The notes beneath the pieces were generated by a model that was not told the origin of the DNA, ran no database searches, and saw only the letters and a list, made by a program, of their open reading frames with translations. Of a stretch of 51,313 bases of DNA, positions 1 through 51,313 are shown piece after piece (the stretch's first letter is position 1; every line of letters starts with the position of its first letter). The DNA is taken from NCBI GenBank assembly GCA_028688755.1, contig JAQTXN010000001.1, positions 1 to 51,313 of the forward strand, in the 5' to 3' direction. The DNA comes from Methylococcales bacterium. GTDB taxonomy: Bacteria > Pseudomonadota > Gammaproteobacteria > Methylococcales > Methylomonadaceae. The translations under genes were made by a program, and so were the position numbers.

Positions 1-447
1 GTAGGTGTAAATTCATGGCAATTTCCGCAAGGCGGCATCAATCCAAATGAAGACCCAGAAACCGCGATGTATCGAGAATTGTGGGAAGAAACAGGACTGC
101 AACAACATCACGTTCAAATTTTAGGTCGCACGCGCTATTGGCTTCGGTATCAATTACCCGACCGTTATATTCGTAAAAACTCCTTGCCGCTTTGCATTGG
201 ACAAAAGCAAATTTGGTTTATTTTGCGTCTTGTTACCTCGGATAAAAACGTCAGTTTTGACCATTGCGTGAATCCCGAATTTGATGGTTGGCGATGGGTA
301 GATTATTGGGAACCGCTTAAAGATGTCGTGTATTTCAAACGGCGTGTTTATTACAAAGCGATGAGCGAACTTGGCGAAATTTTGACGCTTGAAAACGTCC
401 CTATCGATGCAACAGGCTATTTGTCGAAGGCAAGAGAATGGTGGTGA
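1..447 (+). CDS. rppH: RNA pyrophosphohydrolase (Nudix hydrolase RppH/NudH), 5'-truncated by window edge
   Basis: Frame 1 is open from nt 1. The translation VGVNSWQFPQGGINPNEDPETAMYRELWEETGL carries the Nudix box (GX5EX7REUXEEXGU). The track ORF 67..447 merely starts at the first internal Met. Confidence 0.85.
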   Translation, partial: VGVNSWQFPQGGINPNEDPETAMYRELWEETGLQQHHVQILGRTRYWLRYQLPDRYIRKNSLPLCIGQKQIWFILRLVTSDKNVSFDHCVNPEFDGWRWVDYWEPLKDVVYFKRRVYYKAMSELGEILTLENVPIDATGYLSKAREWW

Positions 448-630
448 CAGTTTAATTTTTGCACATAAATTGCACACAAAGGTCGAATATCGGTCAAATT
501 ATGATAAGATTGGCGGATTTCACTTAAACGAATAGAAATGTTTTTTGTTTATTAAACACTTTAACTAAAAACAAATACTTAGACATTGCTGCAAAGCAGT
601 AATGCAAAAAAAGAATAAAGGCTTAAATCA

Positions 631-3600
631 ATGACAACACAATCTCAACTAAGCAATTCACAACCGTTGCTTTATGACGCTGACCAGTCGCAAGACAGTT
701 GCGGCGTTGGTTTCATCACCCACAAACGCAGTTTGCAAACACACGATTTATTAGTTAAATCGCACGAAGCATTATGCACGATTCCACATCGTGGCGGCAT
801 GAGCGCAGAAGGTGTTGGCGATGGCGCAGGTGTGAATATCGATTTGTCATTGAAATTTTTTCGCAAACTCACCAGTAATCCGACTTTAGAACTCGGTCAA
901 TTTGGTGTGGCAAACTTCTTTTTCCCCGCTGACCACGCGCATTATGATTCAGCGGCAAATGAACTTGTTGAACGTCATTTTGCAGAATTCGATTTACCGT
1001 TAATTGCCCGTCGCGTGATTCCCGTTGATAACGCGGTTATCAATGCAGCGGCGGTGAAAGCCCAATTACCGATTGAACAATTCATTTTCGGTCGCCCCGC
1101 ACATTTGCAAAATGCGTCACACGAAGAATTTGAAAAACACGTCCAAAAAGCATTAGTTACCATTGAAGTGGAAGGTTTTACGCGCCCAGAACTCGCAGGT
1201 TTTTACCCGCTTTCAATGAGTTCACGCACCCAAGTTTATAAAGGTCGTTTGAATTCGGGCGAGGTAATTCCGTATTTCAAAGATTTATACGATACCGACC
1301 ACGAAATCAGCACGTTATTTTTTCATACTCGCTTTTCAACGAATACTGCGCCTGCCACGATGATGGCGCAACCGTTCCGCTACATGGCGCATAACGGCGA
1401 GTTGAACACCGACAAAAAAAATCGCCTCAGCGAAAACGCGATTGCGCGTCAACACAATAAATCGGTTTGTTTCCCGAATGGTCAATCGGATTCTAGTCGT
1501 TTAGACCAAACTTTAACTCGCCGTATCAACGAAGATAATTTAAACATCGTCGAAGCGATTTTAGCGATGATGCCGCCAGCTTGGGAAAACGACACGACGC
1601 TTTCGCCAGAAGTTCGCGCTATGTTGGAATACTTCAGTTTGTACGAAGAAAAAAATGATGGCCCTGCGGCGTTGATTTTCAATGATGGGATTCGTGTTGG
1701 TGCGCGTTTAGACCGTTTAGGTTTACGTCCGTTGCGTTCTGTGGAAACGACAGATTATTTAGCCGTTATGTCCGAAGCGGGACAAATTGATTTTCCACCG
1801 CAAGACGTTTTAAAACGTGGACGTATCGAAGCAGGTGGAATGCTGTATTTTGACCACAGCACAGGCGAAGCCTACGATTCACATCAAGTTCTAGCAAAAC
1901 TCGCAAAAGAAAAAGATTACGCGGCATTGTTAAAACAACGCGCGGTGAATTTGTCAGATTTACCAAAAGTGGATTTAAGCGAATTGAGCAATGACCACGA
2001 ATTGAACGTTGACCAACGTTTTACGGCGTATTCGCTCAATCAAGAAAGTTTCCGTTTCTTGCTCGACCCGATTTTAGCGACAGGCATGGAACGCATTTCC
2101 GCGATGGGTTATGGGCTGGCACCGAACGCGCTTTCAGGCGGCGAAGGTGGAATGTCACGTTATTTCAGTCAACGTTTTGCACAAGTGACCAATCCACCGC
2201 TTGATTCAATTCGTGAAAGCGATGGCATGACATTGCGTGTGGCTTTAGGTGCAAAACCAACGTTTTCAGAAAACAGCAAACAGCTTGTTATCGAAAGCCC
2301 GATTTTGCAACGCACACAATTAGAGCAAATTCGTCGTCAAACAGCGGTTTCAACGATTACTTTAAACGCGCTGTATACACCTGATTTTGATAGCGTTGAA
2401 GGCAATGAACATTCTTTAACTCGTGCGCTTAACTCAGTTTGTGATGAAGTTGAAAAAGCGGCGCGTAACAATATCGGCATTATCATTTTAAGCGATGCCA
2501 AAATCAGCAAAACACAAGCGGCAATTCCTGCGTTGTTAATGGTTGCGGCGGCAAATCAACGTTTGGTGCAACAAGGTTTGCGCTTTAATTCCTCGCTTAT
2601 TTCAGAAACAGGACAAGCGGCAAGTCCACACGATGTGGCGACGATTTTAGGTTTTGGTGCGTCGGCGATTTGTTCGTTGAGCGTTCACAATCGCGCGATT
2701 ACCCAGTATTCAGGTACTGACCAACAAAAAGCTCTCGATAAATTCTCAAAAGGTACAGAAAAATCTTTGATGAAAACGATGGGCAAATTTGGTTTGTGTA
2801 CCGCCGAAAGTTATATTGGCGGCGAATTTTTCGAATCGAATTATTTAGATACCGACGAACCTAAATTGCATCCGTATTTCCCGAACATTCATTCGTCAGT
2901 CGGCGGTGTGCGTTACAGCGATATTGCCGCGAGCGCGACCGAATGGCATCACAAAGCCCTTTCTGTTGAAAGCGAAAAAGACATTCCGTTCTTAGGTTTG
3001 TTCAAAGAGCGTCAAGATGGCGCGGGACATTCTTACGGAAACACGGCGGTGCGTGAATATATTCACATGACCGACGAAGCGATTTTATATATTCCACAAG
3101 AAAAATCAGCCGAAGCCAGTGATTTAGCGTATTTGGATTTAGGTTACGAAAAACGCACGCCTGAGCAAATTGATAATTTTGGTATTACGCCAGCGTATCG
3201 TAGTTTTGCGAAAAATCTTTATGAAGAACGTGACGCGCGACCAGCGGCATTGCGTGATGTGATGGACTTTCCAGCGGATGTGTCAAATGCGGAAAGCGTT
3301 GAGGATTTCGACAAAATTTTAGGCAAACAAAATCTGCGTGGTAACGTCAATTATTTGATTCGTGGTTTGTCGGTTAGAAAATTGGATGAAGTTTTCAAAG
3401 TCGCGTTCACGGAAAATAACAGCCAAGAGCGTTTGCAAAATTTAGCGGCACATTTGAAAAAACGTTTTGTGGACGATTTTCATCTCGTGTCATGCGGATT
3501 GAATGTTGCCGCCGATGCGTTGCGCGTTGAAAACGTACCTGCAGGCAGTTTGTTGTCGGATTATTTGAATGCAATCCAAACTGCAAACGCGCCGTTGCCA

Positions 3601-6087
3601 TTAGCCGACGTTCAATCGGCACATGAAATTACCGCAACGTTGGCATCAGGCGCAATGAGTCACGGCGCGTTGCTTGCCGAAGCGCACGAAGCGGTTGCCC
3701 AAGGCACAAACATTGTTGGCGCGTTAAGCAATTCGGGCGAAGGCGGCGAACATTTCAGCCGTTTTAACAGCATCAAATCGAGCAAAATCAAACAATTTGC
3801 GTCAGGACGTTTCGGTGTTTGGACAGGTTATTTAGCTGACCCAACGCTTGAAGAAATCGAAATTAAAATCGCGCAAGGTGCAAAACCTGGTGAAGGTGGA
3901 CAATTACCTGCAATGAAAGTGTCGGTAGAAATCGCCGCATTGCGTGGCGGCACACCGAAAGTCGAACTCGTCAGTCCACCGCCGCATCACGATACTTATT
4001 CGATTGAAGATTTAGGGCAGTTGATTCACGATGCCAAAGCGGCGCGTGTGAAAGTGGGCGTGAAACTCGTTTCGTCTGAAGGTATCGGCACGATTGCAGT
4101 CGGCGTTGCAAAAGCGGGCGCAGATGTTATCAACGTGGCAGGCAACACGGGCGGCACAGGTGCGGCGGCGGTGACAAGTTTGAAACACGCAGGACGTTCG
4201 CCTGAAATCGGGATTGCCGAAGTGCATCAAGCTCTTTCGGTCAACGGCTTGCGCGATAAAGTGATTTTGCGTTGCTCAGGCGCACATCAAAGCGGTTTGG
4301 ACGTAGTGAAATCAGCGATTTTAGGCGCGGATTCTTTCGAGTTCGGCACGACGGCGTTGATGATGTTGCGTTGCGTAATGGCGAAAAACTGTAACATCAA
4401 ATGTCCCGCAGGTTTGACCACCGCACACGAAGAATTCAAAGGCGACCCGCGTGTGTTAGCGCAGTATTTTATGAACGTCGCGCACGAAGTTCGGGAATTG
4501 CTCGCGTCACTCGGTTATAAAAATTTACGCGACATTCGCGGCAAAACTGATTTGTTACATTTAATCGACCACCCTTGCATGGTTGGGCAATTGAATTTGA
4601 CCAAAATGTTGCAACAAGTCGAAGAAGTCAAAATCGCGCAACCGATTTATTTAGAAGCTGATTTCCAAGTTGACGACAAGATTTTAGAACGTGTGAAAGC
4701 GTTTTTAGAAAACGGTAAATCTGAACAATTGGTGATTGATGGCGACGATTTCAAACTGAAAAACAACGATAAAACCGTTGGCGGTCAGTTGGCGATCGAT
4801 ATTGAACGGATTTTAAATTACGAATTCAACGGCGATGCGTCATTCATCTACAAAAACGAACACGGACGACGTTATTTAGCACCTGAAACCATCGTGATTC
4901 GCACACACGGCTCGGCTGGTCAAAGTTATGCAGCGTTTATGAATGACGGGATGTATTTACGTCATTTAGGCACGGCAAACGATGGCGTGGGTAAATCGAT
5001 GAGCGGTGGCGTGTTAGTTGTCGAATCACCAGGTGGCGGTATCAAAACTCCAGGCAATAACGTGTTAATCGGTAACTTCGCATTATTCGGCGCGACAGGC
5101 GGCAAAGCGTTTATCAACGGCGAAGCGGGCGATCGTTTTGCGGTGCGAAATTCGGGCGCGATGGCAGTAGTTGAAGGCGTGGGCGATTTTGGTTGCGAAT
5201 ACATGACTAACGGCGCAGTGCTTAACATCGGCGGCTTTGGTAAAGGTTTCTGCAACGGGATGTCAGGCGGCAACGCTTACCAATATGACCCTGAAAATAA
5301 ACTTACCGCGTTGTACGACAAAACGTCTGTGGAATTGCACGATTTAACCGAAGATGATGCACACGAAAAAATCGTGTTGCACATGCTTGAGCAACACGCC
5401 GAATATGCGAACTCAAGCAAAGCGCGTAACTTGCTCGCTAATTGGGAAAATGAACGCACACATTTCAAATTTGCAATGCCGCTTTGGCTCTATAAAACGC
5501 AAACTGCCAGCTATTTAAAAGCATCGATGGATGCGAAAGAAATGGTGGAAGAATTGGCGGTCGATTTGGCGCAAACGCAAATCGCGCAAGTCAAAAAATC
5601 CTATCAATCAGGTCAGCCGTTGTTTAATGGTGCGATTCCTGCGTTTGGCGAAGTCGATAGCGCGTTGGCGTTTAACTTGATTAACAGTTTTGCGGTATTC
5701 GATAAAGCGCAAGCGGTGGCGGCAGAAATGCTTAAAACTGCGCCAGAATCACAACGCACGCCTGCTCACATTGAAAAAGCGGCGAAAAAGCTGATTTTGG
5801 AACGTCCACGCAAATTGCAAGATGCGTTAGTTAAAACTACTCGTGAAGCCTACAGCAGTTATAACGATGACGAAATCGCGGCGTTGCTTGCCAATAAACG
5901 TTTGAATGATTACAAAACCGCGTTAATCAATCGCTCGGTGCAAAGCATTAACTCGATGGGTTCAACGGTTTGGATTATTGAGCAAAGCCACGCGAATCGC
6001 GTTGCACTGGCAAACATTACGCCTGTTGAGAAACATTTGGCGAGTTTGGTTGGGCTGGAATTGGCACAAGATGGACTTGCGGCTTAA
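631..6087 (+). CDS. gltB: Glutamate synthase large-subunit homolog (GltB-like), atypically long at 1818 aa
   Basis: Ntn class-II amidotransferase start (QDSCGVGFI...PHRGG) and a central GltS domain. FMN region GAMSHGALLAEAHEA...SNSGEGGE and a Cys cluster CVMAKNCNIKCPAG (Cx5Cx3C). GXGXG beta-helix region (GSAGQSYAAF, GVGKSMSGG, GEAGDRFAVRNSGA). Also an insert of about 100 aa before the FMN domain and a C-terminal extension of about 200 aa. Confidence 0.85.
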   Translation: MTTQSQLSNSQPLLYDADQSQDSCGVGFITHKRSLQTHDLLVKSHEALCTIPHRGGMSAEGVGDGAGVNIDLSLKFFRKLTSNPTLELGQFGVANFFFPADHAHYDSAANELVERHFAEFDLPLIARRVIPVDNAVINAAAVKAQLPIEQFIFGRPAHLQNASHEEFEKHVQKALVTIEVEGFTRPELAGFYPLSMSSRTQVYKGRLNSGEVIPYFKDLYDTDHEISTLFFHTRFSTNTAPATMMAQPFRYMAHNGELNTDKKNRLSENAIARQHNKSVCFPNGQSDSSRLDQTLTRRINEDNLNIVEAILAMMPPAWENDTTLSPEVRAMLEYFSLYEEKNDGPAALIFNDGIRVGARLDRLGLRPLRSVETTDYLAVMSEAGQIDFPPQDVLKRGRIEAGGMLYFDHSTGEAYDSHQVLAKLAKEKDYAALLKQRAVNLSDLPKVDLSELSNDHELNVDQRFTAYSLNQESFRFLLDPILATGMERISAMGYGLAPNALSGGEGGMSRYFSQRFAQVTNPPLDSIRESDGMTLRVALGAKPTFSENSKQLVIESPILQRTQLEQIRRQTAVSTITLNALYTPDFDSVEGNEHSLTRALNSVCDEVEKAARNNIGIIILSDAKISKTQAAIPALLMVAAANQRLVQQGLRFNSSLISETGQAASPHDVATILGFGASAICSLSVHNRAITQYSGTDQQKALDKFSKGTEKSLMKTMGKFGLCTAESYIGGEFFESNYLDTDEPKLHPYFPNIHSSVGGVRYSDIAASATEWHHKALSVESEKDIPFLGLFKERQDGAGHSYGNTAVREYIHMTDEAILYIPQEKSAEASDLAYLDLGYEKRTPEQIDNFGITPAYRSFAKNLYEERDARPAALRDVMDFPADVSNAESVEDFDKILGKQNLRGNVNYLIRGLSVRKLDEVFKVAFTENNSQERLQNLAAHLKKRFVDDFHLVSCGLNVAADALRVENVPAGSLLSDYLNAIQTANAPLPLADVQSAHEITATLASGAMSHGALLAEAHEAVAQGTNIVGALSNSGEGGEHFSRFNSIKSSKIKQFASGRFGVWTGYLADPTLEEIEIKIAQGAKPGEGGQLPAMKVSVEIAALRGGTPKVELVSPPPHHDTYSIEDLGQLIHDAKAARVKVGVKLVSSEGIGTIAVGVAKAGADVINVAGNTGGTGAAAVTSLKHAGRSPEIGIAEVHQALSVNGLRDKVILRCSGAHQSGLDVVKSAILGADSFEFGTTALMMLRCVMAKNCNIKCPAGLTTAHEEFKGDPRVLAQYFMNVAHEVRELLASLGYKNLRDIRGKTDLLHLIDHPCMVGQLNLTKMLQQVEEVKIAQPIYLEADFQVDDKILERVKAFLENGKSEQLVIDGDDFKLKNNDKTVGGQLAIDIERILNYEFNGDASFIYKNEHGRRYLAPETIVIRTHGSAGQSYAAFMNDGMYLRHLGTANDGVGKSMSGGVLVVESPGGGIKTPGNNVLIGNFALFGATGGKAFINGEAGDRFAVRNSGAMAVVEGVGDFGCEYMTNGAVLNIGGFGKGFCNGMSGGNAYQYDPENKLTALYDKTSVELHDLTEDDAHEKIVLHMLEQHAEYANSSKARNLLANWENERTHFKFAMPLWLYKTQTASYLKASMDAKEMVEELAVDLAQTQIAQVKKSYQSGQPLFNGAIPAFGEVDSALAFNLINSFAVFDKAQAVAAEMLKTAPESQRTPAHIEKAAKKLILERPRKLQDALVKTTREAYSSYNDDEIAALLANKRLNDYKTALINRSVQSINSMGSTVWIIEQSHANRVALANITPVEKHLASLVGLELAQDGLAA

Positions 6088-6105
6088 CGTCAAAGAATAA
6101 CGTTT

Positions 6106-6324
6106 ATGATTACGCTATCACCCGAATTAGAACAGCAAATTAACCATATTGCACAAATTGAGCAGAGTAGTCCTGCAATGTTGATTGCAAAATGGGTTGA
6201 AAATTATCAGAAGTTTGCAAAAAATTTCGCTACTGAAGATGACTTCTATTTGTTGGGTGTTAGCGATTCATTGGAAGAAGAATGGAACAGTGCTGAAGAC
6301 AACGAGGCGTTTCGTGACCTTTGA
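6106..6324 (+). CDS. Putative type II antitoxin (ribbon-helix-helix-like), partner of the MazF/PemK toxin
   Basis: 72-aa ORF. Its N-terminus ITLSPELEQQINHIAQIEQSSPAMLIAKWVE has a strand-helix-helix pattern and the tail is acidic. Its stop (6322-6324) overlaps the GTG start of the downstream toxin, the classic TA arrangement. Confidence 0.6.
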   Translation: MITLSPELEQQINHIAQIEQSSPAMLIAKWVENYQKFAKNFATEDDFYLLGVSDSLEEEWNSAEDNEAFRDL

Positions 6325-6670
6325 ACGTTTCGATGTGGTAAAAGTGCCATTCCCTTTTACGGATAAACAAGTCACTAAAACTCGCCCCGCTTTGGTTGTA
6401 TCTGACAAAAGTTTTAATGTTAGCGTGGGTCAATCTGTTATGGCGATGATAACGAGTGCAAAAAGTTCCACATGGCTATTTGATACAGATATTACGGATT
6501 TAACAGCAGCAGGATTGCCAGTTCCTTGTTTTATTCGAATGAAACTATTTACGATTGATAACCAGCTTGTCATCAACAAACTAGGGCGATTGTCACAGCG
6601 AGATTCTGTTGAATTTGAAAGAAATTTCGGAATGTTGCAAGGCACTAACAAAAATAATTCAACGTGTTAA
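6314..6670 (+). CDS. Type II toxin, MazF/PemK family endoribonuclease
   Basis: From GTG 6314: VTFERFDVVKVPFPFTDKQVTKTRPALVVSD...MAMITSAK...AAGLPVPCFIRMKLFTIDNQLV, which matches the PemK/MazF signature. The longer track ORF (6185..6670) would overlap most of the antitoxin and is rejected. Confidence 0.8.
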   Translation: MTFERFDVVKVPFPFTDKQVTKTRPALVVSDKSFNVSVGQSVMAMITSAKSSTWLFDTDITDLTAAGLPVPCFIRMKLFTIDNQLVINKLGRLSQRDSVEFERNFGMLQGTNKNNSTC

Positions 6671-6691
6671 TTTACAAATTTTAAAAATCAC

Positions 6692-8404
6692 ATGAAAACA
6701 CACCAACTTCCAAACGACGCACCTTACAGCGACAATCAACGTGCATGGCTCGGCGGATTTTTCGCTGGCTTGCATTCGCAACTTGTGCAAAACAGTGGCA
6801 ACGCGCAAACCGCTCGCACCATTCATATTTTGTACGGTTCACAAACTGGCACAGCCGAATCGGTTGCGCGTGATGCCGTCAAAGTCGCCAAAGCACACGG
6901 TTTAAATCCTGTCATCAAAAGCATGGATGAAATCGATGCTGACGCATTGACCAAAATGGAAACCTTGCTTATCGTCACCAGCACTTACGGTGAAGGCGAA
7001 ATGCCAGACAATGCCCAAGTGTTATGGTCTGCGGTTAAAGCGGATTCGATGGCGAAATTAGAAAACTTACAATTTGCCGTTTTAGCGTTGGGCGACACCA
7101 GTTACGATTTATTCTGCCAAGCGGGAATTGATTGGGACAATCGTTTAGCCGAATTGGGCGCAACCCGCTTACAAACGCGCGTCGATTGCGATGTCGAATA
7201 CGAAGAACCCGCCGAAGAATGGATGCACAGCGTAATACCTGCTTTAGCTGGTAGCGACGCAACCACGGCAATCGTTTCTGAAGACAGCGACGACAAATCA
7301 CAATACAACCGTAAAAATCCATTCCCAGCGAAATTGCTGGTGAATCGTTTGTTGACGGCTGAAAATTCATCAAAAGAAACCCGTCATTATGAAATTTCAA
7401 TTGCGGGTTCTGGCTTGAGTTATGAAGCTGGCGACGCGCTTTGCGTTGTGCCAACAAATTGCCCTGATTTAGTTACTGATATTTTGAAAGCGATTAAATG
7501 CGACGGCGACGAAATCATTAACGGTGTGTCATTGCGCGAAGCGTTGCAAAATCAGTTTGAAATCAAAACGCCAAGCAAAGAATTGTTGCAAGAAATTGCT
7601 ACCCGTTCAGGCAATCAAGAATTAAACAACGCGCTGAACGACAAAGAAGCCTTAAGTAATTATTTGTGGGGACGCGATACGCTCGATTTATTGTTGCAAA
7701 ATCCAAGCGTGGAATTTTCAGCGGCAGAATTTGTGGCGTTATTAAAACCGTTGCAACATCGCGCTTATTCAATTTCATCAAGCGGCAAAGCGAATCCTGA
7801 AACGGTGCATTTGACTGTTGCCAGCGTGCGTTACAACGCTTTTGACCGTCAACACAAAGGCGTTTGCTCAACTTTTCTTGCGGATTTGACCAACGACACG
7901 ACCGAAATTCGTTGCTTTTTCACACCGAACAAAGTTTTCCGTGTGCCAGACAACAACGATTTGCCAATGATTATGGTCGGGCCTGGAACGGGGATTGCTC
8001 CATTCCGCGCGTTTTTACAAGAACGCCACACACGCGGTGCGAAAGGCAAAAACTGGTTATTTTTCGGCGACCGCAATGCAGCAACCGATTTTATTTACCG
8101 CGACGAATTAGAAGTCATGCAAAAAGACGGTTTGTTGAACTGTTTGGATTTAGCATTTTCGCGTGACCAAGAAGAAAAAATCTACGTTCAAGACAAAATG
8201 CGCGAACACGGTGCAGAATTGTTTGCATGGTTAGAGCAGGGCGGTTATTTCTTTGTTTGTGGCGATGCGTATCACATGGCAAAAGATGTGGATAAAGCCT
8301 TGCACGATGTGATTGCAACGCATGGAAATAAAACCGAACAACAAGCCATAGATTACGTTAATCAACTCAAAAAAGATAAACGTTACGTTCGTGACGTGTA
8401 CTAA
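6692..8404 (+). CDS. cysJ: CysJ-like diflavin reductase (flavodoxin domain plus FAD/NADPH-binding ferredoxin reductase domain)
   Basis: The N-terminal QRAWLGGFFAGL resembles the CysJ N-terminal motif. Flavodoxin-like ILYGSQTGTAE...TSTYGEGEMPDN. FNR-type RAYSISSS, MVGPGTGIAPFRAF, FFGDRN, YVCGDA and terminal ...RYVRDVY. Confidence 0.8.
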   Translation: MKTHQLPNDAPYSDNQRAWLGGFFAGLHSQLVQNSGNAQTARTIHILYGSQTGTAESVARDAVKVAKAHGLNPVIKSMDEIDADALTKMETLLIVTSTYGEGEMPDNAQVLWSAVKADSMAKLENLQFAVLALGDTSYDLFCQAGIDWDNRLAELGATRLQTRVDCDVEYEEPAEEWMHSVIPALAGSDATTAIVSEDSDDKSQYNRKNPFPAKLLVNRLLTAENSSKETRHYEISIAGSGLSYEAGDALCVVPTNCPDLVTDILKAIKCDGDEIINGVSLREALQNQFEIKTPSKELLQEIATRSGNQELNNALNDKEALSNYLWGRDTLDLLLQNPSVEFSAAEFVALLKPLQHRAYSISSSGKANPETVHLTVASVRYNAFDRQHKGVCSTFLADLTNDTTEIRCFFTPNKVFRVPDNNDLPMIMVGPGTGIAPFRAFLQERHTRGAKGKNWLFFGDRNAATDFIYRDELEVMQKDGLLNCLDLAFSRDQEEKIYVQDKMREHGAELFAWLEQGGYFFVCGDAYHMAKDVDKALHDVIATHGNKTEQQAIDYVNQLKKDKRYVRDVY

Positions 8405-9046
8405 ATGACGGTTGATTATTTCGATTTGAATTGCCAAAAATGTCCGCGTCTCGCGGCATTTTTGTGTGAAGTAAAAGAAAAAAATCCGACGTATCACTGC
8501 AAACCTGTCGCGCCATTTGGTGATGAAAAGGCAAAATTAGTGATTGTCGGACTCGCTCCAGGAATGCACGGTGCAAATGCTTCGGGGCGACCTTTTACGG
8601 GCGATTATGCAGGTTTGTTTTTATATCAAGCATTGTATGATTTTGGTTTTAGCAATAAACCAACGTCAGAATCATTAAGTGATGGTTTAGTTTTGCACAA
8701 TGCGCGAATCACTAACGCTGTAAAATGTTTGCCACCGCAAAATAAACCAACTGGCGAAGAAATTAACATTTGTAATACGTTTTTGAGCAAAGAATTAAAA
8801 ACGCTGCCTGAGAATTCCGTGATTTTGGCGTTAGGCTTAATTGCTCATCAAGCGGTTTTAAAAGCCTACGATTTGAAAGCGTCGAGTGCGAAATTTGCTC
8901 ACAATGCTAAACACGAATTACCTAACGGGCATTTTTTAATAGATTCGTATCACACCAGCCGTTACAACGTGAATACAAAACGCCTGACAAAAGAAAGTTT
9001 CAATGCGGTTTTTGAAACGATTATGCCATTGTTAAATCAGTCCTAA
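8405..9046 (+). CDS. Uracil-DNA glycosylase superfamily protein (family 4/5-like)
   Basis: N-terminal Cys motif CQKCPRLAAF and active-site-like GLAPGMHGANASGRPFTGDYAG. The ATG directly abuts the upstream stop (TAAATG). Confidence 0.7.
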   Translation: MTVDYFDLNCQKCPRLAAFLCEVKEKNPTYHCKPVAPFGDEKAKLVIVGLAPGMHGANASGRPFTGDYAGLFLYQALYDFGFSNKPTSESLSDGLVLHNARITNAVKCLPPQNKPTGEEINICNTFLSKELKTLPENSVILALGLIAHQAVLKAYDLKASSAKFAHNAKHELPNGHFLIDSYHTSRYNVNTKRLTKESFNAVFETIMPLLNQS

Positions 9047-9120
9047 TTGCCTTTAAAGTTTGCCATTAAACAATGTTATGATAACGCCACTTTCTTAATC
9101 TAAAACCCACGCAATTCAAC

Positions 9121-9687
9121 ATGGCATTAGCATTAAACATCCCGATTTATCTTACTTTATTACGCATTGCGTTGATTCCGTTGTTGACGATTGTGTTTTA
9201 TTTGCCTTGGGAAAATGCGAATGTGGCTTGTATGTTTATTTTCTTACTTGCAGGTTTTACCGATTGGCTTGACGGGTATTTAGCGCGAAAAATGCAGCTC
9301 GAAACACCATTCGGGGCGTTTTTAGATCCTGTTGCCGACAAATTGATGGTTGCTGTCGTCTTGATTTTATTAGTGCAAAAAATTCCTGATGTTTATTTAG
9401 CGATTCCTGCTGCAATCATTATCGGACGTGAAATTACGATAGCTTCGTTGCGCGAATGGATGGCAGAAATCGGGCAACGCGCTCACGTCAAAGTATCACA
9501 AATGGGCAAATGGAAAACCAGCGCACAAATGCTCGCCATTGGTTTTTTGCTTTATCACGATGATTTGCTCGGCTTACCCGTTTTAGCTTTAGGTTATGCA
9601 CTGCTTTATATCGCAGCAATTTTGACTTTATGGTCAATGATTCAATACTTACACGCGGCTTTTACTGCCATTAACTCAAATACATAA
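9121..9687 (+). CDS. pgsA: CDP-diacylglycerol--glycerol-3-phosphate 3-phosphatidyltransferase
   Basis: Multi-TM 188-aa protein with the CDP-alcohol phosphatidyltransferase motif DWLDGYLARK...GAFLDPVADK. Confidence 0.9.
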   Translation: MALALNIPIYLTLLRIALIPLLTIVFYLPWENANVACMFIFLLAGFTDWLDGYLARKMQLETPFGAFLDPVADKLMVAVVLILLVQKIPDVYLAIPAAIIIGREITIASLREWMAEIGQRAHVKVSQMGKWKTSAQMLAIGFLLYHDDLLGLPVLALGYALLYIAAILTLWSMIQYLHAAFTAINSNT

Positions 9688-9693
9688 GGCTCA

Positions 9694-10314
9694 ATGAATG
9701 AGTCACTCGAAAATATGGAAAAAAACATTTTGAATCCCAAAAATACGGCTACACAAGACGAAATTTTACGCACGGCATTGAGTTTATTTGTGCGTAAAGG
9801 CTATTTAAATACGTCGCTTTCAGACATCGCGCAAGCCGCGAAATTGTCTCAAACTCAGGAAATTTATCTTTATTTTTCAAGCAAACAAGAACTTGCCGTT
9901 GAAGTCTATAACACGGTTTTAGACAGTTTGAGCGTATCGATTGATGAAATTCGTCGTCGTTATAAAAAATCGGCTGAACAATTGCACAGTTTAGTGGATT
10001 TATTTTTTAAACTTGCTGAAGAAGCCCCTGATGTTTTGCGCTTTTTGTTTGAAGTGAATGCAGACGATTTTTTACCCGCTGATGCAAAACGCTATTTGCA
10101 AACACCAGCCGTGAATAAAATGCTCAAGATGATTCAACTAGGCATCAATAGCGGTGAAATTAAAAGCCTTGCGCCAATGCTGATTTATACCTATTTCTTC
10201 GGCATCATTAACACCACATTACGCATGATCTTAAACGGTACACTTGATAAGAAAAGCGAATTATATCAATCACAAGCGTGGCTAGCTGCGTGGAATACTA
10301 TCGCTAAAAAATAA
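9694..10314 (+). CDS. TetR/AcrR family transcriptional regulator
   Basis: N-terminal HTH typical of TetR (ILRTALSLFVRKGYLNTSLSDIAQAAKLSQ) followed by a helical C-terminal ligand domain. Confidence 0.8.
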   Translation: MNESLENMEKNILNPKNTATQDEILRTALSLFVRKGYLNTSLSDIAQAAKLSQTQEIYLYFSSKQELAVEVYNTVLDSLSVSIDEIRRRYKKSAEQLHSLVDLFFKLAEEAPDVLRFLFEVNADDFLPADAKRYLQTPAVNKMLKMIQLGINSGEIKSLAPMLIYTYFFGIINTTLRMILNGTLDKKSELYQSQAWLAAWNTIAKK

Positions 10315-10342
10315 TCTACAAAGTGAGAAAGAGCCTGCCATT

Positions 10343-13300
10343 ATGACGACAATATCCAGTGAGAAAAAACCTAGCTGGAAAAGAGCCGCGCAAGCCAAAA
10401 AACGGACGCTCACGTCAATAACACGAGCATTTTATGCACTCACAATACTGGGTGTGTTAGTTATCACAATCGTTACGCTCGTACAGGTTGATCGCTTTTT
10501 ACAAAACGAATTGCATTTTAGGATTCGCGATCTTGTCAACGTCATGGCAACAAACATTGATGGCGATATGCACCGTCAAATTCGCACTATTGATGACAGT
10601 AAAACAGCTGAATACCTTAAATTAAAAAACAATTTGCAAGAAATGCGTCAGCGTGGCACGGAGATAGCTAATGCGTACACGATGCGAAAAATGGATGATG
10701 GCACAATTGTTTTTATCGTCGATGGTTCAGCCAAAGACCAAAATGAAATTGGCGATGTTTATCCCAATAAATCCGTCACAGCAACACTTCTAAACGCCTT
10801 TAACGCAACCCTTCAAAGTCACGAAGTCTATATTGAACCCCAAATTTACAAAGACGATTGGGGCGTTTGGCTATCTGCTTATGCACCGATTTTTGATTCT
10901 TCAGGCAAACTCGATGGCATTCTTGGCATTGATGTTTCAGCTCAAAGTATTCAAACGCATCAATTTGAAAGTATTGTAATAATTTCCGTTACATCTTTTA
11001 TTGTGGTAATCATTACGCTTCCTTTTGTGTTTCGTTTGATGAATTTCATAAAAGTCATGACTACAGAATTAGAGCAAGTCAATTTTGAATTAAAACGTCA
11101 ACAATACGCGCTGAATCAACACGCAATTGTCAGTATCGCTGATAAAACGGGACGTATTGTTTATATAAATGATAAGTTCGCTCAAATTAGCGGTTATTTA
11201 GCTCATGAACTAATTGGACAAGACCACCGTTTATTAAATTCAGGCGTTCATCCAAAAGAATTTTTTATGACGATGTGGGAAACCATTCGTAACGGAAAAG
11301 TGTGGCATTCCGATATTTGTAATCGTGCAAAAGATGGGCATTTATATTGGGTTCAGTCCACCATCGTGCCGTTTTTGGATGCGAATGGAAAAATAGAATC
11401 GTACATTTCGATGCGTACTGACATTTCAGCGCAAAAAGAAATGGAACAAGCCGCTGTTAAATCTGAAGAATGGCAACGCACGGTACTCAATAATTTAGGC
11501 GATGGTGTGTATTTACTGAATTTGAATGGGCAATTAACCTATTTAAACGAAACAGGTGAACGATTATTTGGCTATAAATTTGCCGAACTTAAAGATAAGA
11601 AAGTACACGACATCTTGCATCATCATCGACCTGATGGCTCATTTTTATCGTCACAAGCCTGTCCAATTTTGCTCAATATGCACAAGCAAATTGAGTACAA
11701 ATCCGATGACGAATTGTTTTTTAGAAAAGATGGAACGTGTTTTAGCGCAAGTGTTTCCTGTACGCCGTTATTTGAAAGTAGTAAATTAGTTGGCGTTGTC
11801 GTTTGTTTTCGAGACATTAGCGAACAACGTATCATTCAACTACAGTTAATCGAAGCAAAAGATGCCGCCGAGCAAGCCACAAAAGTAAAATCTGAATTTC
11901 TCTCAACCATGAGTCATGAAATTCGCACGCCAATGAATGGCATTATGGGCATGACAGATTTGTTACTCGATACGCCGCTTGATGCAGAGCAACTCGAATT
12001 CACCACCATTATTAAAAATTCATCTAACGCGCTACTTGGCATCATCAACGATATTTTAGATTTTTCGAAAATTGAAGCCGGGCAGTTTGAACTCGAAAAT
12101 ATCGGTTTTTCGTTTAACGATGTTATTGACGGCAGTAACGATGTGATTGCTCCTCGCGCTCACGAAAAAGCGTTGTCGTTAATCAGTTATGTTGACCCGA
12201 AAATTCCTGAACATTTGCTTGGCGACCCGATGCGTTTGCGGCAAATTGTGTTGAACTTTTTAAGTAATGCCATCAAATTCACTGATGAAGGAACGGTGTT
12301 AATTCGGGCAATTTTAAAAAAACGAGTCGGCAAAAAGTGCTGGGTACGCATTGAAATTACCGATAACGGTATTGGCATTTCTGAAGAAGCACAACAACGT
12401 CTTTTTCAACCTTTTTCCCAAGCCGACAGTTCTACGACACGCAAATACGGCGGAACGGGGTTAGGTTTGTCGATTTGTAAAAGACTGATTGAACTGATGC
12501 ACGGGCGCATTGGCGTAGAAAGTGAACTCGGTCACGGCTCAACATTTTGGATGGAAGTGCCATTCAAATTGGCAAACAATGTTGCTGAACACGTTATGAC
12601 TAGCCACAAATTAAAAAACAAAGTGATGTTAGTGTTGGGTTATAACGAAGGGCATCATGAAATTTATGTGTCCTACTTGAATGAGTGGGGGGTAGATGTT
12701 CATTCGTATGACAACATTTCAGAAACGCCCGCGCTTTTAGAACAAGTGAAAGATAATGCAAAATCGTATGATGCTATTTTGCTTGCTGGATTGGTTTTTG
12801 ATGAATTGCTAAATGTCGTTCAATTATTGCGTGCCGAAGAGGCTTTTGCACAAGTACCAATTATTGTTTGCCAACCATCACGCGAACCAGAAGTACGTCA
12901 CAAATTGCTGAATGCAGGTGCGAACCAAATTTTGATTACGCCTGTTAAACAATCGACATTATTTGATGGTTTGATTGAGGTTTTTTATCACGAAACCCAC
13001 ACGCATGTTGCGACAAAAACTATTCTTACTCACTTTGCCGCGAATGCAGGGCAAAAACACCGTGTATTGTTAGTGGAAGATAATACGGTTAATCAAAGAA
13101 TTGCGGTTCGATTGTTGGAAAAAATGGGCTTAGACGTGGATATTGCCAATAATGGGCAGGAAGCGTTTGACGTGTTGACGACGAACCATGATTACGCATT
13201 AGTGTTAATGGATTGCCAAATGCCAATTATGGATGGTTTTGTTGCAACACGCTTGATTCGCCATCATGAATCAAATCATAACTTCATCCCTGTTCCGATT

Positions 13301-13822
13301 GTCGCTATGACGGCGAATGCTATGCAAGGCGATAGAGAACGTTGCCTTGACGCGGGTATGGATGATTACATTTCAAAACCTATCGAAATTGAAAAATTAC
13401 AACAAACCTTAAAAAAATGGTTACTCGATACTTACGATAGTGTCGATGAAGTCAAAACTAACGACACAGAAATCGCTGCAATTCAAAACACGTCGCCTGC
13501 TATTGATATACGTCGAATGCTAAATTTATTTGATGGTGATAAAGAAATTATTGATGAATTATTTGACGTTTTTTATGAATCAATAGACCCGTTAAAAGAA
13601 AAATTAACCAATGCTGTCAAGACGAACAGTGAAACGATTACAGAAATTATTCATAACATTAAAGGTTCAAGCGCAAACATCGGCGCAGAAGTTTTGCGTG
13701 AATTGTGCGAAAAAGCAGAACGCGTTGTGGCAACAAAAAATTGGACTGAAATTGAAACATTCGCCATTCAAATTGAACAAGAATTAAATCGCGTTAAAGT
13801 CTTTATTGAAAACAATAAATAA
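10343..13822 (+). CDS. Hybrid sensor histidine kinase (Cache-like periplasmic domain, 2 PAS, HisKA, HATPase, degenerate receiver, REC, HPt)
   Basis: Two TM segments flank a Cache-like region (DDWGVWLSAYAPIFDSSGKLDGILGIDVS). PAS/PAC blocks are present. H-box SHEIRTPMNG. N/G boxes NAIKFT, DNGIGI, GGTGLGLSI. REC VLLVEDN...LMDCQMPIMDG...K. HPt IIHNIKGSSANIGA. Confidence 0.9.
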   Translation: MTTISSEKKPSWKRAAQAKKRTLTSITRAFYALTILGVLVITIVTLVQVDRFLQNELHFRIRDLVNVMATNIDGDMHRQIRTIDDSKTAEYLKLKNNLQEMRQRGTEIANAYTMRKMDDGTIVFIVDGSAKDQNEIGDVYPNKSVTATLLNAFNATLQSHEVYIEPQIYKDDWGVWLSAYAPIFDSSGKLDGILGIDVSAQSIQTHQFESIVIISVTSFIVVIITLPFVFRLMNFIKVMTTELEQVNFELKRQQYALNQHAIVSIADKTGRIVYINDKFAQISGYLAHELIGQDHRLLNSGVHPKEFFMTMWETIRNGKVWHSDICNRAKDGHLYWVQSTIVPFLDANGKIESYISMRTDISAQKEMEQAAVKSEEWQRTVLNNLGDGVYLLNLNGQLTYLNETGERLFGYKFAELKDKKVHDILHHHRPDGSFLSSQACPILLNMHKQIEYKSDDELFFRKDGTCFSASVSCTPLFESSKLVGVVVCFRDISEQRIIQLQLIEAKDAAEQATKVKSEFLSTMSHEIRTPMNGIMGMTDLLLDTPLDAEQLEFTTIIKNSSNALLGIINDILDFSKIEAGQFELENIGFSFNDVIDGSNDVIAPRAHEKALSLISYVDPKIPEHLLGDPMRLRQIVLNFLSNAIKFTDEGTVLIRAILKKRVGKKCWVRIEITDNGIGISEEAQQRLFQPFSQADSSTTRKYGGTGLGLSICKRLIELMHGRIGVESELGHGSTFWMEVPFKLANNVAEHVMTSHKLKNKVMLVLGYNEGHHEIYVSYLNEWGVDVHSYDNISETPALLEQVKDNAKSYDAILLAGLVFDELLNVVQLLRAEEAFAQVPIIVCQPSREPEVRHKLLNAGANQILITPVKQSTLFDGLIEVFYHETHTHVATKTILTHFAANAGQKHRVLLVEDNTVNQRIAVRLLEKMGLDVDIANNGQEAFDVLTTNHDYALVLMDCQMPIMDGFVATRLIRHHESNHNFIPVPIVAMTANAMQGDRERCLDAGMDDYISKPIEIEKLQQTLKKWLLDTYDSVDEVKTNDTEIAAIQNTSPAIDIRRMLNLFDGDKEIIDELFDVFYESIDPLKEKLTNAVKTNSETITEIIHNIKGSSANIGAEVLRELCEKAERVVATKNWTEIETFAIQIEQELNRVKVFIENNK

Positions 13823-13869
13823 CGCGCGGATAACCAAATGAATTTAAAAAGTAAAGGATAGGATTTTTC

Positions 13870-14934
13870 ATGTCTCGAGTGCTAATTGTTGATGATAACC
13901 AAACAAATTTGACCCTATTTCGTCATTTGCTAAAAAGAGTTGACGACGTAACGGAATCAATTTGTTTTGATGATCCAATAAAAGCCTTAGCTTGGGCAAG
14001 TACGAACGAACCCGATTTAGTGTTACTCGATTACATGATGCCTGTCATGAATGGTTTGGAATTTTTAGCGAAGTTTCGGGCAATGGAGGATTACAAAGAT
14101 ATTCCCATTATCATCGTGACAGCCGATACAGAAAACGAAGTCAAACAAAAAGCGTTAGAACTTGGCGCACATGATTTTTTAAATAAACCCGTCGATAAAA
14201 TGGAATTACTTGCGCGGGTAAAAAATTTACTGATGTTGCGTGAAACACAACATGCGCTCTCAGATAGAGCGGCTTGGCTTGCTTGTGAAGTCAAAAAAGC
14301 CACTACCGATTTGCGAGCCAGAGAAAGAGAAATGGTACTGCGTCTTTCACGCGCTGCCGAGCATCGTGATCCTGAAACAGGGCAACATTTGATTCGCATG
14401 GCAAATTATTCAAAGTTAATTGCGCGAGAATTAGGGCTGTCTGAAACCGAACAAGAGTTAATTTTAGAAGCGGCACCGATGCACGACATTGGTAAAGTCG
14501 CGACACCTGATGCGATTTTACTTAAACAAGGCAAACTCAGTGATGAAGAATTTGCAATTATGAAACAACATGCGATGACGGGGTACAGCATTTTGAGTGG
14601 CAGTGATTCACTGCTGATTCGCACCGCAGCCACTATGGCACTGAGTCATCACGAGAAATTTGATGGTAGTGGTTATCCAAACGGTTTAAAAGGGGAACAA
14701 ATCCCTATTTACGGGCGCATTGTGGCGGTTGCAGACGTTTTTGATGCGCTAACTTCTGCACGCCCTTACAAAAAAGCATGGACAATTGACGCAGCAGCTC
14801 AATTTCTACAAGATCATGCCCCCTCGCATTTTGATCCTCAATGTGTGGCGGCTTTTTTTCGAGCGTGGGATGAAATACTCGAAATTCATACCTGTTATAA
14901 AGATGAAAGTGGTATTGATATGGAGCAGTTTTAA
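13870..14934 (+). CDS. Response regulator with HD-GYP domain (c-di-GMP phosphodiesterase, RpfG-like)
   Basis: REC (VLIVDDN...LLDYMMPVMNG...K) followed by HD-GYP motifs HDIGKV and HHEKFDGSGYP. Confidence 0.9.
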   Translation: MSRVLIVDDNQTNLTLFRHLLKRVDDVTESICFDDPIKALAWASTNEPDLVLLDYMMPVMNGLEFLAKFRAMEDYKDIPIIIVTADTENEVKQKALELGAHDFLNKPVDKMELLARVKNLLMLRETQHALSDRAAWLACEVKKATTDLRAREREMVLRLSRAAEHRDPETGQHLIRMANYSKLIARELGLSETEQELILEAAPMHDIGKVATPDAILLKQGKLSDEEFAIMKQHAMTGYSILSGSDSLLIRTAATMALSHHEKFDGSGYPNGLKGEQIPIYGRIVAVADVFDALTSARPYKKAWTIDAAAQFLQDHAPSHFDPQCVAAFFRAWDEILEIHTCYKDESGIDMEQF

Positions 14935-14939
14935 GCGTT

Positions 14940-16088
14940 ATGCCCTCTAATCGATCTTTTAAAATTTGTCTGAGCGCGGGCGAAAGTTCGGGCGATTCTC
15001 ATGCAGCCAATCTGTATTTAGAACTTAAAAAACAATTCCCAAAACTTCACGCTATCGGAATGGGTGGTGCGAAAATGTCTCAAGCGGGCATTTCACTTTG
15101 CTATGATTCCAGTCAAATTGCGGTCATTGGCGCAGTGGAAGTCATCAAACATTATGTTGAAATCCGTCGCGCGTTGAAAAAGATGCAGGAATTATTACTT
15201 AACGAACGTCCCGATTTGTTGATTTGCGTTGATTACAAAGAGTTTAATTATCAACTTGCTAAATTTGCGAAACAAAATGGCATCAAAGTGTTGTTTTATG
15301 TCAGTCCGCAGGTGTGGGCGTGGCGTAAAAATCGCGTTAAAAAATACGGCGCAGTCATTGACATGATGGCGGTTATTTTTCCATTTGAAACCGCATATTA
15401 CGAGGCTGAAAACGTCCCAGTGCGTTATGTTGGGCATCCATCTGTAGATAAAGTGATACCAAAATTATCCAAATCAGAAGCACTTAAACAATTCAATTTA
15501 GATGCCGATGCCCCCATTATTGGCTTAGTCGCGGGAAGCCGTGCGAATGAAATTAAACGTTTGTTGCCCGTGATGCTTGACGCAGCACTAAAACTAAAAG
15601 TGGATTTTCCCAACGCGCAATTTATTTTGCCGCAAGCCGATTCGTTACCTGATTCACTGATTCGAAATTATTTAAATCGCGTTAAGGTGAATGTCACTGT
15701 GATTAAAAATCAGCCTTATGATGTGATGCAATGTTGCGATGCGATTATGACGTGTTCGGGAACGGCAACGCTTGAAATTGCCTTACTTGGCATTCCGATG
15801 GTGATTTGTTATCGCTTGAATTCGCTGACCTATTTCTTAGGAAAAATGCTGGTCAAAACACGCTTTATTGGTTTACCTAATATCATTTTTGGTGAAAGCA
15901 TTGTGCGTGAGTTAATTCAAAATGAGGCGACAGCGCAAAATTTAGCGACTGAAATCACGCATTTTTTAACCAATAAAGAAGCCGCACAAAATTGTCGGAC
16001 TGATTTAGAGATTGTGCGCGAAAAATTAGGGCAGGGTGGCGGCATTCAAAACATGGCACAGCTAGTCAGAGAAATGTTGCATGCTTAA
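14940..16088 (+). CDS. lpxB: Lipid-A-disaccharide synthase
   Basis: N-terminal ICLSAGESSGDSHAANL plus YVSPQVWAWR and the GTATLE...G.PMV motifs typical of LpxB; about 380 aa. Confidence 0.9.
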   Translation: MPSNRSFKICLSAGESSGDSHAANLYLELKKQFPKLHAIGMGGAKMSQAGISLCYDSSQIAVIGAVEVIKHYVEIRRALKKMQELLLNERPDLLICVDYKEFNYQLAKFAKQNGIKVLFYVSPQVWAWRKNRVKKYGAVIDMMAVIFPFETAYYEAENVPVRYVGHPSVDKVIPKLSKSEALKQFNLDADAPIIGLVAGSRANEIKRLLPVMLDAALKLKVDFPNAQFILPQADSLPDSLIRNYLNRVKVNVTVIKNQPYDVMQCCDAIMTCSGTATLEIALLGIPMVICYRLNSLTYFLGKMLVKTRFIGLPNIIFGESIVRELIQNEATAQNLATEITHFLTNKEAAQNCRTDLEIVREKLGQGGGIQNMAQLVREMLHA

Positions 16089-17919
16089 CAAAAACATTTT
16101 TAAAAGTCGCTTGTTTAAAAAAACTCTGCCACATAAAAAAATTTTTCATGCGAGTTTCAAAGATTTTCCGCTGTTGCCTGTTTTAACAACGGCTTTTTTT
16201 TACGCTCTTTGTTACGTCATCAGTGTTGTGTTTTTCGATGTACAAATTTTTCTTGAAGCGATTCCGATTGATTTTTTAACACAGCTCATTTTTGCTTATA
16301 TTTTGTACGCGCTGTCACGTCGGGCGTGGAGTTTTACGATTTTGCACGCGCTGATTATGGGGATTTTATATGTCGGGAATCCGATAAAAATCGCTTTTTT
16401 CGGTGGCCCTTTGATGCCCGATGATATTTTTGCTTTGCGTTCACTACTTTTAATTTTGAACGGTTGGCAATTTATCGCTTTAGCGATTGTTTTAGCGGGC
16501 TTAGTTAGCCTGACGTTTTTTAATCTCACGGTGCGTCATTGGCACAATTATGTGGGTGGCGTATTTGCAAGTTTGTTAACGCTTACAACACTTTATCAAC
16601 CTAATTTAATTGTTGAACCGATTGATACTCACATTGGCACAATGCCATGGAATCAGCGTTCAAATTACGTTTGGCAAGGTGCGACAATTCACACACTGGT
16701 TGAAACGGCACGATTTTTTTTACTTGCTGACAGTGCGCCTGATATTGGGGATGCAAAGGAAGCTGCCGAATTTTTGTTAAATCAGCATACGGAAAAAAAT
16801 ACCTTTGAAAATTTCACGCCACGCAATGTACATTTGATTTTGTTGGAGTCATTTTGGGACGCAAATAAATTAACGAAAGTGAAATTTAGTAAAAATCCAC
16901 TTGCAGACGATTTTCGTAAATTATGGAAAAGTGCAGGTAATTCAACATCGATTGTGCCTGTTTTTGCTGGTATGACCGCAAATTCAGAATTTGAAGTCTT
17001 GTGCGGTTTTCCCGTCACAAAAGACACAGTGAAATTTGAACGGCAATTGATTAACGATGTGCCATGCTTACCGCGTTTATTGGGCGATTATGGTTATAAA
17101 ACGATTGCTTCACACCCCAACACGCCCGTTTTTTGGAATCGGGTGAATGCCTATAAAAGGGTGGGTTTTGAAACGTATTGGTCAGAAGGTGATTTTGTGT
17201 TGGACGATATTAACCGCGAATTTTTAGGTGACAGTTCGCTATATCGTCAAGTGCTAGAAAAATTACCGCTGAATAATGGACAACCTGTTTTAGATTACAT
17301 CGTGACGTATTTTGGGCATTGGGATTATCCACTTAATGAAAATCGCCCTGTGCAAATTACTAGCAATTCACAAGTTGAAGAAGTGAATGGTTACGCGAAC
17401 ACGACTTACTATAAATCGCGTGAATTCATGGATTTTGTCAAAGAATTACAAAAACGCGACCCTGATGGCATTATTGTGGCATTTGGTGATCATTTACCAT
17501 TCTTGGGCGAAAATTTTGCAGGTTATGAAGAATCGGGCGTTTTAGCGGATAATCGCGGTGAATTTTCAGACGCGATGTTTCAGTTCCATGTTAGCACGCC
17601 GCTGATTGTCATCGATGGTAAAAAAGGAGCGGTGAAAACAGGGCGTTTACCGCTTTACCAAGTGCCAAAACTGATTTTAGATTTGCTACATTTTAATGAG
17701 CAAACCATCATGGATTACACGATTCCACCTGCTGATAGACGCATTCGCCCGCTGGTGAATTTTCATTTTGATGAATTTAACGACGGACACGTCAGTGTAT
17801 GTAAAGAACCGCCTTATTCGCCCGAATGCCAAGAATCACTCAAATGGGTGCAAGCAGTCAAAGTTGTCAGTAATGATTTATTTATTGGTAAACAAATCAC
17901 GCGACCTGCGACAAATTAA
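16081..17919 (+). CDS. LTA-synthase/sulfatase-family membrane protein (alkaline-phosphatase superfamily; phospho-headgroup transferase-like)
   Basis: Multi-TM N-terminus followed by a sulfatase-type domain (VHLILLESFWD; nucleophile region GMTANSEFEVLCGFP; GDHLP). The start overlaps the lpxB stop by 8 nt. Confidence 0.75.
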   Translation: MLNKNIFKSRLFKKTLPHKKIFHASFKDFPLLPVLTTAFFYALCYVISVVFFDVQIFLEAIPIDFLTQLIFAYILYALSRRAWSFTILHALIMGILYVGNPIKIAFFGGPLMPDDIFALRSLLLILNGWQFIALAIVLAGLVSLTFFNLTVRHWHNYVGGVFASLLTLTTLYQPNLIVEPIDTHIGTMPWNQRSNYVWQGATIHTLVETARFFLLADSAPDIGDAKEAAEFLLNQHTEKNTFENFTPRNVHLILLESFWDANKLTKVKFSKNPLADDFRKLWKSAGNSTSIVPVFAGMTANSEFEVLCGFPVTKDTVKFERQLINDVPCLPRLLGDYGYKTIASHPNTPVFWNRVNAYKRVGFETYWSEGDFVLDDINREFLGDSSLYRQVLEKLPLNNGQPVLDYIVTYFGHWDYPLNENRPVQITSNSQVEEVNGYANTTYYKSREFMDFVKELQKRDPDGIIVAFGDHLPFLGENFAGYEESGVLADNRGEFSDAMFQFHVSTPLIVIDGKKGAVKTGRLPLYQVPKLILDLLHFNEQTIMDYTIPPADRRIRPLVNFHFDEFNDGHVSVCKEPPYSPECQESLKWVQAVKVVSNDLFIGKQITRPATN

Positions 17920-17945
17920 CCTTTTTTAATTTTTAGAGATTTTTA

Positions 17946-18377
17946 GTGAGAACGTTACACAACCAAGAATATGTCTTAACAAAAAAAGACTTAATCATTT
18001 CAAAAACCGATTTACAAGGAAATATTACCTACGTTAACAATGATTTAGTTCGAATCAGTGGTTATTCAAGAGAAGAATTGATTGATAAACCACATAATAT
18101 TTTTCGTCATCCAGACATGCCAAAAGAAGTTTTTGAAGGGCTTTGGCGTGCAATAAAACAGCGCGTTTTGTGGACGGGGATTGTTAAAAACAAAACAAAA
18201 TACGGTGGTTTTTATTGGGTGCGTGCTGAAATCACACAAATTTATGATGAACATCGCAAAACAATTGGCTATATGTCAGTGCGGCGACACGTTGATCCAA
18301 AAGATATTGAAAAAGCAAAAAAGATTTATGCCGATATAAAGGCGGGGCATTCATGGAGTTTTATTCCATTCAAATAA
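17946..18377 (+). CDS. Stand-alone Aer-type PAS domain protein (putative FAD-binding redox sensor)
   Basis: GTG start. ISKTDLQGNITYVNNDLVRISGYSREELIDKPHNIFRHPDMPKEVFEGLW...WTGIVKNKTKYGGFYWVRA closely follows the E. coli Aer N-terminal PAS signature. There is no HAMP or MCP region. Confidence 0.8.
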   Translation: MRTLHNQEYVLTKKDLIISKTDLQGNITYVNNDLVRISGYSREELIDKPHNIFRHPDMPKEVFEGLWRAIKQRVLWTGIVKNKTKYGGFYWVRAEITQIYDEHRKTIGYMSVRRHVDPKDIEKAKKIYADIKAGHSWSFIPFK

Positions 18378-18459
18378 ACACAGGGTTTAGCCCCCATTTT
18401 TTTGTAAAATACGTCAAATACTCAAAAACTAAATTTTAAAAACTCTAACTTCAAAAATT

Positions 18460-19800
18460 ATGACCCAAAAACTCTATATTCAAACCAACGGTTGCCAAAT
18501 GAACGAATACGATTCGGACAAAATGCGTGACGTGTTGCAGGCTTCACATGGATTTGAATTAACGGATGACCCAAAATTAGCCGACGTTTTATTACTCAAC
18601 ACTTGTTCAATTCGTGAAAAAGCCGAAGAAAAAGTTTTTTCTGCGCTCGGCAGATGGCGAAAAATTAAAGACAAACGTCCTGATGTCATTATTGGTGTAG
18701 GCGGTTGCGTTGCCAGTCAAGAAGGCGCAGCCATTCAAAAACGTGCGCCGTTTGTCGATATGGTTTTTGGCCCGCAAACCTTGCACCGCTTGCCACAATT
18801 ACTCAATGAAGTTCGCTCGCAACATAAACCAGTGGTCGATATTTCTTTTCCTGAAATTGAAAAATTCGACAACTTACCCGAAGCGAAAGCAGACGGTGTA
18901 AAAGCGTTTGTATCGGTAATGGAAGGTTGCAGCAAATACTGCACCTATTGCGTTGTGCCATACACTCGCGGTGAAGAAATTAGTCGTCCACTCGAAGACG
19001 TGTTAGCTGAAATTCGCGTATTAGCAAAACAAGGCGTGCGCGAAATTAACTTACTTGGTCAAAACGTAAATGCCTATCGCGGCGAAATGGAAGATGGCGA
19101 AATTGCCGATTTTTCATTATTGCTTCACGCGGTTGCAGCAATAGAAGGCATCGACCGTTTGCGTTTTACCACGTCGCACCCGATGGAATTTACTGATGAA
19201 TTGATTGAAGCCTTTGCAGAAATTCCACAGCTTGTGAACCATCTTCATTTGCCCGTACAAAGCGGCAGCAATGCCATTTTAAAAGCAATGAAACGGGGGC
19301 ATGTAATCGACGATTACAAAGAAATCATTCGTAAATTGCGCGAAGTTCGTCCTGATATTTGTTTATCGTCTGACTTTATTATTGGTTTCCCTGGTGAAAC
19401 CGACGTTGAATTTGAAGAAACGATGCAATTTATCGACGAAATGAATTTTGATTTGTCATTTAGTTTTATTTACAGCGCACGTCCAGGAACGCCTGCGGCA
19501 GAATTTGAAGACAACGTGCCGCTTGAAGTGAAAAAAGAACGTTTGGAACGTTTCCAAAATCGGATTAACGAAATGGCAAACGCGATTGCGGAAAAAATGA
19601 TTGGCACAACGCAAACCATTTTGGTCGAAGGACAATCCAAGAAAAATCCATTGCAAATGCAAGGACGCACCGAAAATAACCGCGTGGTGAATTTCATTGG
19701 GCATCCGCGTTTAACGGGGCAATTTGTGGATGTGTTAATTACCGAGTCGCTCACAAATTCGTTGCGTGGTCGAATGATTGATTTAAGGGCGGTCGCATGA
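18460..19800 (+). CDS. miaB: tRNA-2-methylthio-N6-dimethylallyladenosine synthase
   Basis: UPF0004 N-domain ([14 protein letters not shown]...NTCSIREKA), radical-SAM [15 protein letters not shown] and a TRAM C-terminus. Confidence 0.95.
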
Positions 19801-20759
19801 GTTCGCTCGATTTAGTTTTACTGTCAGACGACAATGAACGTTTAATCAATTTTTGCGGACAATATGACGAGCATTTACGGCATTTAGAAAAACGTCTCGG
19901 TGTACAAATTGCGAATCGTGGTAATCATTTTCAAATTGATGGTGACGAAACCGTGATTGCTGGTTGTCGAGCGGTGATGGAATCGTTATTTGCTGCAACG
20001 GAAAAAGATTTTATTACGCCAGAACTCGTGCATTTGGCGTTGCAAGAAGCGTCGATTGAAGTGAGTTTGCAACCTGAAATTCCTGTCGTAGAACCTGTCG
20101 TTATTAAAACCAAACACGGTTTAATCAAAGGGCGTGGCGCGAATCAAATCGGTTATTTACAAAAAATTGTCTCGCACGATGTGAATTTTGGTATTGGCCC
20201 TGCGGGAACAGGCAAAACGTATTTGGCTGTGGCGTGTGCGGTTCATGCTTTGCAAACCGAGCAAGTTCGCAAAATCATTCTGGTTCGCCCCGCCGTGGAA
20301 GCGGGTGAAAAATTAGGTTTTTTACCTGGTGATATGGCACAAAAAGTTGACCCCTATTTACGTCCACTTTATGACGCATTGCATGAAATGCTTGGATTAG
20401 AACGCGTTGAGAAATTACTTGAAAAAGGCGTAATTGAAGTTGCACCTCTCGCGTATATGCGCGGTAGAACCTTGAACAACGCTTTTATTATTCTCGACGA
20501 AGCCCAAAACACAACTGTTGAGCAAATCAAAATGTTTTTAACCCGTTTAGGTTTTGGTTCGACGGCGGTGATTACGGGCGATATTACGCAGATTGATTTA
20601 CCGTCAGAAAAAATGTCGGGCTTACATCATGTATTAAAAGTGTTAAGCGAAGTCGAAGGCATTAGTTTCACGCATTTCAGCGCACGCGATGTAGTGCGTC
20701 ATCCGTTAGTGCAACGCATTGTCGAAGCCTACGATGCGTTTGAGAAAAAACCAAAATGA
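19797..20759 (+). CDS. ybeZ: PhoH-like ATPase
   Basis: Walker [21 protein letters not shown] and [11 protein letters not shown]. It overlaps miaB and ybeY by 4 nt each. Confidence 0.9.
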
Positions 20760-21214
20760 ACATTATCGACATTCAACGTGTTTTTGAATCACTAAATCAG
20801 CCGAGCGACGAGCAATTAGAACTTTGGGTTAATACAGTTTTAACAAACTTAGACGATGATTTTGAGTTGACGATTCGCATTGTGGACGAAACCGAATCCG
20901 CGCAACTCAATGAAACGTACCGCCACAAAAAGGGGGCGACCAACATTTTGAGTTTTCCGTTTGAAGTTCCCGAAGGCGTGGAGTTAAATTTACTTGGTGA
21001 TTTAGTAATTTGTGCGCCTGTTTTGCAACGTGAAGCAACGGAGCAAAACAAACCGTTGCACAATCATTGGGCGCATATCGTGATGCACGGCACTTTGCAT
21101 TTGCTCGGCTATGACCATATCGAAGACGAAGAAGCTCAAGAAATGGAAGCCAAAGAAATTGCATTTTTACAAACCTTATCAATTCCTAATCCTTATGAAG
21201 ACACTGAATTATGA
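20756..21214 (+). CDS. ybeY: Endoribonuclease YbeY (rRNA maturation factor)
   Basis: Zinc motif HGTLHLLGYDH; about 150 aa; conserved position after phoH. Confidence 0.9.
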   Translation: MNIIDIQRVFESLNQPSDEQLELWVNTVLTNLDDDFELTIRIVDETESAQLNETYRHKKGATNILSFPFEVPEGVELNLLGDLVICAPVLQREATEQNKPLHNHWAHIVMHGTLHLLGYDHIEDEEAQEMEAKEIAFLQTLSIPNPYEDTEL

Positions 21215-22047
21215 GTGACGATTATCCTCCCAGTACGCCGCAAAAATCGTGGCTTGAAAAAATTAGCCATTTACTTACAGGCGAACCGCAAGATTTAGAC
21301 GATTTATTAGAACTATTGCGTGAAGCCAAAGCGCGTAGTTTGCTCGATACTGACGCGTTATCAATGATTGAAGGCGTTTTGCAAGTATCACAAATGCGTG
21401 TACGCGATATTATGATTCCTCGCGTTCAGATGATTGTATTGCCAAAAGAGGCAACGCTTGAAGCGATTTTGCCTCTAGTGATTGAATCGGGACATTCACG
21501 CTATCCCGTTATTGATGGTGATAAAAGTAAAGTTATCGGTGTTTTGCTGACCAAAGATTTGCTGGTGAAAATTTTTGAAAATAAAAATCTCACTGTTCAA
21601 GAAATTATGCGCTCCGTCAGTATCGTGCCTGAAAGCAAACGTTTAAATGTTTTGTTAAAAGAATCGCGTACAAACGGCAATCACATGGCTGTTGTTGTGG
21701 ATGAATATGGGCAAGCGGCTGGATTAGTTACCATCGAAGACGTTTTGGAACAAATCGTTGGTGACATTGAAGATGAGCATGACGATCATGATGATGAAAA
21801 TTTTGTTTTCCAACGTAGCGAAAATGAATTTATGCTCAAAGCGTTAATGCCTATTGACGAGTTTGATGCCTATTTCAAAACGGAATTAGCAACGGACGAA
21901 TACGATACCATCGGTGGTTTTTTAGTGCATGAGCTTGAGCGAATGCCTCAAAAAGGCGAAAGTTTAACCGTTGATAATTTGAAATTTGAAGTCATAAAAG
22001 CCGATAGTCGGCGTGTGCATTTGATTAAATTGAAACGATTAAGCTAA
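21211..22047 (+). CDS. corC: CBS-pair/CorC_HlyC domain protein (Mg/Co efflux-associated CorC/YbeX)
   Basis: CBS pair (VRDIMIPR...HSRYPV; MAVVVDEYGQAAGLVTIEDVLEQIVG) and the CorC C-terminal domain. Confidence 0.85.
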   Translation: MSDDYPPSTPQKSWLEKISHLLTGEPQDLDDLLELLREAKARSLLDTDALSMIEGVLQVSQMRVRDIMIPRVQMIVLPKEATLEAILPLVIESGHSRYPVIDGDKSKVIGVLLTKDLLVKIFENKNLTVQEIMRSVSIVPESKRLNVLLKESRTNGNHMAVVVDEYGQAAGLVTIEDVLEQIVGDIEDEHDDHDDENFVFQRSENEFMLKALMPIDEFDAYFKTELATDEYDTIGGFLVHELERMPQKGESLTVDNLKFEVIKADSRRVHLIKLKRLS

Positions 22048-22053
22048 AAAATA

Positions 22054-23820
22054 ATGAACATGTTAAGCAATTGGCTGAAAAATCTTTGTTGCAATACAAA
22101 ACTTGAAGAATTCATCAAGGCAAAATCGTTTGAATTGGAATCTGAGATTGCGCGACTAAAACAAGTTGAACAAGAATTACAAACCGTCATATCGCGAAAA
22201 CGTGCCATTTTCGAAGCTGAACCTGATGCCACCATTATCAGTAACGATAAAGGCATCATTGTTATGGCAAATAAACAAGTGGAATGTTTATTAGGTTTTT
22301 CACCAAATGAGTTGATTGGATGTTCCATTGATATGCTTATTCCGTTGCGTTTTCGAGATAATCATCGCAAATACCGTGAACGTTATTATGCGATGCCTAA
22401 TTTACGCTTAATGGGAAATGGCTTACCAAACATTGTGGCATTGCGTAAAGATAAAACGGAAATTGATGTTGAAATTAGCTTGAGTCGAATTGAAACGCAA
22501 CAAGGTGATTTATTTGCCAGCTCGTTGCGCGATATTACGGTTCGTAAAAAAAATGAAGAAGAATTAAAAACCAGCGAAGAGCGTTTTCGGTTAATGGCAA
22601 ATTCCTCGCCCATTATGATTTGGATTACGGATAGAGAAGGCAATCCAACTTTTTCAAATAAAGCGTGGACAGAATTTGTTGGTTTGAAATCATTGACAGC
22701 AATCACCCATGACGATTGGCTAGCATTGGTTCATCCCGACGATCAAAAATTGGCGGTTAAAAATTATTACGTCAATACTCATAATCTTGAATCCATTTCG
22801 ACCGAATATCGCTTGCGTCATACGAGTGGTGAATGGCGATGGGTTTTTGATCAGGGCGTACCGATGTTTAACGATTTAGGTATTTTTGTTGGCTATATTG
22901 GATCGCTCGTAGATATTACTGACCGTAAAAATGCCGAAGCGGAATTACGCATTGCCGCGATTGCCTTTGAATCCCATGAAGCGATGGTTGTCACCGATGC
23001 CAACACGATAATTTTGCGTGTTAATGAGGCATTCACAAAACTGACAGGCTACAGCGCAGAAGAATGTATTGGGCAAAAAATGTACTTTTTACATTCTGGC
23101 TATCATAACGAAGCCTTTTATCAAACTATGTGGAACAACATTAACGCCGATGGGACGTGGCAAGGTGAAATTTGGGATAGACGTAAAAATGGCGAAGTGT
23201 ATCCAAAATGGCTAACCATTACGGCGGTAAAAAATGATGCAGGCGAGGTGACACATTACGTCGGGACGCAATCTGATATTACAGACCGTAAAGCTGAAGA
23301 TAAAAGAATGTATGATTTAGCGTATTACGATGCGCTGACAAAATTACCCAATCGGCGTTTGCTAGAAGATCGAATGGAACACAGTATTGCGATTGCACAA
23401 CGTCATCAAAAAAACTTGGCTGTATTGATGCTGGATTTAGATAAATTTAAAGCGGTGAATGACAATTTAGGACATTTAGCAGGCGATAAATTATTACAAC
23501 TCGTTGCATTACGAATCAGTAAATGTTTGCGTGAGTCTGACACGGTGGCGCGTTTAGGTGGTGATGAATTTGTTGTGCTTTTAGAACATATCACAGATAC
23601 GAAAGATGCCGCGTTAGTAGCTGAGAACATTGTGAACGAATTGAGTAAGTCGTTTCATTTAGCCCAAAATCATGATGTGCAAATCGGTACAAGTATTGGC
23701 ATTAGCCTTTATCCACAAGATGGCGATACCTCAACAACGCTAATTGCGAATGCCGATGTGGCGTTATATCAAGCAAAACATAGCGGACGTGGTCGTTTTG
23801 TTTATTTTTCTCAAGAATAA
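22054..23820 (+). CDS. PAS/PAC sensor diguanylate cyclase (GGDEF with I-site)
   Basis: Coiled-coil plus three PAS/PAC modules. GGDEF domain with LDLDKFKAVND and RLGGDEF. An RESD motif lies 5 residues upstream of GGDEF (RxxD I-site). Confidence 0.9.
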   Translation: MNMLSNWLKNLCCNTKLEEFIKAKSFELESEIARLKQVEQELQTVISRKRAIFEAEPDATIISNDKGIIVMANKQVECLLGFSPNELIGCSIDMLIPLRFRDNHRKYRERYYAMPNLRLMGNGLPNIVALRKDKTEIDVEISLSRIETQQGDLFASSLRDITVRKKNEEELKTSEERFRLMANSSPIMIWITDREGNPTFSNKAWTEFVGLKSLTAITHDDWLALVHPDDQKLAVKNYYVNTHNLESISTEYRLRHTSGEWRWVFDQGVPMFNDLGIFVGYIGSLVDITDRKNAEAELRIAAIAFESHEAMVVTDANTIILRVNEAFTKLTGYSAEECIGQKMYFLHSGYHNEAFYQTMWNNINADGTWQGEIWDRRKNGEVYPKWLTITAVKNDAGEVTHYVGTQSDITDRKAEDKRMYDLAYYDALTKLPNRRLLEDRMEHSIAIAQRHQKNLAVLMLDLDKFKAVNDNLGHLAGDKLLQLVALRISKCLRESDTVARLGGDEFVVLLEHITDTKDAALVAENIVNELSKSFHLAQNHDVQIGTSIGISLYPQDGDTSTTLIANADVALYQAKHSGRGRFVYFSQE

Positions 23821-23830
23821 AGGTTTATTC

Positions 23831-24931
23831 ATGAATCCACCCAATCAATTTGTCACGCTACATTTTCTTAATCGCACATTAAAGCGCGTTTTGCCTAATA
23901 CTCAAGCGACTTCATTAGCCATTATTGTGCTGGTGAGTTTTGTGTTGATTTATTCGCTTTCGGATTTGTTGCTGCCTGTTTTTGTATCGATTGGGATTGC
24001 GTATTTGCTTGAAGGCATCGTGCAAAAATGTGAACGTTTTAATATCGCAAGATTTCCTGCTGTGATGTTGGTTTTTTCGTTATTTGTCACCAGCTTGGTT
24101 TTTTTACTGTTCATTTTAATCCCGATAATTTCTGAACAAGCTGTTGATTTGGCGCAACAAGTTCCTGACATTATTAGTCGAGCGCAAACGGGCATTATGA
24201 AATTACCTAAGCTGTATCCCAAACTAATTTCTGAAAACAAAATCCAAGATATTTTGCATGTGATTCAAACCGAATTTTTGAGTTATGGACAAAGTTTATT
24301 GTCGTTTTCTGCTGCATCACTGATGGGGTTGATTAGCGCGATGATTTATTTATTTTTGGTGCCAATGATGGTGTTTTTTCTGCTCAAAGATAAAGAACTT
24401 TTACTTGCATGGTTCATGCGTTTTTTGCCAAAAGAACGGCATTTGAGTGTAGATGTTTGGCATGAAGTCGATACACAAATTGGTAATTATGTGCGTGGCA
24501 AAGTATCAGAAGTCTTGATTTTATGTGCGGTGAGTTATGTGACTTACGGCGTGATGGGGTTGAATTACGCGCTTTTGCTTGCGGTTTTAATGGGACTGCA
24601 AGTGATTTTGCCTTACATTGGCGCAACACTCGTGACATTTCCTGTTTTAGGCGTTGCGTATTTTCAATGGGGAATTAGCAATGATGATTTTATGGCAATC
24701 GTGATTGCGTATGCGATTATTCAAGCCGTTGATGGGGTGTTGCTGGTACCGTTATTGTTTTCTGAAGCTGTGAATTTACATGCGATTGCAATTATTGTAG
24801 CGATTTTATTTTTTGGTGGTTTGTGGGGATTTTGGGGGGTATTTTTGGCAATTCCACTTGCAACTGTTGTAAAAGCGATTTTAACGGCGTGGTCACGATT
24901 AGATACTTTGCCATCAGAAAAAATTGCATGA
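23831..24931 (+). CDS. AI-2E family transporter (PerM/YhhT-like permease)
   Basis: Multi-TM protein with the family-typical central loop and C-terminal WGFWGVFLAIPLA. I chose ATG 23831 (MNPPNQF) because the track start 23744 would overlap the GGDEF gene by 77 nt. Confidence 0.8.
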   Translation: MNPPNQFVTLHFLNRTLKRVLPNTQATSLAIIVLVSFVLIYSLSDLLLPVFVSIGIAYLLEGIVQKCERFNIARFPAVMLVFSLFVTSLVFLLFILIPIISEQAVDLAQQVPDIISRAQTGIMKLPKLYPKLISENKIQDILHVIQTEFLSYGQSLLSFSAASLMGLISAMIYLFLVPMMVFFLLKDKELLLAWFMRFLPKERHLSVDVWHEVDTQIGNYVRGKVSEVLILCAVSYVTYGVMGLNYALLLAVLMGLQVILPYIGATLVTFPVLGVAYFQWGISNDDFMAIVIAYAIIQAVDGVLLVPLLFSEAVNLHAIAIIVAILFFGGLWGFWGVFLAIPLATVVKAILTAWSRLDTLPSEKIA

Positions 24932-25013
24932 CCCGATTTACTCAAATAGGAATGATTTGCATTTAAAATAAAAAGCATTATGATTGCTCCATAACAATTA
25001 TGGAGAAATCATT

Positions 25014-26437
25014 ATGTTTACACAAAAAACTGTTTTTAAATTAAGCATTGTTAGTAGCTTAATTCTTTCATCCCCCGCTTTTGCGTTAGAAAAACCGAAA
25101 TCGATGGATGACATGTGGAAAATCATCGAAGCCCAACAAAAACAAATCGAAGCATTGCAACAAACAAAATCACTTCCCGAAGAAATCCCCACAAAATCAC
25201 CCAATTCAGAAGTCAAAACCTTAGAACGTAAAACTGATGTTTTAAGTCAAGAAGTTGAAAAACTCCGCACCAATCTTGCCATTCCCGAAGAACCCAAATA
25301 CAAAAGCATGTACGGTTTAGGCCCTGCGGCATCTAAAGTCTATTCAATGGGGAAAGGGCTTTCGATTGGCGGTTATGGCGAGGCAATGTACACCAATTAT
25401 GTGAATAACCGTCACGACGCTCAAACGAATAAAGATTCCGCCGATTTAGAACGCGCGGTTATTTATTTGGGGTATAAATTCAACGACTGGATTATTCTCA
25501 ACAACGAAATCGAATTTGAACACGCTTCAACAGGTGAAGGGAGCGAAGAAAAAGGCGAAGTCTCTGTTGAATTCTCGCAACTCGATTTTATGCTCAATCA
25601 AAAATACAATGTCCGTGCGGGTTTGATGCTGATGCCGATGGGCTTTATCAACGAAATGCACGAACCTACAACCTACCACGGTAATCGCCGACCTGACACA
25701 GAACGTTACATTATTCCGTCAACGTGGCGCGAAATGGGCGCAGGGGTATTTGGTGAAATTTTACCTGTGTGCAATATCGCATGTATGCCGTCACAGGTTT
25801 GAATGCACAAGGTTTTTCTAACAGCGGCATTGTTGAAGGTCGTCAAGGCGGCAGTAATGCTAAAGCTGAAGATTTTGCGTTCACAGGGCGCGTTGATTAT
25901 TCACCGTCACAAATCCCTGGTTTCTTGATTGGTGCCGCAACTTTTCTTGGAAACAGTGGTCAAAAAGATATTACGTTTGATAACAAAAATTACAATGTCT
26001 TTACGCAGCTTTACGAAGGACATATTCAATATAAATATCGTGGTTTAGAACTTCGGATGTTGGGCGCATGGAGTCATATTGATAATACTGCCGCTTTAAA
26101 TCCATCACTTGGTTCAGCAGGCCCGATTGGTCAAGACAGTTTCGGTACTTACGGTGAAGCCGCTTATGACATCATGCCGTTGATTTGGAACGATTCGAGC
26201 CAATATCTCGCGCCATTCTTCCGCGTTGAACGTTACAACACATTGGCATCAGTTGCTTCTGGTTTCAATAACAGTGTTGGTCTTGACCGTTGGATTTATC
26301 AAGCTGGTTTGAGCTACAAACCCATTCCAAACATTGTCATTAAAGCAGATTACCGCAACATTCAAGACAGAAAAATTGTGCCATTTGGTATTCCAACAGG
26401 GGATGAATTCAATTTAGGTTTTGGTTTTATTTACTAG
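25014..26437 (+). pseudogene. Outer-membrane porin-like beta-barrel gene interrupted by a frameshift (two track ORFs 24984..25802 and 25769..26437)
   Basis: Signal peptide MFTQKTVFKLSIVSSLILSSPAFA after a GGAGA RBS, then an N-terminal coiled coil. Alternating beta-strand sequence continues across the two frames and ends in a C-terminal aromatic residue (...GFGFIY). The frames switch at the run cctGTGTGcaa (25766-25772). Confidence 0.6.
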
Positions 26438-26454
26438 AATTTGAGAATTTTGTA

Positions 26455-27642
26455 ATGCGAAGATTTTTGCTGTTATCTATTTTTGCGAGTTGCGCTAGTT
26501 TTGCCGATTCTGTTTTACCAAACAGTGAAAATCTGAGTGTTAAAGCGCAACTTGGACAAAAATTATTTTTTGATAGCAACTTGTCCGAGCCAGCAGGTCA
26601 AGCCTGTGCGAGTTGCCATAATCCAGATTTTGCTTTTACCGATGCCGATAAAACGCAACCGACTTCAAAAGGTGTAGACACGACGTTGCATGGGAATCGT
26701 AATGCACCAACGGCGATGTATATGGCTTATTCGCCAGCGTTTCATTTCAATAGAACTGAAGGGCTTTACATGGGAGGTCAATTTTTTGATGGTCGAGCGG
26801 CAACGCTTGAAGACCAAGCAAAAGGCCCTTTCTTAAATCCTGTTGAAATGGCAAATCCGAATGCTGAAGCGGTTGTTAAAAAAGTAAAAGTCGCTAGTTA
26901 TGCCAGTCAATTTGACGCAATTTACGGCAATGGCGCGTTAAACAACACTGAGCAAGCCTACGATTACATTGCCAATGCGATTGCCGAATTTGAACGAAGT
27001 GCGGTGTTTAATCGCTTTTCGTCAAAGTATGATTTTTATTTATTTGGCAAAGCTGCTTTCACAGCACAAGAACGCCGCGGTTTAGCGGTATTTGAAGGCA
27101 AAGGAAATTGTGCGGCGTGTCATCCTAATCGACCGATGGTAAAAGGCGAACCGCCGCTATTTACGGATTTTAGTTATGACAACATTGGTGTGCCTAAAAA
27201 TCCCGAAAGTCCTTTTTATACAATGTCGAGTAAATATAATCCTGATGGTGAACAGTTTGTCGATTTAGGATTAGGCGGGCATTTAAACATTTCAGCAGAA
27301 GATGGAAAGTTTAAAGTGCCAACCTTGCGAAATATCGCGCTCACGTCACCTTATACACACAACGGTTATTTTACAAAGTTGCGTAATGTGGTGGAATTTT
27401 ATAACACGCGAAAAGTTAAACGTCGTTGTGCAAAACCATTGACTAACGAAACGGAATCATTAGCGCAAAAATGTTGGGCAACGCCTGAAGTTTCGCAAAA
27501 TGTGAATTTTGGCGAACTGGGGAATTTAAAATTAAGCCAACGTGATATTGATGATTTGGTGGCATTTCTTGAAACGCTAACCGATGGTTATGATGCAAAA
27601 TCGCCTTGGACTTCACTTGCATCGCCTGAATTTAAAAATTGA
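26455..27642 (+). CDS. Di-heme cytochrome c peroxidase family protein (CCP/MauG family)
   Basis: Signal peptide and two CxxCH motifs (CASCHNP, CAACHPN). Family motifs GNRNAPT, FFDGRA..LEDQA, PTLRNIALTSPYTHNG. Confidence 0.85.
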   Translation: MRRFLLLSIFASCASFADSVLPNSENLSVKAQLGQKLFFDSNLSEPAGQACASCHNPDFAFTDADKTQPTSKGVDTTLHGNRNAPTAMYMAYSPAFHFNRTEGLYMGGQFFDGRAATLEDQAKGPFLNPVEMANPNAEAVVKKVKVASYASQFDAIYGNGALNNTEQAYDYIANAIAEFERSAVFNRFSSKYDFYLFGKAAFTAQERRGLAVFEGKGNCAACHPNRPMVKGEPPLFTDFSYDNIGVPKNPESPFYTMSSKYNPDGEQFVDLGLGGHLNISAEDGKFKVPTLRNIALTSPYTHNGYFTKLRNVVEFYNTRKVKRRCAKPLTNETESLAQKCWATPEVSQNVNFGELGNLKLSQRDIDDLVAFLETLTDGYDAKSPWTSLASPEFKN

Positions 27643-27658
27643 TAAGGGGAGAATAATC

Positions 27659-27856
27659 ATGTATGTATGCGTTTGCAAAGCGGTAACAGATAAACAAATT
27701 GTCAGCACGATTGAAAGCGGTGTTTGTACACGTCGTGAACTCACACATTGTTTAGGCGTTGGAAAAGATTGCGGTAAATGTAACAAAGAAGTGAAGAACT
27801 TATTAAATCAATACAGCGGACAAAATGACAATTATCAGCTTGCCGCATCAGCTTAA
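27659..27856 (+). CDS. bfd: Bacterioferritin-associated ferredoxin
   Basis: [14 protein letters not shown]...GVGKDCGKC is the four-Cys BFD-like [2Fe-2S] motif. A GGGGAG RBS lies upstream of ATG 27659. The longer track start overlaps the CCP gene. Confidence 0.8.
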
Positions 27857-27869
27857 AAAGGTGAAGAAA

Positions 27870-28334
27870 ATGAAAGGTGATAAAAAAGTTATTGAGTTTC
27901 TCAATAGAGCATTAGAAAACGAATTAACGGCAATTAACCAATACTTCTTGCACGCGAGAATGTACAAAAATTGGGGATTTTCCAAACTCAACGAAAAGGA
28001 ATATCACGAATCCATCGATGAAATGAAACACGCTGACCAATTGATTGAGCGAATTTTATTTTTAGAAGGGCTACCTAATTTACAAAACATCGGTAAAATT
28101 TTGATTGGGGAACATCCGCAAGAAATGTTGCAATGCGATTTGAAATTAGAAAATATCGCCGTGCCGCTTTTGCGTGAAGCGATTGTCTATTGTGAAAGCG
28201 TGAAAGATTTTGTATCGCGGGAAGTGTTTTCTCATATTTTAGAAAGCGAAGAAGAACATATTGATTGGCTTGAAACACAATTGGAACTAATTGAAAAAAT
28301 AGGCATTCAAAATTATTTACAGTCACAAGTGTGA
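27870..28334 (+). CDS. bfr: Bacterioferritin
   Basis: [36 protein letters not shown]...[12 protein letters not shown] is the canonical Bfr sequence, including the heme-ligand Met region. Start chosen at ATG 27870. Confidence 0.9.
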
Positions 28335-28352
28335 CGATAAAACAGAGTAATT

Positions 28353-29621
28353 ATGGCAAATATCCAAGCAATTCGTGGGATGCACGACATCCTGCCAGAA
28401 CAAACGCCTTTATGGCAATACGCAGAAAAAATCATCCGTGACGTTTTAGGAAATTATGGTTACAGCGAAATTCGCTTGCCTGCGGTGGAAAAAACAGAAC
28501 TTTTTAAACGCTCCATCGGTGAAGTCACCGACATTGTCGAAAAAGAAATGTACACCTTTGAAGACCGCAACGGTGATTCATTAACGTTACGCCCCGAAGG
28601 GACAGCAGGTTGTTTGCGTGCTTGTTTAGAACACGGATTGCTACACAATCAAGTGCATCGGCTTTGGTATTACGGCGCGATGTATCGTCACGAACGCCCA
28701 CAAAAAGGACGTTATCGCCAGTTTTATCAGCTCGGTGTCGAAACTTACGGTATGGCGAGTGCAGATATTGATGCCGAATTATTGTTGTTAACTGACCGAC
28801 TTTGGAAACGCTTAGGCATTCGTGACAAAGTCCGTTTGCAACTCAATTCACTTGGCACAATCGCAGAGCGTTTGGTTTATCGCGATGCGTTGGTGGCGTA
28901 TTTTGAACAACATTTGGAAACGTTAGACGAAGACAGTTTGCGCCGTTTAAAAACCAATCCGCTTCGCATTTTGGATACGAAAAATCCCGCGATGGCAGAC
29001 GTTGTTTCGAATGCTCCTGAATTGATGGATTATTTGGGCAACGACTCAAAACAACATTTTCAAACAATTTTAAACACCCTCACCGATTTAGGCGTAAGTT
29101 TTGAAATTAACACCCGTTTAGTGCGTGGTTTGGATTATTACAGCAAAACCGTTTTCGAATGGGTCACAGACGAACTTGGTTCACAAGGTACGATTTGTGC
29201 GGGGGGACGTTACGACGGGTTAATCGAACAACTCGGCGGCAAACAAAATTCAGCAATTGGTTTTGCAATGGGCATGGAACGGTTGTTGTTATTGCTCGAA
29301 ACGCTAGATTTAACAATCGAAAACACGGTGGATGTCTATTTAATTCGTGTTGGTGAACAAGCTGAAAAAATCGGTTTGCGTTTAGCTGAACAACTACGTT
29401 CTGAAATTCCGACGTTGAAATTACAGCTCGATTGCGCGGGTGGCAGCATTAAAAGTCAATTTAAAAAAGCAGATAAAAGTGGGGCGAAATTTGCGTTGAT
29501 TTTGGGTGAAGATGAAGTGTCGCGTGGTGAGATTGCGGTAAAATCGTTGCGTGATGAAAAAGTTGAACAACAAACTTTAGCGTTAAATGCAGCTGCTGAA
29601 TTTTTGAAAACAGCGATTTAA
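28353..29621 (+). CDS. hisS: Histidine--tRNA ligase
   Basis: Class II aaRS motifs ([37 protein letters not shown]) and an anticodon-binding C-domain. Confidence 0.95.
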
Positions 29622-29628
29622 AAATGAT

Positions 29629-29656
29629 GCCCTTTCATCGAGTATGTTGAAAGGGC
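29629..29656. terminator. Bidirectional stem-loop between convergent hisS and yhbY
   Basis: GCCCTTTCA-N10-TGAAAGGGC, a perfect 9-bp stem, lies 8 nt after the hisS stop and 7 nt after the yhbY stop. A/T runs sit on both sides. Confidence 0.6.
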
Positions 29657-29662
29657 GTAATC

Positions 29663-29929
29663 TTATTTTTTTGGATTGTGGCGATAAATCACAATAATTT
29701 GTCCAATCGCTTGAATTAACTCAGCCGTTGTTGCAGCACAAATTTCGGTGCAAATTTCTTTACGTTCATCACGTTCAGCGCGGATTTTGACTTTAATCAA
29801 TTCATGAGCATCAAGTGCTAATTCAATTTCCGCAATAACTGCCGCCGTCAAACCCGATTGCCCAATCATGACAACGGGATTTAAATGATGAGCGTCGGAT
29901 TTCAATTTTTTCTTTTTTACAGCATCCAT
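29663..29929 (-). CDS. yhbY: CRM-domain RNA-binding protein YhbY
   Basis: LKSDAHHLNPVVMIGQSGLT...ELIKVK...IVIYR is the YhbY/CRS1 family signature. It is divergent from rlmE, as in E. coli. Confidence 0.85.
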   Translation of the reverse strand: MDAVKKKKLKSDAHHLNPVVMIGQSGLTAAVIAEIELALDAHELIKVKIRAERDERKEICTEICAATTAELIQAIGQIIVIYRHNPKK

Positions 29930-29992
29930 TTTATTTTTCCTAGAAATTTAAAGACTTAATGATGATTTATTTTACACGAAAAGTGGCAATCA

Positions 29993-30613
29993 ATGGCACG
30001 AACTAAAAGCAGTACACAATGGATGCAAGAGCATTTCGATGACCCTTACGTCAAAATGGCACAAGCGCAGGGTTATCGTTCTCGCGCGGTGTTCAAACTC
30101 AAAGAAATTAACGATAAAGATAATTTACTCAAATCAGGAATAAACGTGGTCGATTTAGGCGCGGCACCTGGTGGTTGGTCACAATTTGCACGGCAACTTT
30201 TGGGTAAAAATGGACGACTGGTTGCACTCGATATTTTGCCAATGGAACCGCTGGAAGGCGTGGATATGATTATTGGTGATTTTCGTGAAGAAAGCGTTTT
30301 GCATGAACTTTATGCTGTTTTGAATAACGCACCGATTCAGTTGGTTTTATCGGATATGGCTCCCAATATGAGCGGTAATAAAAGTACCGACCAAGCGCGA
30401 GCAATGTATTTGTGTGAATTAGCCTTAGATACGGCGAAAACTGTACTCGCCAAAAATGGTGTGTTTGTCGTAAAAGTTTTTCAAGGCGAAGGATTTGAAG
30501 CCTATTTCAAAGAAGTAGGGCAAGCCTTTAACAGCGTGGTGATTCGCAAACCAAAGGCTTCAAGGCCACGCAGTAATGAAGTGTATATTTTGGCGAAAGG
30601 CTTTAAAGGTTAA
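29993..30613 (+). CDS. rlmE: 23S rRNA (uridine2552-2'-O)-methyltransferase
   Basis: [31 protein letters not shown]...[13 protein letters not shown]...[11 protein letters not shown]...VKVFQGEG is the canonical FtsJ/RrmJ sequence. Confidence 0.95.
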
Positions 30614-32060
30614 TATCTAATTGCCGCATTTTATCGTAAGCATAATCAAGCAGCGCAGTTGTGATTTTTGCATCTGCGCCTTGTTCTTGTAATGTCCTAA
30701 CCTGTTGTAAATACTCATTTAGCCGAATGTTTGCGCCTGCACTTTCTTGCGTTAATTGTGAGACACAAAATTCACGCCACGTTGCCCATTCCTGTGCATT
30801 CAACGTATTAGGATAATTTCTCGCTCGATAACGAAACAACATTTCAGGCAAACGTTTATCTTCGTAATGCGGCAAATTGGCTAATTTTTCAGGCGAGGCA
30901 TTGCGGATTTGTACCATCGCTTTTTTATCGACATGCGAAAAAAAACCGCCGCTATACAACGCTAAATCAACATTTATAGGCGTTTCTGAATCATCGTAAG
31001 GCTGATTGAAAACAGTCGCAATCTTCTCTGTAAAAGTTGATGGCTGTTGTTTTAAAACCGTTGCTAACAATTCTCCATTTTTCAAACAAGTCTCAACGTC
31101 AATCTTTAAACGCACCGCATCTTGTGGACGTAAAACCGACATCGGCGCAAGCACTGGGCATTTATTGATATGAACGGTTTTCAACGGAATTCGCGTGACA
31201 TTTTCGGGTAAATCTTCTTTTGCGACAAAAAGACGCTGTTTAATTTCTTCAGAAGAAAGCGTCAGCAACGACGTTGGGTCAACACTTAAATCATAAACGA
31301 CAATTTCATTCGCATTTTTCGGATGTACACAAAGCGGCAGCACAATTGCCAAACAGTTTTGAGTGGCGGGGTACATACCCGAAATATGGATTAGTGGCGT
31401 TCCAGTGCCAACAGCAAGTAATTTTGAGGCTTGTGCTTTAGTGCGATGCTCAAATAAAAACTGAAATAAACGCGGTTGTGCGCGACGCAATAAATTTGCT
31501 AACGCGAGCAGGGCATAAACATCTGCTAACGCATCATGCGCGTTTGAATGTTGAATGTTATTGGCAACAGTGAGCTGGTCTAATTTAAAAATCGGTTTTC
31601 TTTCATCATCATAAACCCAGTTAAAACCATCAGGACGCAGGGCTTGTGCGGCGCGGAACACATCGAGTAAATCCCAACGCGAATTTCCATTTTGCCATTC
31701 ACGTTCATAAGCATCGTAAAAATTACGATACAAACTATGGCGCGTCACTTCGTCATCAAAACGAATCGAGTTATAACCTAAGCTGCAAGTATGTGGTTGC
31801 GAAAGTTGAGCGTGAATTTGGTGCATAAATTCGGCTTCGCAAACACCTCTTTCATCGGCTTGTTGTGGTGTGATTTTAGTGATTAAACACGCTTGCGGAT
31901 GCGGCAAAACATCTAAACTTAATTTGCAAAAAATCGAAATCGGTTCATCGATAATGTTGAAATCTAAATCGGTTCGCACGCCTGCAAATTGCATCGGGCG
32001 GTCTTTTTGTGGATTTGCGCCTGTGGTTTCGTAATCGTGCCAAAAAAGAGAATGCGTCAT
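30603..32060 (-). CDS. sbcB: Exodeoxyribonuclease I
   Basis: [22 protein letters not shown]...[12 protein letters not shown]...HDALADV are the DEDDh exonuclease motifs of ExoI, followed by the SH3-like and helical C-domains. Confidence 0.9.
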
Positions 32061-32101
32061 AAAAGTTGGTGTTAAATTGAAAACTTCATTTTCTCACAGA
32101 C

Positions 32102-32140
32102 ACAAAAAAGCCGCCGCTTCTTAACGAAACGGCGGCTTTT
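32102..32140 (-). terminator. Rho-independent terminator downstream of the cold-shock gene
   Basis: On the - strand, AAGCCGCCG-loop-CGGCGGCTT (9-bp GC-rich stem) is followed by TTTTTTGTG, about 10 nt after the csp stop. Confidence 0.75.
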
Positions 32141-32149
32141 TAGTTAGCC

Positions 32150-32350
32150 TTAAAGTACGGTTACTTCTTCAGCTTGTGGACCTTTTTGACCTTGAGTCAC
32201 TGTGAATTGGACTTTTTGTCCTTCATCTAATGATTTGAAGCCTGAACCAGCGATATTACGGAAGTGAACGAATACATCTGGACCACTTTCTTGTTGAATA
32301 AAACCGAAACCTTTTTCAGCGTTGAACCACTTAACTGTACCTGTTGCCAT
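32150..32350 (-). CDS. cspA: Cold-shock protein, CspA family
   Basis: [30 protein letters not shown] contains the RNP1/RNP2 motifs; 66 aa. Confidence 0.95.
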
Positions 32351-32500
32351 TGTTGTAGCCTTTTTAAAAAATTTTGAAAACCCTTGCGGGTGGTAGAGCT
32401 GTGAAATTAAAGATTACTTCATGGATTAAGCAGGACGAGCGGTACAACTAAAACTTCGTGAAGATAAGCATAACGGTAAATCTATTTCGAGCTGGCTGCG

Positions 32501-32528
32501 ATTTTATAGACTTATTGGTATAAGTCAA
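32501..32528 (-). promoter_or_regulatory. Candidate sigma70 promoter for the csp gene, giving a 5' leader of about 145 nt
   Basis: On the - strand: TTGACT (32528-32523), a 16-nt spacer, then TAAAAT (32506-32501). The long untranslated leader is as expected for cspA-type genes. Confidence 0.4.
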
Positions 32529-32556
32529 TGAATTTTCTATGACAAATTCATTTCAG

Positions 32557-32982
32557 TTAATCCCAGCAACCTGCTGTATCGGGTGAGGTGCCATTTGCCC
32601 CTTTTTCACCTGTATTTTTAAGTGTCAATGTGCCACATACATCAGAGGTTTGTGCGCCATCTGGCGTTGCTGTGAGCGTGTAAGAAGTGGCATCAGACAC
32701 CAAACTTAATGTGTACGTTTTCGTCCCACCATCGGTAGGAACTTGATTAGCAAAAATCTGAGACATATCTGTGCCATCCGTTCCAGCTTTGTAACTATTA
32801 TTTTCAACGCGCCACTGTTCCATTGCCGTCGCAAAAGACACTAACGCGCCTTGCGCTTCAACACGTTTAGCTTTTCTAACGTGACTTTGATAACTTGGAT
32901 AACCCACACTCGTTAAAATCCCAACAATCGCCACTGCAATCATCAATTCAATTAACGTAAAACCCTTTTGTTTAGTTTTCAT
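32557..32982 (-). CDS. Type IV pilin (PilE/PilA-like major or minor pilin)
   Basis: Class III signal and N-methylation motif KQKGFTLIELMIAVAIVGIL. C-terminal disulfide loop C...C (CGTLTLKNTG...AGCWD). GGAG RBS upstream. Confidence 0.9.
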   Translation of the reverse strand: MKTKQKGFTLIELMIAVAIVGILTSVGYPSYQSHVRKAKRVEAQGALVSFATAMEQWRVENNSYKAGTDGTDMSQIFANQVPTDGGTKTYTLSLVSDATSYTLTATPDGAQTSDVCGTLTLKNTGEKGANGTSPDTAGCWD

Positions 32983-33463
32983 TTTTTACTCCGCTACGAA
33001 AGCCCGTTTTTTTTAAAATTTTAGTGCTGTAAAGCACGTCGTGACCTAAATTGAACTCGCCTAATAATACGACAATTTGCCCAATTTGGTGATGCACATC
33101 AGCTTCACTTTTGCCATGAACCATTGCAAATAAATTGTAATTCCAATCGGGTAAATGGCGCGGACGATGATAACAATGGCTCACAAATGGCAATCGTCCA
33201 ATGATTTCACCCAATAAATCCACGCGCTCATCTGGCACATTCCAAACGGTCATGCCGTTAAAGGTGTAGCCTAATTTGTAATGATTTGGCACGGCACCAA
33301 TGCGGCGAATGACACCATTTTTCTGCATTGCCTCAAATCGCGCCATGACGGTTTCAACAGGCAAATTCAATTGTTCTGCAACCGCATGATAAGGTTTTGA
33401 AACGAGCGGCAAACCTGCTTGTGTGGCTCTCATAATTTGCAAATCAATTTCTGAAAAATCCAT
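32972..33463 (-). CDS. Siroheme decarboxylase subunit, NirH/AhbB-like (AsnC-fold)
   Basis: IRRIGAVPNHYKLGY...VSHCYHRPRHLPDWNYNLFAMVHG...LYSTKILKKTG closely follows the NirH-type signature as I recall it. Confidence 0.7.
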   Translation of the reverse strand: MDFSEIDLQIMRATQAGLPLVSKPYHAVAEQLNLPVETVMARFEAMQKNGVIRRIGAVPNHYKLGYTFNGMTVWNVPDERVDLLGEIIGRLPFVSHCYHRPRHLPDWNYNLFAMVHGKSEADVHHQIGQIVVLLGEFNLGHDVLYSTKILKKTGFRSGVKNEN

Positions 33464-33919
33464 TTATGCCTCCAACTTTAAACCAACAAAATACTCGTTA
33501 ATTTTTGGCATATTAAAAACGTGTAAACCTGTTTGCAGCTCAATTTTTTCAAGTGTTTCGTCGAGTTGCAGCGGTGTTTCGGTTGCGACGACAAACCACA
33601 TATTTAATTCATGATTACGCTGATAGTTATGTGCGACTTCGGGAAACGCATTGACGATTTCAATGACTTTTTCAAAATCCGCGTCAGGAACTTTCAGTGC
33701 AGCAAGCGTTAACGCACCGCCCATTTTCTCAGCATGATATAACGCACCAAAACGAGTGAGCGTGCCATTTTCAAGCAATTTTTTTAACCGATTTAACACA
33801 TCGTCTTCAGTTAAACCTAATTCATTTGCTACTTGCAAATACGGCTCATCACAAATCGGAAAGCCATCTTGCAAATGATTTATCAAGCTCGCATCAATTT
33901 CGTCGTAATGTTTAGTCAC
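33464..33919 (-). CDS. Siroheme decarboxylase subunit, NirG/NirD/AhbA-like (AsnC-fold)
   Basis: GTG start. LINHLQDGFPICDEPY...LTRFGAL...VAHNYQRNHELNMWFVV matches the NirD/NirG-type motif HNYxRxxxxNxWF. Its stop abuts the next gene's ATG. Confidence 0.7.
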   Translation of the reverse strand: MTKHYDEIDASLINHLQDGFPICDEPYLQVANELGLTEDDVLNRLKKLLENGTLTRFGALYHAEKMGGALTLAALKVPDADFEKVIEIVNAFPEVAHNYQRNHELNMWFVVATETPLQLDETLEKIELQTGLHVFNMPKINEYFVGLKLEA

Positions 33920-34820
33920 GTTTTTTTCTCGCTAATTTTTTTGCAGCTTTTTCGGCGCGAATAATTTCAAGTTCAGCCATTTCTCGTTCAATCATTTCAG
34001 GCGTTTCAAGCGTTATTTTGCCCAATATTGTGGTGCGTAATTCGCCGATTAAAATTTTCGACACTTGGTCTACATTGATTTTTCCACCTGATTTCAAGCA
34101 ACCGCGTTTTCTGCCAATGATGTTGAGTAATTCCGTTTCATTTTCAGGCACGGTTTCGAGTTGATAACGCGCTTTGACGAATTCAGGATAATCGCGCAAC
34201 AAAAATTCTGCTGTCCACGAAGCAACATCTTCATGCGTAAAAGCGGTGTCTTTAATTGCACCCGTTGCGGCTAAACGATAACCGCTGTTTTGATTCTCGA
34301 TATTTCCCCAAAGCACACCAGGTGTATCAAATAAAACCAACCCATCGCCCAAATCAATACGTTGCTGATGTTTTGTCACCGCTGGTTCATCGCCTGTTTT
34401 GGCAATGGTTCGACCTGCTAACACGTTAATAATGGTCGATTTTCCCACATTCGGAATACCTGTAATCAGCGCGTGCAACGGTTTTGAGCGACTTTCTAAA
34501 CGTGGCACTAATTTATGGCAAAGCGAAGTGAGTTGTTTGATTTTATCGGTTTGATTCATCGCAACGGCTAAGGTTTTAACGCCTTTTTCGCGTTCAAGAT
34601 ATTCTTGCCATTCTTGCGTGCGCGAATCGTCTGCTAAATCGCATTTGCTTAATACTTTAATGCACGGTGTATCGCCGCGAAGTTTTGCGAGAGCAGGATT
34701 TTGACTACTAAATGGAATTCTCGCGTCGATGATTTCAATCATTAAATCAACGTGTTCAAGCGCAGCTTTAATTTCGCGGCTAGCTTTGTGCATGTGTCCT
34801 GGATACCACTGAATGAGCAT
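33912..34820 (-). CDS. rbgA: Ribosome biogenesis GTPase A (YlqF/RbgA, circularly permuted GTPase)
   Basis: MLIQWYPGHMHKA start. G4 SKCDL precedes G1 GIPNVGKST and G3 DTPG, the permuted order. The track start at 34856 is a TTG inside the intergenic repeat, so ATG 34820 is preferred. Confidence 0.85.
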   Translation of the reverse strand: MLIQWYPGHMHKASREIKAALEHVDLMIEIIDARIPFSSQNPALAKLRGDTPCIKVLSKCDLADDSRTQEWQEYLEREKGVKTLAVAMNQTDKIKQLTSLCHKLVPRLESRSKPLHALITGIPNVGKSTIINVLAGRTIAKTGDEPAVTKHQQRIDLGDGLVLFDTPGVLWGNIENQNSGYRLAATGAIKDTAFTHEDVASWTAEFLLRDYPEFVKARYQLETVPENETELLNIIGRKRGCLKSGGKINVDQVSKILIGELRTTILGKITLETPEMIEREMAELEIIRAEKAAKKLARKKRD

Positions 34821-34850
34821 TTTGTTTCCGATGTTGAATAAAAAACTATT

Positions 34851-34965
34851 CGCCAAATTGTGTAGGATTCTGCTTTAAGAATGAACCCAAACACAGGGCG
34901 ACTAAAACAAACAGTGTAACTGAACAACAGATAAATAGGCGATTTTCACTACGAAAACCGATGAT
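34851..34965. repeat. Copy A of a direct repeat of about 115-125 bp (partner at 40476..40599)
   Basis: Hand alignment: CGCCAAAT(T/C)GTGTA(G/A)GATTCTGCTTT, AAACACAGG, CTAAAA, a perfect 16-mer ACAGTGTAACTGAACA, GGCGATTTTC(A/G)CTAC and a terminal ATGAT are shared in the same order and orientation. Confidence 0.7.
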
Positions 34966-34981
34966 GAAGTGGCTCGTTGCT

Positions 34982-36196
34982 TTACGTTTTAATAATGCTT
35001 GGCATACTACGTTTTTTTATCAAACAACGTCTTTTTTGTCGCCAACGGATAATGCCTGTTACATAAAGAATCAACGGTACAAAACCAGTGAATAGAACAA
35101 TAAGTTGCCCCGTAAATCCAAATGCTTCCCCGCTATGTAATGACAATTGCCATTCATCAAAAATATCACCTGATGTTTGTTTAGTTTTATCCGTGTGGTA
35201 AATGATTTCACCGCTATGAGCATCAACGACGATTATTTTTTGTCTACTTGAAAACAAAATTTTATTGCCTTGGTGTTTGAAAATTTTAAAAATCTCATTC
35301 TCGTGAGTAGGGAAAAAAACCGTTGTGACTACGCCTTCTGGAATAGTTTGATTGGCAATATCTATGGCTTGATTTACGGTAATATGAGTGTGGTTAAAAT
35401 TGGAAATAGCTGGCGGACGGTGAAAAGAAAGCGTTTTCTCTGTTAGGGGTGAAAACAGATTCACTAAGCCGTGGATTTGTTTTGGAAATGGCACTTCAAA
35501 ACTCAAATAAGCTCCAGTGAATAACATGATAAACACTATTATTGCTGGGTACACACCAAAAACTTTATGCAAATCATAGTTAAATCGCTCTTCGCTTGCC
35601 CAACGTTTGATAGTCAATGCCGCTTTTAAATGATTGCGATTAGGACACCAAAGTACGATGCCGCTGATTAGCGAAATTAGCATCAATAGCGCAATGGAGC
35701 CTGTCAAAATAGCCCCAATTTCACCAAGCCAAAAAGAATCATGAAAACGGTAAATCAACGCCATCAAAGGTCCATGCCAACTACAACAAGAGTCAAAGTT
35801 TCCCCAAAGTCGTTGACCTAATACTTTAGCTGTGTAGGGATTTACAAAGATTTGGTAATTGTCCGATGACGGCGGAATGTTGTAAGCAACTTCAAATACA
35901 TCGCCTGTTTGCTGGGGAAAAGAAAGTCTGTTTGCAAACACGCCACCTTGCGGAATAGCCGTTTTGGCAGAAGCAATAATTTCCTCAATTGGACGAAATG
36001 GACTGTCATTAGGCACATTAACTTGCATCATATTTGCGTTTAGCCAAGTATCAATTTGGGACGCAAACACAATTAAACTGCCGCTTAAACTGATAAGTAC
36101 GAAGACGGCACCAACAAAAAGTCCCAAGTACAAATGCACATCTAACCAAAGTTTGCGGCGTGTTTTAAGTTTTACTGAACACCTGTTTTTTTTCAT
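34982..36196 (-). CDS. PepSY-associated TM-helix domain protein (PiuB-like, siderophore-utilisation associated)
   Basis: N-terminal RRKLWLDVHLYLGLFVG, 4 TM helices with a large periplasmic loop, and a C-terminal basic tail. It lies adjacent to a TonB-dependent receptor. Confidence 0.8.
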   Translation of the reverse strand: MKKNRCSVKLKTRRKLWLDVHLYLGLFVGAVFVLISLSGSLIVFASQIDTWLNANMMQVNVPNDSPFRPIEEIIASAKTAIPQGGVFANRLSFPQQTGDVFEVAYNIPPSSDNYQIFVNPYTAKVLGQRLWGNFDSCCSWHGPLMALIYRFHDSFWLGEIGAILTGSIALLMLISLISGIVLWCPNRNHLKAALTIKRWASEERFNYDLHKVFGVYPAIIVFIMLFTGAYLSFEVPFPKQIHGLVNLFSPLTEKTLSFHRPPAISNFNHTHITVNQAIDIANQTIPEGVVTTVFFPTHENEIFKIFKHQGNKILFSSRQKIIVVDAHSGEIIYHTDKTKQTSGDIFDEWQLSLHSGEAFGFTGQLIVLFTGFVPLILYVTGIIRWRQKRRCLIKKRSMPSIIKT

Positions 36197-36270
36197 GTTG
36201 GTAAAAGATTGGAAAATTGTTTGGATTAGCGGATTTTCTAATTGTCGAAAATCCGCTGTAACTAACCTTT

Positions 36271-38670
36271 TTAATACTCCAATTTCAACGACCCCATCAC
36301 ACTAAGAGGATTACCAGTGATGGTATTACTCGCGCCTTGCGTCGTAGCACCTGAATAGTATTCTTTGTCTAACACATTATTGAGATTCACTTGTGTAGTT
36401 AAGCGTGTTTTACCAATCGGTTTAACATAAGCTGCCATCATGTCCATTCGTACATAACCAGGCAATTCCAATGTACTCCACGATTGACCAGCTCTTGAAT
36501 CAACGACAATACCACCGATTCCAGCCTTAAATTCTGGGGTAAATTGATACGTCCCCCATAAACTTGCCTGATGCTCTGGCACATTTATAAGGCGTTTTCC
36601 TAATGCACCATTAGTATTTGCACCATTTTGAGTAACTCTTGCATCCGTATAGGCATATGTCAAAATCAAATTAAGCTCATCCGTAATACGACCTTTAATA
36701 TCCGCCTCAATCCCTTGACTTCTAGCCTCTCCTGCCGTGACTGAAAAGCCTGGGTGTTTGGAATCTGGTAGCTGTACATTCTGTTTAGTTAAATGATAGA
36801 AAGATACGGTACTTGAAAGTCTTTGATCAAAGAATTCCGTTTTAAAGCCAGCTTCGAATTGCTCACCAATTTCAGGTTTAATGGGTTGATTCCCATATAC
36901 CATTCCCGTATTAGCACTGCCAAGCGACTCGGTATAGTTGCCATATAGTGAAAGCCATGACATAGGTTGATACAGTACACCTACTCTTGGACTGAATTTC
37001 TGATTGTCACTACTTTTATAATTGGCACTCGCCACATCATAGTCGCCCTTACCAAAATCAGAACCTCTTCCAAATGTTGCCCAATCGTAGCGACCACCGC
37101 CTAAAATATGGAGTTTTTCAAATAAGGTAATATGGTCTTGGAAATATACGCCAAACCATTCTTCTTTTTCTTTTGTCGCGTAGTCATAAGGCGATGAATA
37201 AATGGCTGCTAGGTTAGCCGTGTTGTATGTCGGATTATAAATATCAACCGTGCCGCCAGTATTATTCCCACTACAACATGCAAATCTATTGTCGTCTGCT
37301 TTTCTGGTTCTACGCGAAAAATCACCACCGACTAATACTTCATGTTTTGTATTTAAAATATCAACATGACCAATCAAATCCAAATTAGTTCCATAGGTGT
37401 CGTGGTATGCCATACCAGTGATAGGAAATCTCTGTAACATGGTAGAGTCAATCATGTATTGCGGTTGAAGATCGAAATAATTTATATCCCAATCTTCGTG
37501 CATAAACCGATTTTTAACTTGCCATTTATCATTGAATTTATAAGACCAATCAAACGCCGTTAGGATGGAATTCATAACAGGTCCTTTATTCAAATCTCCG
37601 AGAAAAGTATTTAATGCCACTGGTGCAGGACGACTGCCAATAGTCGGTATCCCATTATCATTCACCCGTTTTTCATGTTTATATTCTAATTCTGCATTTG
37701 CTTCGAATCGATCGTTAGGTGTCCAACTAAGTTTAGGAGCCAAAAACACGCGCTCATCGCCAACATATTTTTTGAAAGATCCCATATCTTGATAAGACGC
37801 ATCAAGGCGATATTCTAGTGTTTTAGCCTCATCAATTGGACCAGTAGCTGCTGCGGTGGTGCGGTATTGGTCATAGTTTCCAAATTGTTGCTGCAATGAA
37901 TAATAAGGTGTATTGGAAGCTTTTTTAGTCACAACGTTGACCATGCCACCTGGTTGGATTTGACCATATAAAACCGCTGCGGGACCTTTTATAATTTCGA
38001 GTTCTTCAATATTGGACGGATCAGAATAGTTGGTGTAGCGACGAAGTCCGTTGCGATAGGTAGAAAAATTGGTACTAAAGCCGCGAATATTAAAATTTTC
38101 ATACAGATCGCCATACTCAGGATTTCGCTGTACGCCACTGACATTTTTAGTTAATGCGTCCGAGACTTCGACATCTTGCTGGTCATCCATGATGGCTTTT
38201 GATACGACTTGAATGTTGACAGGCGTTTCCATAATCGGCGTATTCGTTTTTGTGGCAGAACTGGAGTTTGTTGCACTGTAAGCGGTTGGGTCATTTTCAA
38301 TTTTTCCAACAACGGTCATTGGCTTTAACGTAATCGTATCGAGATTATCCGTTGTTGACGATTCTGATTTCGTCGCTTTAATGGCAACGGTGTTATCGCT
38401 GGTAAAATCAAAAACCAAACCACTTTGCGCGAGCATTTTTTGCAAGGCTTCCCGTTTACTCAAATGCCCTTTGATTGCTGGACTGCTCTTATTCGCAAGT
38501 GCTTCGTCGGCATAAAACGTTTGCAAACCCGTTTGTTGATTCAATTGCTCTAACGCCGACGCTAAAGGTTGTGCGGGGATGTTGAAATCAAATTTGTTGT
38601 CATCAGCAAGGGCTATCGAAATACACGCGGCAAGCGGTAGACTAGCGATAAATTTTGGAAAAGTACGCAT
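36271..38670 (-). CDS. TonB-dependent siderophore receptor with N-terminal signalling (STN) domain (FecA/FpvA-type transducer)
   Basis: Signal peptide MRTFPKFIASLPLAACISIALA and an STN domain (FNIPAQPLASALEQLNQQTGLQ). Plug motifs (ETPVNIQVV, IEELEIIKGPAAVLYG), a long beta-barrel and a terminal ...GSLKLEY. Start set at ATG 38670 after an AGGAG RBS. Confidence 0.9.
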   Translation of the reverse strand: MRTFPKFIASLPLAACISIALADDNKFDFNIPAQPLASALEQLNQQTGLQTFYADEALANKSSPAIKGHLSKREALQKMLAQSGLVFDFTSDNTVAIKATKSESSTTDNLDTITLKPMTVVGKIENDPTAYSATNSSSATKTNTPIMETPVNIQVVSKAIMDDQQDVEVSDALTKNVSGVQRNPEYGDLYENFNIRGFSTNFSTYRNGLRRYTNYSDPSNIEELEIIKGPAAVLYGQIQPGGMVNVVTKKASNTPYYSLQQQFGNYDQYRTTAAATGPIDEAKTLEYRLDASYQDMGSFKKYVGDERVFLAPKLSWTPNDRFEANAELEYKHEKRVNDNGIPTIGSRPAPVALNTFLGDLNKGPVMNSILTAFDWSYKFNDKWQVKNRFMHEDWDINYFDLQPQYMIDSTMLQRFPITGMAYHDTYGTNLDLIGHVDILNTKHEVLVGGDFSRRTRKADDNRFACCSGNNTGGTVDIYNPTYNTANLAAIYSSPYDYATKEKEEWFGVYFQDHITLFEKLHILGGGRYDWATFGRGSDFGKGDYDVASANYKSSDNQKFSPRVGVLYQPMSWLSLYGNYTESLGSANTGMVYGNQPIKPEIGEQFEAGFKTEFFDQRLSSTVSFYHLTKQNVQLPDSKHPGFSVTAGEARSQGIEADIKGRITDELNLILTYAYTDARVTQNGANTNGALGKRLINVPEHQASLWGTYQFTPEFKAGIGGIVVDSRAGQSWSTLELPGYVRMDMMAAYVKPIGKTRLTTQVNLNNVLDKEYYSGATTQGASNTITGNPLSVMGSLKLEY

Positions 38671-38765
38671 AAAAATCTCCTCTAAAGTTAAATGGTTTAA
38701 AAACACTCCATAAAACTTGAGACGAGTTTATTTAATTGCACCGCCACTTTTTAGTAAAAAGATTT

Positions 38766-39728
38766 TTATTTTCCCGAAACCAAAACTGTTCGCTCGCCCA
38801 TTTTTGTAAATTTAATCGGCAACGCGCTGGCAATCGTATTGAGCGCAAGACTTAAATTATCGGCAGGGAATGTGCCGCTGACACTGAGGTTTTGTGGCGT
38901 ATTTTCAGACAGTTGCAATTCAACATCGTGATAACGCGCTAATTGCGCTAAAACGTCACGCAACGGTTGTTTTTTGAAAATCAATTTTCCTGTTTGCCAT
39001 GCGGTAACGCTATTCACATCGGTTTTTTCCAGCGGCGCAATTTGCCCTTGCTCGTTATAACTGGTTTGCAAACCAGCAATAATGTGACGCGGCGTTGGAT
39101 TTTCAGATGTCGTAATTTGCACTTCGCCTTCTAAAACCGTGACAGCCACTTGATTGTCGTGCTGATAAACATTAAAACGGGTTCCAACATCTTCAATCAC
39201 GCCTTTTGCCGCCGCAACGGTGAAGGGTTTTTTATCATTGTGAACGACAGAAAATAACGCTTCGCCTCGAATAAAATTAACCTCTCTGCCCATAAAACCG
39301 TAATGCACGTTTAATTGCGTATCCGTATTTAAAATAATTTGCGAACCATCTGCTAATTGAACCGTTTGTCGTTCACCTTTTGCTGTTTGATAGGTTTGCG
39401 TGGTGGCGTGAAAATACAAATACGGCGAAATCCCCATCATCAAAATAACTGAAAATGCCAATGCTAAACGTGGTGAAAACAAGCGTGGTGGCGCGGGTGG
39501 GCGTTGCAAATAATGGCGCGCGGCGGTGAGTTCTTGATTGATGAGCGGTTCAACAGAATTTAAGTTCTGCCAAAAATTTTGCACGTCTTGATAAGCCTGT
39601 GCGTGCGCGGGTTTTTTAAGCAACCATCTGGAAAAATCGCGGCGTTCTTCTTCTGTACAATCGTGAGATTGTAAACGTGTGAGCCAAAAACTTGCCTGTT
39701 GATGAATAGAATTCGATTTTGTTTTCAT
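38766..39728 (-). CDS. fecR: FecR-family anti-sigma factor / transmembrane sensor
   Basis: N-terminal anti-sigma region (QASFWLTRLQS...W), a single TM and a periplasmic FecR domain (Y.T.KGERQTVQLADGSQIILNTDT...). It sits between the ECF sigma and the TBDR. Confidence 0.85.
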   Translation of the reverse strand: MKTKSNSIHQQASFWLTRLQSHDCTEEERRDFSRWLLKKPAHAQAYQDVQNFWQNLNSVEPLINQELTAARHYLQRPPAPPRLFSPRLALAFSVILMMGISPYLYFHATTQTYQTAKGERQTVQLADGSQIILNTDTQLNVHYGFMGREVNFIRGEALFSVVHNDKKPFTVAAAKGVIEDVGTRFNVYQHDNQVAVTVLEGEVQITTSENPTPRHIIAGLQTSYNEQGQIAPLEKTDVNSVTAWQTGKLIFKKQPLRDVLAQLARYHDVELQLSENTPQNLSVSGTFPADNLSLALNTIASALPIKFTKMGERTVLVSGK

Positions 39729-39786
39729 AAAGAAGTTTGAGGCGATAAAGGCAGGCTATGAAAACGATGATTATAAACGAACACGC

Positions 39787-40299
39787 TTACAAATCCTGAC
39801 CGACGCTTTTAGCAAAACAATGCGCGAGTGCTTTCGCGCAATAACGTTCAACCGTGCGTTGCGGTAAATTCAATGCTTGAGCAATTTCGCTGTGCGATTT
39901 GCCATCAAAACGATGCAATAAAAAAACATGACGATACACGTCAGGCAGTTCGTTTAAGGCTTGCAAACACTGTTTCAAAATTTGTTGACTATCCAAATGA
40001 GCGGCAATTTCAGGTTGTGGCGAATGCACATTATCAAACACAACTTCGGTGTCGGAATCAAAATGCTTTTTATGCACTTTATCGTGGCGATGATAATCAA
40101 AACCTAAATTTGCAATGATTTTATAAAGATACGCGCGGGGATTTTGAATGGTTGCAGAATCAGGATGTTGCAACAAACGTAAATAGGCTTCTTGTACTAA
40201 ATCTTCTGCGTCAATTTGACTAAAGCTGGAATTCGCAAAACTTAATAACTCTAAACGATGATGACGAAATAGCGTCTCGAAAAAACGGTGTTTGGACAT
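39787..40299 (-). CDS. fecI: ECF sigma-70 factor, FecI-like
   Basis: Region 2 (DAEDLVQEAYLRLL...YLYKIIANLGFDYHR) and region 4 (LPDVYRHVFLLHRFDGKSHSEIAQALNLPQRTVERY). ATG 40299 is preferred over the TTG at 40323. Confidence 0.85.
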   Translation of the reverse strand: MSKHRFFETLFRHHRLELLSFANSSFSQIDAEDLVQEAYLRLLQHPDSATIQNPRAYLYKIIANLGFDYHRHDKVHKKHFDSDTEVVFDNVHSPQPEIAAHLDSQQILKQCLQALNELPDVYRHVFLLHRFDGKSHSEIAQALNLPQRTVERYCAKALAHCFAKSVGQDL

Positions 40300-40475
40300 A
40301 ACGGGCAGTAAAAAATAATTCAATTACCGTTTGTTAAGGCAACAACTGAGCCGATGAAATTAAAACAACGCTAAGTCAGTAAGTTATCGATTTAGAAAAT
40401 AAGGGGTTATTTTTTAATTAGGGGATATGCCGCAGGAGTGAGCGATATGACACATACCAATGTTGAAAGAATTAT

Positions 40476-40599
40476 CGCCAAATCGTGTAAGATTCTGCTT
40501 TTGAAATGAATCGAAACACAGGCAAAGTCTCTAAAATTAGAATGAACAGTGTAACTGAACAGCAGAAAAACGGGCGATTTTCGCTACAAAATCTATGAT
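40476..40599. repeat. Copy B of the direct repeat of about 115-125 bp; contains the recD start codon at its 3' end
   Basis: Same blocks as copy A, with two short insertions. My hand alignment gives roughly 80 percent identity outside the indels. The terminal ATGAT is the recD ATG (40595) plus two nt. Confidence 0.7.
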
Positions 40600-42235
40600 T
40601 GAAACGCAAAACTTTTCCCGTCTGGACACGGCTTTTGCAACATTTTTTAGCGAGTCAGCTCCGATTTTTGAAGCAGAAAAAATAGCTTTAAAAAACTTAC
40701 TCACACAACTTTCGTGGGCGCATTATCAAGGTAATACTTGTTTAAAATTAACCGCCGCGCAAACGCAATTGTTATTTAACGCAAAATTAGCCTCGTCATC
40801 TGAAAACGCAGAAAGCATTTTGCCGTTACATATCGATGAATTTGGGCATTTGTATTTGCGTCGTTATTGGGATTATGAACAGCGTTTGATTGTTAAATTA
40901 CGCGAAATGAAACGAAGTCATTCCTCTGTTTCAAATTTAGAAGAATTGCTCGACACTTTTTTTCCCGTGCTTGACACAGAAAAAGATTGGCAACGCGAAG
41001 CCGCAAAATGCGCCGTTCAGCAAAATTTCACGATTATCACGGGTGGCCCTGGAACGGGGAAAACGACAACTGTGGTAAAAATTCTCGCTATTTTGCAAAC
41101 CTTGAACACGCTAAAACCGTTACATATCGCGCTTGCCGCGCCAACGGGAAAAGCGGCAATGCGTTTGCAAGAATCGATTACAAAAAGCAAAAGTGCGTTG
41201 CAATGTTCGCAAGAAATCAAAGATAAATTGCCCGAAAATGTCACCACCATTCACCGTTTGCTGGGTGCAAAACCACCATCACCGTATTTTCGATACAACG
41301 AAAAAAATCTACTTCCTTACGATTTAATTGTGATTGATGAAGCGTCAATGATTGATTTGGCGATGATGAGCAAATTAGTGGCTGCAATCAAACCTTCCGC
41401 ACGTTTGATTTTACTTGGCGATAAAGAACAGCTTGCTTCGGTAGAATCTGGGACAGTTTTAGCCGATTTGACGCAAGCCTTGGCAGAAAATACCGTTGAA
41501 CTCAAAAAAACGTATCGATTTAAAGAGGAAATCAAAGCCTTTGCCGAAGCGATAAATACAAAAAACGCGCCGCTTGCGTGGAAAATCTCGACACAAAAAA
41601 ACGACGTGATTGCACATTTAGGTGACGATTATTTGCATTATTTAGTCGAAAAACATCACGACTATTTTCATAAAATTAAACATGGCGCAGCATTTGAAGA
41701 AATTTACGCCGCGTTCAATCAATTCCAAATTTTATGCGCTCACCGTGAAGGCAAAAACAGCGTTTCAGATTTGAATTATCGTTTAGAAAAAGCGTTGCAC
41801 AACGAAAAAAAAATCCATTTAGCGTCGAATTGGTATGTCGGTAGACCCGTCATGATTACGCAAAATAATGCGGCACTACAGCTTTATAACGGCGATATTG
41901 GTTTATGTTTGCACGATGAAAAAGGCGACACAAAAGTTTTCTTTCCGCGTCCAGATGGTAGTTTTCAAGGCTTTTCACCTGCGCGTTTGCCGCCTTGCGA
42001 AACCGTTTTTGCCATGACCATTCATAAAAGCCAAGGCTCAGAATTCAACGAAGTTTGTGTGTGTTTGCCTGATTATCCACAAACGATTTTGACCAAAGAA
42101 CTGCTTTATACCGCGATTACTCGCGCTAAAGAACGTATAAAATTAGTTACCAGCGAAAAGATTTTTAATTTTACTGTTCAAGCAAGCGTCACTCGCGTTA
42201 CGGGTTTAGTGTCGCAATTTCAATCTATGCAATAA
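40595..42235 (+). CDS. recD: Exodeoxyribonuclease V alpha subunit (RecD, SF1 helicase)
   Basis: Walker A GGPGTGKTTTV, LIVIDEASMID, LLGDKEQLASVESG, TIHKSQGSEF and LLYTAITRAK. Confidence 0.9.
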   Translation: MIETQNFSRLDTAFATFFSESAPIFEAEKIALKNLLTQLSWAHYQGNTCLKLTAAQTQLLFNAKLASSSENAESILPLHIDEFGHLYLRRYWDYEQRLIVKLREMKRSHSSVSNLEELLDTFFPVLDTEKDWQREAAKCAVQQNFTIITGGPGTGKTTTVVKILAILQTLNTLKPLHIALAAPTGKAAMRLQESITKSKSALQCSQEIKDKLPENVTTIHRLLGAKPPSPYFRYNEKNLLPYDLIVIDEASMIDLAMMSKLVAAIKPSARLILLGDKEQLASVESGTVLADLTQALAENTVELKKTYRFKEEIKAFAEAINTKNAPLAWKISTQKNDVIAHLGDDYLHYLVEKHHDYFHKIKHGAAFEEIYAAFNQFQILCAHREGKNSVSDLNYRLEKALHNEKKIHLASNWYVGRPVMITQNNAALQLYNGDIGLCLHDEKGDTKVFFPRPDGSFQGFSPARLPPCETVFAMTIHKSQGSEFNEVCVCLPDYPQTILTKELLYTAITRAKERIKLVTSEKIFNFTVQASVTRVTGLVSQFQSMQ

Positions 42236-42238
42236 AAA

Positions 42239-43789
42239 ATGAAAAATAAATTAACGATTGATAAACGATTGCGCCAGCGCGTGTTACCGCTGATGTTTTT
42301 GATAATTACCTTGCTAATGTCAATGCTCCTTTTGATGCGAATTGACGGTGTGCAAAAACACAATTTAGACGTGGCGACCGAAGGCGCACGCAACATTTTT
42401 CGGATGATTGTTTTAACACGGCAGTGGAATGCAGATCATGGTGGTGTTTATGTTTTTGTCGATGAGAAAACACCTGTTAATGAGTATCTTGACCATCCGA
42501 AAAAAGTCATTGAAACAACAGAAAAAGAAAAGCTCACGTTATTAAATCCTGCTTACATGACGCGCCAAATCGCTGAATTAGCGCAAAACGACCCCGACAT
42601 ACATTTGCGCTTGCACATTACCAGTCTTAAACCGATTCGCCCACAAAACGCCGCAGATGCGTGGGAAGTTGAAGCGTTAAAACGCTTTGAAACAGGCGAG
42701 CAAGAAATTTCGAGCGTCGAAATTGAAAATGGACAGCGTTATTTGCGTTATATGTCGCCGTTGATGGTGAAAGAAAGTTGCCTTTTGTGTCATGAAAAAC
42801 AAGGTTATAAATTAGGCGATGTACGCGGCGGCATTAGCGTTAGTTTGCAAATGGAATCGATTGATAAATCCGTTCACCATGAAATCGTTGCCAGTGCTAT
42901 TAGTTACGCTGTCTCTTATGGCTTGCTCATTATGATTACTTGGGGCTTGATTGAATTGTTAGCGCGGCGTTGGCGGGCGTTAAATGACAACATCGAAATG
43001 CTTGAAACAACGCGCAACGAATTAGTTGAAAATGAAAAAATGGCTTCTTTGGGGCGATTAGTTTCAGGTTTTGCACACGAAATTAACACGCCTGTCGGTG
43101 TGGCGGTTGGCGCAATTAGTCACGGCGATGAAACCATTGCAACCTTAAAAACCTTGCTTGCAAAAGAAGAAGTTACCGAGCAAGAACTTAATCAACAACT
43201 CGATTATTTAAGTGAAGGGCATTATTTAGCGTTAGCCAATTTGCGTCGCGCCGCCGATTTGGTGCAACGTTTTAAACGTACTTCGATAGATAGAGATTCG
43301 CAACAAAAACGCGAATATCAACCCGCCGAACTCATTCAAGATGTTTTGACCACCTTGCATAATCAGTTAAAACGAACAGAAATTAGCGTCGAGGTGACTT
43401 GCTCGGAAAAATTAAAACTTTACGGTACACCAGGTTTATTAGAACAAGTGCTGACGAATTTAATTACCAACAGCATTTCGCACGGTTTTGATAATGGCAC
43501 CCGCGCAGGTAAAATTAGCATCAATGTGTCACAATCGAGCGCAAATCGATTGATTGTCGATTACCAAGATGATGGCGTTGGTATGAATGAAGATGTGAAA
43601 CAACAAGCATTTGAACCTTTCTTTACAACCAGTCGTGATAAAGGCGGCTCAGGCTTAGGTTTATATGTAATTTACAATATCGTCACACAACAAATGGCAG
43701 GTACCATTCAAATGACTTCTGTTTCAAATGCAGGCGTTCGTTTTCACATTGAATGTCCGATTGAAGCAATTCCCTATAATACGTTATGA
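42239..43789 (+). CDS. Sensor histidine kinase with DUF3365-type heme-c (CxxCH) periplasmic sensor domain
   Basis: TM, then NPAYMTRQI...ADAWEVEALKRF...RYMSPLMVKESCLLCHEKQGYKLGDVRGGISV (DUF3365-like with CLLCH), then a second TM. H-box FAHEINTP. HATPase N and G boxes (NLITNSISHG, DDGVGM, GGSGLGL). Confidence 0.85.
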   Translation: MKNKLTIDKRLRQRVLPLMFLIITLLMSMLLLMRIDGVQKHNLDVATEGARNIFRMIVLTRQWNADHGGVYVFVDEKTPVNEYLDHPKKVIETTEKEKLTLLNPAYMTRQIAELAQNDPDIHLRLHITSLKPIRPQNAADAWEVEALKRFETGEQEISSVEIENGQRYLRYMSPLMVKESCLLCHEKQGYKLGDVRGGISVSLQMESIDKSVHHEIVASAISYAVSYGLLIMITWGLIELLARRWRALNDNIEMLETTRNELVENEKMASLGRLVSGFAHEINTPVGVAVGAISHGDETIATLKTLLAKEEVTEQELNQQLDYLSEGHYLALANLRRAADLVQRFKRTSIDRDSQQKREYQPAELIQDVLTTLHNQLKRTEISVEVTCSEKLKLYGTPGLLEQVLTNLITNSISHGFDNGTRAGKISINVSQSSANRLIVDYQDDGVGMNEDVKQQAFEPFFTTSRDKGGSGLGLYVIYNIVTQQMAGTIQMTSVSNAGVRFHIECPIEAIPYNTL

Positions 43790-45342
43790 AAATTATCCGA
43801 AATACCGAGGCACCGACAGCAAGTGCAGATGAATCCCCGTTGCAACGTGTCGAAACGCCGCGTTACCAATGGAAAGTCTTAATCGTTGATGATGAACCCG
43901 ATGTTCGAACATTGACGCGAATTAGCTTGCGTGATTTTAGTTTTGCCAATCAAACGCTTGAATTTATTGAAGCCAGTTCAGCACGCGAAGCAAAAAATTT
44001 ATTGCAACAAAATAGCGATATTGCCTTAGCGTTAATTGACGTAGTGATGGAAACCGATGATGCAGGCTTAAAACTGGTTGAATATATTCGCAATGATTTA
44101 AAAAATGCCATGATTCGCCTTGTGATTCGAACAGGGCAACCAGGTTTAGCTCCAGAGCGTTACGTTATCGACCATTACGATATTGATGATTACAAAGACA
44201 AAACCGAATTAACCGCTGCGCGACTTTATACAACCGTGCGCTCGGCGTTAAAAGCGTATCGAGATTTGCAAATTATTGATACCAATCGTCGTGGTTTAGA
44301 ACGTGTGTTGCAAGCAACGCCAGCGATTTATCAATTAGGTCATTCGCCATTATCGGATTTTTTTAACGGCATGCTCACGCAAATGATTGGGCTTTGTCGA
44401 CTTTCAACGTCTAGTCATATTGGCTCACTTGAAGGCGCGATTATGATGCTTGATGAGGATGAGCCAAAACTTCGCGCTTCCACAGCACAATTTGTAAAAA
44501 GCCAACGCTTTGAAGAAATTCATCAGCAATGTATTCATGCCATTTTACGCGACGACGACCCGATTTCTAGCCTGCGAAATAGCTCTGAGGTATTGCCGCT
44601 CATTGTTTTAAATCAACCTGTTGGCTATATCTACATTGAACCGATTGAAATTTTGAGCGATGTTGATAGAAATTTAATCCATATTTTCGCGCGGCAATGT
44701 TCACAAGCCTTAGAAAATCATGAATTGCACGGCAACATTTTGGCATCGTTTGACAGTGCCATTGAGATGCTTGCTGAAATTGCCGAATACAAAGATCAAG
44801 CAACGGGTGGTCATGTGAATCGCCTTGATTGTTATACCCATGCCATTGCAATTGAAATGGGCATAGACCAAGAAGAAGCGATTCGTTATGGAAAAGCCAG
44901 TCGTTTGCACGATGTTGGAAAAGTGGGGATTCCCGATTACATTTTGACAAAACCCAGCAAATTAACGGTTGATGAATTTGAAATTATCAAAAAACATACG
45001 ACCTTAGGCGGCAATATCCTCAGCCACGACAAAGCGTTTACCTTGGCAAAACAAATTGCGCTTGGACATCATGAGTTTTGGGATGGTAGCGGTTATCCAC
45101 TCGGCATTAAATCAAAAGATTTACCGCTTGCTGTGCGAATTGTTTCTGTTGCCGATGTGTTTGATGCGATGGTGAGCTGGAGACCTTATAAAGAACCTTG
45201 GAGCATTCAAGAAGCGCGTGATGCCATTCAAGACGGTGCAGGCACACAATTTGACCCTGACGTTGTGAATGCTTTTTTAAAATTGCTCGACAGCGGTGAA
45301 TTTGAACTTGTTATTGCCAGAGCAAACGAAGCGTTATCTTGA
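43786..45342 (+). CDS. Response regulator REC + GAF-like middle domain + HD-GYP (c-di-GMP phosphodiesterase)
   Basis: REC (VLIVDDEPD...LIDVVMETDDAG...K), a central region of about 150 aa, then HD-GYP motifs HDVGKVGIPD and HHEFWDGSGYP. Its ATG overlaps the kinase stop (ATGA). Confidence 0.9.
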   Translation: MKIIRNTEAPTASADESPLQRVETPRYQWKVLIVDDEPDVRTLTRISLRDFSFANQTLEFIEASSAREAKNLLQQNSDIALALIDVVMETDDAGLKLVEYIRNDLKNAMIRLVIRTGQPGLAPERYVIDHYDIDDYKDKTELTAARLYTTVRSALKAYRDLQIIDTNRRGLERVLQATPAIYQLGHSPLSDFFNGMLTQMIGLCRLSTSSHIGSLEGAIMMLDEDEPKLRASTAQFVKSQRFEEIHQQCIHAILRDDDPISSLRNSSEVLPLIVLNQPVGYIYIEPIEILSDVDRNLIHIFARQCSQALENHELHGNILASFDSAIEMLAEIAEYKDQATGGHVNRLDCYTHAIAIEMGIDQEEAIRYGKASRLHDVGKVGIPDYILTKPSKLTVDEFEIIKKHTTLGGNILSHDKAFTLAKQIALGHHEFWDGSGYPLGIKSKDLPLAVRIVSVADVFDAMVSWRPYKEPWSIQEARDAIQDGAGTQFDPDVVNAFLKLLDSGEFELVIARANEALS

Positions 45343-45373
45343 TTTCTAGCCAATAAAACTAACGGAAATTTTC

Positions 45374-47035
45374 ATGTCACAAAACGCTACCATTCTTTTT
45401 GAGCCTGATGCTTATTTGTTGTCCGAACCCAAATTGATGGGGCGACAAGCAGCGGGAAATAGTTTTTTACGCGCCGCTGTTGCAGGGCGAAATAATGAGC
45501 CGCTGTTTGCTTATACGCCACATCAAAAATCGGCTGAAATCTTTGCGAATTTAGTAAAACAAATTGAACCTACTGCACAAGGTCAATGGATTCCAGCGGA
45601 TCGTTTAGATTTACTTTCACAAATTGGCACGCTGTATATGCCAGGGCCTGGTTTAGATGTGGCGGCGAAATTACGTTTAAGAGCAGGGTGCAATGCTTAT
45701 TCACTTGTGGGCGTAACGCATACCACTGCTTCACACCGCGCAATGGATGCGATTACAGGTTTGCTTGCTGCGCCTGTGATGCCGTGGGATGCGTTAATTT
45801 GCACGTCAACCGCCGTGTTAGAAACGGTGAAATTATTGCTCAATGCCGAAATCGAAGCCTTGCGTTGGCGTTTTGGTTCGCAAATTCAAATTACGCTGCC
45901 GCAATTACCTGTGATTCCGTTAGGCATTCATTGTGATGACTTTGATTTTTCAGCTGAAAATAAAGCCTCTGCGCGAGCGGCGTTGAATATCGGTGAAGAC
46001 GAAATCGTTTTAGTGTTCGTTGGGCGATTATCGTTTCATGCGAAAGCGCATCCTCATGCCATGTATCTTGCCGCGCAAGAAGTAGCGAAATCGACGGGCA
46101 AAAAAATCACATTTTTGCAATGCGGTTGGTTTGGTAATGATGCTATTCAAGCCAGTTTTATTGACGGTGCCGCGCAGTTTTGCCCCGATGTTCGTGCAGT
46201 TTTTGTGGACGGACGACATCCACAATTTTCACAGCAAAGTTGGGCGAGTGCGGATATTTTCATTTCGCTTTCTGACAATGTGCAAGAAACGTTTGGCATT
46301 ACGCCAATTGAAGCGATGGCGGCGGGTTTGCCTGTAATTGTGAGCGATTGGAATGGCTACAAAGATACCGTGCGTGACGGGATTGACGGTTTTCGAATTC
46401 CAACCTTTATGCCGCCACCTAATTTAGGTGAAAACTTTGCCAAAATGCACGAAGCAGGCACGCTGAATTACGATATTTATTGCGGTTTGAGTTGTCAAAC
46501 TATTTCTGTTTCGATGGTTTCGTTGGTCGAAAAATTAAAATTGCTGGTTGAAAATGAGACCTTGCGGCAAGAAATGGGCGTGGCAGGTAAAATTCGAGCA
46601 AAATCGCACTTTGATTGGCGCGTCGTTTATCCGCAATATCAAGCTCTGTACGCGCAATTGAAAACGTTACGTTTAACGGCGTTGCAAAATACAGATTGGC
46701 AAAAACAATTACAAACTGCACCCAATGTTGCGGCAAATCGCCTTGACCCGTTTTACAGCTTTGGACATTACCCAACGACGTTAATTCAGCCGCAAACGCA
46801 AGTTGTTTTGCAAGATAGTAATGCGCTGCAAACCTATCTTTCACTTATCAAAAATCCGCTGTTTAATTACGCGGGTCAAATTTTACCGAGTGTCGCAAGC
46901 GTTGAAAAAATAGTCATGGTTTTAAAAACGCCGTTGAGTATCGCAGAACTTTCGCCGCAAAGTGGTTTGGATTTAGGTGCGAGTGTTTTAGCTGTTTCGG
47001 TTTTGGCAAAAATGGATTTGGTACGTTTAAGTTAA
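45374..47035 (+). CDS. Glycosyltransferase, GT4 (group 1) family, with a C-terminal extension of about 150 aa
   Basis: GT-B C-terminal domain with the EX7E motif: ETFGITPIEAMAAGLPVIVSDWNGYKDTVRDGIDGF. Confidence 0.8.
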   Translation: MSQNATILFEPDAYLLSEPKLMGRQAAGNSFLRAAVAGRNNEPLFAYTPHQKSAEIFANLVKQIEPTAQGQWIPADRLDLLSQIGTLYMPGPGLDVAAKLRLRAGCNAYSLVGVTHTTASHRAMDAITGLLAAPVMPWDALICTSTAVLETVKLLLNAEIEALRWRFGSQIQITLPQLPVIPLGIHCDDFDFSAENKASARAALNIGEDEIVLVFVGRLSFHAKAHPHAMYLAAQEVAKSTGKKITFLQCGWFGNDAIQASFIDGAAQFCPDVRAVFVDGRHPQFSQQSWASADIFISLSDNVQETFGITPIEAMAAGLPVIVSDWNGYKDTVRDGIDGFRIPTFMPPPNLGENFAKMHEAGTLNYDIYCGLSCQTISVSMVSLVEKLKLLVENETLRQEMGVAGKIRAKSHFDWRVVYPQYQALYAQLKTLRLTALQNTDWQKQLQTAPNVAANRLDPFYSFGHYPTTLIQPQTQVVLQDSNALQTYLSLIKNPLFNYAGQILPSVASVEKIVMVLKTPLSIAELSPQSGLDLGASVLAVSVLAKMDLVRLS

Positions 47036-47282
47036 TCAAATGACTATGTGAATTGAACGACAAAAACCGCTTTTTTGTACAAAAAGAAGGGGGGGCTATG
47101 TAAAGCAGCATTACTTGTTTTGCACTACCAAATTTTTATTTATTATCTAACCCATTGTATTGTTGGATTTTTATTTTTGATGTGCAACTTTTCTGGAATT
47201 GCAAGAAATTACAAGGTTGGCGTATTGAAGTATTTTATAATGTTTCCTTAAATTTGAATTTTTGGAAAAATTTATAACCGCA

Positions 47283-50200
47283 ATGACAACTCAAACAAAA
47301 CTCGAATTCTTATTCATTGACGCAAACGTCGCCGATAAAAAAACGTTCATCAACAGCGCGGCTTCAAATGTTAAAATCGTTGAATTAAATGATAAATCTG
47401 ACGCCTTAACGCAAATCGCCGCCGCACTCCAAGGCGTAAAAAACCTCAATGCCATTCACATCATCTCGCACGGCTCAGAAGGTGAGTTGGATTTTGCAAA
47501 CGGCACGTTAAACAGCACAAATCTTTTAACCTACCAATCACAACTCAAAAAAATCGGCACATCGCTTTCAAAAGACGGCGACATTTTGCTTTACGGTTGC
47601 GACGTGGCAAAAGGTGACGACGGCGGCGTGTTTATCAATTCTTTAGCGAAATTGACTAAAGCTGATGTTGCTGCATCGACTGATTTTACAGGTGCGGCAA
47701 GTTTAGGCGGGGATTGGGTGTTAGAAAATCAAACGGGTGACATAAATTCTGCGGTTTTAGCGTTTGAGTCTTACTCTAAAACACTGACGGCATTACCAGC
47801 AAATACATATTTCAATTCTGCAAATGGTCATTACTATCAATATGTTGCGACATCTTTAAGCTGGGCGGATGCTAAAGCAGCAGCTGCAAACAGCACCTTA
47901 AATGGATTAACAGGATATTTGGTAACAATTACTTCTCAAGATGAAAGTGATTTTCTTTTTTCAACATTCTCAAGTCGTCCAGACAGTGGCAATAGTTGGT
48001 TTGGCGCAAAATATGTTTCTGGTACTTGGAAATGGGATGCTGGTCCAGAAGCTGGACAGACTTTAAGTTACAACAGATGGCATTCTGGCGAACCTAATGG
48101 TGGAGGTAATGAATATGCCTACTTGTATAACAGAACAAGAACAGATCCCAATGACGGACTCAATGGAGATTGGTATGACGAAGGTGGACCTGCTAGCTAT
48201 ATTGTCGAATACGGTGCAGCCGCTGCGGACACAACACCACCAGTTTTCGATGTAGCTCCAGCCGCGTCAAATGTATTGACCACTACATTAGATTTATCTG
48301 CCAGCATTGATGAAGCGGGTACGATTTACTACGTCGTTGTGCCAAATAATGCGAGTGCGCCAAGCGTAGAGCAAGTTTTAGCGGGGCAAGATTCAACAGG
48401 TACAGTCGCTTTCAAATCTGGTAATTCAGCCGTCACAACAACGCCTTTTACGGGAACCTTTAATCTCACAGGTTTAACAGCAAGCACCGATTATGATGTT
48501 TATGTTGTAGCTAAAGATGCGGCTGGCACACCAAATGTGATGGTTGCAGCGACGAAAGTTGACGTAACAACAAATGCCGTACCAACCATTACTTCACTTG
48601 ACAGGTATTACAACCTTGTTGGCAACGGAAGCACATCTGGTGATTACATTGAATTACCTTCTTTTAATCCAAGCGTTTTTGGCAATGCTTTTACACTTGA
48701 AGCATGGGTTAAAGTTTCGAGTTTGGACAGTTGGGCGCGTATTTTAGATTTTGGAAGAGGTACTGGTTCAGACAACATTATATTTTCCACATCGGGTGAT
48801 GGTAACAATGGACCATTAGCTTTTAGTTCCTATAATGGTGGGAGTGGTATCAATGTACTTGCATCTAACGATGCAACTGGAAAATTACCGCTTAATACAT
48901 GGACACATGTCGCGGCAACTTACGAATACACCAGTGGAAGTACAGCAACCGTCAAGTTATATAAAGACGGTTCGCTTATTCAAACTAACACCTCTGCACA
49001 ACCCATTGCCTCGGTTACTCGTAACTTAAACTACATTGGCAAAAGTAACTGGTCACAAGATGCTTATACAAATGGAAAAATAAAAGATGCACGGGTTTGG
49101 TCTGTGGCGCGTACTGCACAGGAAATTTCAGACAATAAGACAACGCTCACAGATAGCACGGGACTTTACACCCGCTATTTATTAAATGACGGCACTGGCA
49201 CGACTGTTAAAAACTCATCACCTACAGGATCAAGTTTAGATGCAACTATTCACCCTGGTACAGGCGTGTGGGTTTCTAGCACTACTTCTAATGCAACATT
49301 GTCAGGATTAAATGGAATAGAAGAGAATACAGTTTTTCTTAACACATTTTCTATTGCAGATGACGGTACCAGTGCGACCGTTACATTGAGTTCAACAAAT
49401 GGAACATTGCATGTCTCAAACAGTGTAACAAATGGTCTCACAAGCGGAATTAGCAATAATGATACGAATTCTGTCACCGTCACAGGCACTCTCACAGCTA
49501 TCAATGCCACGATTGCTGGGAATGGCATCACATTAACCCCTGACATCACACATACCAGTAATTTCACTTCTGTTATTACAATTGGAGCTGATGATGGTGC
49601 AGGCGGCATTGCAACGAACAGCTTTAGCGTCGTTGTCGCTGCTGATAACGATGCGCCAACCGCAACTAATTTAAGTGCTGCTGAAACATTTGTTGAAGAT
49701 ACAGCGTTGAATTTAACAGACATTGTGGTCACTGATATTGATTCTGCAACTGTCACAGCCACTTTGACTTTATCAGACGTATTAGCTGGAACCATTTCAA
49801 CGGCAACATCTAACTCTGTTACGTCAACATTTACAAATGGTGTGTGGACAGCAACGGGGGCAAAGGCAGATGTGAATACATTGTTAGCTGGCGCAACATT
49901 CACACCGACAGCAAATTACAACCAGAATTTTACAATCGCCACAGCCATTACTGACGGAACGACAGGAACTAAATCGTTCTCAGGTACGCCAGTCAATGAT
50001 GCCCCAACCATTTCAAGCGTACCGAATACAGTTTTAGCTGTCACAACAGGACAATCAGCCGCTTTAGCGGATTTCACCGTTGCTGATGTTGATAGCGAGA
50101 ATTTAACGGTTACGCTGACAGCGACAAATGGCACGATTGGCAGTGTAACGGATGCTGATACAAACGTGGCAGGTATTCAAGTCACAGGTTCAGCGGCAAC

Positions 50201-51313
50201 AATCAATACAGCGTTAGCAGCGGCAACTTTTACAGCAACTAATGCAGGGGCGGCTTCAATTGGAATTTCTGTCACGGATGCTATCGAAACGGCGACTGCA
50301 ACTTATAATTTAATGGCAACGAATCCGCCAGAACCAACACCTGCACCTGCACCAACGCCTGTTCCAACTCCAACTCCTGCGCCTGTATTTGAAAAACCAG
50401 TGTCAAAAGACGTTGAATCACAAGTCCCTTCGGCAAGTGGTGTAAAAGGCGATGGAAACGGTGATGGCATTTCAGATATTGATCAAAAAAATGTGATTTC
50501 GATTCCGACGCAAAAAGATTTGCGTGAAACAGCTGATACCCCGAAAGTCTTTTTATCGATTGAATTACCGCAAGGTCAAACTTTGACAAAAGCCGAAGTG
50601 AAGCCTGTTGCAGAAATGATAAAAGAAAAACCGATTACTTTTGCAACTGAAGTTGTGAATGATAAAGGTGAAAGAGTAGTGCAAGAAGTCGCCATTACTG
50701 AAGAAACTGCGCCGTTTGGTTTGTTTGAATTTAATCTTTCGGGGGTTTCACAAACGTTTGATTCTGTAACGGGTGCAATAAAAGCTGGCACGTCAAGTGT
50801 GAAACTGTATTTGGACGACAACCAAACCGTTGAAAAATACCTTAAACAAACGGTTTCTGGAACGTGGGAACCCATTCCATTTACTTACGTTTATGATGCA
50901 AAACTCGGAAAAACCGTTGTTTCGATTTCGCTCACTGACGGTGATAAATTCGACTTAGACGGCAAAGTGGATGGTGGAATTTCAGATCCAGGTACCCCGA
51001 TTATTACGCCAAAATTAACAGCTGCGCCGATTCCTGTAGCGTTACCTGCACCGATTGAAAAAGTATTTATGGGGTATGGCAGCTCGTTTGAATTAACCTC
51101 AGGGGCGGCGCAAGTTTTTGGCTCATCGCTGCGTGAAGTGTTGACGTTAAAATCGGGAGCTAGCAACGTAGTGATTGACCAAAATGTGGAGCAAGTGAAT
51201 TTGGCGGGGAAATTTGCCGATTACTCATTTGAGCAACAAGGCAACAGCTTGAAAGGCATCAATAATTCGACAATTGTTGCAAAAGTGTTCGTGCAAGACG
51301 ATAGCAATGGCAC
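47283..51313 (+). CDS. Giant multidomain surface/adhesin-like protein, 3'-open at window end (DUF4347, C-type lectin, Ig/FN3-like, LamG, 3 cadherin-like modules, PT linker, Ca-binding-like motifs)
   Basis: I hand-translated codons starting at positions divisible by 3, from ATG 47283 to nt 51313, and met no stop (1343 codons). An in-frame TGA at 47226 bounds it upstream. It is absent from the track because no stop lies in the window. Motifs are listed in the findings. Confidence 0.85.
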   Translation, partial: MTTQTKLEFLFIDANVADKKTFINSAASNVKIVELNDKSDALTQIAAALQGVKNLNAIHIISHGSEGELDFANGTLNSTNLLTYQSQLKKIGTSLSKDGDILLYGCDVAKGDDGGVFINSLAKLTKADVAASTDFTGAASLGGDWVLENQTGDINSAVLAFESYSKTLTALPANTYFNSANGHYYQYVATSLSWADAKAAAANSTLNGLTGYLVTITSQDESDFLFSTFSSRPDSGNSWFGAKYVSGTWKWDAGPEAGQTLSYNRWHSGEPNGGGNEYAYLYNRTRTDPNDGLNGDWYDEGGPASYIVEYGAAAADTTPPVFDVAPAASNVLTTTLDLSASIDEAGTIYYVVVPNNASAPSVEQVLAGQDSTGTVAFKSGNSAVTTTPFTGTFNLTGLTASTDYDVYVVAKDAAGTPNVMVAATKVDVTTNAVPTITSLDRYYNLVGNGSTSGDYIELPSFNPSVFGNAFTLEAWVKVSSLDSWARILDFGRGTGSDNIIFSTSGDGNNGPLAFSSYNGGSGINVLASNDATGKLPLNTWTHVAATYEYTSGSTATVKLYKDGSLIQTNTSAQPIASVTRNLNYIGKSNWSQDAYTNGKIKDARVWSVARTAQEISDNKTTLTDSTGLYTRYLLNDGTGTTVKNSSPTGSSLDATIHPGTGVWVSSTTSNATLSGLNGIEENTVFLNTFSIADDGTSATVTLSSTNGTLHVSNSVTNGLTSGISNNDTNSVTVTGTLTAINATIAGNGITLTPDITHTSNFTSVITIGADDGAGGIATNSFSVVVAADNDAPTATNLSAAETFVEDTALNLTDIVVTDIDSATVTATLTLSDVLAGTISTATSNSVTSTFTNGVWTATGAKADVNTLLAGATFTPTANYNQNFTIATAITDGTTGTKSFSGTPVNDAPTISSVPNTVLAVTTGQSAALADFTVADVDSENLTVTLTATNGTIGSVTDADTNVAGIQVTGSAATINTALAAATFTATNAGAASIGISVTDAIETATATYNLMATNPPEPTPAPAPTPVPTPTPAPVFEKPVSKDVESQVPSASGVKGDGNGDGISDIDQKNVISIPTQKDLRETADTPKVFLSIELPQGQTLTKAEVKPVAEMIKEKPITFATEVVNDKGERVVQEVAITEETAPFGLFEFNLSGVSQTFDSVTGAIKAGTSSVKLYLDDNQTVEKYLKQTVSGTWEPIPFTYVYDAKLGKTVVSISLTDGDKFDLDGKVDGGISDPGTPIITPKLTAAPIPVALPAPIEKVFMGYGSSFELTSGAAQVFGSSLREVLTLKSGASNVVIDQNVEQVNLAGKFADYSFEQQGNSLKGINNSTIVAKVFVQDDSNG
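47805..48215 (+). other. C-type lectin-like domain inside the giant ORF
   Basis: YYQYVATSLSWADAKAAAA...GYLVTITSQDESDFL...WFGA...WKWDAG...YNRWHSGEPNGGGNEYAYL...GDWYDEG...YIVEYG. The EPN triplet is at 48090-48098 and WYD (the WND position) at 48171-48179. The domain contains no cysteines. Confidence 0.75.
48590..49200 (+). other. LamG / concanavalin-A-like lectin domain inside the giant ORF
   Basis: GDYIELPSFNPSVFGNAFTLEAWVKVSSLDSWARILDFG...NTWTHVAATYEY...VKLYKDGSLI...NYIGKSNW...GKIKDARVWSVARTAQEI is a typical Laminin_G_3 pattern. Confidence 0.75.
49299..50321 (+). repeat. Three tandem, diverged cadherin-like/Ig-like protein modules of about 109-116 aa
   Basis: Module boundaries are marked by DNDAPT (49644-49661), VNDAPT (49992-50009) and a degenerate TNPPEPT (50319-50339). 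Internal blocks recur: (I/V)(A/T)D(D/I/V)D(G/S)...TVTL(S/T)..NGT and the ...ATFT(P/A)T motif. Confidence 0.6.
50325..50384 (+). repeat. Pro/Thr/Ala-rich low-complexity linker (PPEPTPAPAPTPVPTPTPAP)
   Basis: Direct translation of 50325-50384. It separates the cadherin-like modules from the C-terminal DGNGDGISD / DLDGKVDGGISDPG region. Confidence 0.8.

Follow-up and report, generated by a model that had tools for sequence, protein, structure and literature searches.

The window (that is, the whole 51,313-nucleotide stretch of Methylococcales DNA that was analysed) harbors, near its start, a gene for an unusually long glutamate synthase large subunit, referred to here as 'GltB-long', which is followed on the same strand by a small toxin-antitoxin cassette and then by the gene for a CysJ-like diflavin reductase. 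The features of all three are collected in Table 1.

Table 1. Features of the gltB-long and reductase region (nucleotide positions counted from the first letter of the window; residues counted within each protein).
Feature	Position	Strand	Basis
GltB-long, glutamate synthase large subunit, 1818 aa	631..6087	+	ORF, Pfam, NCBIfam, PDB alignments
Class-II (Ntn) glutamine amidotransferase domain, aa 24-431	700..1923	+	Pfam PF00310 (GATase_2), E 1e-88
Glu_syn_central domain, aa 463-736	2017..2838	+	Pfam PF04898
Insert domain of 103 aa, aa 878-980, between central and FMN domains	3262..3570	+	Clean indel vs relatives
FMN-binding Glu_synthase domain, aa 984-1296	3580..4518	+	Pfam PF01645, E 7e-103
Putative [3Fe-4S]-type cluster motif CVMAKNCNIKC (Cx5Cx3C), aa 1248-1258	4372..4404	+	Sequence motif
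GXGXG beta-helix domain, aa 1408-1577	4852..5361	+	Pfam PF01493
Cys-free, all-alpha C-terminal tail domain, aa ~1630-1818 (~190 aa)	5518..6084	+	Conserved; predicted fold
Putative antitoxin of inserted cassette, 72 aa, outside the enzyme	6106..6324	+	Position only, no Pfam match
MazF/PemK-family toxin, 118 aa from GTG 6314 (within ORF 6185-6670)	6314..6670	+	Pfam PF02452, E 2e-13
CysJ-like diflavin NADPH reductase, 570 aa; proposed electron-donor subunit of GltB-long	6692..8404	+	Pfam, CysJ alignment
Conserved N-terminal reductase peptide NDAPYSDNQRAWLGGFFAGLHS	6713..6778	+	Family consensus IPxDAPFxxxQRAWLxGFxAGLHSR
Flavodoxin-like FMN domain, aa 46-177	6827..7222	+	Pfam PF00258 (Flavodoxin_1)
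FNR-like module: FAD-binding aa 206-395, NADPH-binding aa 428-534	7307..8293	+	Pfam PF00667 (FAD_binding_1), PF00175 (NAD_binding_1)

All four GltB domains were found in GltB-long by Pfam, with E-values of 1e-51 to 1e-103, and the Cys1 motif is kept, with the catalytic cysteine (residue 24) lying behind a propeptide of 23 residues and aligning to position 1 of the HMM. The Glu_synthase match spans only HMM positions 47-368, and that domain is therefore considered to be split. Alignment to solved GltB structures delimited the extra regions of the protein: residues 5-806 and 985-1628 correspond to residues 4-805 and 845-1481 of B. subtilis GltB, the alignment to the ferredoxin-dependent enzyme (1LLW) ends at residue 1617, and the surplus relative to the solved proteins amounts to ~140 residues between the central and FMN domains and ~150 at the C-terminus. 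The best PDB matches are NADPH-type enzymes (847 and 774 bits), and 1LLW scored 729. The NCBIfam equivalog NF008730 was passed by a narrow margin (1064.7 bits vs a cutoff of 1047) and in two stretches; identity to canonical GltB proteins is 30-41%, as against 46% among the canonical proteins themselves, and long forms from different phyla share 55-68% identity over the C-terminal core. Many long-form members bear the NCBI name 'glutamate synthase-related protein', and 'ferredoxin-dependent' is also in use.

The borders of the insert domain were set by a clean indel in two relatives (P0006 and P0007) that are 91-92% identical to GltB-long. The insert corresponds to a small alpha/beta fold, and a Foldseek search of the PDB returned only weak, non-significant likeness to the cap domains of HAD phosphatases (E of at least 6e-3). 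Among 69 long forms, which come from several phyla, 67 contain it, and it is missing from P0006, P0007 and a third close relative, L016; the contig of P0007 ends at its gltB gene, and L016 retains an adjacent reductase. An intein or a mobile element was rejected as an explanation of the insert on the basis of this broad distribution and the absence of intein termini. The C-terminal tail, which is universal in the long-form family, was confidently predicted to fold as a helical domain (pLDDT 92, pTM 0.86), matched no Pfam family, and displayed no fold match in the PDB (best Foldseek E 1.6, TM 0.2); the tail motif of the family, KR[LIVM]xD[YF]K..R..G...WI, is present in the protein of the window. 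The spacing Cx5Cx3C was observed in all 96 long-form loci checked, whereas E. coli GltB and a canonical Methylococcales GltB display Cx5Cx4C, and the variant appears to be a signature of the long-form family, the type of cluster that it would bind being putative.

The reductase and E. coli CysJ are 41% identical and have an N-terminal W-x-x-G-[YF]-F-x-G motif in common, and the C-terminus of the reductase is of the CysJ-type RYVRDVY. The reductase nevertheless missed both cysJ equivalog cutoffs (TIGR01931/NF008197; 621.4 against 668.15 and 519.5 against 838), and passed that of NF004859, 'sulfite reductase subunit alpha' (472 against 432).

Much of this had been described in an earlier note made by a model from the sequence alone, and its account of the two proteins has largely held: the 1818-residue ORF, the Cys-free helical tail (given as nt 5500-6084), the Cx5Cx3C motif, and the combination of flavodoxin and FNR modules in a CysJ-like reductase (three Pfam domains) were each recovered. 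Its insert of about 100 residues at nt 3290-3590 is also real, with coordinates shifted slightly by the indel to nt 3262-3570, and its statement that the extra length consists mainly of insert and tail was correct for both elements and has to be extended by a further stretch of some 36 surplus residues within aa 806-877. The same note had seen neither gltD nor cysI, and both were indeed absent from the 51-kb window in a Pfam search of 37 main ORFs (at least about 125 aa) and by tblastn.

The two genes are separated by a spacer of only 29 nt in the relatives L025 and L016, and an alignment of the junctions indicated that in the window this spacer is interrupted by the cassette, which is missing from the closest relatives and is a recent insertion of MazEF type. 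The antitoxin ORF, which overlaps the toxin gene by 11 nt, was assigned by its position, since it has no Pfam match; ORF 6185-6670, which contains the toxin, had been passed over previously. A scan for promoters and terminators between gltB-long and the reductase gene returned nothing above chance.

The distribution of the pair was then established with a degenerate DNA pattern for the tail motif, which retrieved 119 loci with no false positives and was supplemented by three further loci, for a total of 122. Those retrieved by the scan belong to Actinomycetota (31), Methylococcales (28), Alphaproteobacteria (27), other Gammaproteobacteria (13), unclassified Pseudomonadota (12), PVC bacteria (4), Betaproteobacteria (2) and Bacteroidota (2). 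A reductase gene lies directly 3' of gltB-long on the same strand in 116 of the 122 loci, with a median gap of ~21 nt, and the other neighbors of the pair vary between genomes, although a HemS/ChuX-like third gene is conserved after the pair in 16 loci. An adjacent reductase is lacking in three loci, two of which contain inserted genes (L045 and L089) and one of which lies on a contig that ends ~1 kb past gltB (L063). In two loci, the isolate genome of Lentisphaera marina (L035) and an ENA contig (L003/P0324), the GltB tail and the reductase are fused in frame, and a third, independent fusion was found in a fragment of a Lentisphaeraceae MAG (P0254); in these fusions the N-terminal reductase peptide listed in Table 1 comes straight after the GltB tail. 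In none of the 122 loci was gltD found directly downstream of the long gltB, and cysI was found neither in any of those loci nor next to any of 153 tail-associated reductases.

A reverse scan, in which relatives of the reductase were sampled independently of GltB and placed on a tree rooted on E. coli CysJ, demonstrated that the 153 tail-associated reductases, all without exception, are monophyletic, and that reductases encoded beside CysI-like genes constitute a separate sister clade (~47% identity). The reductase of the window belongs to the tail-associated clade, so that this locus displays all three marks of the family (the Cx5Cx3C motif, the tail motif, and a downstream reductase of that clade), the cassette in its spacer being the sole deviation. 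A mirror-tree correlation between GltB and reductase (r = 0.95 overall, and only 0.27 outside Methylococcales) was not counted as evidence, because shared phylogeny explains it.

These observations bear directly upon the central suggestion of the earlier note, that the CysJ-like protein is the reductase partner of the long GltB. That suggestion is supported by the adjacency, the fusions, the reverse scan and the lack of a following cysI or gltD, and every genomic test that was run agrees with it; the comparison across genomes that the note had proposed corresponds to the 116 adjacent pairs described above. A cysI neighbor in relatives, which it had named as grounds for abandoning the idea, was not encountered within the tail-associated clade, since the tail-associated and CysI-adjacent reductases partition into different clades. 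The further proposal that tail or insert might serve as a docking surface has survived in part: the tail, being universal and joined to the reductase in fusions, appears to be the likelier docking element, whereas such a role fits the insert poorly because L016, which has none, still has its adjacent reductase.

The absence of gltD, by comparison, describes the window only. Some Methylococcales MAGs (L013, L045/L125) have canonical gltB-gltD genes next to the long pair or within it, as L089 probably does, where only a canonical-type gltB-like match was seen; the nearby gltD of L013 and L125 goes with its own canonical gltB of 1518 aa. Many other host genera of the long pair are known to have gltBD as well; GltD is therefore often available in the same cell and might be used by GltB-long. 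The literature places gltBD in M. capsulatus Bath, and, according to a KEGG-based paper (PMC12160114), Methylomarinum vadi has a gltD. No gltD was found within 10 kb on either side of the long pair in Methylomicrobium agile or in Methylomonas methanica.

Taken together, domain content, family signature, conserved adjacency, natural fusions and the partition of clades form the basis for proposing that the products of gltB-long and of the diflavin reductase gene are probably the two subunits of an NADPH-dependent glutamate synthase that belongs to a distinct class. In such an enzyme, GltB-long would retain the full catalytic machinery (Cys1 glutaminase, ammonia-channelling central domain, FMN site, 3Fe-4S-type cluster and GXGXG beta-helix), and would draw its electrons from a dedicated reductase of the CysJ/CPR type rather than from GltD. 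We infer from the arrangement of domains an active enzyme in which electrons would pass from NADPH to FAD, to the FMN of the flavodoxin-like reductase domain, to the Cx5Cx3C cluster and to the FMN of GltB, and finally to 2-iminoglutarate, yielding glutamate. The helical tail most likely anchors the reductase, probably via the conserved N-terminal peptide of the latter, and in Lentisphaerae the two components are simply fused in a single chain.

Several competing explanations were weighed against this proposal. The one that comes nearest to refutation, and that must be regarded as very improbable, holds that the reductase is an ordinary CysJ whose CysI is encoded elsewhere, and that its place beside gltB is incidental. 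While its resemblance to E. coli CysJ, its passing of NF004859 and the association of its sister clade with CysI-like genes lend themselves to that view, the failure at both cysJ equivalog cutoffs, the lack of cysI in all 122 loci, the separation of the two clades and the existence of in-frame fusions to GltB speak strongly against it. A different suggestion, improbable to a lesser degree, is that the main electron donor lies elsewhere (GltD, ferredoxin or a free flavodoxin) and that the adjacent reductase is auxiliary or conditional. Fd-GOGAT illustrates that a GltB-type enzyme is able to take electrons from small one-electron carriers, and the canonical gltBD genes that neighbor the long pair in certain Methylococcales MAGs, together with the gltD reported for Methylomarinum vadi, could provide an alternative source; an optional partner would, however, hardly be expected to lie so close in nearly every locus, to occur in natural fusions and to come from a reductase clade of its own, and the nearby gltD travels with its own canonical gltB.

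It is also conceivable, although unlikely, that the two proteins do form a complex, but that this complex is not a conventional GOGAT and uses another 2-oxo acid or amide donor, or plays a specialised or regulatory role; among the alternatives considered, this was given the most weight. The divergence of GltB-long from canonical proteins, its altered cluster motif and extra domains, the scarcely passed equivalog and the non-committal NCBI name of many members, the HemS/ChuX-like gene that follows the pair in some loci, and a coexistence with canonical gltBD that is seen in some Methylococcales MAGs and probable in many host genera are all compatible with such a divergent function. Against it stand the strong matches to all four GltB domains, the conserved Cys1 motif, and the two methanotroph genomes in which gltD was absent from the surroundings of the pair.

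If the pair is indeed an NADPH-dependent glutamate synthase with a diflavin subunit, then its presence in more than 100 bacterial species of several phyla would apparently correspond to a class of the enzyme that was not described before; no description of the pair was found in the literature searched, a search that covered papers other than those available by subscription only. GltBD contains 11 Fe per protomer, and its GltD component (Fer4_20 and Pyr_redox_2 domains), the gene for which usually adjoins gltB, is an FAD subunit with two [4Fe-4S] clusters. The long-form enzyme would need 3 Fe per protomer rather than 11, which might make it an isoenzyme that spares iron or tolerates oxidants in the many bacteria where gltBD coexists; many type I methanotrophs may also rely on the long pair as their chief or sole GOGAT. 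The combined reading, of a fourth, NADPH-dependent class of glutamate synthase with an Fe-S-free diflavin subunit, a possible iron-sparing or oxidant-tolerant role, and perhaps a leading part in type I methanotrophs, is tentative, its chances being judged slightly short of even.

In nitrogen assimilation, glutamate synthase is a core enzyme found in every textbook treatment, and three classes of it are recognised according to the electron donor (NADPH-GltBD, ferredoxin-dependent and eukaryotic NADH). An additional class would correct a systematic misannotation, in which the reductase is called 'sulfite reductase subunit alpha' and the synthase receives the two names mentioned above; would alter the metabolic models of biotechnologically important methanotrophs (Methylotuvimicrobium, Methylomonas and Methylomicrobium), for which it matters how much NADPH and iron the assimilation of nitrogen consumes; would provide a natural case of an Fe-S reductase swapped for a flavin-only one; and would supply a function both for the new, conserved helical domain and for the Cx5Cx3C variant of the cluster.

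Among known systems, the NADPH-dependent GltB/GltD enzyme (EC 1.4.1.13; Azospirillum brasilense 1EA0/6S6S, B. subtilis 7MFM) possesses the same four-domain large subunit, with the Ntn Cys1, the FMN site and a three-cysteine cluster motif, and NADPH would presumably be the ultimate donor for GltB-long as well. The long-form system differs in that a diflavin reductase without Fe-S clusters stands in the place of GltD, and in the low identity, the shorter cysteine spacing, the ~100-aa insert and the ~190-aa helical tail of its large subunit. Fd-GOGAT (EC 1.4.7.1; Synechocystis 1LLW/1OFD) is a single GltB-type chain without GltD that is reduced by a separate one-electron carrier, to which the flavodoxin-like FMN domain of the long-form reductase would be comparable in delivering electrons; that enzyme, however, is ~1500 aa in length, is of cyanobacterial and plastid lineage, and has no tail, insert or Cx5Cx3C motif, whereas the donor of GltB-long would be a dedicated NADPH-linked reductase, tethered or fused. 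E. coli CysJ, of the CysJI system, displays the same order of flavodoxin, FAD and NADPH modules as the reductase, the same N-terminal motif and a C-terminal RY(V/Q)RDVY, and offers a parallel for a diflavin reductase that feeds a metallo-flavoenzyme partner; the reductase described here is distinguished from it by a partner gene that is gltB-long and not cysI, by scores below both cysJ equivalog cutoffs, and by a separate clade. The eukaryotic NADH-GOGAT (EC 1.4.1.14), in which GltB-like and GltD-like parts are naturally fused, combines, like the Lentisphaera fusion, large subunit and reductase in one chain, the reductase portion being GltD-like (Fe-S plus FAD) in the former and CysJ-like (FMN plus FAD) in the latter. 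Finally, NasN, reportedly a diflavin-containing monomeric assimilatory nitrate reductase (Tan et al. 2020, J Biol Chem 295:5051, as cited in PMC10704036), would, judging by the title of that report, represent a precedent for the fusion of a diflavin module to an enzyme of nitrogen assimilation, with a nitrate reductase, rather than GltB, as the acceptor.

An earlier note on this DNA had proposed that a CysJ-like diflavin NADPH reductase partners an over-long glutamate synthase large subunit (the 'long form' of GltB) in place of GltD. Pfam, tblastn and alignment results established that its sequence observations were correct in all points: the over-long GltB, its insert and tail, the Cx5Cx3C motif and the CysJ-like neighbour are all present (see table), and neither cysI nor gltD was found in the 51-kb window, either by Pfam analysis of its 37 main ORFs (about 125 aa or longer) or by tblastn with E. 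coli CysI, E. coli GltD and one Methylococcales GltD. The window derives from a type I methanotroph of the gammaproteobacterial order Methylococcales; the closest homologs of both proteins belong to this order (72-98% identity), and those of the MAG 'Methylococcales bacterium STB_1' (L025) are 97-99% identical to the window pair. Alignment with solved GltB structures leaves approximately 140 extra residues unmatched between the central and FMN domains and approximately 150 at the C-terminus. In a MAFFT alignment of 120 homologs, the insert is exactly missing from P0006 and P0007, which are 91-92% identical to the window GltB, and this clean gap marks it as a discrete unit. Compared along its whole length, the reductase has 41% identity to E. 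coli CysJ and shares with it an N-terminal W-x-x-G-[YF]-F-x-G motif; it scores under both cysJ equivalog cutoffs and over that of NF004859, 'sulfite reductase subunit alpha'. Elsewhere in the window, two adjacent AsnC-like/NirDL-like siroheme decarboxylase-type genes (32972-33919, minus strand) and a FecI-FecR-TonB-dependent receptor iron-uptake cluster with a PepSY-TM protein (36271-40323, minus strand) were observed.

Features of the long GltB, the reductase and the spacer between their genes
Feature	Position	Strand	Remark
Long GltB, 1818 aa	631-6087	+	four GltB domains (Pfam)
GATase_2	aa 24-431 of long GltB		Pfam
Central domain	aa 463-736 of long GltB		Pfam
FMN synthase domain	aa 984-1296 of long GltB		Pfam
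GXGXG	aa 1408-1577 of long GltB		Pfam
Insert, 103 aa	aa 878-980; nt 3262-3570	+	indel relative to P0006 and P0007
Tail	aa ~1630-1818; nt 5518-6084	+	without cysteine
Cluster motif Cx5Cx3C	aa 1248-1258 of long GltB
Toxin-antitoxin cassette, 0.6 kb	6106-6670		window spacer
Putative antitoxin, 72 aa	6106-6324		in the cassette
MazF/PemK toxin	6314-6670		in the cassette
Reductase, 570 aa	6692-8404	+	flavodoxin, FAD and NADPH domains (Pfam)
335-aa ORF and DNA methyltransferase	L127/L163, ~6100-7970		same spacer; probably a restriction-modification pair
DarT-like and partner genes	L137, 3950-5600		same spacer
GNAT acetyltransferase	L195, 5754-6203		same spacer
Canonical gltB-gltD block with BrnT and DarT/NADAR (DarTG)	L125, 261-8690		same spacer

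By its sequence, the long form is a coherent and widespread family, and the 120 best homologs are all between 1713 and 1880 aa in length. A search with the tail alone against 1.84 billion representative proteins returned only 74 matches, mostly fragments. One of these, P0254 (a Lentisphaeraceae MAG fragment), proved decisive, and a query with it also found tails in fragments named Planctomycetota, Verrucomicrobiota, Actinomycetota and Alpha-, Beta- and Gammaproteobacteria. A scan of one genome per GTDB species, using a degenerate DNA pattern for KR[LIVM]xD[YF]K-x5-R-x8-G-x3-WI, located at least 119 tail-motif loci, and in all 119 of those listed a GltB core precedes a genuine tail. These are distributed among Actinomycetota (31; Streptomyces, Rhodococcus, Mycobacterium/Mycolicibacterium, Gordonia, Nocardia, Curtobacterium and others), Methylococcales (28), Alphaproteobacteria (27; Rhizobium/Agrobacterium, Rhodobacterales, Cohaesibacter, Labrenzia, Pseudovibrio), other Gammaproteobacteria (13; Vibrio, Pseudoalteromonas, Hydrogenovibrio, Methylophaga, Colwelliaceae), unclassified Pseudomonadota (12), PVC bacteria (four; Lentisphaera, Opitutales, Puniceicoccaceae, Planctomycetaceae), Methylobacillus (two) and Bacteroidota (two). 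The signature CVMAKNCN[IV]KCPAGLTT, with its Cx5Cx3C spacing, is found in all 96 listed loci that cover the cluster region, whereas E. coli GltB and one canonical Methylococcales GltB display Cx5Cx4C. Those two canonical proteins are 46% identical to each other, and the long form is 30-31% identical to both in its N-terminal half and 41% in its C-terminal half; in the C-terminal core (aa 981-1600), long forms of different phyla share 55-68% identity. The linker between central and FMN domains is enlarged to 175-200 aa in 65 of 69 long forms; the outliers are L016, a close relative in which the enlargement is missing (linker of 76 aa), Gordonia desulfuricans (L072), in which the linker is shortened (102 aa), and two PVC long forms with longer linkers of 269-276 aa, L003 and L063 (the latter an ORF at 784-6546 encoding 1920 aa).

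Gene order across these genomes indicates that the reductase is a conserved partner of the long GltB. Among 122 listed long-form loci (the 119 from the scan plus L001-L003), the reductase gene lies directly downstream on the same strand in 116, at an estimated distance from stop to start of -6 to 217 nt (median approximately 21 nt); the rest comprise two in-frame fusions, one locus too short to judge and three without an adjacent reductase. In two Methylococcales MAGs (L045 and L089) the adjacent reductase is missing and extra genes are inserted, and no reductase was seen in the approximately 1 kb between the long gltB of L063 and the end of its contig. Beyond the pair, the neighbourhood is not conserved: the only genes common to Methylomicrobium agile and Methylomonas methanica MC09 are the pair itself and a divergent FAD-monooxygenase-like gene (Pfam FAD_binding_3/SE). 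In the window, the reductase stop codon (ending at 8404) is followed without any gap by a gene for a family-4 uracil-DNA glycosylase (8405-9046), which is not conserved as a neighbour in either species. At 16 listed loci from Actinomycetota and some Alphaproteobacteria (L008, L009, L014, L015, L018, L021, L028-L030, L048, L069, L072, L081, L096, L103 and L105), a third same-strand gene directly follows the reductase and encodes a HemS/ChuX-like protein (PF05171) of 280-340 aa, with a Cys-rich N-terminus in most members examined.

Since the genome loci had been chosen by their tails, relatives of the reductase were sampled independently, by scanning metagenomes with an alignment of nine reductases. 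Of the 80 loci recovered, 53 carry a GltB tail within 400 nt upstream of the reductase, four carry one 600-1900 nt upstream with inserted genes between, and three have too little upstream DNA; 18 of the remaining 20 form a separate group, in 12 of which a gene for a CysI-like hemoprotein is immediately adjacent, and the last two, L191 and L206, belong with the tail-associated reductases. Neighbour joining of 175 reductases, with E. coli CysJ as the root, places all 153 tail-associated reductases together in a clade of 155 tips; its remaining members are L191 and L206, close relatives of L195, which has a spacer insertion. The CysI-associated reductases occupy another clade of 19 tips, to which the nearest neighbours of E. 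coli CysJ belong; members of the tail-associated set average 56% identity with one another and 47% with those of the other set. The arrangement named in the earlier note as evidence against a partnership, a CysJ-like gene beside cysI in relatives, is thus confined by tree and neighbouring genes to a sister clade, and is not a feature of the clade of the window gene. The name 'sulfite reductase subunit alpha' may properly belong to that sister clade, whose CysI-like hemoprotein neighbour (metagenome loci L180-L205) shares only 22-25% identity with E. coli CysI.

The suggestion that either the tail or the insert serves as a docking surface survives for the tail, which is present in every long-form member and was modelled with high confidence from a 24-sequence alignment as approximately ten helices (pLDDT 92.3, pTM 0.86); it belongs to no Pfam family, and its best PDB match is not significant (E 1.6, TM 0.2). 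One of the two fusions among the 122 loci is in the isolate genome of Lentisphaera marina IMCC 11369, where the reading frame stays open from the tail to the end of the complete reductase, with a stop after KRYVRDVY; P0254 carries GXGXG, tail, reductase N-terminal motif, flavodoxin and the start of the FAD domain in one frame; and P0324, a second in-frame fusion found with the P0254 query, lies on an 81-kb contig in which the entire GltB-reductase gene (approximately 2430 aa) is recognisable through long-read frameshifts. In the fusions approximately 20 residues join the tail to the conserved N-terminal reductase peptide IPxDAPFxxxQRAWLxGFxAGLHSR, and the two window proteins, when concatenated, have the same architecture. 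Its universal presence, this joint and the match on concatenation make the tail the best candidate for a docking element. The insert, predicted to be a small alpha/beta domain (pLDDT 86.8) that resembles HAD cap domains only weakly and without significance, is the least conserved part of the long GltB (39-53% identity among Methylococcales). A lineage comprising P0006, P0007 and L016 (91-94% identical to the window GltB) has cleanly lost it while keeping the tail and an adjacent reductase, and so represents a natural deletion experiment; because the reductase gene of L016 still lies 33 nt downstream, the partnership probably does not depend on the insert.

In L025 and L016, the closest relatives, only 29 nt separate the two genes, so the toxin-antitoxin insertion in the window is recent. 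In other Methylococcales different genes have been inserted into the same spacer; it looks like a hotspot repeatedly invaded by selfish modules. At L045, the same case as L125, the order is long gltB, canonical gltB (1518 aa), BrnT fragment, gltD (480 aa), a hypothetical gene, DarT, NADAR and reductase. Canonical gltBD also accompanies the long pair in a Methylococcaceae MAG (L013), where a Methylococcales-type gltD (1-477), its product 78% identical to that of L125, ends just upstream of the long gltB, indicating that the two systems can cluster together; L089, in which only a canonical-type gltB-like match was seen, probably has it as well. Methylococcus capsulatus has classical gltBD, and a KEGG-based study reports gltD in Methylomarinum vadi (PMC12160114). 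The absence of gltD thus holds for the window and not necessarily for the whole genome.

In the proposed mechanism, electrons would pass from NADPH to FAD to FMN inside the reductase, and then by one-electron transfers from its flavodoxin-like domain to the three-Cys cluster of the long GltB and on to the GltB FMN, which would reduce 2-iminoglutarate made from 2-oxoglutarate and the ammonia released from glutamine. Inside either protein the steps rest on what is established for CysJ/CPR-type reductases and for GltB, and the step between the proteins we infer from the genomic evidence. The pair is widespread, apparently misannotated and directly testable. GltBD contains one [3Fe-4S] and two [4Fe-4S] clusters, and the proposed diflavin-fed enzyme would need far less iron; speculatively, it could therefore serve as an iron-sparing or oxidant-tolerant version in organisms that have both systems. 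A search across about 8.3 million openly accessible full-text papers and preprints found no link between glutamate synthase and a diflavin or CysJ-type reductase; the sole related precedent met was NasN, reportedly a diflavin-containing nitrate reductase.

Follow-up and report, generated by a model that had tools for sequence, protein, structure and literature searches.

The question raised by this locus is how a 5.5-kb block of four genes came to lie between rbgA and recD, bracketed by direct repeats and carrying no mobility gene of its own. The locus is part of a stretch of 51,313 nucleotides from an uncultured methane-oxidizing member of the Methylococcales that was analyzed as a whole and is called the window here. 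The left flank is rbgA/ylqF, encoding a ribosome-biogenesis GTPase (33912..34820, minus strand; NCBIfam TIGR03596 YlqF, 326.5 bits against a cut-off of 208.2; Pfam MMR_HSR1). The right flank is recD, encoding the alpha subunit of exodeoxyribonuclease V (40595..42235, plus strand; TIGR01447, 502.6 bits against a cut-off of 310.15). Both proteins thus score above the NCBIfam equivalog cut-offs. Between the two repeat copies, A and B, lie genes for an extracytoplasmic function (ECF) sigma factor, a FecR protein, a TonB-dependent transducer, and a FoxB-like PepSY_TM protein.

Copy A (34828..34968) and copy B (40457..40603) align in direct orientation with a blastn E value of 2e-21, over 145 to 148 columns, at 75% identity with gaps counted and 81 to 83% in ungapped blocks; the mean column identity in a MAFFT alignment was 81%. 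The initial annotation had proposed a same-orientation alignment with approximately 80% identity outside indels, and these values, together with the finding by blastn of only two copies and no third one within the 51-kb window, bear out both the similarity and its significance. It had located the repeats correctly but made them too short (34851 to 34965 and 40476 to 40599), and the perfect 16-mer that it reported is indeed shared but extends by one base, giving the 17-mer AACAGTGTAACTGAACA at 34910 to 34926 and 40545 to 40561. In a repeat scan of the window, the A/B pair made up the two longest direct-repeat families (D2, 57 nt, 81%; D3, 54 nt, 83%), which are offset from each other by a 10-nt indel. 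The repeated span starts 8 nt upstream of the rbgA ATG and reaches ~9 nt into recD. As had also been noted, both copies close with ATGAT, which in copy B is the recD start (40595) and in copy A opens only a short open reading frame (ORF) antisense to the PepSY gene. Copy A ends in a decayed recD start (ATGAT-GAA) and copy B in the functional one; in copy B it is the rbgA-proximal end that has decayed, and 10 nt (AAAGTCTCTA) have been inserted.

The origin of the repeats is revealed by the two nearest relatives, L083 and L082, from both of which the module is absent. L083 (Logan SRR33086898) has the order pilin-nirDL-nirDL-rbgA(−), 137 bp, recD(+)-HK-RR-GT, with one spacer copy; L082 (SRR21677133) starts inside the 5′ end of rbgA and has the same single spacer. 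The RbgA proteins of the window and L083 are 97% identical, and RecD is 90 to 91% identical to the L083 and L082 orthologues. Over the left ~35 nt of the spacer, identity to L083 was 0.91 for copy A and 0.72 for copy B; over the central 100 nt it was 0.89 for copy B and 0.78 for copy A, with 0.80 between A and B. Copy A has drifted in its rbgA-distal ~100 nt (78 to 80% identity to copy B as well as to the spacers of L082 and L083), and copy B has kept its recD-proximal ~100 nt (89 to 90% identity to the L082/L083 spacers). These data show that the repeats are two copies of one ~139-bp divergent rbgA-recD spacer and that each flanking gene retained the adjoining copy, rbgA the proximal end of A and recD the proximal part of B, as the gene-distal parts drifted. 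The idea that rbgA and recD were once divergent neighbors, and the empty site with a single repeat that it predicted in related strains, are both borne out by L083 and L082. The accompanying suggestion that a cassette had landed there with duplication of the recD 5′ region holds for the insertion and the duplication; the duplicated unit, however, was essentially the entire spacer (~139 bp). More distant relatives do not have rbgA next to recD, which indicates that this adjacency is specific to a narrow clade. Among 80 rbgA loci of GTDB species representatives there was no empty site, and rbgA-nirDL synteny, at 77 to 85% nucleotide identity, was all that they had in common with the window; exact-protein look-ups of the window RbgA and RecD returned no match.

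All four genes of the module are on the minus strand. The one nearest rbgA (34982..36196) encodes a FoxB-like PepSY_TM inner-membrane protein, a putative periplasmic siderophore reductase (Pfam PF03929, E = 6e-60), which matches PDB 7ABW over its full length (residues 18 to 391, E = 1.4e-16). We take this entry to be FoxB, a name that the database output did not give. A crystal structure of FoxB and its role in siderophore uptake are the subject of a preprint (bioRxiv 10.1101/2021.01.28.428567). The next gene (36271..38670) encodes a TonB-dependent siderophore receptor of the transducer type (TIGR01783, 319 bits against a cut-off of 223.5) with Pfam STN, Plug, and barrel domains, the N-terminal STN domain scoring 28.1, just below its cut-off of 28.4 (E = 1.7e-6). 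Its best PDB match was 8b43_A (residues 22 to 786, E = 2e-61), an entry that names CntO and the ferrioxamine receptor FoxA. The FecR-type anti-sigma factor/signal transducer (38766..39728; Pfam DUF4880, FecR, and FecR_C) has an exact copy on Logan contig L081, which comes from the same strain as the window, is 99.98% identical to it, and has a 799-amino-acid gene call for the receptor; SRR22315507 is likewise a sample of this strain. The 170-amino-acid ECF (FecI-type) sigma factor (39787..40299; Pfam Sigma70_r2, r4_2, and ECF) scored above the cut-off of TIGR02937. The PepSY_TM protein, the Plug and barrel of the receptor, FecR, and the sigma factor were all above their Pfam cut-offs, so that the initial gene calls, rbgA and recD included, are confirmed by NCBIfam and Pfam with STN just under threshold. 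Upstream of the sigma gene is a further cassette region (40300..40452, minus strand), presumably its promoter/operator, which is 85% identical to its equivalent in a distant relative, L086 (GCA_031970635.1), and has the motif GATATGCCGC..GCGATATGAC at its outer edge. No Fur box matching at least 12 of 19 positions of the E. coli consensus, which may not suit this organism, was found upstream of the sigma gene (40280 to 40620).

Nothing in or around the module accounts for its mobilization. The only island ORFs of at least 60 amino acids were the four genes and ORFs nested inside them. Pfam searches found no integrase or transposase domain in the island and no tyrosine or serine recombinase in or beside it, and the window contained no tRNA or tmRNA, in agreement with the initial annotation on integrases, transposases, and tRNAs. 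Inverted local alignment of the island ends was no better than that of shuffled sequences (P = 0.97), giving no sign of terminal inverted repeats. A comparison of GC content and codon usage between island and flanks, which that annotation had suggested, revealed no compositional difference: GC, GC3, codon usage (93rd percentile), and tetranucleotides (84th percentile) of the island were not distinctive. A plasmid origin was set aside, as PLSDB held no plasmid matching the module.

A second occurrence of the module was found in L086, where it lies between PEPCK and AhpC genes and ~1.6 kb upstream of recD; in L096 the PEPCK and AhpC genes are adjacent, making this the empty-site counterpart of the L086 locus. 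The L086 module is bracketed by a 13-nt direct repeat, TTTAAGTAAAAAA, with a score reached in 0 of 500 shuffles, and its PEPCK|AhpC site shares no sequence with the rbgA|recD site of the window. The two modules are 87 to 91% identical in nucleotide sequence outside a swapped receptor barrel (the beta-barrel part, ~36300 to 38300, is a divergent mosaic segment relative to L086), while recD is 74% identical. Divergence at 4-fold sites was 0.43 for fecI, 0.37 for fecR, and 0.33 for the PepSY gene, compared with 0.61 for recD, a single host reference gene that is near saturation. Since the synonymous divergence of the module (0.33 to 0.43) is well below that of the recD genes of its hosts, we infer that the module moved horizontally and that the window acquired it from another Methylococcaceae lineage; no close donor (>90% identity over the full length of the module) was detected. 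In other Methylococcales (L097 and L087), modules of this kind occur in tandem arrays.

The empty sites could reflect either a gain in the lineage of the window or a loss in that of L082 and L083. Taken alone, the spacer sequences would fit insertion in the former and loss in the ancestor of the latter equally well, and the unrooted topology of the four-sequence spacer tree is identical under both. If the module with its two spacers were ancestral, the empty sites would have arisen by precise, repeat-mediated deletion that left one chimeric spacer. The L082/L083 spacer does resemble such an A × B recombinant, being copy A-like at its left end and copy B-like elsewhere, but insertion followed by gene-distal decay predicts the same chimeric pattern, and the private indels of A (+2 nt) and of B (−2 nt and +10 nt) are all missing from L082 and L083, which no single crossover explains. 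The location of the L086 module upstream of recD hints at an old linkage, and copy A has drifted by ~0.16 per site, no less than the neutral divergence estimated for each lineage from the left flank. Against this, the module is mobile, has a second site with its own empty-site relative, and is more alike between hosts than recD is; moreover, an ancestral module would still need an earlier duplicating insertion, which changes the timing of the event and not its nature. We therefore favor a gain in the lineage of the window and regard an ancestral module as unlikely. Judged by the drift of copy A (~0.16 substitutions per site), a measure that is ambiguous against flanks that themselves differ in divergence (0.24 on the left and 0.39 on the right), the insertion would roughly coincide with the split from the L082/L083 lineage.

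The module ends were located by comparison with L086. On the PepSY side, homology to the L086 cassette stops at ~35009, at an A-run, and the window and L086 modules share this end point exactly; their sigma-side ends are ~35 nt apart. Between copy A and this point is a junction zone of uncertain origin (34969..35008), which includes the PepSY stop codon (34982 to 34984) and the last 8 PepSY codons. An imperfect short match links AATGTTGAA in the spacer to AATTTTGAA in the L086 cassette flank, and at the PepSY-end joint the short imperfect match is an A/T run; both were judged against L086, which is only an 81 to 90% proxy for the donor. Two extensions of the repeats were tried and rejected. 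Copy B does not run into a decayed version of the first ~23 nt of rbgA, as the sequence in question (40421 to 40456) belongs to the cassette, with a homologous counterpart in L086, and resembles rbgA no better than shuffled sequences do (P = 0.6). Nor is there support for a copy A that continues through ~60 nt of recD coding sequence and so overlaps the 3′ end of the PepSY gene, an in-register test being not significant (P = 0.24 to 0.67); local alignments of this extension gave P values of 0.007 with L082, 0.08 with L083, and 0.48 with copy B.

Taken together, these observations make it probable that the ~139-bp spacer was duplicated around a horizontally acquired module in a recombinase-independent insertion. 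The module would have entered the rbgA-recD spacer by an illegitimate or replicative route, with target joints ~139 nt apart in an "overlapping" order, so that the whole spacer was copied on both sides. This could have occurred by replicative template switching (break-induced replication using microhomology) or by the joining of a linear fragment to staggered nicks that were then filled in. The duplication would have left rbgA and recD each with a complete upstream region, and both genes presumably keep their promoters in this way, which is probably why this insertion survived. A sigma-70 consensus scan of both copies and of the L083 spacer yielded nothing above shuffle expectation. When young and nearly identical, the copies could also have undergone homologous recombination that removed the module precisely.

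Other routes to the same arrangement were weighed against this insertion. Through one RecA-dependent crossover in the spacer, a circle carrying the module and one spacer copy could have become integrated (Campbell-type integration). An insert between direct copies of the target homology, with a single copy in the empty site, is precisely the architecture expected, and circles could be excised from tandem arrays like those of L097 and L087. Such a circle, however, must already hold the spacer, which presupposes an earlier association of module and spacer and makes the reasoning circular; the spacer was found nowhere else in the window, the 80 rbgA loci, or the JGI metagenomes, and no plasmid in PLSDB carries the module. 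We consider this route quite unlikely. The repeats might instead be attL and attR, left by site-specific integration through a recombinase whose gene lies elsewhere (in trans). This would fit a discrete module bracketed by direct repeats whose PepSY-side end is at an identical position in the window and L086. It is at odds with the lack of a common sequence at the rbgA|recD and PEPCK|AhpC sites, with repeat lengths of 139 versus 13 bp and sigma-side ends that do not coincide, and with the finding of no recombinase in or next to either module copy. No conserved core sequence was found at all four junctions of the window and L086, and we regard such integration as highly improbable. A bolder reading is that sigma/FecR/TonB-transducer/PepSY modules of Methylococcales are mobile units that need no recombinase, have a defined 3′ end at the PepSY A-run, and move between genomes and sites by a dedicated mechanism. 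This mechanism would duplicate targets of varying size (139 bp at rbgA|recD and 13 bp at the L086 site) and might be a replicative template switch or target-primed copying with the operon transcript as RNA template. If it did not exist, the two insertions would be unrelated accidents of illegitimate recombination, and we judge a dedicated mobile unit to be very unlikely.

The repeats themselves could also have an origin independent of the insertion. The initial annotation had offered, as an alternative, recombination between copies of a dispersed element, and a REP- or MITE-like intergenic sequence could in principle have placed or rearranged the module in this way: the copies are intergenic, ~140 bp long, and contain an imperfect palindrome. 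That alternative is not supported, as there are two copies in 51 kb and none in the ~1.2 Mb of the 80 other Methylococcaceae rbgA loci; the two-block repeat pattern had 0 matches in the JGI metagenomes, and the 5 matches to a 19-mer of the repeat agreed only within the seed, as expected by chance. The single copy in L082 and L083 is, moreover, an orthologous spacer at the same position, leaving a dispersed element barely plausible. Equally remote is duplication of a functional element for its own sake, be it a pair of small RNA (sRNA) genes, a riboswitch or leader, or a small peptide gene. Several blocks, such as the 17-mer and the palindrome, are strongly conserved in both copies; the role of the sequence as the regulatory spacer between rbgA and recD accounts for this. 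Neither copy had an Rfam match at the gathering threshold or at an E value of ≤1, folding z-scores (−1.0 to +0.6) were not significant, and compensatory changes affected zero and two predicted pairs, amounting to essentially no covariation, so that an sRNA, riboswitch, or leader was rejected. Both copies contain short ORFs, but these share no reading frame, either between A and B or with L083, and small peptide genes were likewise rejected because the reading frame is not conserved in the L083 alignment. A terminator that might have evolved in copy A 3′ of the PepSY gene was rejected as well: the one terminator-like hairpin (34960 to 34940, minus strand) does not exceed the number seen in shuffled sequences, and the folding z-score is −0.44.

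The recombinase-independent insertion proposed here would be a natural example of a complete, self-regulated nutrient-uptake operon entering a chromosome without element-encoded machinery, with one joint resolved to within a few bases. The case comprises the occupied site, two relatives with an empty one, a second locus of insertion that likewise has an empty counterpart, and evidence of horizontal movement. Duplication of a whole divergent regulatory spacer suggests one way in which compact divergent promoters tolerate insertions, and an insertion of this kind can be reversed for as long as its repeats remain alike. As regards the ecology of methanotrophs, the case suggests that receptors for xenosiderophores (or possibly chalkophores) vary between strains, are exchanged between lineages, and are remodeled by barrel swaps. 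Its value is that of a documented example and a lead for a broader survey.

In gene content, the module resembles known signaling systems. The ferrioxamine system of Pseudomonas aeruginosa has the gene order FoxI-FoxR-FoxA-FoxB. The Fox and Fec systems have the same four components as the module (ECF sigma factor, FecR-type anti-sigma factor, TonB transducer, and PepSY_TM protein), to which the module proteins are related at the family level only, scoring below the FoxA, FecI, and FecR equivalog cut-offs. With a sigma factor and FecR, a TonB transducer with STN, and a FoxB-like PepSY_TM protein, its sequence would qualify it as a Fec/Fox-type siderophore module. A role with a copper chelator is conceivable in a methanotroph, and copper-linked PepSY_TM/TBDT pairs are a topic of two articles (PMC13038864 and PMC12914433).

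In its architecture, the locus recalls integrase-made islands, which likewise place an accessory block between direct repeats (attL and attR) and have a single repeat at the empty site. It differs from them in having no integrase, no tRNA or tmRNA target, and no att core common to both sites; those islands use a short shared core, whereas here the repeat is the whole 139-bp spacer and the second insertion uses an unrelated site with a 13-bp repeat. Transposons typically duplicate 2 to 15 bp of their target. Transposon and insertion sequence (IS) composites resemble the present case in duplicating the target directly around the insert, but here the duplication is 139 bp (13 bp in L086), of no fixed length, and is accompanied by neither a transposase nor terminal inverted repeats. 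Campbell-type insertion-duplication, as used in insertion-duplication mutagenesis, places heterologous DNA between duplicated target segments and is reversible by recombination. Its topology is the same as that found here, although nothing points to a circular vector or to an earlier source of the spacer on the incoming DNA. In MMBIR/FoSTeS, templates are switched at microhomologies, and events of homology-facilitated illegitimate recombination (HFIR), as reported, usually delete recipient DNA rather than duplicate it. Here, in contrast to HFIR, DNA was duplicated, and the microhomologies are candidates only. HFIR, as defined in PMC3240628, and template switching nevertheless share with this locus insertion without element-encoded enzymes and joints at short imperfect matches, and a step in flank divergence such as that seen here (0.24 versus 0.39) is expected if one flank came with the insert. 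Set beside these systems, the locus is a case of gene insertion in which the target duplication is unusually long and a mobility gene is lacking, and not a new class of system.

The spacers bordering the four-gene island (ECF sigma factor fecI, fecR, TonB receptor, and PepSY protein) were compared by MAFFT, repeat search, and blastn. Copy A, at its PepSY end, and copy B, at its sigma end (refined limits, 34828-34968 and 40457-40603), share 81% mean column identity and align with an E value of 2e-21 over 145 to 148 columns. Of all direct-repeat families in the 51-kb window they make up the two longest, one of 57 nt (81% identity) and one of 54 nt (83%), with a 10-nt indel between the blocks; a 17-mer, AACAGTGTAACTGAACA, is identical in both copies. 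All three approaches bear out the homology proposed in the initial annotation; blastn detected no third spacer copy in the 51-kb window.

The nearest RbgA loci among GTDB species representatives, in freshwater Methylococcaceae MAGs (82 to 90% amino acid identity), share only rbgA and two nirDL genes with the window (77 to 85% nucleotide identity). Homology ends at the rbgA start, with different genes upstream, and these loci are too distant for testing the insertion hypothesis. A RecD search yielded two much closer relatives (90 to 91% amino acid identity), the Logan contigs L083 (SRR33086898) and L082 (SRR21677133). On L083, genes for a pilin-like protein, two NirDL proteins, and RbgA on the minus strand are followed by a 137-bp spacer and then recD, histidine kinase, response regulator, and glycosyltransferase genes, which is the order of the window minus the island. 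L082 begins 23 nt inside rbgA and likewise has this spacer, in single copy, before recD. Because the blastn alignments of L083 1-2633 to window 32321-34956 and of L083 2507-9090 to window 40457-47044 overlap, L083 2507-2633 matches both copies. The duplicated unit is ~139 bp; on the rbgA side its limit is 8 nt upstream of the ATG, and on the other side about 9 nt inside recD. A search at both ends did not show duplication reaching further into either gene. The relatives' single spacer and L083's island-free order support and sharpen the earlier proposal that rbgA and recD were once divergent neighbors and that the cassette landed in their shared spacer with duplication. The two adjoining NirD/L-like siroheme decarboxylase (AsnC-type) genes (32972-33919) are kept beside rbgA in all close relatives, which suggests a capacity for heme d1 or alternative heme biosynthesis in this methanotroph clade.

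Pfam and NCBIfam searches upheld the original gene calls. The flanking genes, rbgA/ylqF (33912-34820, minus strand) and recD (40595-42235, plus strand), scored above the TIGR03596 equivalog cutoff and TIGR01447, respectively. Between them, on the minus strand, lie genes for a PepSY_TM protein (34982-36196; Pfam), a TonB-dependent siderophore receptor (36271-38670; above TIGR01783, with an STN signaling domain just below the Pfam cutoff), FecR (38766-39728; Pfam), and an ECF sigma factor (39787-40299; Pfam and NCBIfam); the island has no further open reading frames of ≥60 amino acids outside or between these four. Among solved structures, the PepSY protein matched 7ABW over its full length (E = 1.4e-16; entry name, "PepSY domain-containing protein"), which we take to be FoxB. 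The receptor's best match, from residue 22, was a chain named CntO / ferrioxamine receptor FoxA (E = 2e-61). The structure of FoxB, a P. aeruginosa inner-membrane protein in siderophore uptake, is reported in a preprint whose title refers to integral membrane siderophore reductases (bioRxiv 10.1101/2021.01.28.428567). Gene content and solved-structure matches identify the island as a predicted Fox/Fec-type cell-surface-signaling xenosiderophore module. Its GC content, GC3, codon usage, and tetranucleotides are not distinctive, which fits a donor within the family.

Compared with the L083 spacer, copy A is 91% identical and copy B 72% over the ~35 nt nearest rbgA. Over the other ~100 nt, copy B is 89 to 90% identical to the L082 and L083 spacers, and copy A is about 78 to 80% identical to these and to copy B. 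Each copy is conserved beside its own gene, as would be expected where a gene retains the functional portion of the copy upstream of it and the distal portion is left to drift. An imperfect palindrome, TGTGTAAGATTC-N13-GAATCGAAACACA, is kept in 4/4 spacer copies (34860-34896 and 40485-40521 in the window; 2535-2572 in L083) and is likely a regulator-binding site in the rbgA/recD divergent control region. Copy A also carries, 22 nt past the PepSY stop (34940-34960, minus strand), a 9-pair hairpin, CGGTTTTCG-TAG-TGAAAATCG, created by four differences from the ancestral spacer. This terminator-like hairpin, statistically indistinguishable from chance, might insulate rbgA from read-through.

Two other identities for the repeats were rejected. 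The initial annotation had offered recombination between copies of a dispersed element as an alternative, but it fails its defining test: the spacer is absent from 80 related rbgA loci, its two-block pattern had no match in JGI metagenomes, and a 19-mer from it hit five JGI contigs with agreement limited to the seed. As for an RNA gene, the copies had no Rfam match at the gathering threshold or at an E value of ≤1, their folding z-scores were unremarkable, and alignment folds had essentially no covariation. Both copies contain short open reading frames, but the frame agrees neither between the copies nor with L083.

The module's closest relative is at L086 (MAG GCA_031970635.1), with 81.5% nucleotide identity over window 35034-40449. 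In that genome, PEPCK and an AhpC-family gene flank the module, which sits about 1.6 kb upstream of recD and is bounded by a 13-nt direct repeat, TTTAAGTAAAAAA (8178-8190 and 13650-13662), whose score was reached in 0/500 shuffles. L096 (ENA ERZ27280213; 1229-1282) has PEPCK and AhpC directly side by side, which gives the module another empty site, at another locus, and a second presence/absence polymorphism. Homology between the two modules stops at the right-hand TTTAAGTAAAAAA copy, at an A-run near the PepSY gene end; on the sigma side the window module is about 35 nt shorter. Fourfold-site divergence from L086 is 0.43 for fecI, 0.37 for fecR, and 0.33 for the PepSY gene, versus 0.61 for the host gene recD. 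The modules, at 87 to 91% identity outside the receptor barrel, are more alike than recD (74%), which argues that the module has moved between lineages after these diverged. No plasmid carrying it was found in PLSDB.

Within the module, the receptor β-barrel (36300-38300) is only 65 to 77% identical to that of L086, versus 87 to 91% for the sigma, FecR, receptor N-terminus, and PepSY segments (38486-40285 and 35098-36294), and fourfold divergence of the receptor gene is 0.61, versus 0.33 to 0.43 for the other three. Recombination within an otherwise conserved module appears to have replaced the substrate-binding barrel. Tandem arrays of three or four sigma-FecR-TonB receptor-PepSY modules occur in other Methylococcales (L097 1-16844, L098, and L087), some broken by toxin-antitoxin genes. 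At the start of each module, on the outer margin of the region upstream of the sigma gene, is a GATATG/CATATC-containing motif (window 40424-40452; L097 104-139, 6080-6115, and 11985-12000). In L097 this motif forms a perfect inverted repeat of 10 nt, GCGTGATATG-N16-CATATCACGC. It may act as an operator or have a bearing on module boundaries. In L096, ZorA-like (Zorya-type), OmpA-like, and WYL-domain regulator genes (2694-7657) lie between SnoaL and recD, which are adjacent in L086, and the region upstream of recD appears to be a hotspot of variation in Methylococcaceae.

Three-way distances among A, B, and L083 over the central ~100 spacer columns give the copy A branch about 0.16 substitutions/site, and the window differs from L083 at fourfold sites by 0.24 (uncorrected) in the left flank and 0.39 in the right (Fisher P = 2e-5). 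These values would date the insertion to about the time of the split from the L082/L083 lineage. The step falls exactly at the island, from 0.19 to 0.26 (32557-34820) to 0.35 to 0.40 (40595-47035); the recombination history of one flank may differ, whether through import together with the module or because the island blocks recombination tracts. Repeat-mediated deletion in L082/L083 is a possible source of the empty sites, but gain in the window's lineage is favored because the module's mobility is demonstrated and it occupies a second site.

Integrase and transposon routes fail their defining tests, in keeping with the integrase and transposase genes reported missing at the outset; the window also lacks tRNA genes, as reported, and neither the window nor the L086 module has terminal inverted repeats. 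The insertion would involve two target joints in overlapping order, separated by about 139 nt, as could arise by replicative template switching or by fragment capture at staggered nicks with subsequent fill-in. A Campbell-type single crossover, in which a circle already carrying the spacer integrates, would give identical topology. Matches at the joints are short and imperfect (AATGTTGAA in the spacer versus AATTTTGAA in the L086 flank, and an A/T run at the PepSY end), with L086 serving only as a proxy for the donor. We infer that a horizontally exchanged siderophore-uptake module was inserted without a recombinase, with the entire divergent spacer duplicated on its two sides. The locus is not a new kind of system but a well-documented example in which the length of the duplication is unusual.

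Follow-up and report, generated by a model that had tools for sequence, protein, structure and literature searches.

A predicted heme c sensor kinase and its RpfY-type HD-GYP regulator form the conserved unit of a gene region in a Methylococcales bacterium

The window analysed here, a whole contig of 51,313 nucleotides from a Methylococcales bacterium, encodes a membrane sensor histidine kinase (HK) and a response regulator (RR) that are the sole conserved functional unit in the region studied and represent a gas/redox switch of an established type. The genes downstream of this pair code for a glycosyltransferase (GT) and a large surface protein, and the region probably consists of separate evolutionary units placed side by side rather than of one module. 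For the pair, domain membership, intact motifs, topology, and the conserved adjacency of HK and RR are shown directly. It would act on effectors encoded at other sites of the genome, and the recD and GT genes would flank it in this narrow lineage only.

Organization of the region

A re-check of the open reading frames (ORFs) in the window returned four co-directional genes on the forward strand, with all coordinates and junctions as first stated, and the four are real genes as judged by hundreds of full-length homologs for each. HK (516 aa; 42239-43789) was assigned by Pfam, hydropathy, motifs, and an alignment of the kinase core. Its end is joined by an ATGA overlap to the start of RR (518 aa; 43786-45342; Pfam and family alignment), 31 nt separate RR from GT (553 aa; 45374-47035), and an AT-rich spacer of 247 nt (47036..47282; 30% GC) precedes the fourth ORF, the 5' part of a DUF4347-headed surface protein gene (47283..51313; at least 1343 aa; Pfam and NCBIfam). 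The overlap and both gaps, the CLLCH motif of the kinase, and the HD and GYP motifs of the regulator were all found again as the first-pass annotation had recorded them.

A fifth co-directional gene, overlooked in that annotation, is a full-length recD of the exodeoxyribonuclease V alpha subunit type (546 aa; 40595..42235, forward strand), which matches NCBIfam TIGR01447 over its full length with 502.6 bits (cut-off 310) and whose stop codon is 3 nt away from the HK start. The 5' region of the recD-HK-RR-GT cluster (40466..40591, forward strand), delimited by a repeat search, a promoter scan, and collinearity with the related locus L177, is one copy of a direct repeat of ~115 nt, the second copy of which lies at 34841-34956. 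Immediately 5' of this segment, a promoter-like site (40447-40475) is a putative promoter upstream of recD. Because the successive spacings are 3 nt, -4 nt, and 31 nt, recD, HK, RR, and GT probably are co-transcribed in this narrow lineage, and GT could consequently be co-expressed with the sensor pair.

The sensor kinase and its regulator

According to hydropathy and Pfam, HK consists of a first transmembrane (TM) segment (aa 13-39), a periplasmic sCache_heme/Tll0287-like domain (aa ~40-214), and a second TM segment (aa ~215-242), followed by a kinase core with the H-box FAHEINTP around His280 (43076-43078; motif search and kinase-core alignment) and a HATPase_c domain (aa 399-508). The sensor domain matches PF11845 (Tll0287-like/DUF3365) at aa 84-203 with 81.8 bits (cut-off 24.1), and a motif search located the c-type heme attachment motif CLLCH at aa 181-185 (42779..42793). 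Extracytoplasmic placement of the domain, which is needed for heme c attachment, is predicted from the flanking TM segments. Together, the PF11845 match, the CXXCH motif, and the predicted periplasmic location between two TM segments bear out the earlier proposal that the kinase carries a sensor of the heme c type. The CXXCH motif is 99% conserved across the sCache_heme family (bioRxiv 10.64898/2026.02.01.703092), and among the heme-type kinases associated with this RR family it is invariant (19/19). Judged from its sequence, the domain would be covalently loaded with heme c. Cys181 and Cys184 are the sole cysteines in the periplasmic part, which therefore has no distal cysteine in the style of Tll0287; it differs in this respect from the stand-alone Tll0287 type with its Cys/His ligation. 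Members of the sCache_heme domain family that are fused to signalling outputs behave as NO sensors (bioRxiv 10.64898/2026.02.01.703092), and by analogy the signal of HK probably is NO or the redox state. The assignment of NO as ligand is based on one characterised homologue, which carries another output domain.

In RR, Pfam recognized REC, DUF3369, and HD_5/HD domains. The REC domain (aa ~29-150) scores 29.8 bits, just below the cut-off of 30.2, and all of its signature residues (D35, D36, D85, T116, K139) are invariant in the family alignment, including the phospho-acceptor D85 (44038-44040). Between REC and HD-GYP lies a GAF-like DUF3369 domain (PF11849; aa 151-316; 44236-44733; 78.8 bits, cut-off 27.2). 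The HD-GYP domain (aa 328-493; 44767-45264) is of full length, with HD at 375-376, HHE at 428-430, and GYP at 436-438, and its motif HHEFWDGSGYP fits the consensus HHExxDGxGYP. No substitution occurs in the family alignment at H343, H375-D376, H404, H428-H429-E430, D433, or D457/D460, so that all metal and motif positions are conserved, in agreement with the intact HD-GYP domain described before. By sequence, RR is an RpfY-type REC-DUF3369-HD-GYP regulator with predicted c-di-GMP phosphodiesterase activity. Membership in the NosR family was rejected, since the match to NCBIfam NF053512 reaches 125.4 bits, far below the cut-off of 400, and is confined to the HD-GYP part.

In the signal path that we propose, and for which we also infer the direction of regulation by HK/RR, binding of NO to the periplasmic heme, or a change in its redox state, would alter the autophosphorylation of HK at His280. 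The phosphoryl group would then be transferred to Asp85 of RR, and the GAF-like DUF3369 linker may pass the phosphorylation state on to the HD-GYP domain, which would hydrolyse c-di-GMP and possibly, as VCA0210 does, 3'3'-cGAMP too.

The kinase-to-REC-HD-GYP scheme has precedents. In RpfC/RpfG of Xanthomonas, a c-di-GMP phosphodiesterase of the REC-HD-GYP type is under the control of a sensor kinase; RpfC is a hybrid kinase that senses DSF, and RpfG has no DUF3369, which among the two regulators is found in RR only. The NosP-NosK-NosR system of Burkholderia comprises an NO-controlled histidine kinase that phosphorylates a REC-HD-GYP regulator influencing c-di-GMP phenotypes (PMC12570481). The likeness to this and related NO-responsive circuits is again in the scheme, which here is read from sequence. 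However, the Nos system senses through a FIST-domain heme protein that is separate and cytoplasmic, unlike the periplasmic domain of HK, and its degenerate regulator NosR (HG-GTP) has no DUF3369, whereas RR has both DUF3369 and an intact HD-GYP. In architecture, RR resembles the RpfY family, whose members VCA0210 of V. cholerae and DVU0722 of D. vulgaris are composed of REC, the GAF-like DUF3369, and HD-GYP, and VCA0210 degrades c-di-GMP to GMP and hydrolyses cGAMP as well (bioRxiv 10.1101/2021.11.05.467447). The partner of RR is a predicted heme c kinase. On the sensor side, the Cache_heme-HAMP receptor of P. azotoformans belongs to the sCache_heme (DUF3365/Tll0287) class, which has NO-sensor properties when fused to signalling outputs (bioRxiv 10.64898/2026.02.01.703092). 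This receptor and HK share a periplasmic Cache-fold domain with CXXCH-bound heme c (predicted for HK) between two TM helices and a signalling output, which in HK is a histidine kinase core and in the P. azotoformans receptor HAMP alone.

Conservation of the pair and loss of synteny around it

We surveyed 80 loci encoding the RR family, 54 of which contained enough sequence upstream and 45 at least 2 kb downstream. A kinase with the same core on the same strand lies directly upstream of RR in 50 of the 54 informative metagenome loci. The sensors of these 50 partner kinases are Tll0287-like (17), hemerythrin (16), or NIT (6) domains, as well as PAS and MHYT, and they share a redox/O2/N-oxide theme. 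Methylomonas LL1 and Dechloromonas possess the HK-RR pair alone, accompanied by neither GT nor the giant ORF.

The order HK-RR-GT-giant ORF, from which the first-pass annotation had derived a joint module, is lost in relatives. GT, recD, and DUF4347 occur in 0/80 RR-family loci (45 with at least 2 kb downstream), and among 80 species with the GT family HK/RR adjoins GT in one only, a sister MAG that is 95% identical at the nucleotide level. The adjacency of recD, HK, and RR is likewise confined to two close relatives, L018 and L177, and was found in 0/80 other RR loci. The window and these two genomes share recD-HK-RR-GT and part exactly at the stop codon of GT: collinearity of the window extends to position 47037 with L018 (94.9%) and to 47034 with L177 (87.9%), and beyond these positions it is unrelated to either. 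Past GT, fliL follows in L018, and a 92-aa ORF and a sigma54 regulator follow in L177. The giant ORF is present at the breakpoint in this window only and absent from its two closest relatives. A rearrangement hotspot starts exactly at the GT stop codon and is occupied here by the DUF4347 gene.

The glycosyltransferase and the DUF4347 surface protein

GT contains a Glycos_transf_1 domain (aa 199-343; Pfam, 62.3 bits) with an EX7E motif (E305..E313; 46286-46312), both glutamates of which are invariant in the family alignment. Its AlphaFold model has a pLDDT of 80, and Foldseek retrieved PimB', GlgM, MshA, and HepE, the first three at E = 1e-11 to 1e-14. Based on the domain, the motif, and the modelled fold, GT is a retaining GT-B glycosyltransferase of family GT4. 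Hydropathy indicated no TM segment, as expected for a cytoplasmic enzyme. A C-terminal extension of ~200 aa is conserved and has no known domain.

The fourth ORF starts with a DUF4347 domain (aa 10-162; 47310-47768; Pfam, 176.7 bits), which is followed by a C-type-lectin-like region with an EPN motif (aa 193-282; 47859-48128; 21.5 bits, Pfam cut-off 22.6), a LamG/ConA-like domain (Laminin_G_3; aa 452-616; 48636-49130; Pfam, 103.6 bits), a Pro/Thr linker near aa 975-995, and a choice-of-anchor U domain (aa 1142-1240; 50706-51002). Of the giant lectin adhesin announced earlier, the LamG/ConA-like domain is solid; the C-type lectin stays below the cut-off, and the word "giant" extrapolates from at least 1343 visible aa of an ORF that is open to the contig end. 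No signal peptide was predicted in the fourth ORF, and it is poor in cysteine (1 in 1343 visible aa). Its DUF4347 relatives often bear RTX repeats, and combinations of DUF4347 with HemolysinCabind occur; these features are consistent with a substrate of an RTX/T1SS pathway. The visible 1343 aa contain one chance GGxGxD motif, and the C-terminus lies beyond the contig end. A search for full-length orthologues of the fourth ORF yielded none, and the giant protein of another Methylococcales locus (L003) has only the DUF4347 head in common with it. The leader 47036..47282 contains a promoter-like site (47119-47146) and no terminator-like site, gave chance-level matches only to Rfam at E up to 10, and has no excess of RNA structure (fold z-score 0.17). 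The fourth ORF is a strain-specific mosaic gene for a DUF4347 protein, preceded by an AT-rich leader of its own.

Alternative functional links

The four genes had been read as one c-di-GMP-gated adhesion module, in which heme sensing reduces c-di-GMP locally and in this way governs the synthesis of glycans, the display of the adhesin, or both. The co-directional and tightly spaced genes, the intact HD-GYP domain, and the lectin-type domains of the giant ORF speak for this idea, and since c-di-GMP is diffusible, regulation in trans would be compatible with lost synteny. However, the four genes are not syntenic among relatives, and the giant ORF, with a leader of its own, starts where synteny breaks down. 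The window also offers no c-di-GMP effector: profile searches of its ORFs, which end with the contig, detected no PilZ, LapD/G, or T1SS, as had been remarked before, and c-di-GMP riboswitches (GEMM-I/II, Rfam) had 0 matches at gathering score in the whole window. In the Lap system of Pseudomonas (LapA/LapD/LapG/LapBCE), the level of c-di-GMP governs the display of a giant T1SS adhesin. The concept is alike, but the window contains neither a LapD-like receptor nor a LapG protease nor a neighbouring T1SS, and the N-terminus here is DUF4347. Coupling of HK/RR to GT and the giant ORF is therefore unsupported, and the synteny data largely refute the one-module reading, which we regard as improbable both for the module as such and for the proposed output. 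Even further from likely is an anti-phage or conflict system composed of a RecD-like helicase and a "GT4-conflict" enzyme. GT has a weak match to PF20706 (20.1 bits, below the cut-off of 26), a precomputed match to this model exists for many GT homologs, and RecD resembles helicase cores of PADLOC models. Yet PADLOC had no match for HK, RR, GT, or the giant ORF, RecD scores above the recD equivalog cut-off along its entire length, and the genomic context is housekeeping, so that this reading was effectively rejected.

More plausible, if still doubtful, is that GT and the giant ORF work as a functional pair of their own, unconnected to the sensor system. With the same tentative standing, cytoplasmic glycosylation of the exported giant protein could be the task of GT, or GT could make the glycan to which the lectin domains bind or are anchored. 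T1SS ABC, MFP, or RTX-rich ORFs are located within 10 kb of GT in 20 of 80 species, whereas the 80 control loci have none (Fisher p = 5e-7). This significant association lends independent support to a possible link, and in other Proteobacteria the GT family is embedded in operons for RTX proteins and T1SS. Co-oriented RTX-(MTase)-GT-GT2-ABC-MFP-OEP operons, whose parts were confirmed by Pfam, are found in seven loci (L005, L081, L068, L049, L085, L062, L078), the order GT-RTX in three (L013, L037, L070), and on plasmid p5 of Azospirillum brasilense Sp7 GT lies among genes for a Ca-binding protein, an M10 peptidase, rfb genes, and a HlyD/ABC pair. In a second Methylococcales lineage (L003/L013), GT is directly followed by a giant DUF4347/RTX gene; the adjacency may thus be non-accidental, and RTX repeats are frequent in DUF4347 proteins. 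On the other hand, most Methylococcales GT orthologues are found beside GlgP/Rrf2, hisD, fliL, or the sigma54 regulator instead (those with 79-86% identity adjoin GlgP/Rrf2, PDH E1/hisD, or RF), no GT is near two other Methylococcales DUF4347 genes, neither RTX repeats nor a T1SS are visible in the window, and the fold search returned generic GT4 enzymes only, with no protein-glycosyltransferase signature. Slightly less probable still is that GT is a housekeeping enzyme of glucan or sugar metabolism without functional link to either neighbour. It divergently adjoins glycogen phosphorylase in loci of at least four Methylococcales species and in L001, L007, and L008, and its nearest relatives in structure or sequence include GlgM, sucrose-phosphate synthase, TreT, and MshA. 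However, the GlgP adjacency is limited to one clade with divergent transcription, and members of the same family with 55-62% identity reside in RTX/T1SS operons across several classes.

For the possible pair of GT and the giant ORF, analogies exist. The PrsDE T1SS of Rhizobium exports Rap lectins and Ply glycanases that act on the cell's own EPS (PMC9298526, PMC5061743). It combines exported Ca-binding lectin-domain proteins with a self-made surface glycan, and we claim no homology. TibC is a GT encoded beside TibA, the adhesin that it modifies. Similarly, the cytoplasmic GT HMW1C is encoded beside HMW1, the secreted adhesin that it modifies (PMC4550697). Secretion in these two systems is of the TPS or autotransporter kind, and their GTs have GT41 or heptosyltransferase folds, whereas the GT described here belongs to GT4.

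Gene organization

Five genes, once recD is counted, lie co-directionally on the + strand at the end of the contig. Full-length recD (40595–42235), which was missing from the gene list of the first-pass annotation and is accompanied by neither recB nor recC in the window, stops 3 nt before the start of a sensor histidine kinase (HK; 42239–43789) with Pfam matches to Tll0287-like/DUF3365 and HATPase_c. HK overlaps by ATGA with the gene of a response regulator (RR; 43786–45342; Pfam REC, DUF3369, and HD-GYP). A gap of 31 nt separates RR from a glycosyltransferase (GT; 45374–47035; Pfam Glycos_transf_1), and a spacer of 247 nt (30% GC) separates GT from a giant ORF, which starts at 47283, runs off the window, and matches DUF4347, Laminin_G_3, and, below threshold, C-type lectin in Pfam. 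HK carries CLLCH at aa 181–185, and RR contains HD, HHE, and GYP motifs. The positions, junctions, and motifs of these four ORFs were all as first described. The nearest relatives are Methylococcales, and a reading of the cluster as a defence system was rejected.

A conserved kinase–regulator pair

The conserved unit in this region is the kinase–regulator pair. RR belongs to a large family of full-length homologues, in the alignment of which the REC residues D35, D36, D85, T116, and K139 and all metal and motif residues of HD-GYP are invariant. Eighty metagenome loci encoding this family were inspected for synteny, 54 of them with enough upstream sequence to be judged; in 50 of the 54, the gene directly upstream of RR encodes a kinase on the same strand that shares the catalytic core of HK. 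The pairing also occurs in Methylomonas sp. LL1 and Dechloromonas denitrificans. The sensors of the partner kinases vary around a redox/O2/N-oxide theme, being Tll0287-like in 17/50 and hemerythrin in 16/50 cases, NIT in six, PAS in a few, and MHYT in one. In Dechloromonas, two kinases, one with a Tll0287 heme-c sensor and one with a hemerythrin sensor, stand in tandem ahead of one RR. The exchange of heme-c for hemerythrin or nitrate/nitrite sensors suggests that c-di-GMP is under the control of N-oxides or O2 in this family. The single CxxCH is kept in every heme-type partner kinase. In the HK of the window, transmembrane segments flank the sensor on both sides, and CLLCH provides the only periplasmic cysteines. 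Its assignment to Tll0287 has a Pfam basis because single-sequence searches of the PDB do not reach Tll0287: the whole HK retrieved kinase-core matches only, and the sensor domain alone retrieved no match.

The domain memberships, the heme motif, the predicted periplasmic topology, the intact phospho-relay and HD-GYP residues, and the strongly conserved adjacency of HK and RR are established by the sequence data, and a signalling route compatible with them can be outlined. The Ccm machinery would attach heme c to the HK sensor, and NO or the redox state at the heme would alter autophosphorylation of HK at His280. The phosphoryl group would pass from His280 to Asp85 of RR, and the GAF-like DUF3369 would relay the signal to the HD-GYP domain, which would then lower c-di-GMP and possibly 3'3'-cGAMP. 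The outputs of this switch would be encoded elsewhere in the genome.

Both halves of the pair have characterized counterparts. The DUF3365/Tll0287 domain has been described as "sCache_heme" with a CXXCH motif that is 99% conserved, and members fused to signalling outputs behave as NO sensors (bioRxiv 10.64898/2026.02.01.703092). The REC-DUF3369-HD-GYP arrangement is the "RpfY" architecture; the RpfY protein VCA0210 cleaves both c-di-GMP and cGAMP, and the HD-GYP domain of DVU0722 is active on its own (bioRxiv 10.1101/2021.11.05.467447). The closest functional analogue of HK–RR is the NosP/NosK/NosR circuit (PMC12570481); RR of the window scores below the cut-off of the NosR model. HK–RR is a further example of an already known type of two-component c-di-GMP switch. 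In this pair, methanotroph relatives offer a clean, well-conserved case of a periplasmic heme-c kinase with an RpfY-type HD-GYP phosphodiesterase as its partner, and the recent proposal of NO sensing by sCache_heme receptors could usefully be tested on it.

The pair and its downstream neighbours

The first-pass annotation had joined HK, RR, GT, and the giant ORF in one candidate c-di-GMP-gated adhesion module. Its assignments of sensor and phosphodiesterase stand, whereas a connection of the two to GT and the adhesin finds no support, since the four-gene order breaks down in relatives. The GT family, RecD, and DUF4347 occurred in 0/80 RR loci (45 of these with at least 2 kb of downstream sequence). 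The order recD-HK-RR-GT was common only to two close relatives, L018 and L177, with RecD in 0/80 other RR loci, and the giant ORF is absent from both. Viewed from GT (80 species loci sampled from a family that matches >574 loci overall), the Tll0287 kinase, the DUF3369 regulator, and RecD lie nearby only in L018, which is one and the same sister-MAG contig as L010. GT orthologues with 79–86% identity adjoin glycogen phosphorylase/Rrf2, PDH E1/hisD, or a release factor. L018 matches window positions 38765–47037 with 94.9% identity, beyond which fliL, HIT, and Rrf2 follow; in L177, which matches 40457–47034 with 87.9% identity, the next genes are an ORF of 92 aa and a sigma54 regulator. Thus, the three genomes part ways exactly at the GT stop codon (window 47034–47037). 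This stop codon is a rearrangement hotspot, and the giant ORF is one of three alternative occupants of the site behind it. The giant protein has no full-length orthologue (best match, 42% identity over 61% of the query); with its counterpart in L003, the one other GT-adjacent giant, it shares the DUF4347 head only. Partnership of the HK–RR pair with GT or the giant ORF is not conserved, and the feature is an HK–RR switch beside a GT of an uncharacterised family and a strain-specific giant surface-protein gene.

Direct heme-gated c-di-GMP wiring to GT and a giant adhesin that does without Lap parts would be a new form of adhesion control, but the search for regulatory elements does not support it either. 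A search of the window ORFs bore out the earlier statement that PilZ, LapD/LapG, and T1SS components are absent from the window. Rfam yielded no match at gathering score across the window, the leader of the giant ORF contains no GEMM riboswitch even at E ≤ 10, and its fold is no better than that of shuffled sequence. Nothing in the window is able to pass a c-di-GMP signal to GT or the giant ORF. The latter has its own AT-rich leader with a promoter-like site; no terminator was detected between GT and the giant ORF, which neither proves nor excludes read-through. The window also encodes a second, unrelated two-component c-di-GMP pair, in which a PAS hybrid HK that also carries REC and Hpt precedes a REC-HD-GYP protein of 354 aa, and a PAS-PAS-GGDEF cyclase (10343–14934 and 22054–23820 for pair and cyclase together). 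The organism is thus rich in c-di-GMP enzymes, and the location of RR is not special.

Glycosyltransferase and giant surface protein

GT is a soluble retaining GT-B/GT4 enzyme. The EX7E motif is invariant in the alignment of its highly conserved family (55–62% identity across classes). Its predicted structure (pLDDT 80) matches PimB', GlgM, MshA, and HepE in Foldseek, PDB profile matches cover the nucleotide-sugar-binding half only, and a conserved C-terminal extension of ~200 aa matches no known domain. When Foldseek results were inspected for a protein-glycosyltransferase signature, generic GT4 enzymes were the only matches. Homology to S. meliloti galactoglucan (exp/wge) genes was rejected, because a plasmid search at E ≤ 1e-10 gave no Sinorhizobium record.

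The association of the GT family with RTX/T1SS genes is significant: genes for a T1SS ABC transporter or MFP or an RTX-rich ORF occur no more than 10 kb from GT in 20/80 species versus 0/80 control loci (Fisher p = 5e-7), and in 17/61 versus 0/29 when loci of at least 12 kb are considered (p = 9e-4). According to gene maps, co-oriented RTX-(methyltransferase)-GT-GT2-ABC-MFP-OEP operons exist in Janthinobacterium (including sp. BJB412), an Azonexaceae genome, Bauldia, and others; GT precedes RTX, as it precedes the giant ORF in the window, in L013, L037, and L070. The parts of both arrangements were confirmed by Pfam. On plasmid p5 of Azospirillum brasilense Sp7, genes for a Ca-binding protein and an M10 peptidase, rfb genes, and an HlyD/ABC pair surround GT. 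The GT loci with RTX/T1SS operons are L005, L013, L037, L049, L062, L068, L070, L078, L081, L085, L088, and L173. A partner GT of the Glyco_trans_4_3 type is found in 22/80 GT loci, and SAM methyltransferases are often present as well. Our literature searches found no published description of an association between this GT4 family and RTX/T1SS, and no relevant work on either DUF4347 or GTs within RTX operons.

Tentatively, the GT4 family might be a dedicated partner of T1SS-exported RTX/giant surface proteins, with GT and the DUF4347 giant of the window as one case. GT would then either be a cytoplasmic protein glycosyltransferase that modifies the substrate before export, as a T1SS counterpart of HMW1C/TibC, or synthesize a glycan that is bound by the RTX/giant proteins. 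A functional GT–giant pair working independently of the sensor system is plausible, though less likely than not: most Methylococcales orthologues of GT have no such neighbour, and DUF4347 genes elsewhere come without the GT; two Methylococcales DUF4347 genes lack both a GT and a dedicated T1SS nearby. That a widespread, hitherto uncharacterised GT4 family might work with RTX/T1SS proteins is a testable lead.

The window comprises the entire contig, so that no more than 1343 aa of the giant protein can be read. This part has no signal peptide and one Cys, and DUF4347 relatives often end in RTX repeats. These sequence features fit a T1SS substrate, the C-terminus of which would be outside the contig. 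The visible part contains no tandem or internal repeats. At 48120–48200 (aa ~280–305), a C-type-lectin-like region displays an EPN motif (SGEPNGG), which is typical of mannose-type Ca-dependent sugar binding. The region is devoid of the usual CTLD cysteines, and its Pfam score is just under the cut-off.

Other features of the window

Two copies of a direct repeat of ~115 nt (34841–34956 and 40466–40591; 81–83% identical) flank a cassette of 5.6 kb that encodes PepSY_TM, a TonB-dependent receptor, FecR, and an ECF sigma factor. L177 has no cassette, and its single repeat copy runs straight into recD. Thus, this iron-uptake cassette has the appearance of an insertion by which the recD 5' region was duplicated. 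Two overlapping ORFs (24984–25802 and 25769–26437) have no Pfam match and together resemble one outer-membrane beta-barrel; they may represent a frameshift or pseudogene. Genes for a di-heme cytochrome c peroxidase (26455–27642) and a bacterioferritin (27825–28334) follow directly downstream. An apparent gap holds two small genes on the - strand (32150–32350 and 32557–32982), which encode a cold-shock protein resembling CspA and a type IV pilin whose N-terminus shows the motif FTLIELMIAV, and these genes adjoin a NirD/L-like siroheme decarboxylase gene pair (32972–33919).

What the first reader, a model, noticed from the sequence alone, without database searches (positions are those of the whole stretch)
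47283..51313. Giant lectin-rich surface protein gene that the ORF track does not show (ORF runs off the window)
From ATG 47283 I translated 1343 codons to the last base of the window without meeting a stop. The track lists nothing on + here because there is no stop; it shows only five antisense ORFs (49250-51166). The domain order is as follows.
- A DUF4347-like N-terminus (LEFLFIDANV...AIHIISHGSEGELDF...ILLYGCDVAKG...ASTDFTGAASLGGDWVLE).
- A cysteine-free C-type lectin with an EPN motif.
- An Ig/FN3-like module (TTPPVFDV...STDYDVYVVAKDAAG).
- A LamG domain.
- Three cadherin-like modules and a PT linker.
- A region with DGNGDGISD and DLDGKVDGGISDPG motifs.
There is one Cys in 1343 residues and no obvious Sec signal peptide. 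Both fit a non-classically secreted extracellular giant protein. The combination of two different lectin folds behind a DUF4347 head is, as far as I know, functionally uncharacterised. The protein is incomplete, so its true size and any C-terminal secretion or anchor signal are unknown.
Basis: partly seen in the sequence, partly recalled or inferred. Interest (0 to 1): 0.8.

Follow-up and report, generated by a model that had tools for sequence, protein, structure and literature searches.

The report
Lectin-bearing exoprotein with caspase-like head
The open frame is a real gene for a large (about 1,500 residue), signal-peptide-less, lectin-carrying bacterial surface or secreted protein cut off by the contig end; it belongs to a widespread but uncharacterised class whose N-terminal "DUF4347" head appears to be a caspase-fold cysteine protease domain.

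Summary
Window 47283-51313 (+) is open for 1343 codons, and substitutions against three relatives concentrate at third codon positions. The antisense ORFs are therefore shadows. The window is a whole contig, and it breaks inside a tandemly duplicated C-terminal module.

Three complete relatives all stop 175-180 residues later. The protein is therefore about 1,500-1,520 aa: large, not giant.

- DUF4347 (4e-52).
- A Cys-free C-type lectin with EPN, but WND is WYD.
- An FN3-like module.
- Laminin_G_3 (1e-29).
- Three cadherin-like modules.
- A Pro/Thr linker.

New here:
- The "DGNGDG" region is a choice-of-anchor U domain.
- The tail is a roughly 106-aa module absent from Pfam and NCBIfam. It has 809 representative clusters and a weakly RTX/beta-roll-like predicted fold.
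- The DUF4347 head models (pLDDT 96) as a caspase-type fold. His63 and Cys106 align with the putative dyad of P. aeruginosa Tce1.
- Cys106 is the protein's only cysteine. The median cysteine count in 109 homologues is one.

Best reading: a probably type-I-secreted, glycan-binding exoprotein with a probable clan-CD protease head. This is a new variant of a known kind, of moderate interest.

The parts
47283..51313 (+). 5'-truncated-at-3'-end gene (1343 codons plus 2 bases). It encodes a modular exoprotein and runs off the contig end. The expected full length is about 1,500-1,520 aa.
   Evidence: No stop in the frame. Third-position substitution bias against L001, L083 and L082. Complete relatives end 175-180 aa later.
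47036..47282 (+). Upstream intergenic region. It holds one sigma-70-like site (47119-47146) and an in-frame TAA at 47238.
   Evidence: The promoter match is no better than chance (2 found against 1.4 expected).
47310..47768 (+). DUF4347 head (aa 10-162). Predicted caspase-type alpha/beta fold, a putative clan-CD-like cysteine protease domain.
   Evidence: Pfam PF14252, E 4.1e-52. AF2 model pLDDT 95.8. Foldseek top hit is 9qpe_G (Tce1, a DUF4347 protein), E 8.7e-6, followed by caspase-3/-6/-7/-8 and legumain.
47466..47474 (+). Ser62-His63-Gly64, the putative catalytic His just after strand beta-3.
   Evidence: His is present in 91/92 unique homologue domains and invariant in A1. It aligns with Tce1 'THG', which is His186 of the dyad proposed in PMC13323088.
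47592..47600 (+). Tyr104-Gly105-Cys106, the putative nucleophile just after strand beta-4. This is the only Cys in the 1343 residues.
   Evidence: Cys is present in 91/92 unique homologue domains. The median Cys count is 1 in 109 homologues of median length 1,847 aa. It aligns with Tce1 'LYGCD'.
47808..48221 (+). Cysteine-free C-type lectin-like domain (aa 176-313). EPN is at aa 270-272. WND is replaced by WYD at aa 297-299.
   Evidence: Lectin_C 25.9 bits as a separate segment. Codakine 2vuv 3e-7 and DC-SIGNR 1e-5. Alignment with bacterial homologues that keep WND.
48225..48572 (+). FN3/Ig-like beta-sandwich module (aa 315-430).
   Evidence: fn3 E 0.0035. The module is shared at 40-69% identity with many proteins, often in tandem arrays.
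48636..49130 (+). Laminin_G_3 / concanavalin-A-like lectin domain (aa 452-616).
   Evidence: Pfam PF13385, E 1.4e-29. PDB 4dqa 2.4e-5.
49296..50312 (+). Three beta-sandwich 'cadherin-like' modules (aa about 672-1010). Modules 1/2 and 2/3 are separated by (D/V)NDAPT boundary motifs at aa 788-793 and 904-909.
   Evidence: Faint Cadherin_5 hit. 34% identity to the P0013 region that Pfam annotates as Cadherin and Cadherin_5. 69% identity to P0003 residues 677-945.
50322..50387 (+). Pro/Thr-rich linker (aa 1014-1035).
   Evidence: Sequence.
50445..51011 (+). Choice-of-anchor U domain (aa about 1055-1243; HMM match 1142-1240). It is bracketed by the Asp/Gly-rich motifs GDGNGDGISD and DLDGKVDGGISDPG.
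   Evidence: NCBIfam NF041766, E 3.8e-10, 40.5 bits against a cut-off of 32. The same domain occurs in relatives P0002, P0003, P0006 and L001.
51060..51311 (+). First copy (aa 1260-1343, about 85 of 106 positions) of a tandem terminal module with no Pfam or NCBIfam model. The contig ends inside it.
   Evidence: Alignments A2 and A3. 809 representative clusters at E<=1e-3. Relatives carry two copies followed by a short tail. Model pLDDT 90.4, with weak RTX-like fold matches.

Best explanation
The gene encodes a modular exoprotein of about 1,500 aa that is acidic, almost cysteine-free and lacks a signal peptide. It comes from a Gram-negative bacterium, probably a Methylococcales-type gammaproteobacterium.

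Secretion (inferred). The most likely route is C-terminus first through a type I secretion system encoded elsewhere in the genome. The C-terminal cassette would fold outside the cell, probably with Ca2+. It consists of a Pro/Thr linker, a choice-of-anchor U domain and two RTX-like beta modules. It would either carry the secretion signal or hold the protein at the cell surface.

Binding (domains shown, activity inferred). The middle of the protein presents a C-type lectin-like domain and a LamG/ConA-like domain on FN3-like and cadherin-like spacers. It should therefore bind glycans on other cells, on exopolymer or on particles.

The head (fold and conservation shown, activity inferred). The N-terminal DUF4347 head is a caspase-type (clan-CD-like) domain with an intact His63-Cys106 dyad. 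It most likely acts as a cysteine protease. It could cut a target reached through the lectins, or cut the protein itself (maturation or release). Its strict N-terminal position in every homologue suggests its role is tied to being the last part exported.

Shown: reading frame, domain identities, fold predictions, dyad conservation, family distribution and the assembly break. Inferred: secretion route, Ca2+ dependence, sugar binding and proteolytic activity.
For: Reading frame and selection.

No signal peptide: the DUF4347 domain starts at residue 8-10.

Composition: pI 4.3 and one Cys, a composition I know as typical of T1SS substrates.

Link to RTX proteins:
- Close paralogues or orthologues with a 65-72% identical head (P0003, P0006, P0009/10/12) end in RTX nonapeptide repeats and a serralysin-like C-terminus.
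- 18 of 109 homologues have two or more GGxGxD motifs in the last 500 residues.

The tail module:
- It co-occurs with serralysin M10 plus RTX (P0134) and with RTX plus Calx-beta proteins (P0232, P0257).
- Its model (pLDDT 90.4) has as best PDB matches the beta-roll domains of T1SS lipases PML and LipA, an Aeromonas RTX-like domain and CyaA RTX blocks.
- Each module carries one G-x-x-G-x-(D/E)-x-hydrophobic turn.

The head:
- Model pLDDT 95.8.
- Foldseek top hit is the DUF4347 protein Tce1 (9qpe_G). Nearly all further hits among the 50 listed are caspases or legumain, at probability 0.95 or higher.
- His lies after beta-3 and Cys after beta-4, as in clan CD.
- H63, D100, Y104 and C106 are invariant in A1.
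- The median Cys count is 1 in 109 homologues.
- PMC13323088 proposes the same dyad for Tce1 and Tce2 and shows that Tce2 C115S loses toxicity in yeast.

Lectins.

Length estimate. In addition, fragment P0122 starts with the same 19 residues that end the window ORF.
Against: - No T1SS genes (ABC transporter, membrane fusion protein, TolC-like) lie in the 51-kb window or beside five relatives.
- The window protein has no canonical GGxGxD nonapeptide. No Pfam or NCBIfam RTX or T1SS-target model matches the window protein or the complete tails of its relatives P0002 and L001.
- The fold match of the tail to RTX domains is weak (TM 0.24-0.34 with large rmsd).
- The same module also occurs at residue 3 of other proteins and in small lipoproteins. 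It is therefore a domain rather than simply a secretion signal.
- TM-scores of the head to caspases are modest (0.3-0.43; 0.57 to Tce1).
- No DUF4347 protein has had protease activity shown biochemically. Tce1 itself showed no phenotype.
- The lectin's WND motif is WYD.
Confidence: 0.6

Rival explanations
1. Lectin-targeted toxin or effector. The protein is released rather than surface-held. The lectin domains dock it to glycans of a prey or grazer cell, and the DUF4347 protease is the toxic payload. This would be analogous to the T6SS effectors Tce1 and Tce2, or to the processing domains of MARTX toxins and large clostridial toxins.
For: The only studied DUF4347 proteins are T6SS effectors, and one of them (Tce2) is toxic to yeast through its Cys. 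The head has the caspase-type fold with an intact dyad. Lectin domains lie directly behind the head.
Against: There is no translocation or pore-forming region. The body consists of adhesin-type spacers (FN3-like, cadherin-like) and a choice-of-anchor domain, which I know to occur in surface-anchored proteins. Homologues are mostly very long repeat proteins of adhesin type. No immunity-like gene is adjacent.
Confidence: 0.15
2. Non-catalytic head. DUF4347 is a fast-folding alpha/beta plug that stalls the last step of type I export and so tethers the adhesin in the outer-membrane channel. It would be functionally equivalent to the LapA-type retention module. The conserved His and Cys would serve structure or metal binding, not catalysis.
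For: DUF4347 lies near the N-terminus in all 109 homologues in the set: the first copy starts within about the first 180 residues, and in 36 it starts within the first 30. It is an alpha/beta domain with no Ca2+-type motifs. The RTX-adhesin paradigm needs an N-terminal domain that folds without Ca2+ (bioRxiv 10.1101/2025.09.30.679566).
Against: One Cys is retained almost universally in proteins that otherwise exclude Cys. With the His it sits exactly at clan-CD catalytic positions, which is hard to explain by structure alone. The ligand-binding domains lie next to the head. In LapA-type adhesins they lie at the far, distal end.
Confidence: 0.15
3. Structural sheath, S-layer or matrix protein. 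The terminal modules mediate self-assembly or binding to LPS or exopolysaccharide. The lectins cross-link the organism's own polysaccharide, and the protein has no enzymatic role.
For: The terminal module sits at the extreme N- or C-terminus of hundreds of otherwise unrelated proteins and in small lipoproteins, as an attachment domain would. A GT4 glycosyltransferase gene lies directly upstream.
Against: There is no evidence on abundance or self-assembly. The body differs between proteins that share the same tail, which suits interchangeable cargo better than a lattice protein.
Confidence: 0.08
4. Non-functional remnant or assembly artefact, that is, a chimeric contig end or a pseudogene.
For: The contig ends inside a repeat, where misassembly is common.
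Against: The frame is uninterrupted for 1343 codons, and substitutions are biased to the third position. Every domain is intact. Relatives are collinear up to the last codon.
Confidence: 0.02

Closest known systems
DUF4347 domain-containing large repetitive exoproteins (Pfam PF14252), annotated in Dickeya, Pectobacterium, Plesiomonas, Halopseudomonas, Arcobacter, cyanobacteria and Methylococcales
   Same: N-terminal DUF4347 head with the SHG...YGC motifs. No signal peptide. About one Cys per protein. A long body of Ig-like, cadherin-like or lectin modules. Many end in RTX repeats.
   Different: This protein starts directly with the domain and lacks the LE(P/Q)RILFD leader seen in 43 of 109 homologues. 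It combines a C-type lectin and a LamG domain. It ends in the unnamed tandem module instead of canonical RTX repeats. No member of this class has been studied experimentally, as far as the searchable literature shows.
P. aeruginosa T6SS effectors Tce1 (PA0256, PDB 9qpe) and Tce2 (PA2372)
   Same: Same Pfam family and fold. The His and Cys align. The authors propose a TcdB/MARTX-type cysteine protease dyad.
   Different: Tce1 and Tce2 are small (190-310 aa) cargo proteins loaded into the Hcp3 lumen. The window protein is about 1,500 aa, carries the domain at its extreme N-terminus and cannot be an Hcp cargo.
RTX (LapA/MpIBP/FrhA-type) adhesins secreted by T1SS
   Same: Large, acidic, Cys-poor and without a signal peptide. 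Beta-sandwich spacers plus sugar-binding domains. A C-terminal beta-rich region resembling RTX domains.
   Different: No retention module, no long tandem array of identical extenders and no canonical nonapeptide repeats. The ligand-binding domains lie near the N-terminus instead of near the C-terminus.
Cysteine protease domains of MARTX toxins and large clostridial toxins (peptidase family C80, clan CD), caspases and legumain
   Same: Caspase-type fold order with His after beta-3 and Cys after beta-4. Foldseek probability is 0.95 or higher.
   Different: The domain is shorter (about 150 aa). No InsP6-binding flap is evident. It is N-terminal rather than internal. There is no sequence-level match to these families.
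Animal C-type lectins of the EPN (mannose/GlcNAc) type, such as codakine and DC-SIGNR
   Same: Sequence match covering the EPN motif and the following GNE acidic residue.
   Different: No disulfides. WND is WYD, and there is an extra 12-residue loop.

Membership tests
DUF4347 (Pfam PF14252) | Score above the Pfam gathering threshold | tested here: met
   176.7 bits against a cut-off of 24.6, residues 10-162.
DUF4347 (Pfam PF14252) | Conserved SHG and YGC motifs (the putative dyad) | tested here: met
   S62-H63-G64 and Y104-G105-C106. His is in 91/92 and Cys in 91/92 unique homologue domains.
Clan CD cysteine peptidases (caspase, legumain, C80 CPD) | Caspase-type alpha/beta fold with His after strand 3 and Cys after strand 4 | tested here: met
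   The AF2 model (pLDDT 95.8) has the order beta3(55-61)-H63 ... beta4(95-104)-C106. Foldseek hits to caspase-3/-6/-7/-8 and legumain have probability 0.95-1.0 but TM only 0.3-0.43.
Clan CD cysteine peptidases (caspase, legumain, C80 CPD) | Demonstrated peptidase or autoprocessing activity | not testable with these tools
   The only indirect evidence is for the relative Tce2, where C115S abolishes yeast toxicity (PMC13323088).
Clan CD cysteine peptidases (caspase, legumain, C80 CPD) | InsP6-binding beta-flap and basic pocket (specific to C80) | not tested
The domain is about 60 residues shorter than C80 CPDs.
C-type lectin domain (Pfam PF00059) | Score above the gathering threshold | tested here: inconclusive
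   21.5 bits on the whole protein (below 22.6). 25.9 bits when residues 165-320 are scanned alone. PDB codakine 3e-7.
C-type lectin domain (Pfam PF00059) | EPN and WND Ca2+/sugar-site motifs | tested here: inconclusive
   EPN is present at 270-272. WND is WYD at 297-299, whereas bacterial homologues keep WND.
C-type lectin domain (Pfam PF00059) | Conserved disulfide bridges | tested here: not met
   There is no Cys in the domain. The same holds for all aligned bacterial homologues.
Laminin_G_3 / ConA-like lectin (Pfam PF13385) | Score above the gathering threshold | tested here: met
   103.6 bits against 27.6, residues 452-616.
Choice-of-anchor U (NCBIfam NF041766) | Score above the NCBIfam cut-off | tested here: met
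   40.5 bits against 32, residues 1142-1240.
RTX adhesins (LapA type) | N-terminal retention module | tested here: not met
   NCBIfam and Pfam scans at E<=1 give no retention-module or BapA-prefix match. The N-terminus is DUF4347. The definition is from bioRxiv 10.1101/2025.09.30.679566.
RTX adhesins (LapA type) | Tandem array of Ig-like extender domains | tested here: inconclusive
   One FN3-like and three divergent cadherin-like modules are present. There is no long array of near-identical repeats.
RTX adhesins (LapA type) | C-terminal beta-roll with nonapeptide repeats and a T1SS signal | tested here: inconclusive
   The window protein has no GGxGxD motif or HemolysinCabind hit, and the complete tail of relative P0002 has no Pfam hit either. 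The tail model's best PDB matches are RTX beta-roll domains at weak TM. The true C-terminus lies outside the window.
RTX adhesins (LapA type) | Adjacent T1SS genes (ABC, MFP, OMP; LapD/LapG) | tested here: not met
   None in the window or in loci L001, L081, L082, L088 and L089. The window covers only the upstream side.

The most novel reading that the evidence does not exclude
The DUF4347 head is a self-releasing plug for type-I-secreted surface proteins. As a caspase-fold domain it would fold in the cell before export finishes and jam the outer-membrane channel, tethering the protein. On a cue it would then cut its own chain and shed the lectin-bearing body. One cis-acting domain would thus combine the roles that the LapA retention module and the LapG protease play separately.

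A related possibility is that the unnamed 106-aa terminal module (809 clusters) is a new, portable Ca2+-folding domain for secretion or surface attachment of T1SS substrates.
Probability: 0.12. Interest if true: 0.8.

Novelty: new variant of a known kind. Interest (0 to 1): 0.45.

Why it matters
Large type-I-secreted adhesins control how Gram-negative bacteria attach, form biofilms and aggregate. The only well-understood way they are held and released is the LapA retention module with the LapG/LapD system.

DUF4347-headed proteins are a second, very common class. In the 120 best hits listed here, 109 carry the domain, from many phyla. No member of this class has been characterised.

The head is predicted to have a caspase fold, and its single, almost invariant Cys sits in otherwise Cys-free proteins. 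This gives a concrete, testable hypothesis for the whole class: mutate H63 or C106 and look for processing or release.

The terminal module found here is also missing from Pfam and NCBIfam, although it has hundreds of clusters. It systematically breaks short-read assemblies, so proteins carrying it are under-annotated.

For this particular gene the practical message is modest. It is an ordinary member of that class with a new mix of lectin domains, and only about 0.5 kb of it is missing.

Tried and rejected
1. Extending the contig. The window is the whole contig. The genome-contig scan did not return the source genome beyond the relative L001. The metagenome scan gave the relatives L083-L087 but no identical continuation. 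P0122 starts with the same 19 residues that end the window ORF, but its contig is not on record. The true 3' end was therefore inferred, not read.

2. Looking for secretion genes beside relatives. Loci L001, L081, L082, L088 and L089 hold no T1SS genes.

3. Linking the family to the experimentally T1SS-secreted Pectobacterium adhesin MRP (ECA3266). The literature confirms that MRP is a T1SS substrate. I could not show that the Pectobacterium DUF4347 hits are MRP. Locus L090 has HlyD-like and M50 peptidase genes upstream, and its contig ends in the gene. This link was dropped.

4. Word-indexed searches with the tail found only 1 and then 8 short fragments. The exhaustive HMMER search was needed to see the family.

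5. Pfam on isolated segments at E<=10 found nothing for the choice-of-anchor region or the tail.

6. A profile search of PDB sequences with the DUF4347 alignment gave only Tce1 at a marginal E-value, plus spurious de novo TIM barrels. The fold comparison was the informative step.

7. A T6SS Hcp-cargo role like that of Tce1 was rejected because of the protein's size.

8. Sec-dependent routes (T2SS, T5SS, T9SS, sortase) were rejected because there is no room for a signal peptide.

9. The promoter and terminator scan of the upstream gap was uninformative.

Full report
**1. The observation**

Translating window 47283-51313 on the + strand gives 1343 codons and no stop. Reading directly, an in-frame TAA lies at 47238. 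The only alternative start between it and the ATG at 47283 is a TTG at 47262.

The Pfam DUF4347 match begins at residue 10, and the first modelled strand is residues 8-12. ATG 47283 is therefore the credible start, and there is no room for a signal peptide.

The database record of this protein sits on a contig of exactly 51,313 nt. The window is a whole contig, and the gene is cut by the contig end.

I aligned codons 1026-1343 with three relatives. Nucleotide differences at codon positions 1/2/3 are 47/28/120, 68/47/154 and 82/58/159. The + frame is under purifying selection, and the five antisense ORFs are shadows.

The protein has one Cys (C106) and a pI of 4.3.

**2. Domain content**

- DUF4347, residues 10-162, E 4e-52.
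- Laminin_G_3, residues 452-616, E 1e-29.
- Lectin_C. It scores just under the Pfam cut-off on the whole protein (21.5 against 22.6 bits). It passes when the segment is scanned alone (25.9 bits). It matches the EPN-type lectins codakine (3e-7) and DC-SIGNR.
- The FN3-like module, residues 315-430. It is weak against Pfam, but it is a mobile module shared at 40-69% identity with dozens of proteins.
- The three 'cadherin-like' modules, about residues 672-1010. They give only a faint direct hit. They align with the part of P0013 that Pfam calls Cadherin and Cadherin_5.
- The PT linker, residues 1014-1035.

An alignment with bacterial homologues shows that they keep EPN...E...WND and lack cysteines. 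The window copy has WYD and a 12-residue insert. Canonical sugar binding is therefore plausible but not assured.

**3. Size and the missing end**

Four other proteins share the same C-terminal cassette but have different bodies:
- L001, from a Methylococcales MAG, 80% identical over residues 1033-1343.
- P0002, 1269 aa and complete, with a 65% identical head and the same tail.
- L083 plus L084, two contigs of one JGI sample that overlap in protein sequence.
- The fragment P0122.

The cassette is a Pro/Thr linker, the choice-of-anchor U domain, two copies of a roughly 106-residue module and a short tail. In all three complete cases the stop comes 175-180 residues after the point where the window ends.

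P0122 begins with INNSTIVAKVFVQDDSNGT. These are the same 19 residues that end the window ORF. It may be the missing piece, although I could not retrieve its contig.

The expected full length is therefore about 1,500-1,520 aa: large, not giant.

The window, L083 and the fragments P0121-P0123 all break in or next to the duplicated module. This is the usual short-read failure at repeats, as the literature notes for large repetitive adhesins.

**4. The head**

An alignment of 45 diverse DUF4347 domains has H63, D100, Y104, C106, S132 and L147 invariant, and S62, G64 and G105 nearly so.

The AlphaFold2 model is confident (pLDDT 95.8, pTM 0.91). Its order is b1-a1-b2-a2-b3-[His63]-hairpin-a3-b4-[Cys106]-a4-b5.

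Foldseek against the PDB gave these results:
- First, 9qpe_G, the DUF4347 protein Tce1 of P. aeruginosa (E 8.7e-6, TM 0.57).
- Then, among the 50 matches listed, almost only caspase-3/-6/-7/-8 and legumain, at probability 0.95-1.0 and TM 0.3-0.43.

A profile alignment puts window 'HIISHG' on Tce1 'LIATHG' and 'LLYGCD' on 'ALYGCD'.

The 2026 paper on Tce1 and Tce2 (PMC13323088) makes three relevant points:
- It proposes exactly these residues as a TcdB/MARTX-like catalytic dyad.
- It shows that Tce2 C115S loses toxicity in yeast.
- It does not demonstrate proteolysis, and Tce1 had no phenotype.

Across 109 homologues of median length 1,847 aa, the median number of cysteines is one. The family excludes Cys everywhere except this position, which argues strongly for a chemical role.

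DUF4347 lies near the N-terminus in every homologue. In 43 of 109 it is preceded by a short LE(P/Q)RILFD leader, which the window protein lacks.

**5. The tail**

The roughly 106-residue module has no Pfam or NCBIfam match. Word-indexed searches found only a handful of short fragments. An exhaustive HMMER search of 1.84 billion representatives found 809 clusters at E<=1e-3 and 496 at E<=1e-10.

Among the 150 best hits the module occurs in three settings:
- As a tandem pair at the extreme C-terminus.
- Starting at residue 3 of the protein.
- Singly, in small lipoproteins.

Its partners include a serralysin-type M10 protease with RTX repeats, and RTX plus Calx-beta proteins.

A model of the P0002 tandem pair is all-beta and confident (pLDDT 90.4). 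Its best PDB matches are the beta-roll domains of the T1SS lipases PML and LipA (E 2e-4 to 1e-3), an Aeromonas RTX-like domain and the CyaA RTX blocks. TM-scores are low, at 0.24-0.34.

Each module contains one G-x-x-G-x-(D/E)-x-hydrophobic turn reminiscent of the RTX nonapeptide.

I read the module as a divergent, self-contained relative of RTX beta-roll units. This is a moderate-confidence inference.

**6. Context**

The window is ordinary Gram-negative chromosome at 39-47% GC. It carries lpxB, hisS, miaB-like, sbcB-like and glutamate synthase genes, and a FecI/FecR/TonB-receptor set.

Directly upstream on the same strand lie four genes:
- A RecD-like helicase.
- A Tll0287-type histidine kinase.
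- A response regulator with an HD-GYP-type domain (Pfam HD_5).
- A GT4 glycosyltransferase.

No T1SS genes are in the window or beside five relatives. Relatives point to Methylococcales.

**7. Mechanism**

The most likely picture (confidence about 0.6) has three parts:
- Export without a signal peptide, C-terminus first, through a T1SS encoded elsewhere.
- Extracellular folding of the tail cassette, which carries the secretion determinant, a surface-attachment function, or both.
- Display of two lectin-type domains on beta-sandwich spacers, with an N-terminal caspase-fold domain that is probably a cysteine protease.

Whether that protease acts on external targets or on the protein itself is open, as is the possibility that it serves mainly as an export-stalling plug. 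The rivals are listed with their tests.

**8. Comparison and novelty**

The protein is a clear member of the DUF4347-headed exoprotein class. It works like, but fails the definition of, a LapA-type RTX adhesin:
- It has no retention module.
- It has no long extender array.
- It has no canonical nonapeptides.

Both pairings recur in other bacteria: DUF4347 with a C-type lectin (Halopseudomonas and others), and DUF4347 with LamG and cadherin-like modules (P0013). The architecture is a new shuffle.

Three things are worth noting beyond the single gene:
- The caspase-fold reading of the head for a whole class of adhesin-like proteins.
- The single conserved Cys.
- The unnamed terminal module.

I rate it a new variant of a known kind, with interest 0.45.

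Noticed in passing
window 51060-51311; L083 end and L084 start; P0121-P0123: The contig ends inside a tandemly duplicated module of about 106 aa. Independent assemblies of relatives break at the same place. Most database entries of this tail found by the word-indexed searches are fragments of 70-200 aa.
   Followed up: yes
L086 271-1890; L087 417-2057; P0125, P0126, P0128: The same terminal module also starts at residue 3 of unrelated proteins of about 540 aa that lack a signal peptide. It also forms the body of small (about 190 aa) lipoproteins with a lipobox (LLSAC). No Pfam or NCBIfam model covers it, although there are 809 representative clusters.
   Followed up: partly
window 42239-47035 (+): Directly upstream and co-directional lie three genes: a histidine kinase with a Tll0287-like sensor, a response regulator with DUF3369 and an HD-GYP-type (HD_5) domain, and a 553-aa GT4 glycosyltransferase. 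In other bacteria, cyclic-di-GMP enzymes next to a surface adhesin gene regulate retention. I did not check whether this neighbourhood is conserved.
   Followed up: no
homologues P0005, P0008, P0013 and 40 others (first 150 aa): 43 of 109 DUF4347 proteins carry a conserved N-terminal LE(P/Q)RILFD(G/S)A peptide about 50-100 residues ahead of the domain. The window protein and its closest relatives lack it. It could be a processing or recognition site for the head.
   Followed up: partly
P0007 (Bicosoecida sp., eukaryote) and P0048: The FN3-like module of residues 315-430 recurs in long tandem arrays in a stramenopile protein and in a protein with TSP1 and REJ domains, at 30-44% identity. This suggests a widely exchanged extracellular module.
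   Followed up: no
L001 about 2225-2300; L084/L085 about 470-560: The sequence just downstream of the stop codon is conserved between relatives; read through in frame it translates as '..KTALLCKTK(G/R)RFFCA..'. It looks like a shared terminator hairpin after the tail cassette.
   Followed up: no
window 36271-40323 (-) and 34982-36196 (-): An ECF sigma factor, a FecR-like anti-sigma factor, a TonB-dependent receptor with an STN domain and a PepSY-TM protein form a typical iron or siderophore surface-signalling cluster on the opposite strand.
   Followed up: no
window 631-6087 (+): An 1818-aa glutamate-synthase large-subunit-like protein (GATase_2, Glu_syn_central, Glu_synthase, GXGXG). By my own knowledge of GltB sizes it looks longer than typical GltB proteins. 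It is followed by a 570-aa flavodoxin/FAD/NAD reductase (sulfite-reductase-alpha-like) rather than a classic GltD.
   Followed up: no
L090 4308-8538: In Pectobacterium parmentieri, the genes upstream of a DUF4347 giant protein encode HlyD-like adaptor proteins and one protein that fuses an M50 peptidase with a HlyD-like domain. This may be an unusual export or processing system for this class.
   Followed up: no
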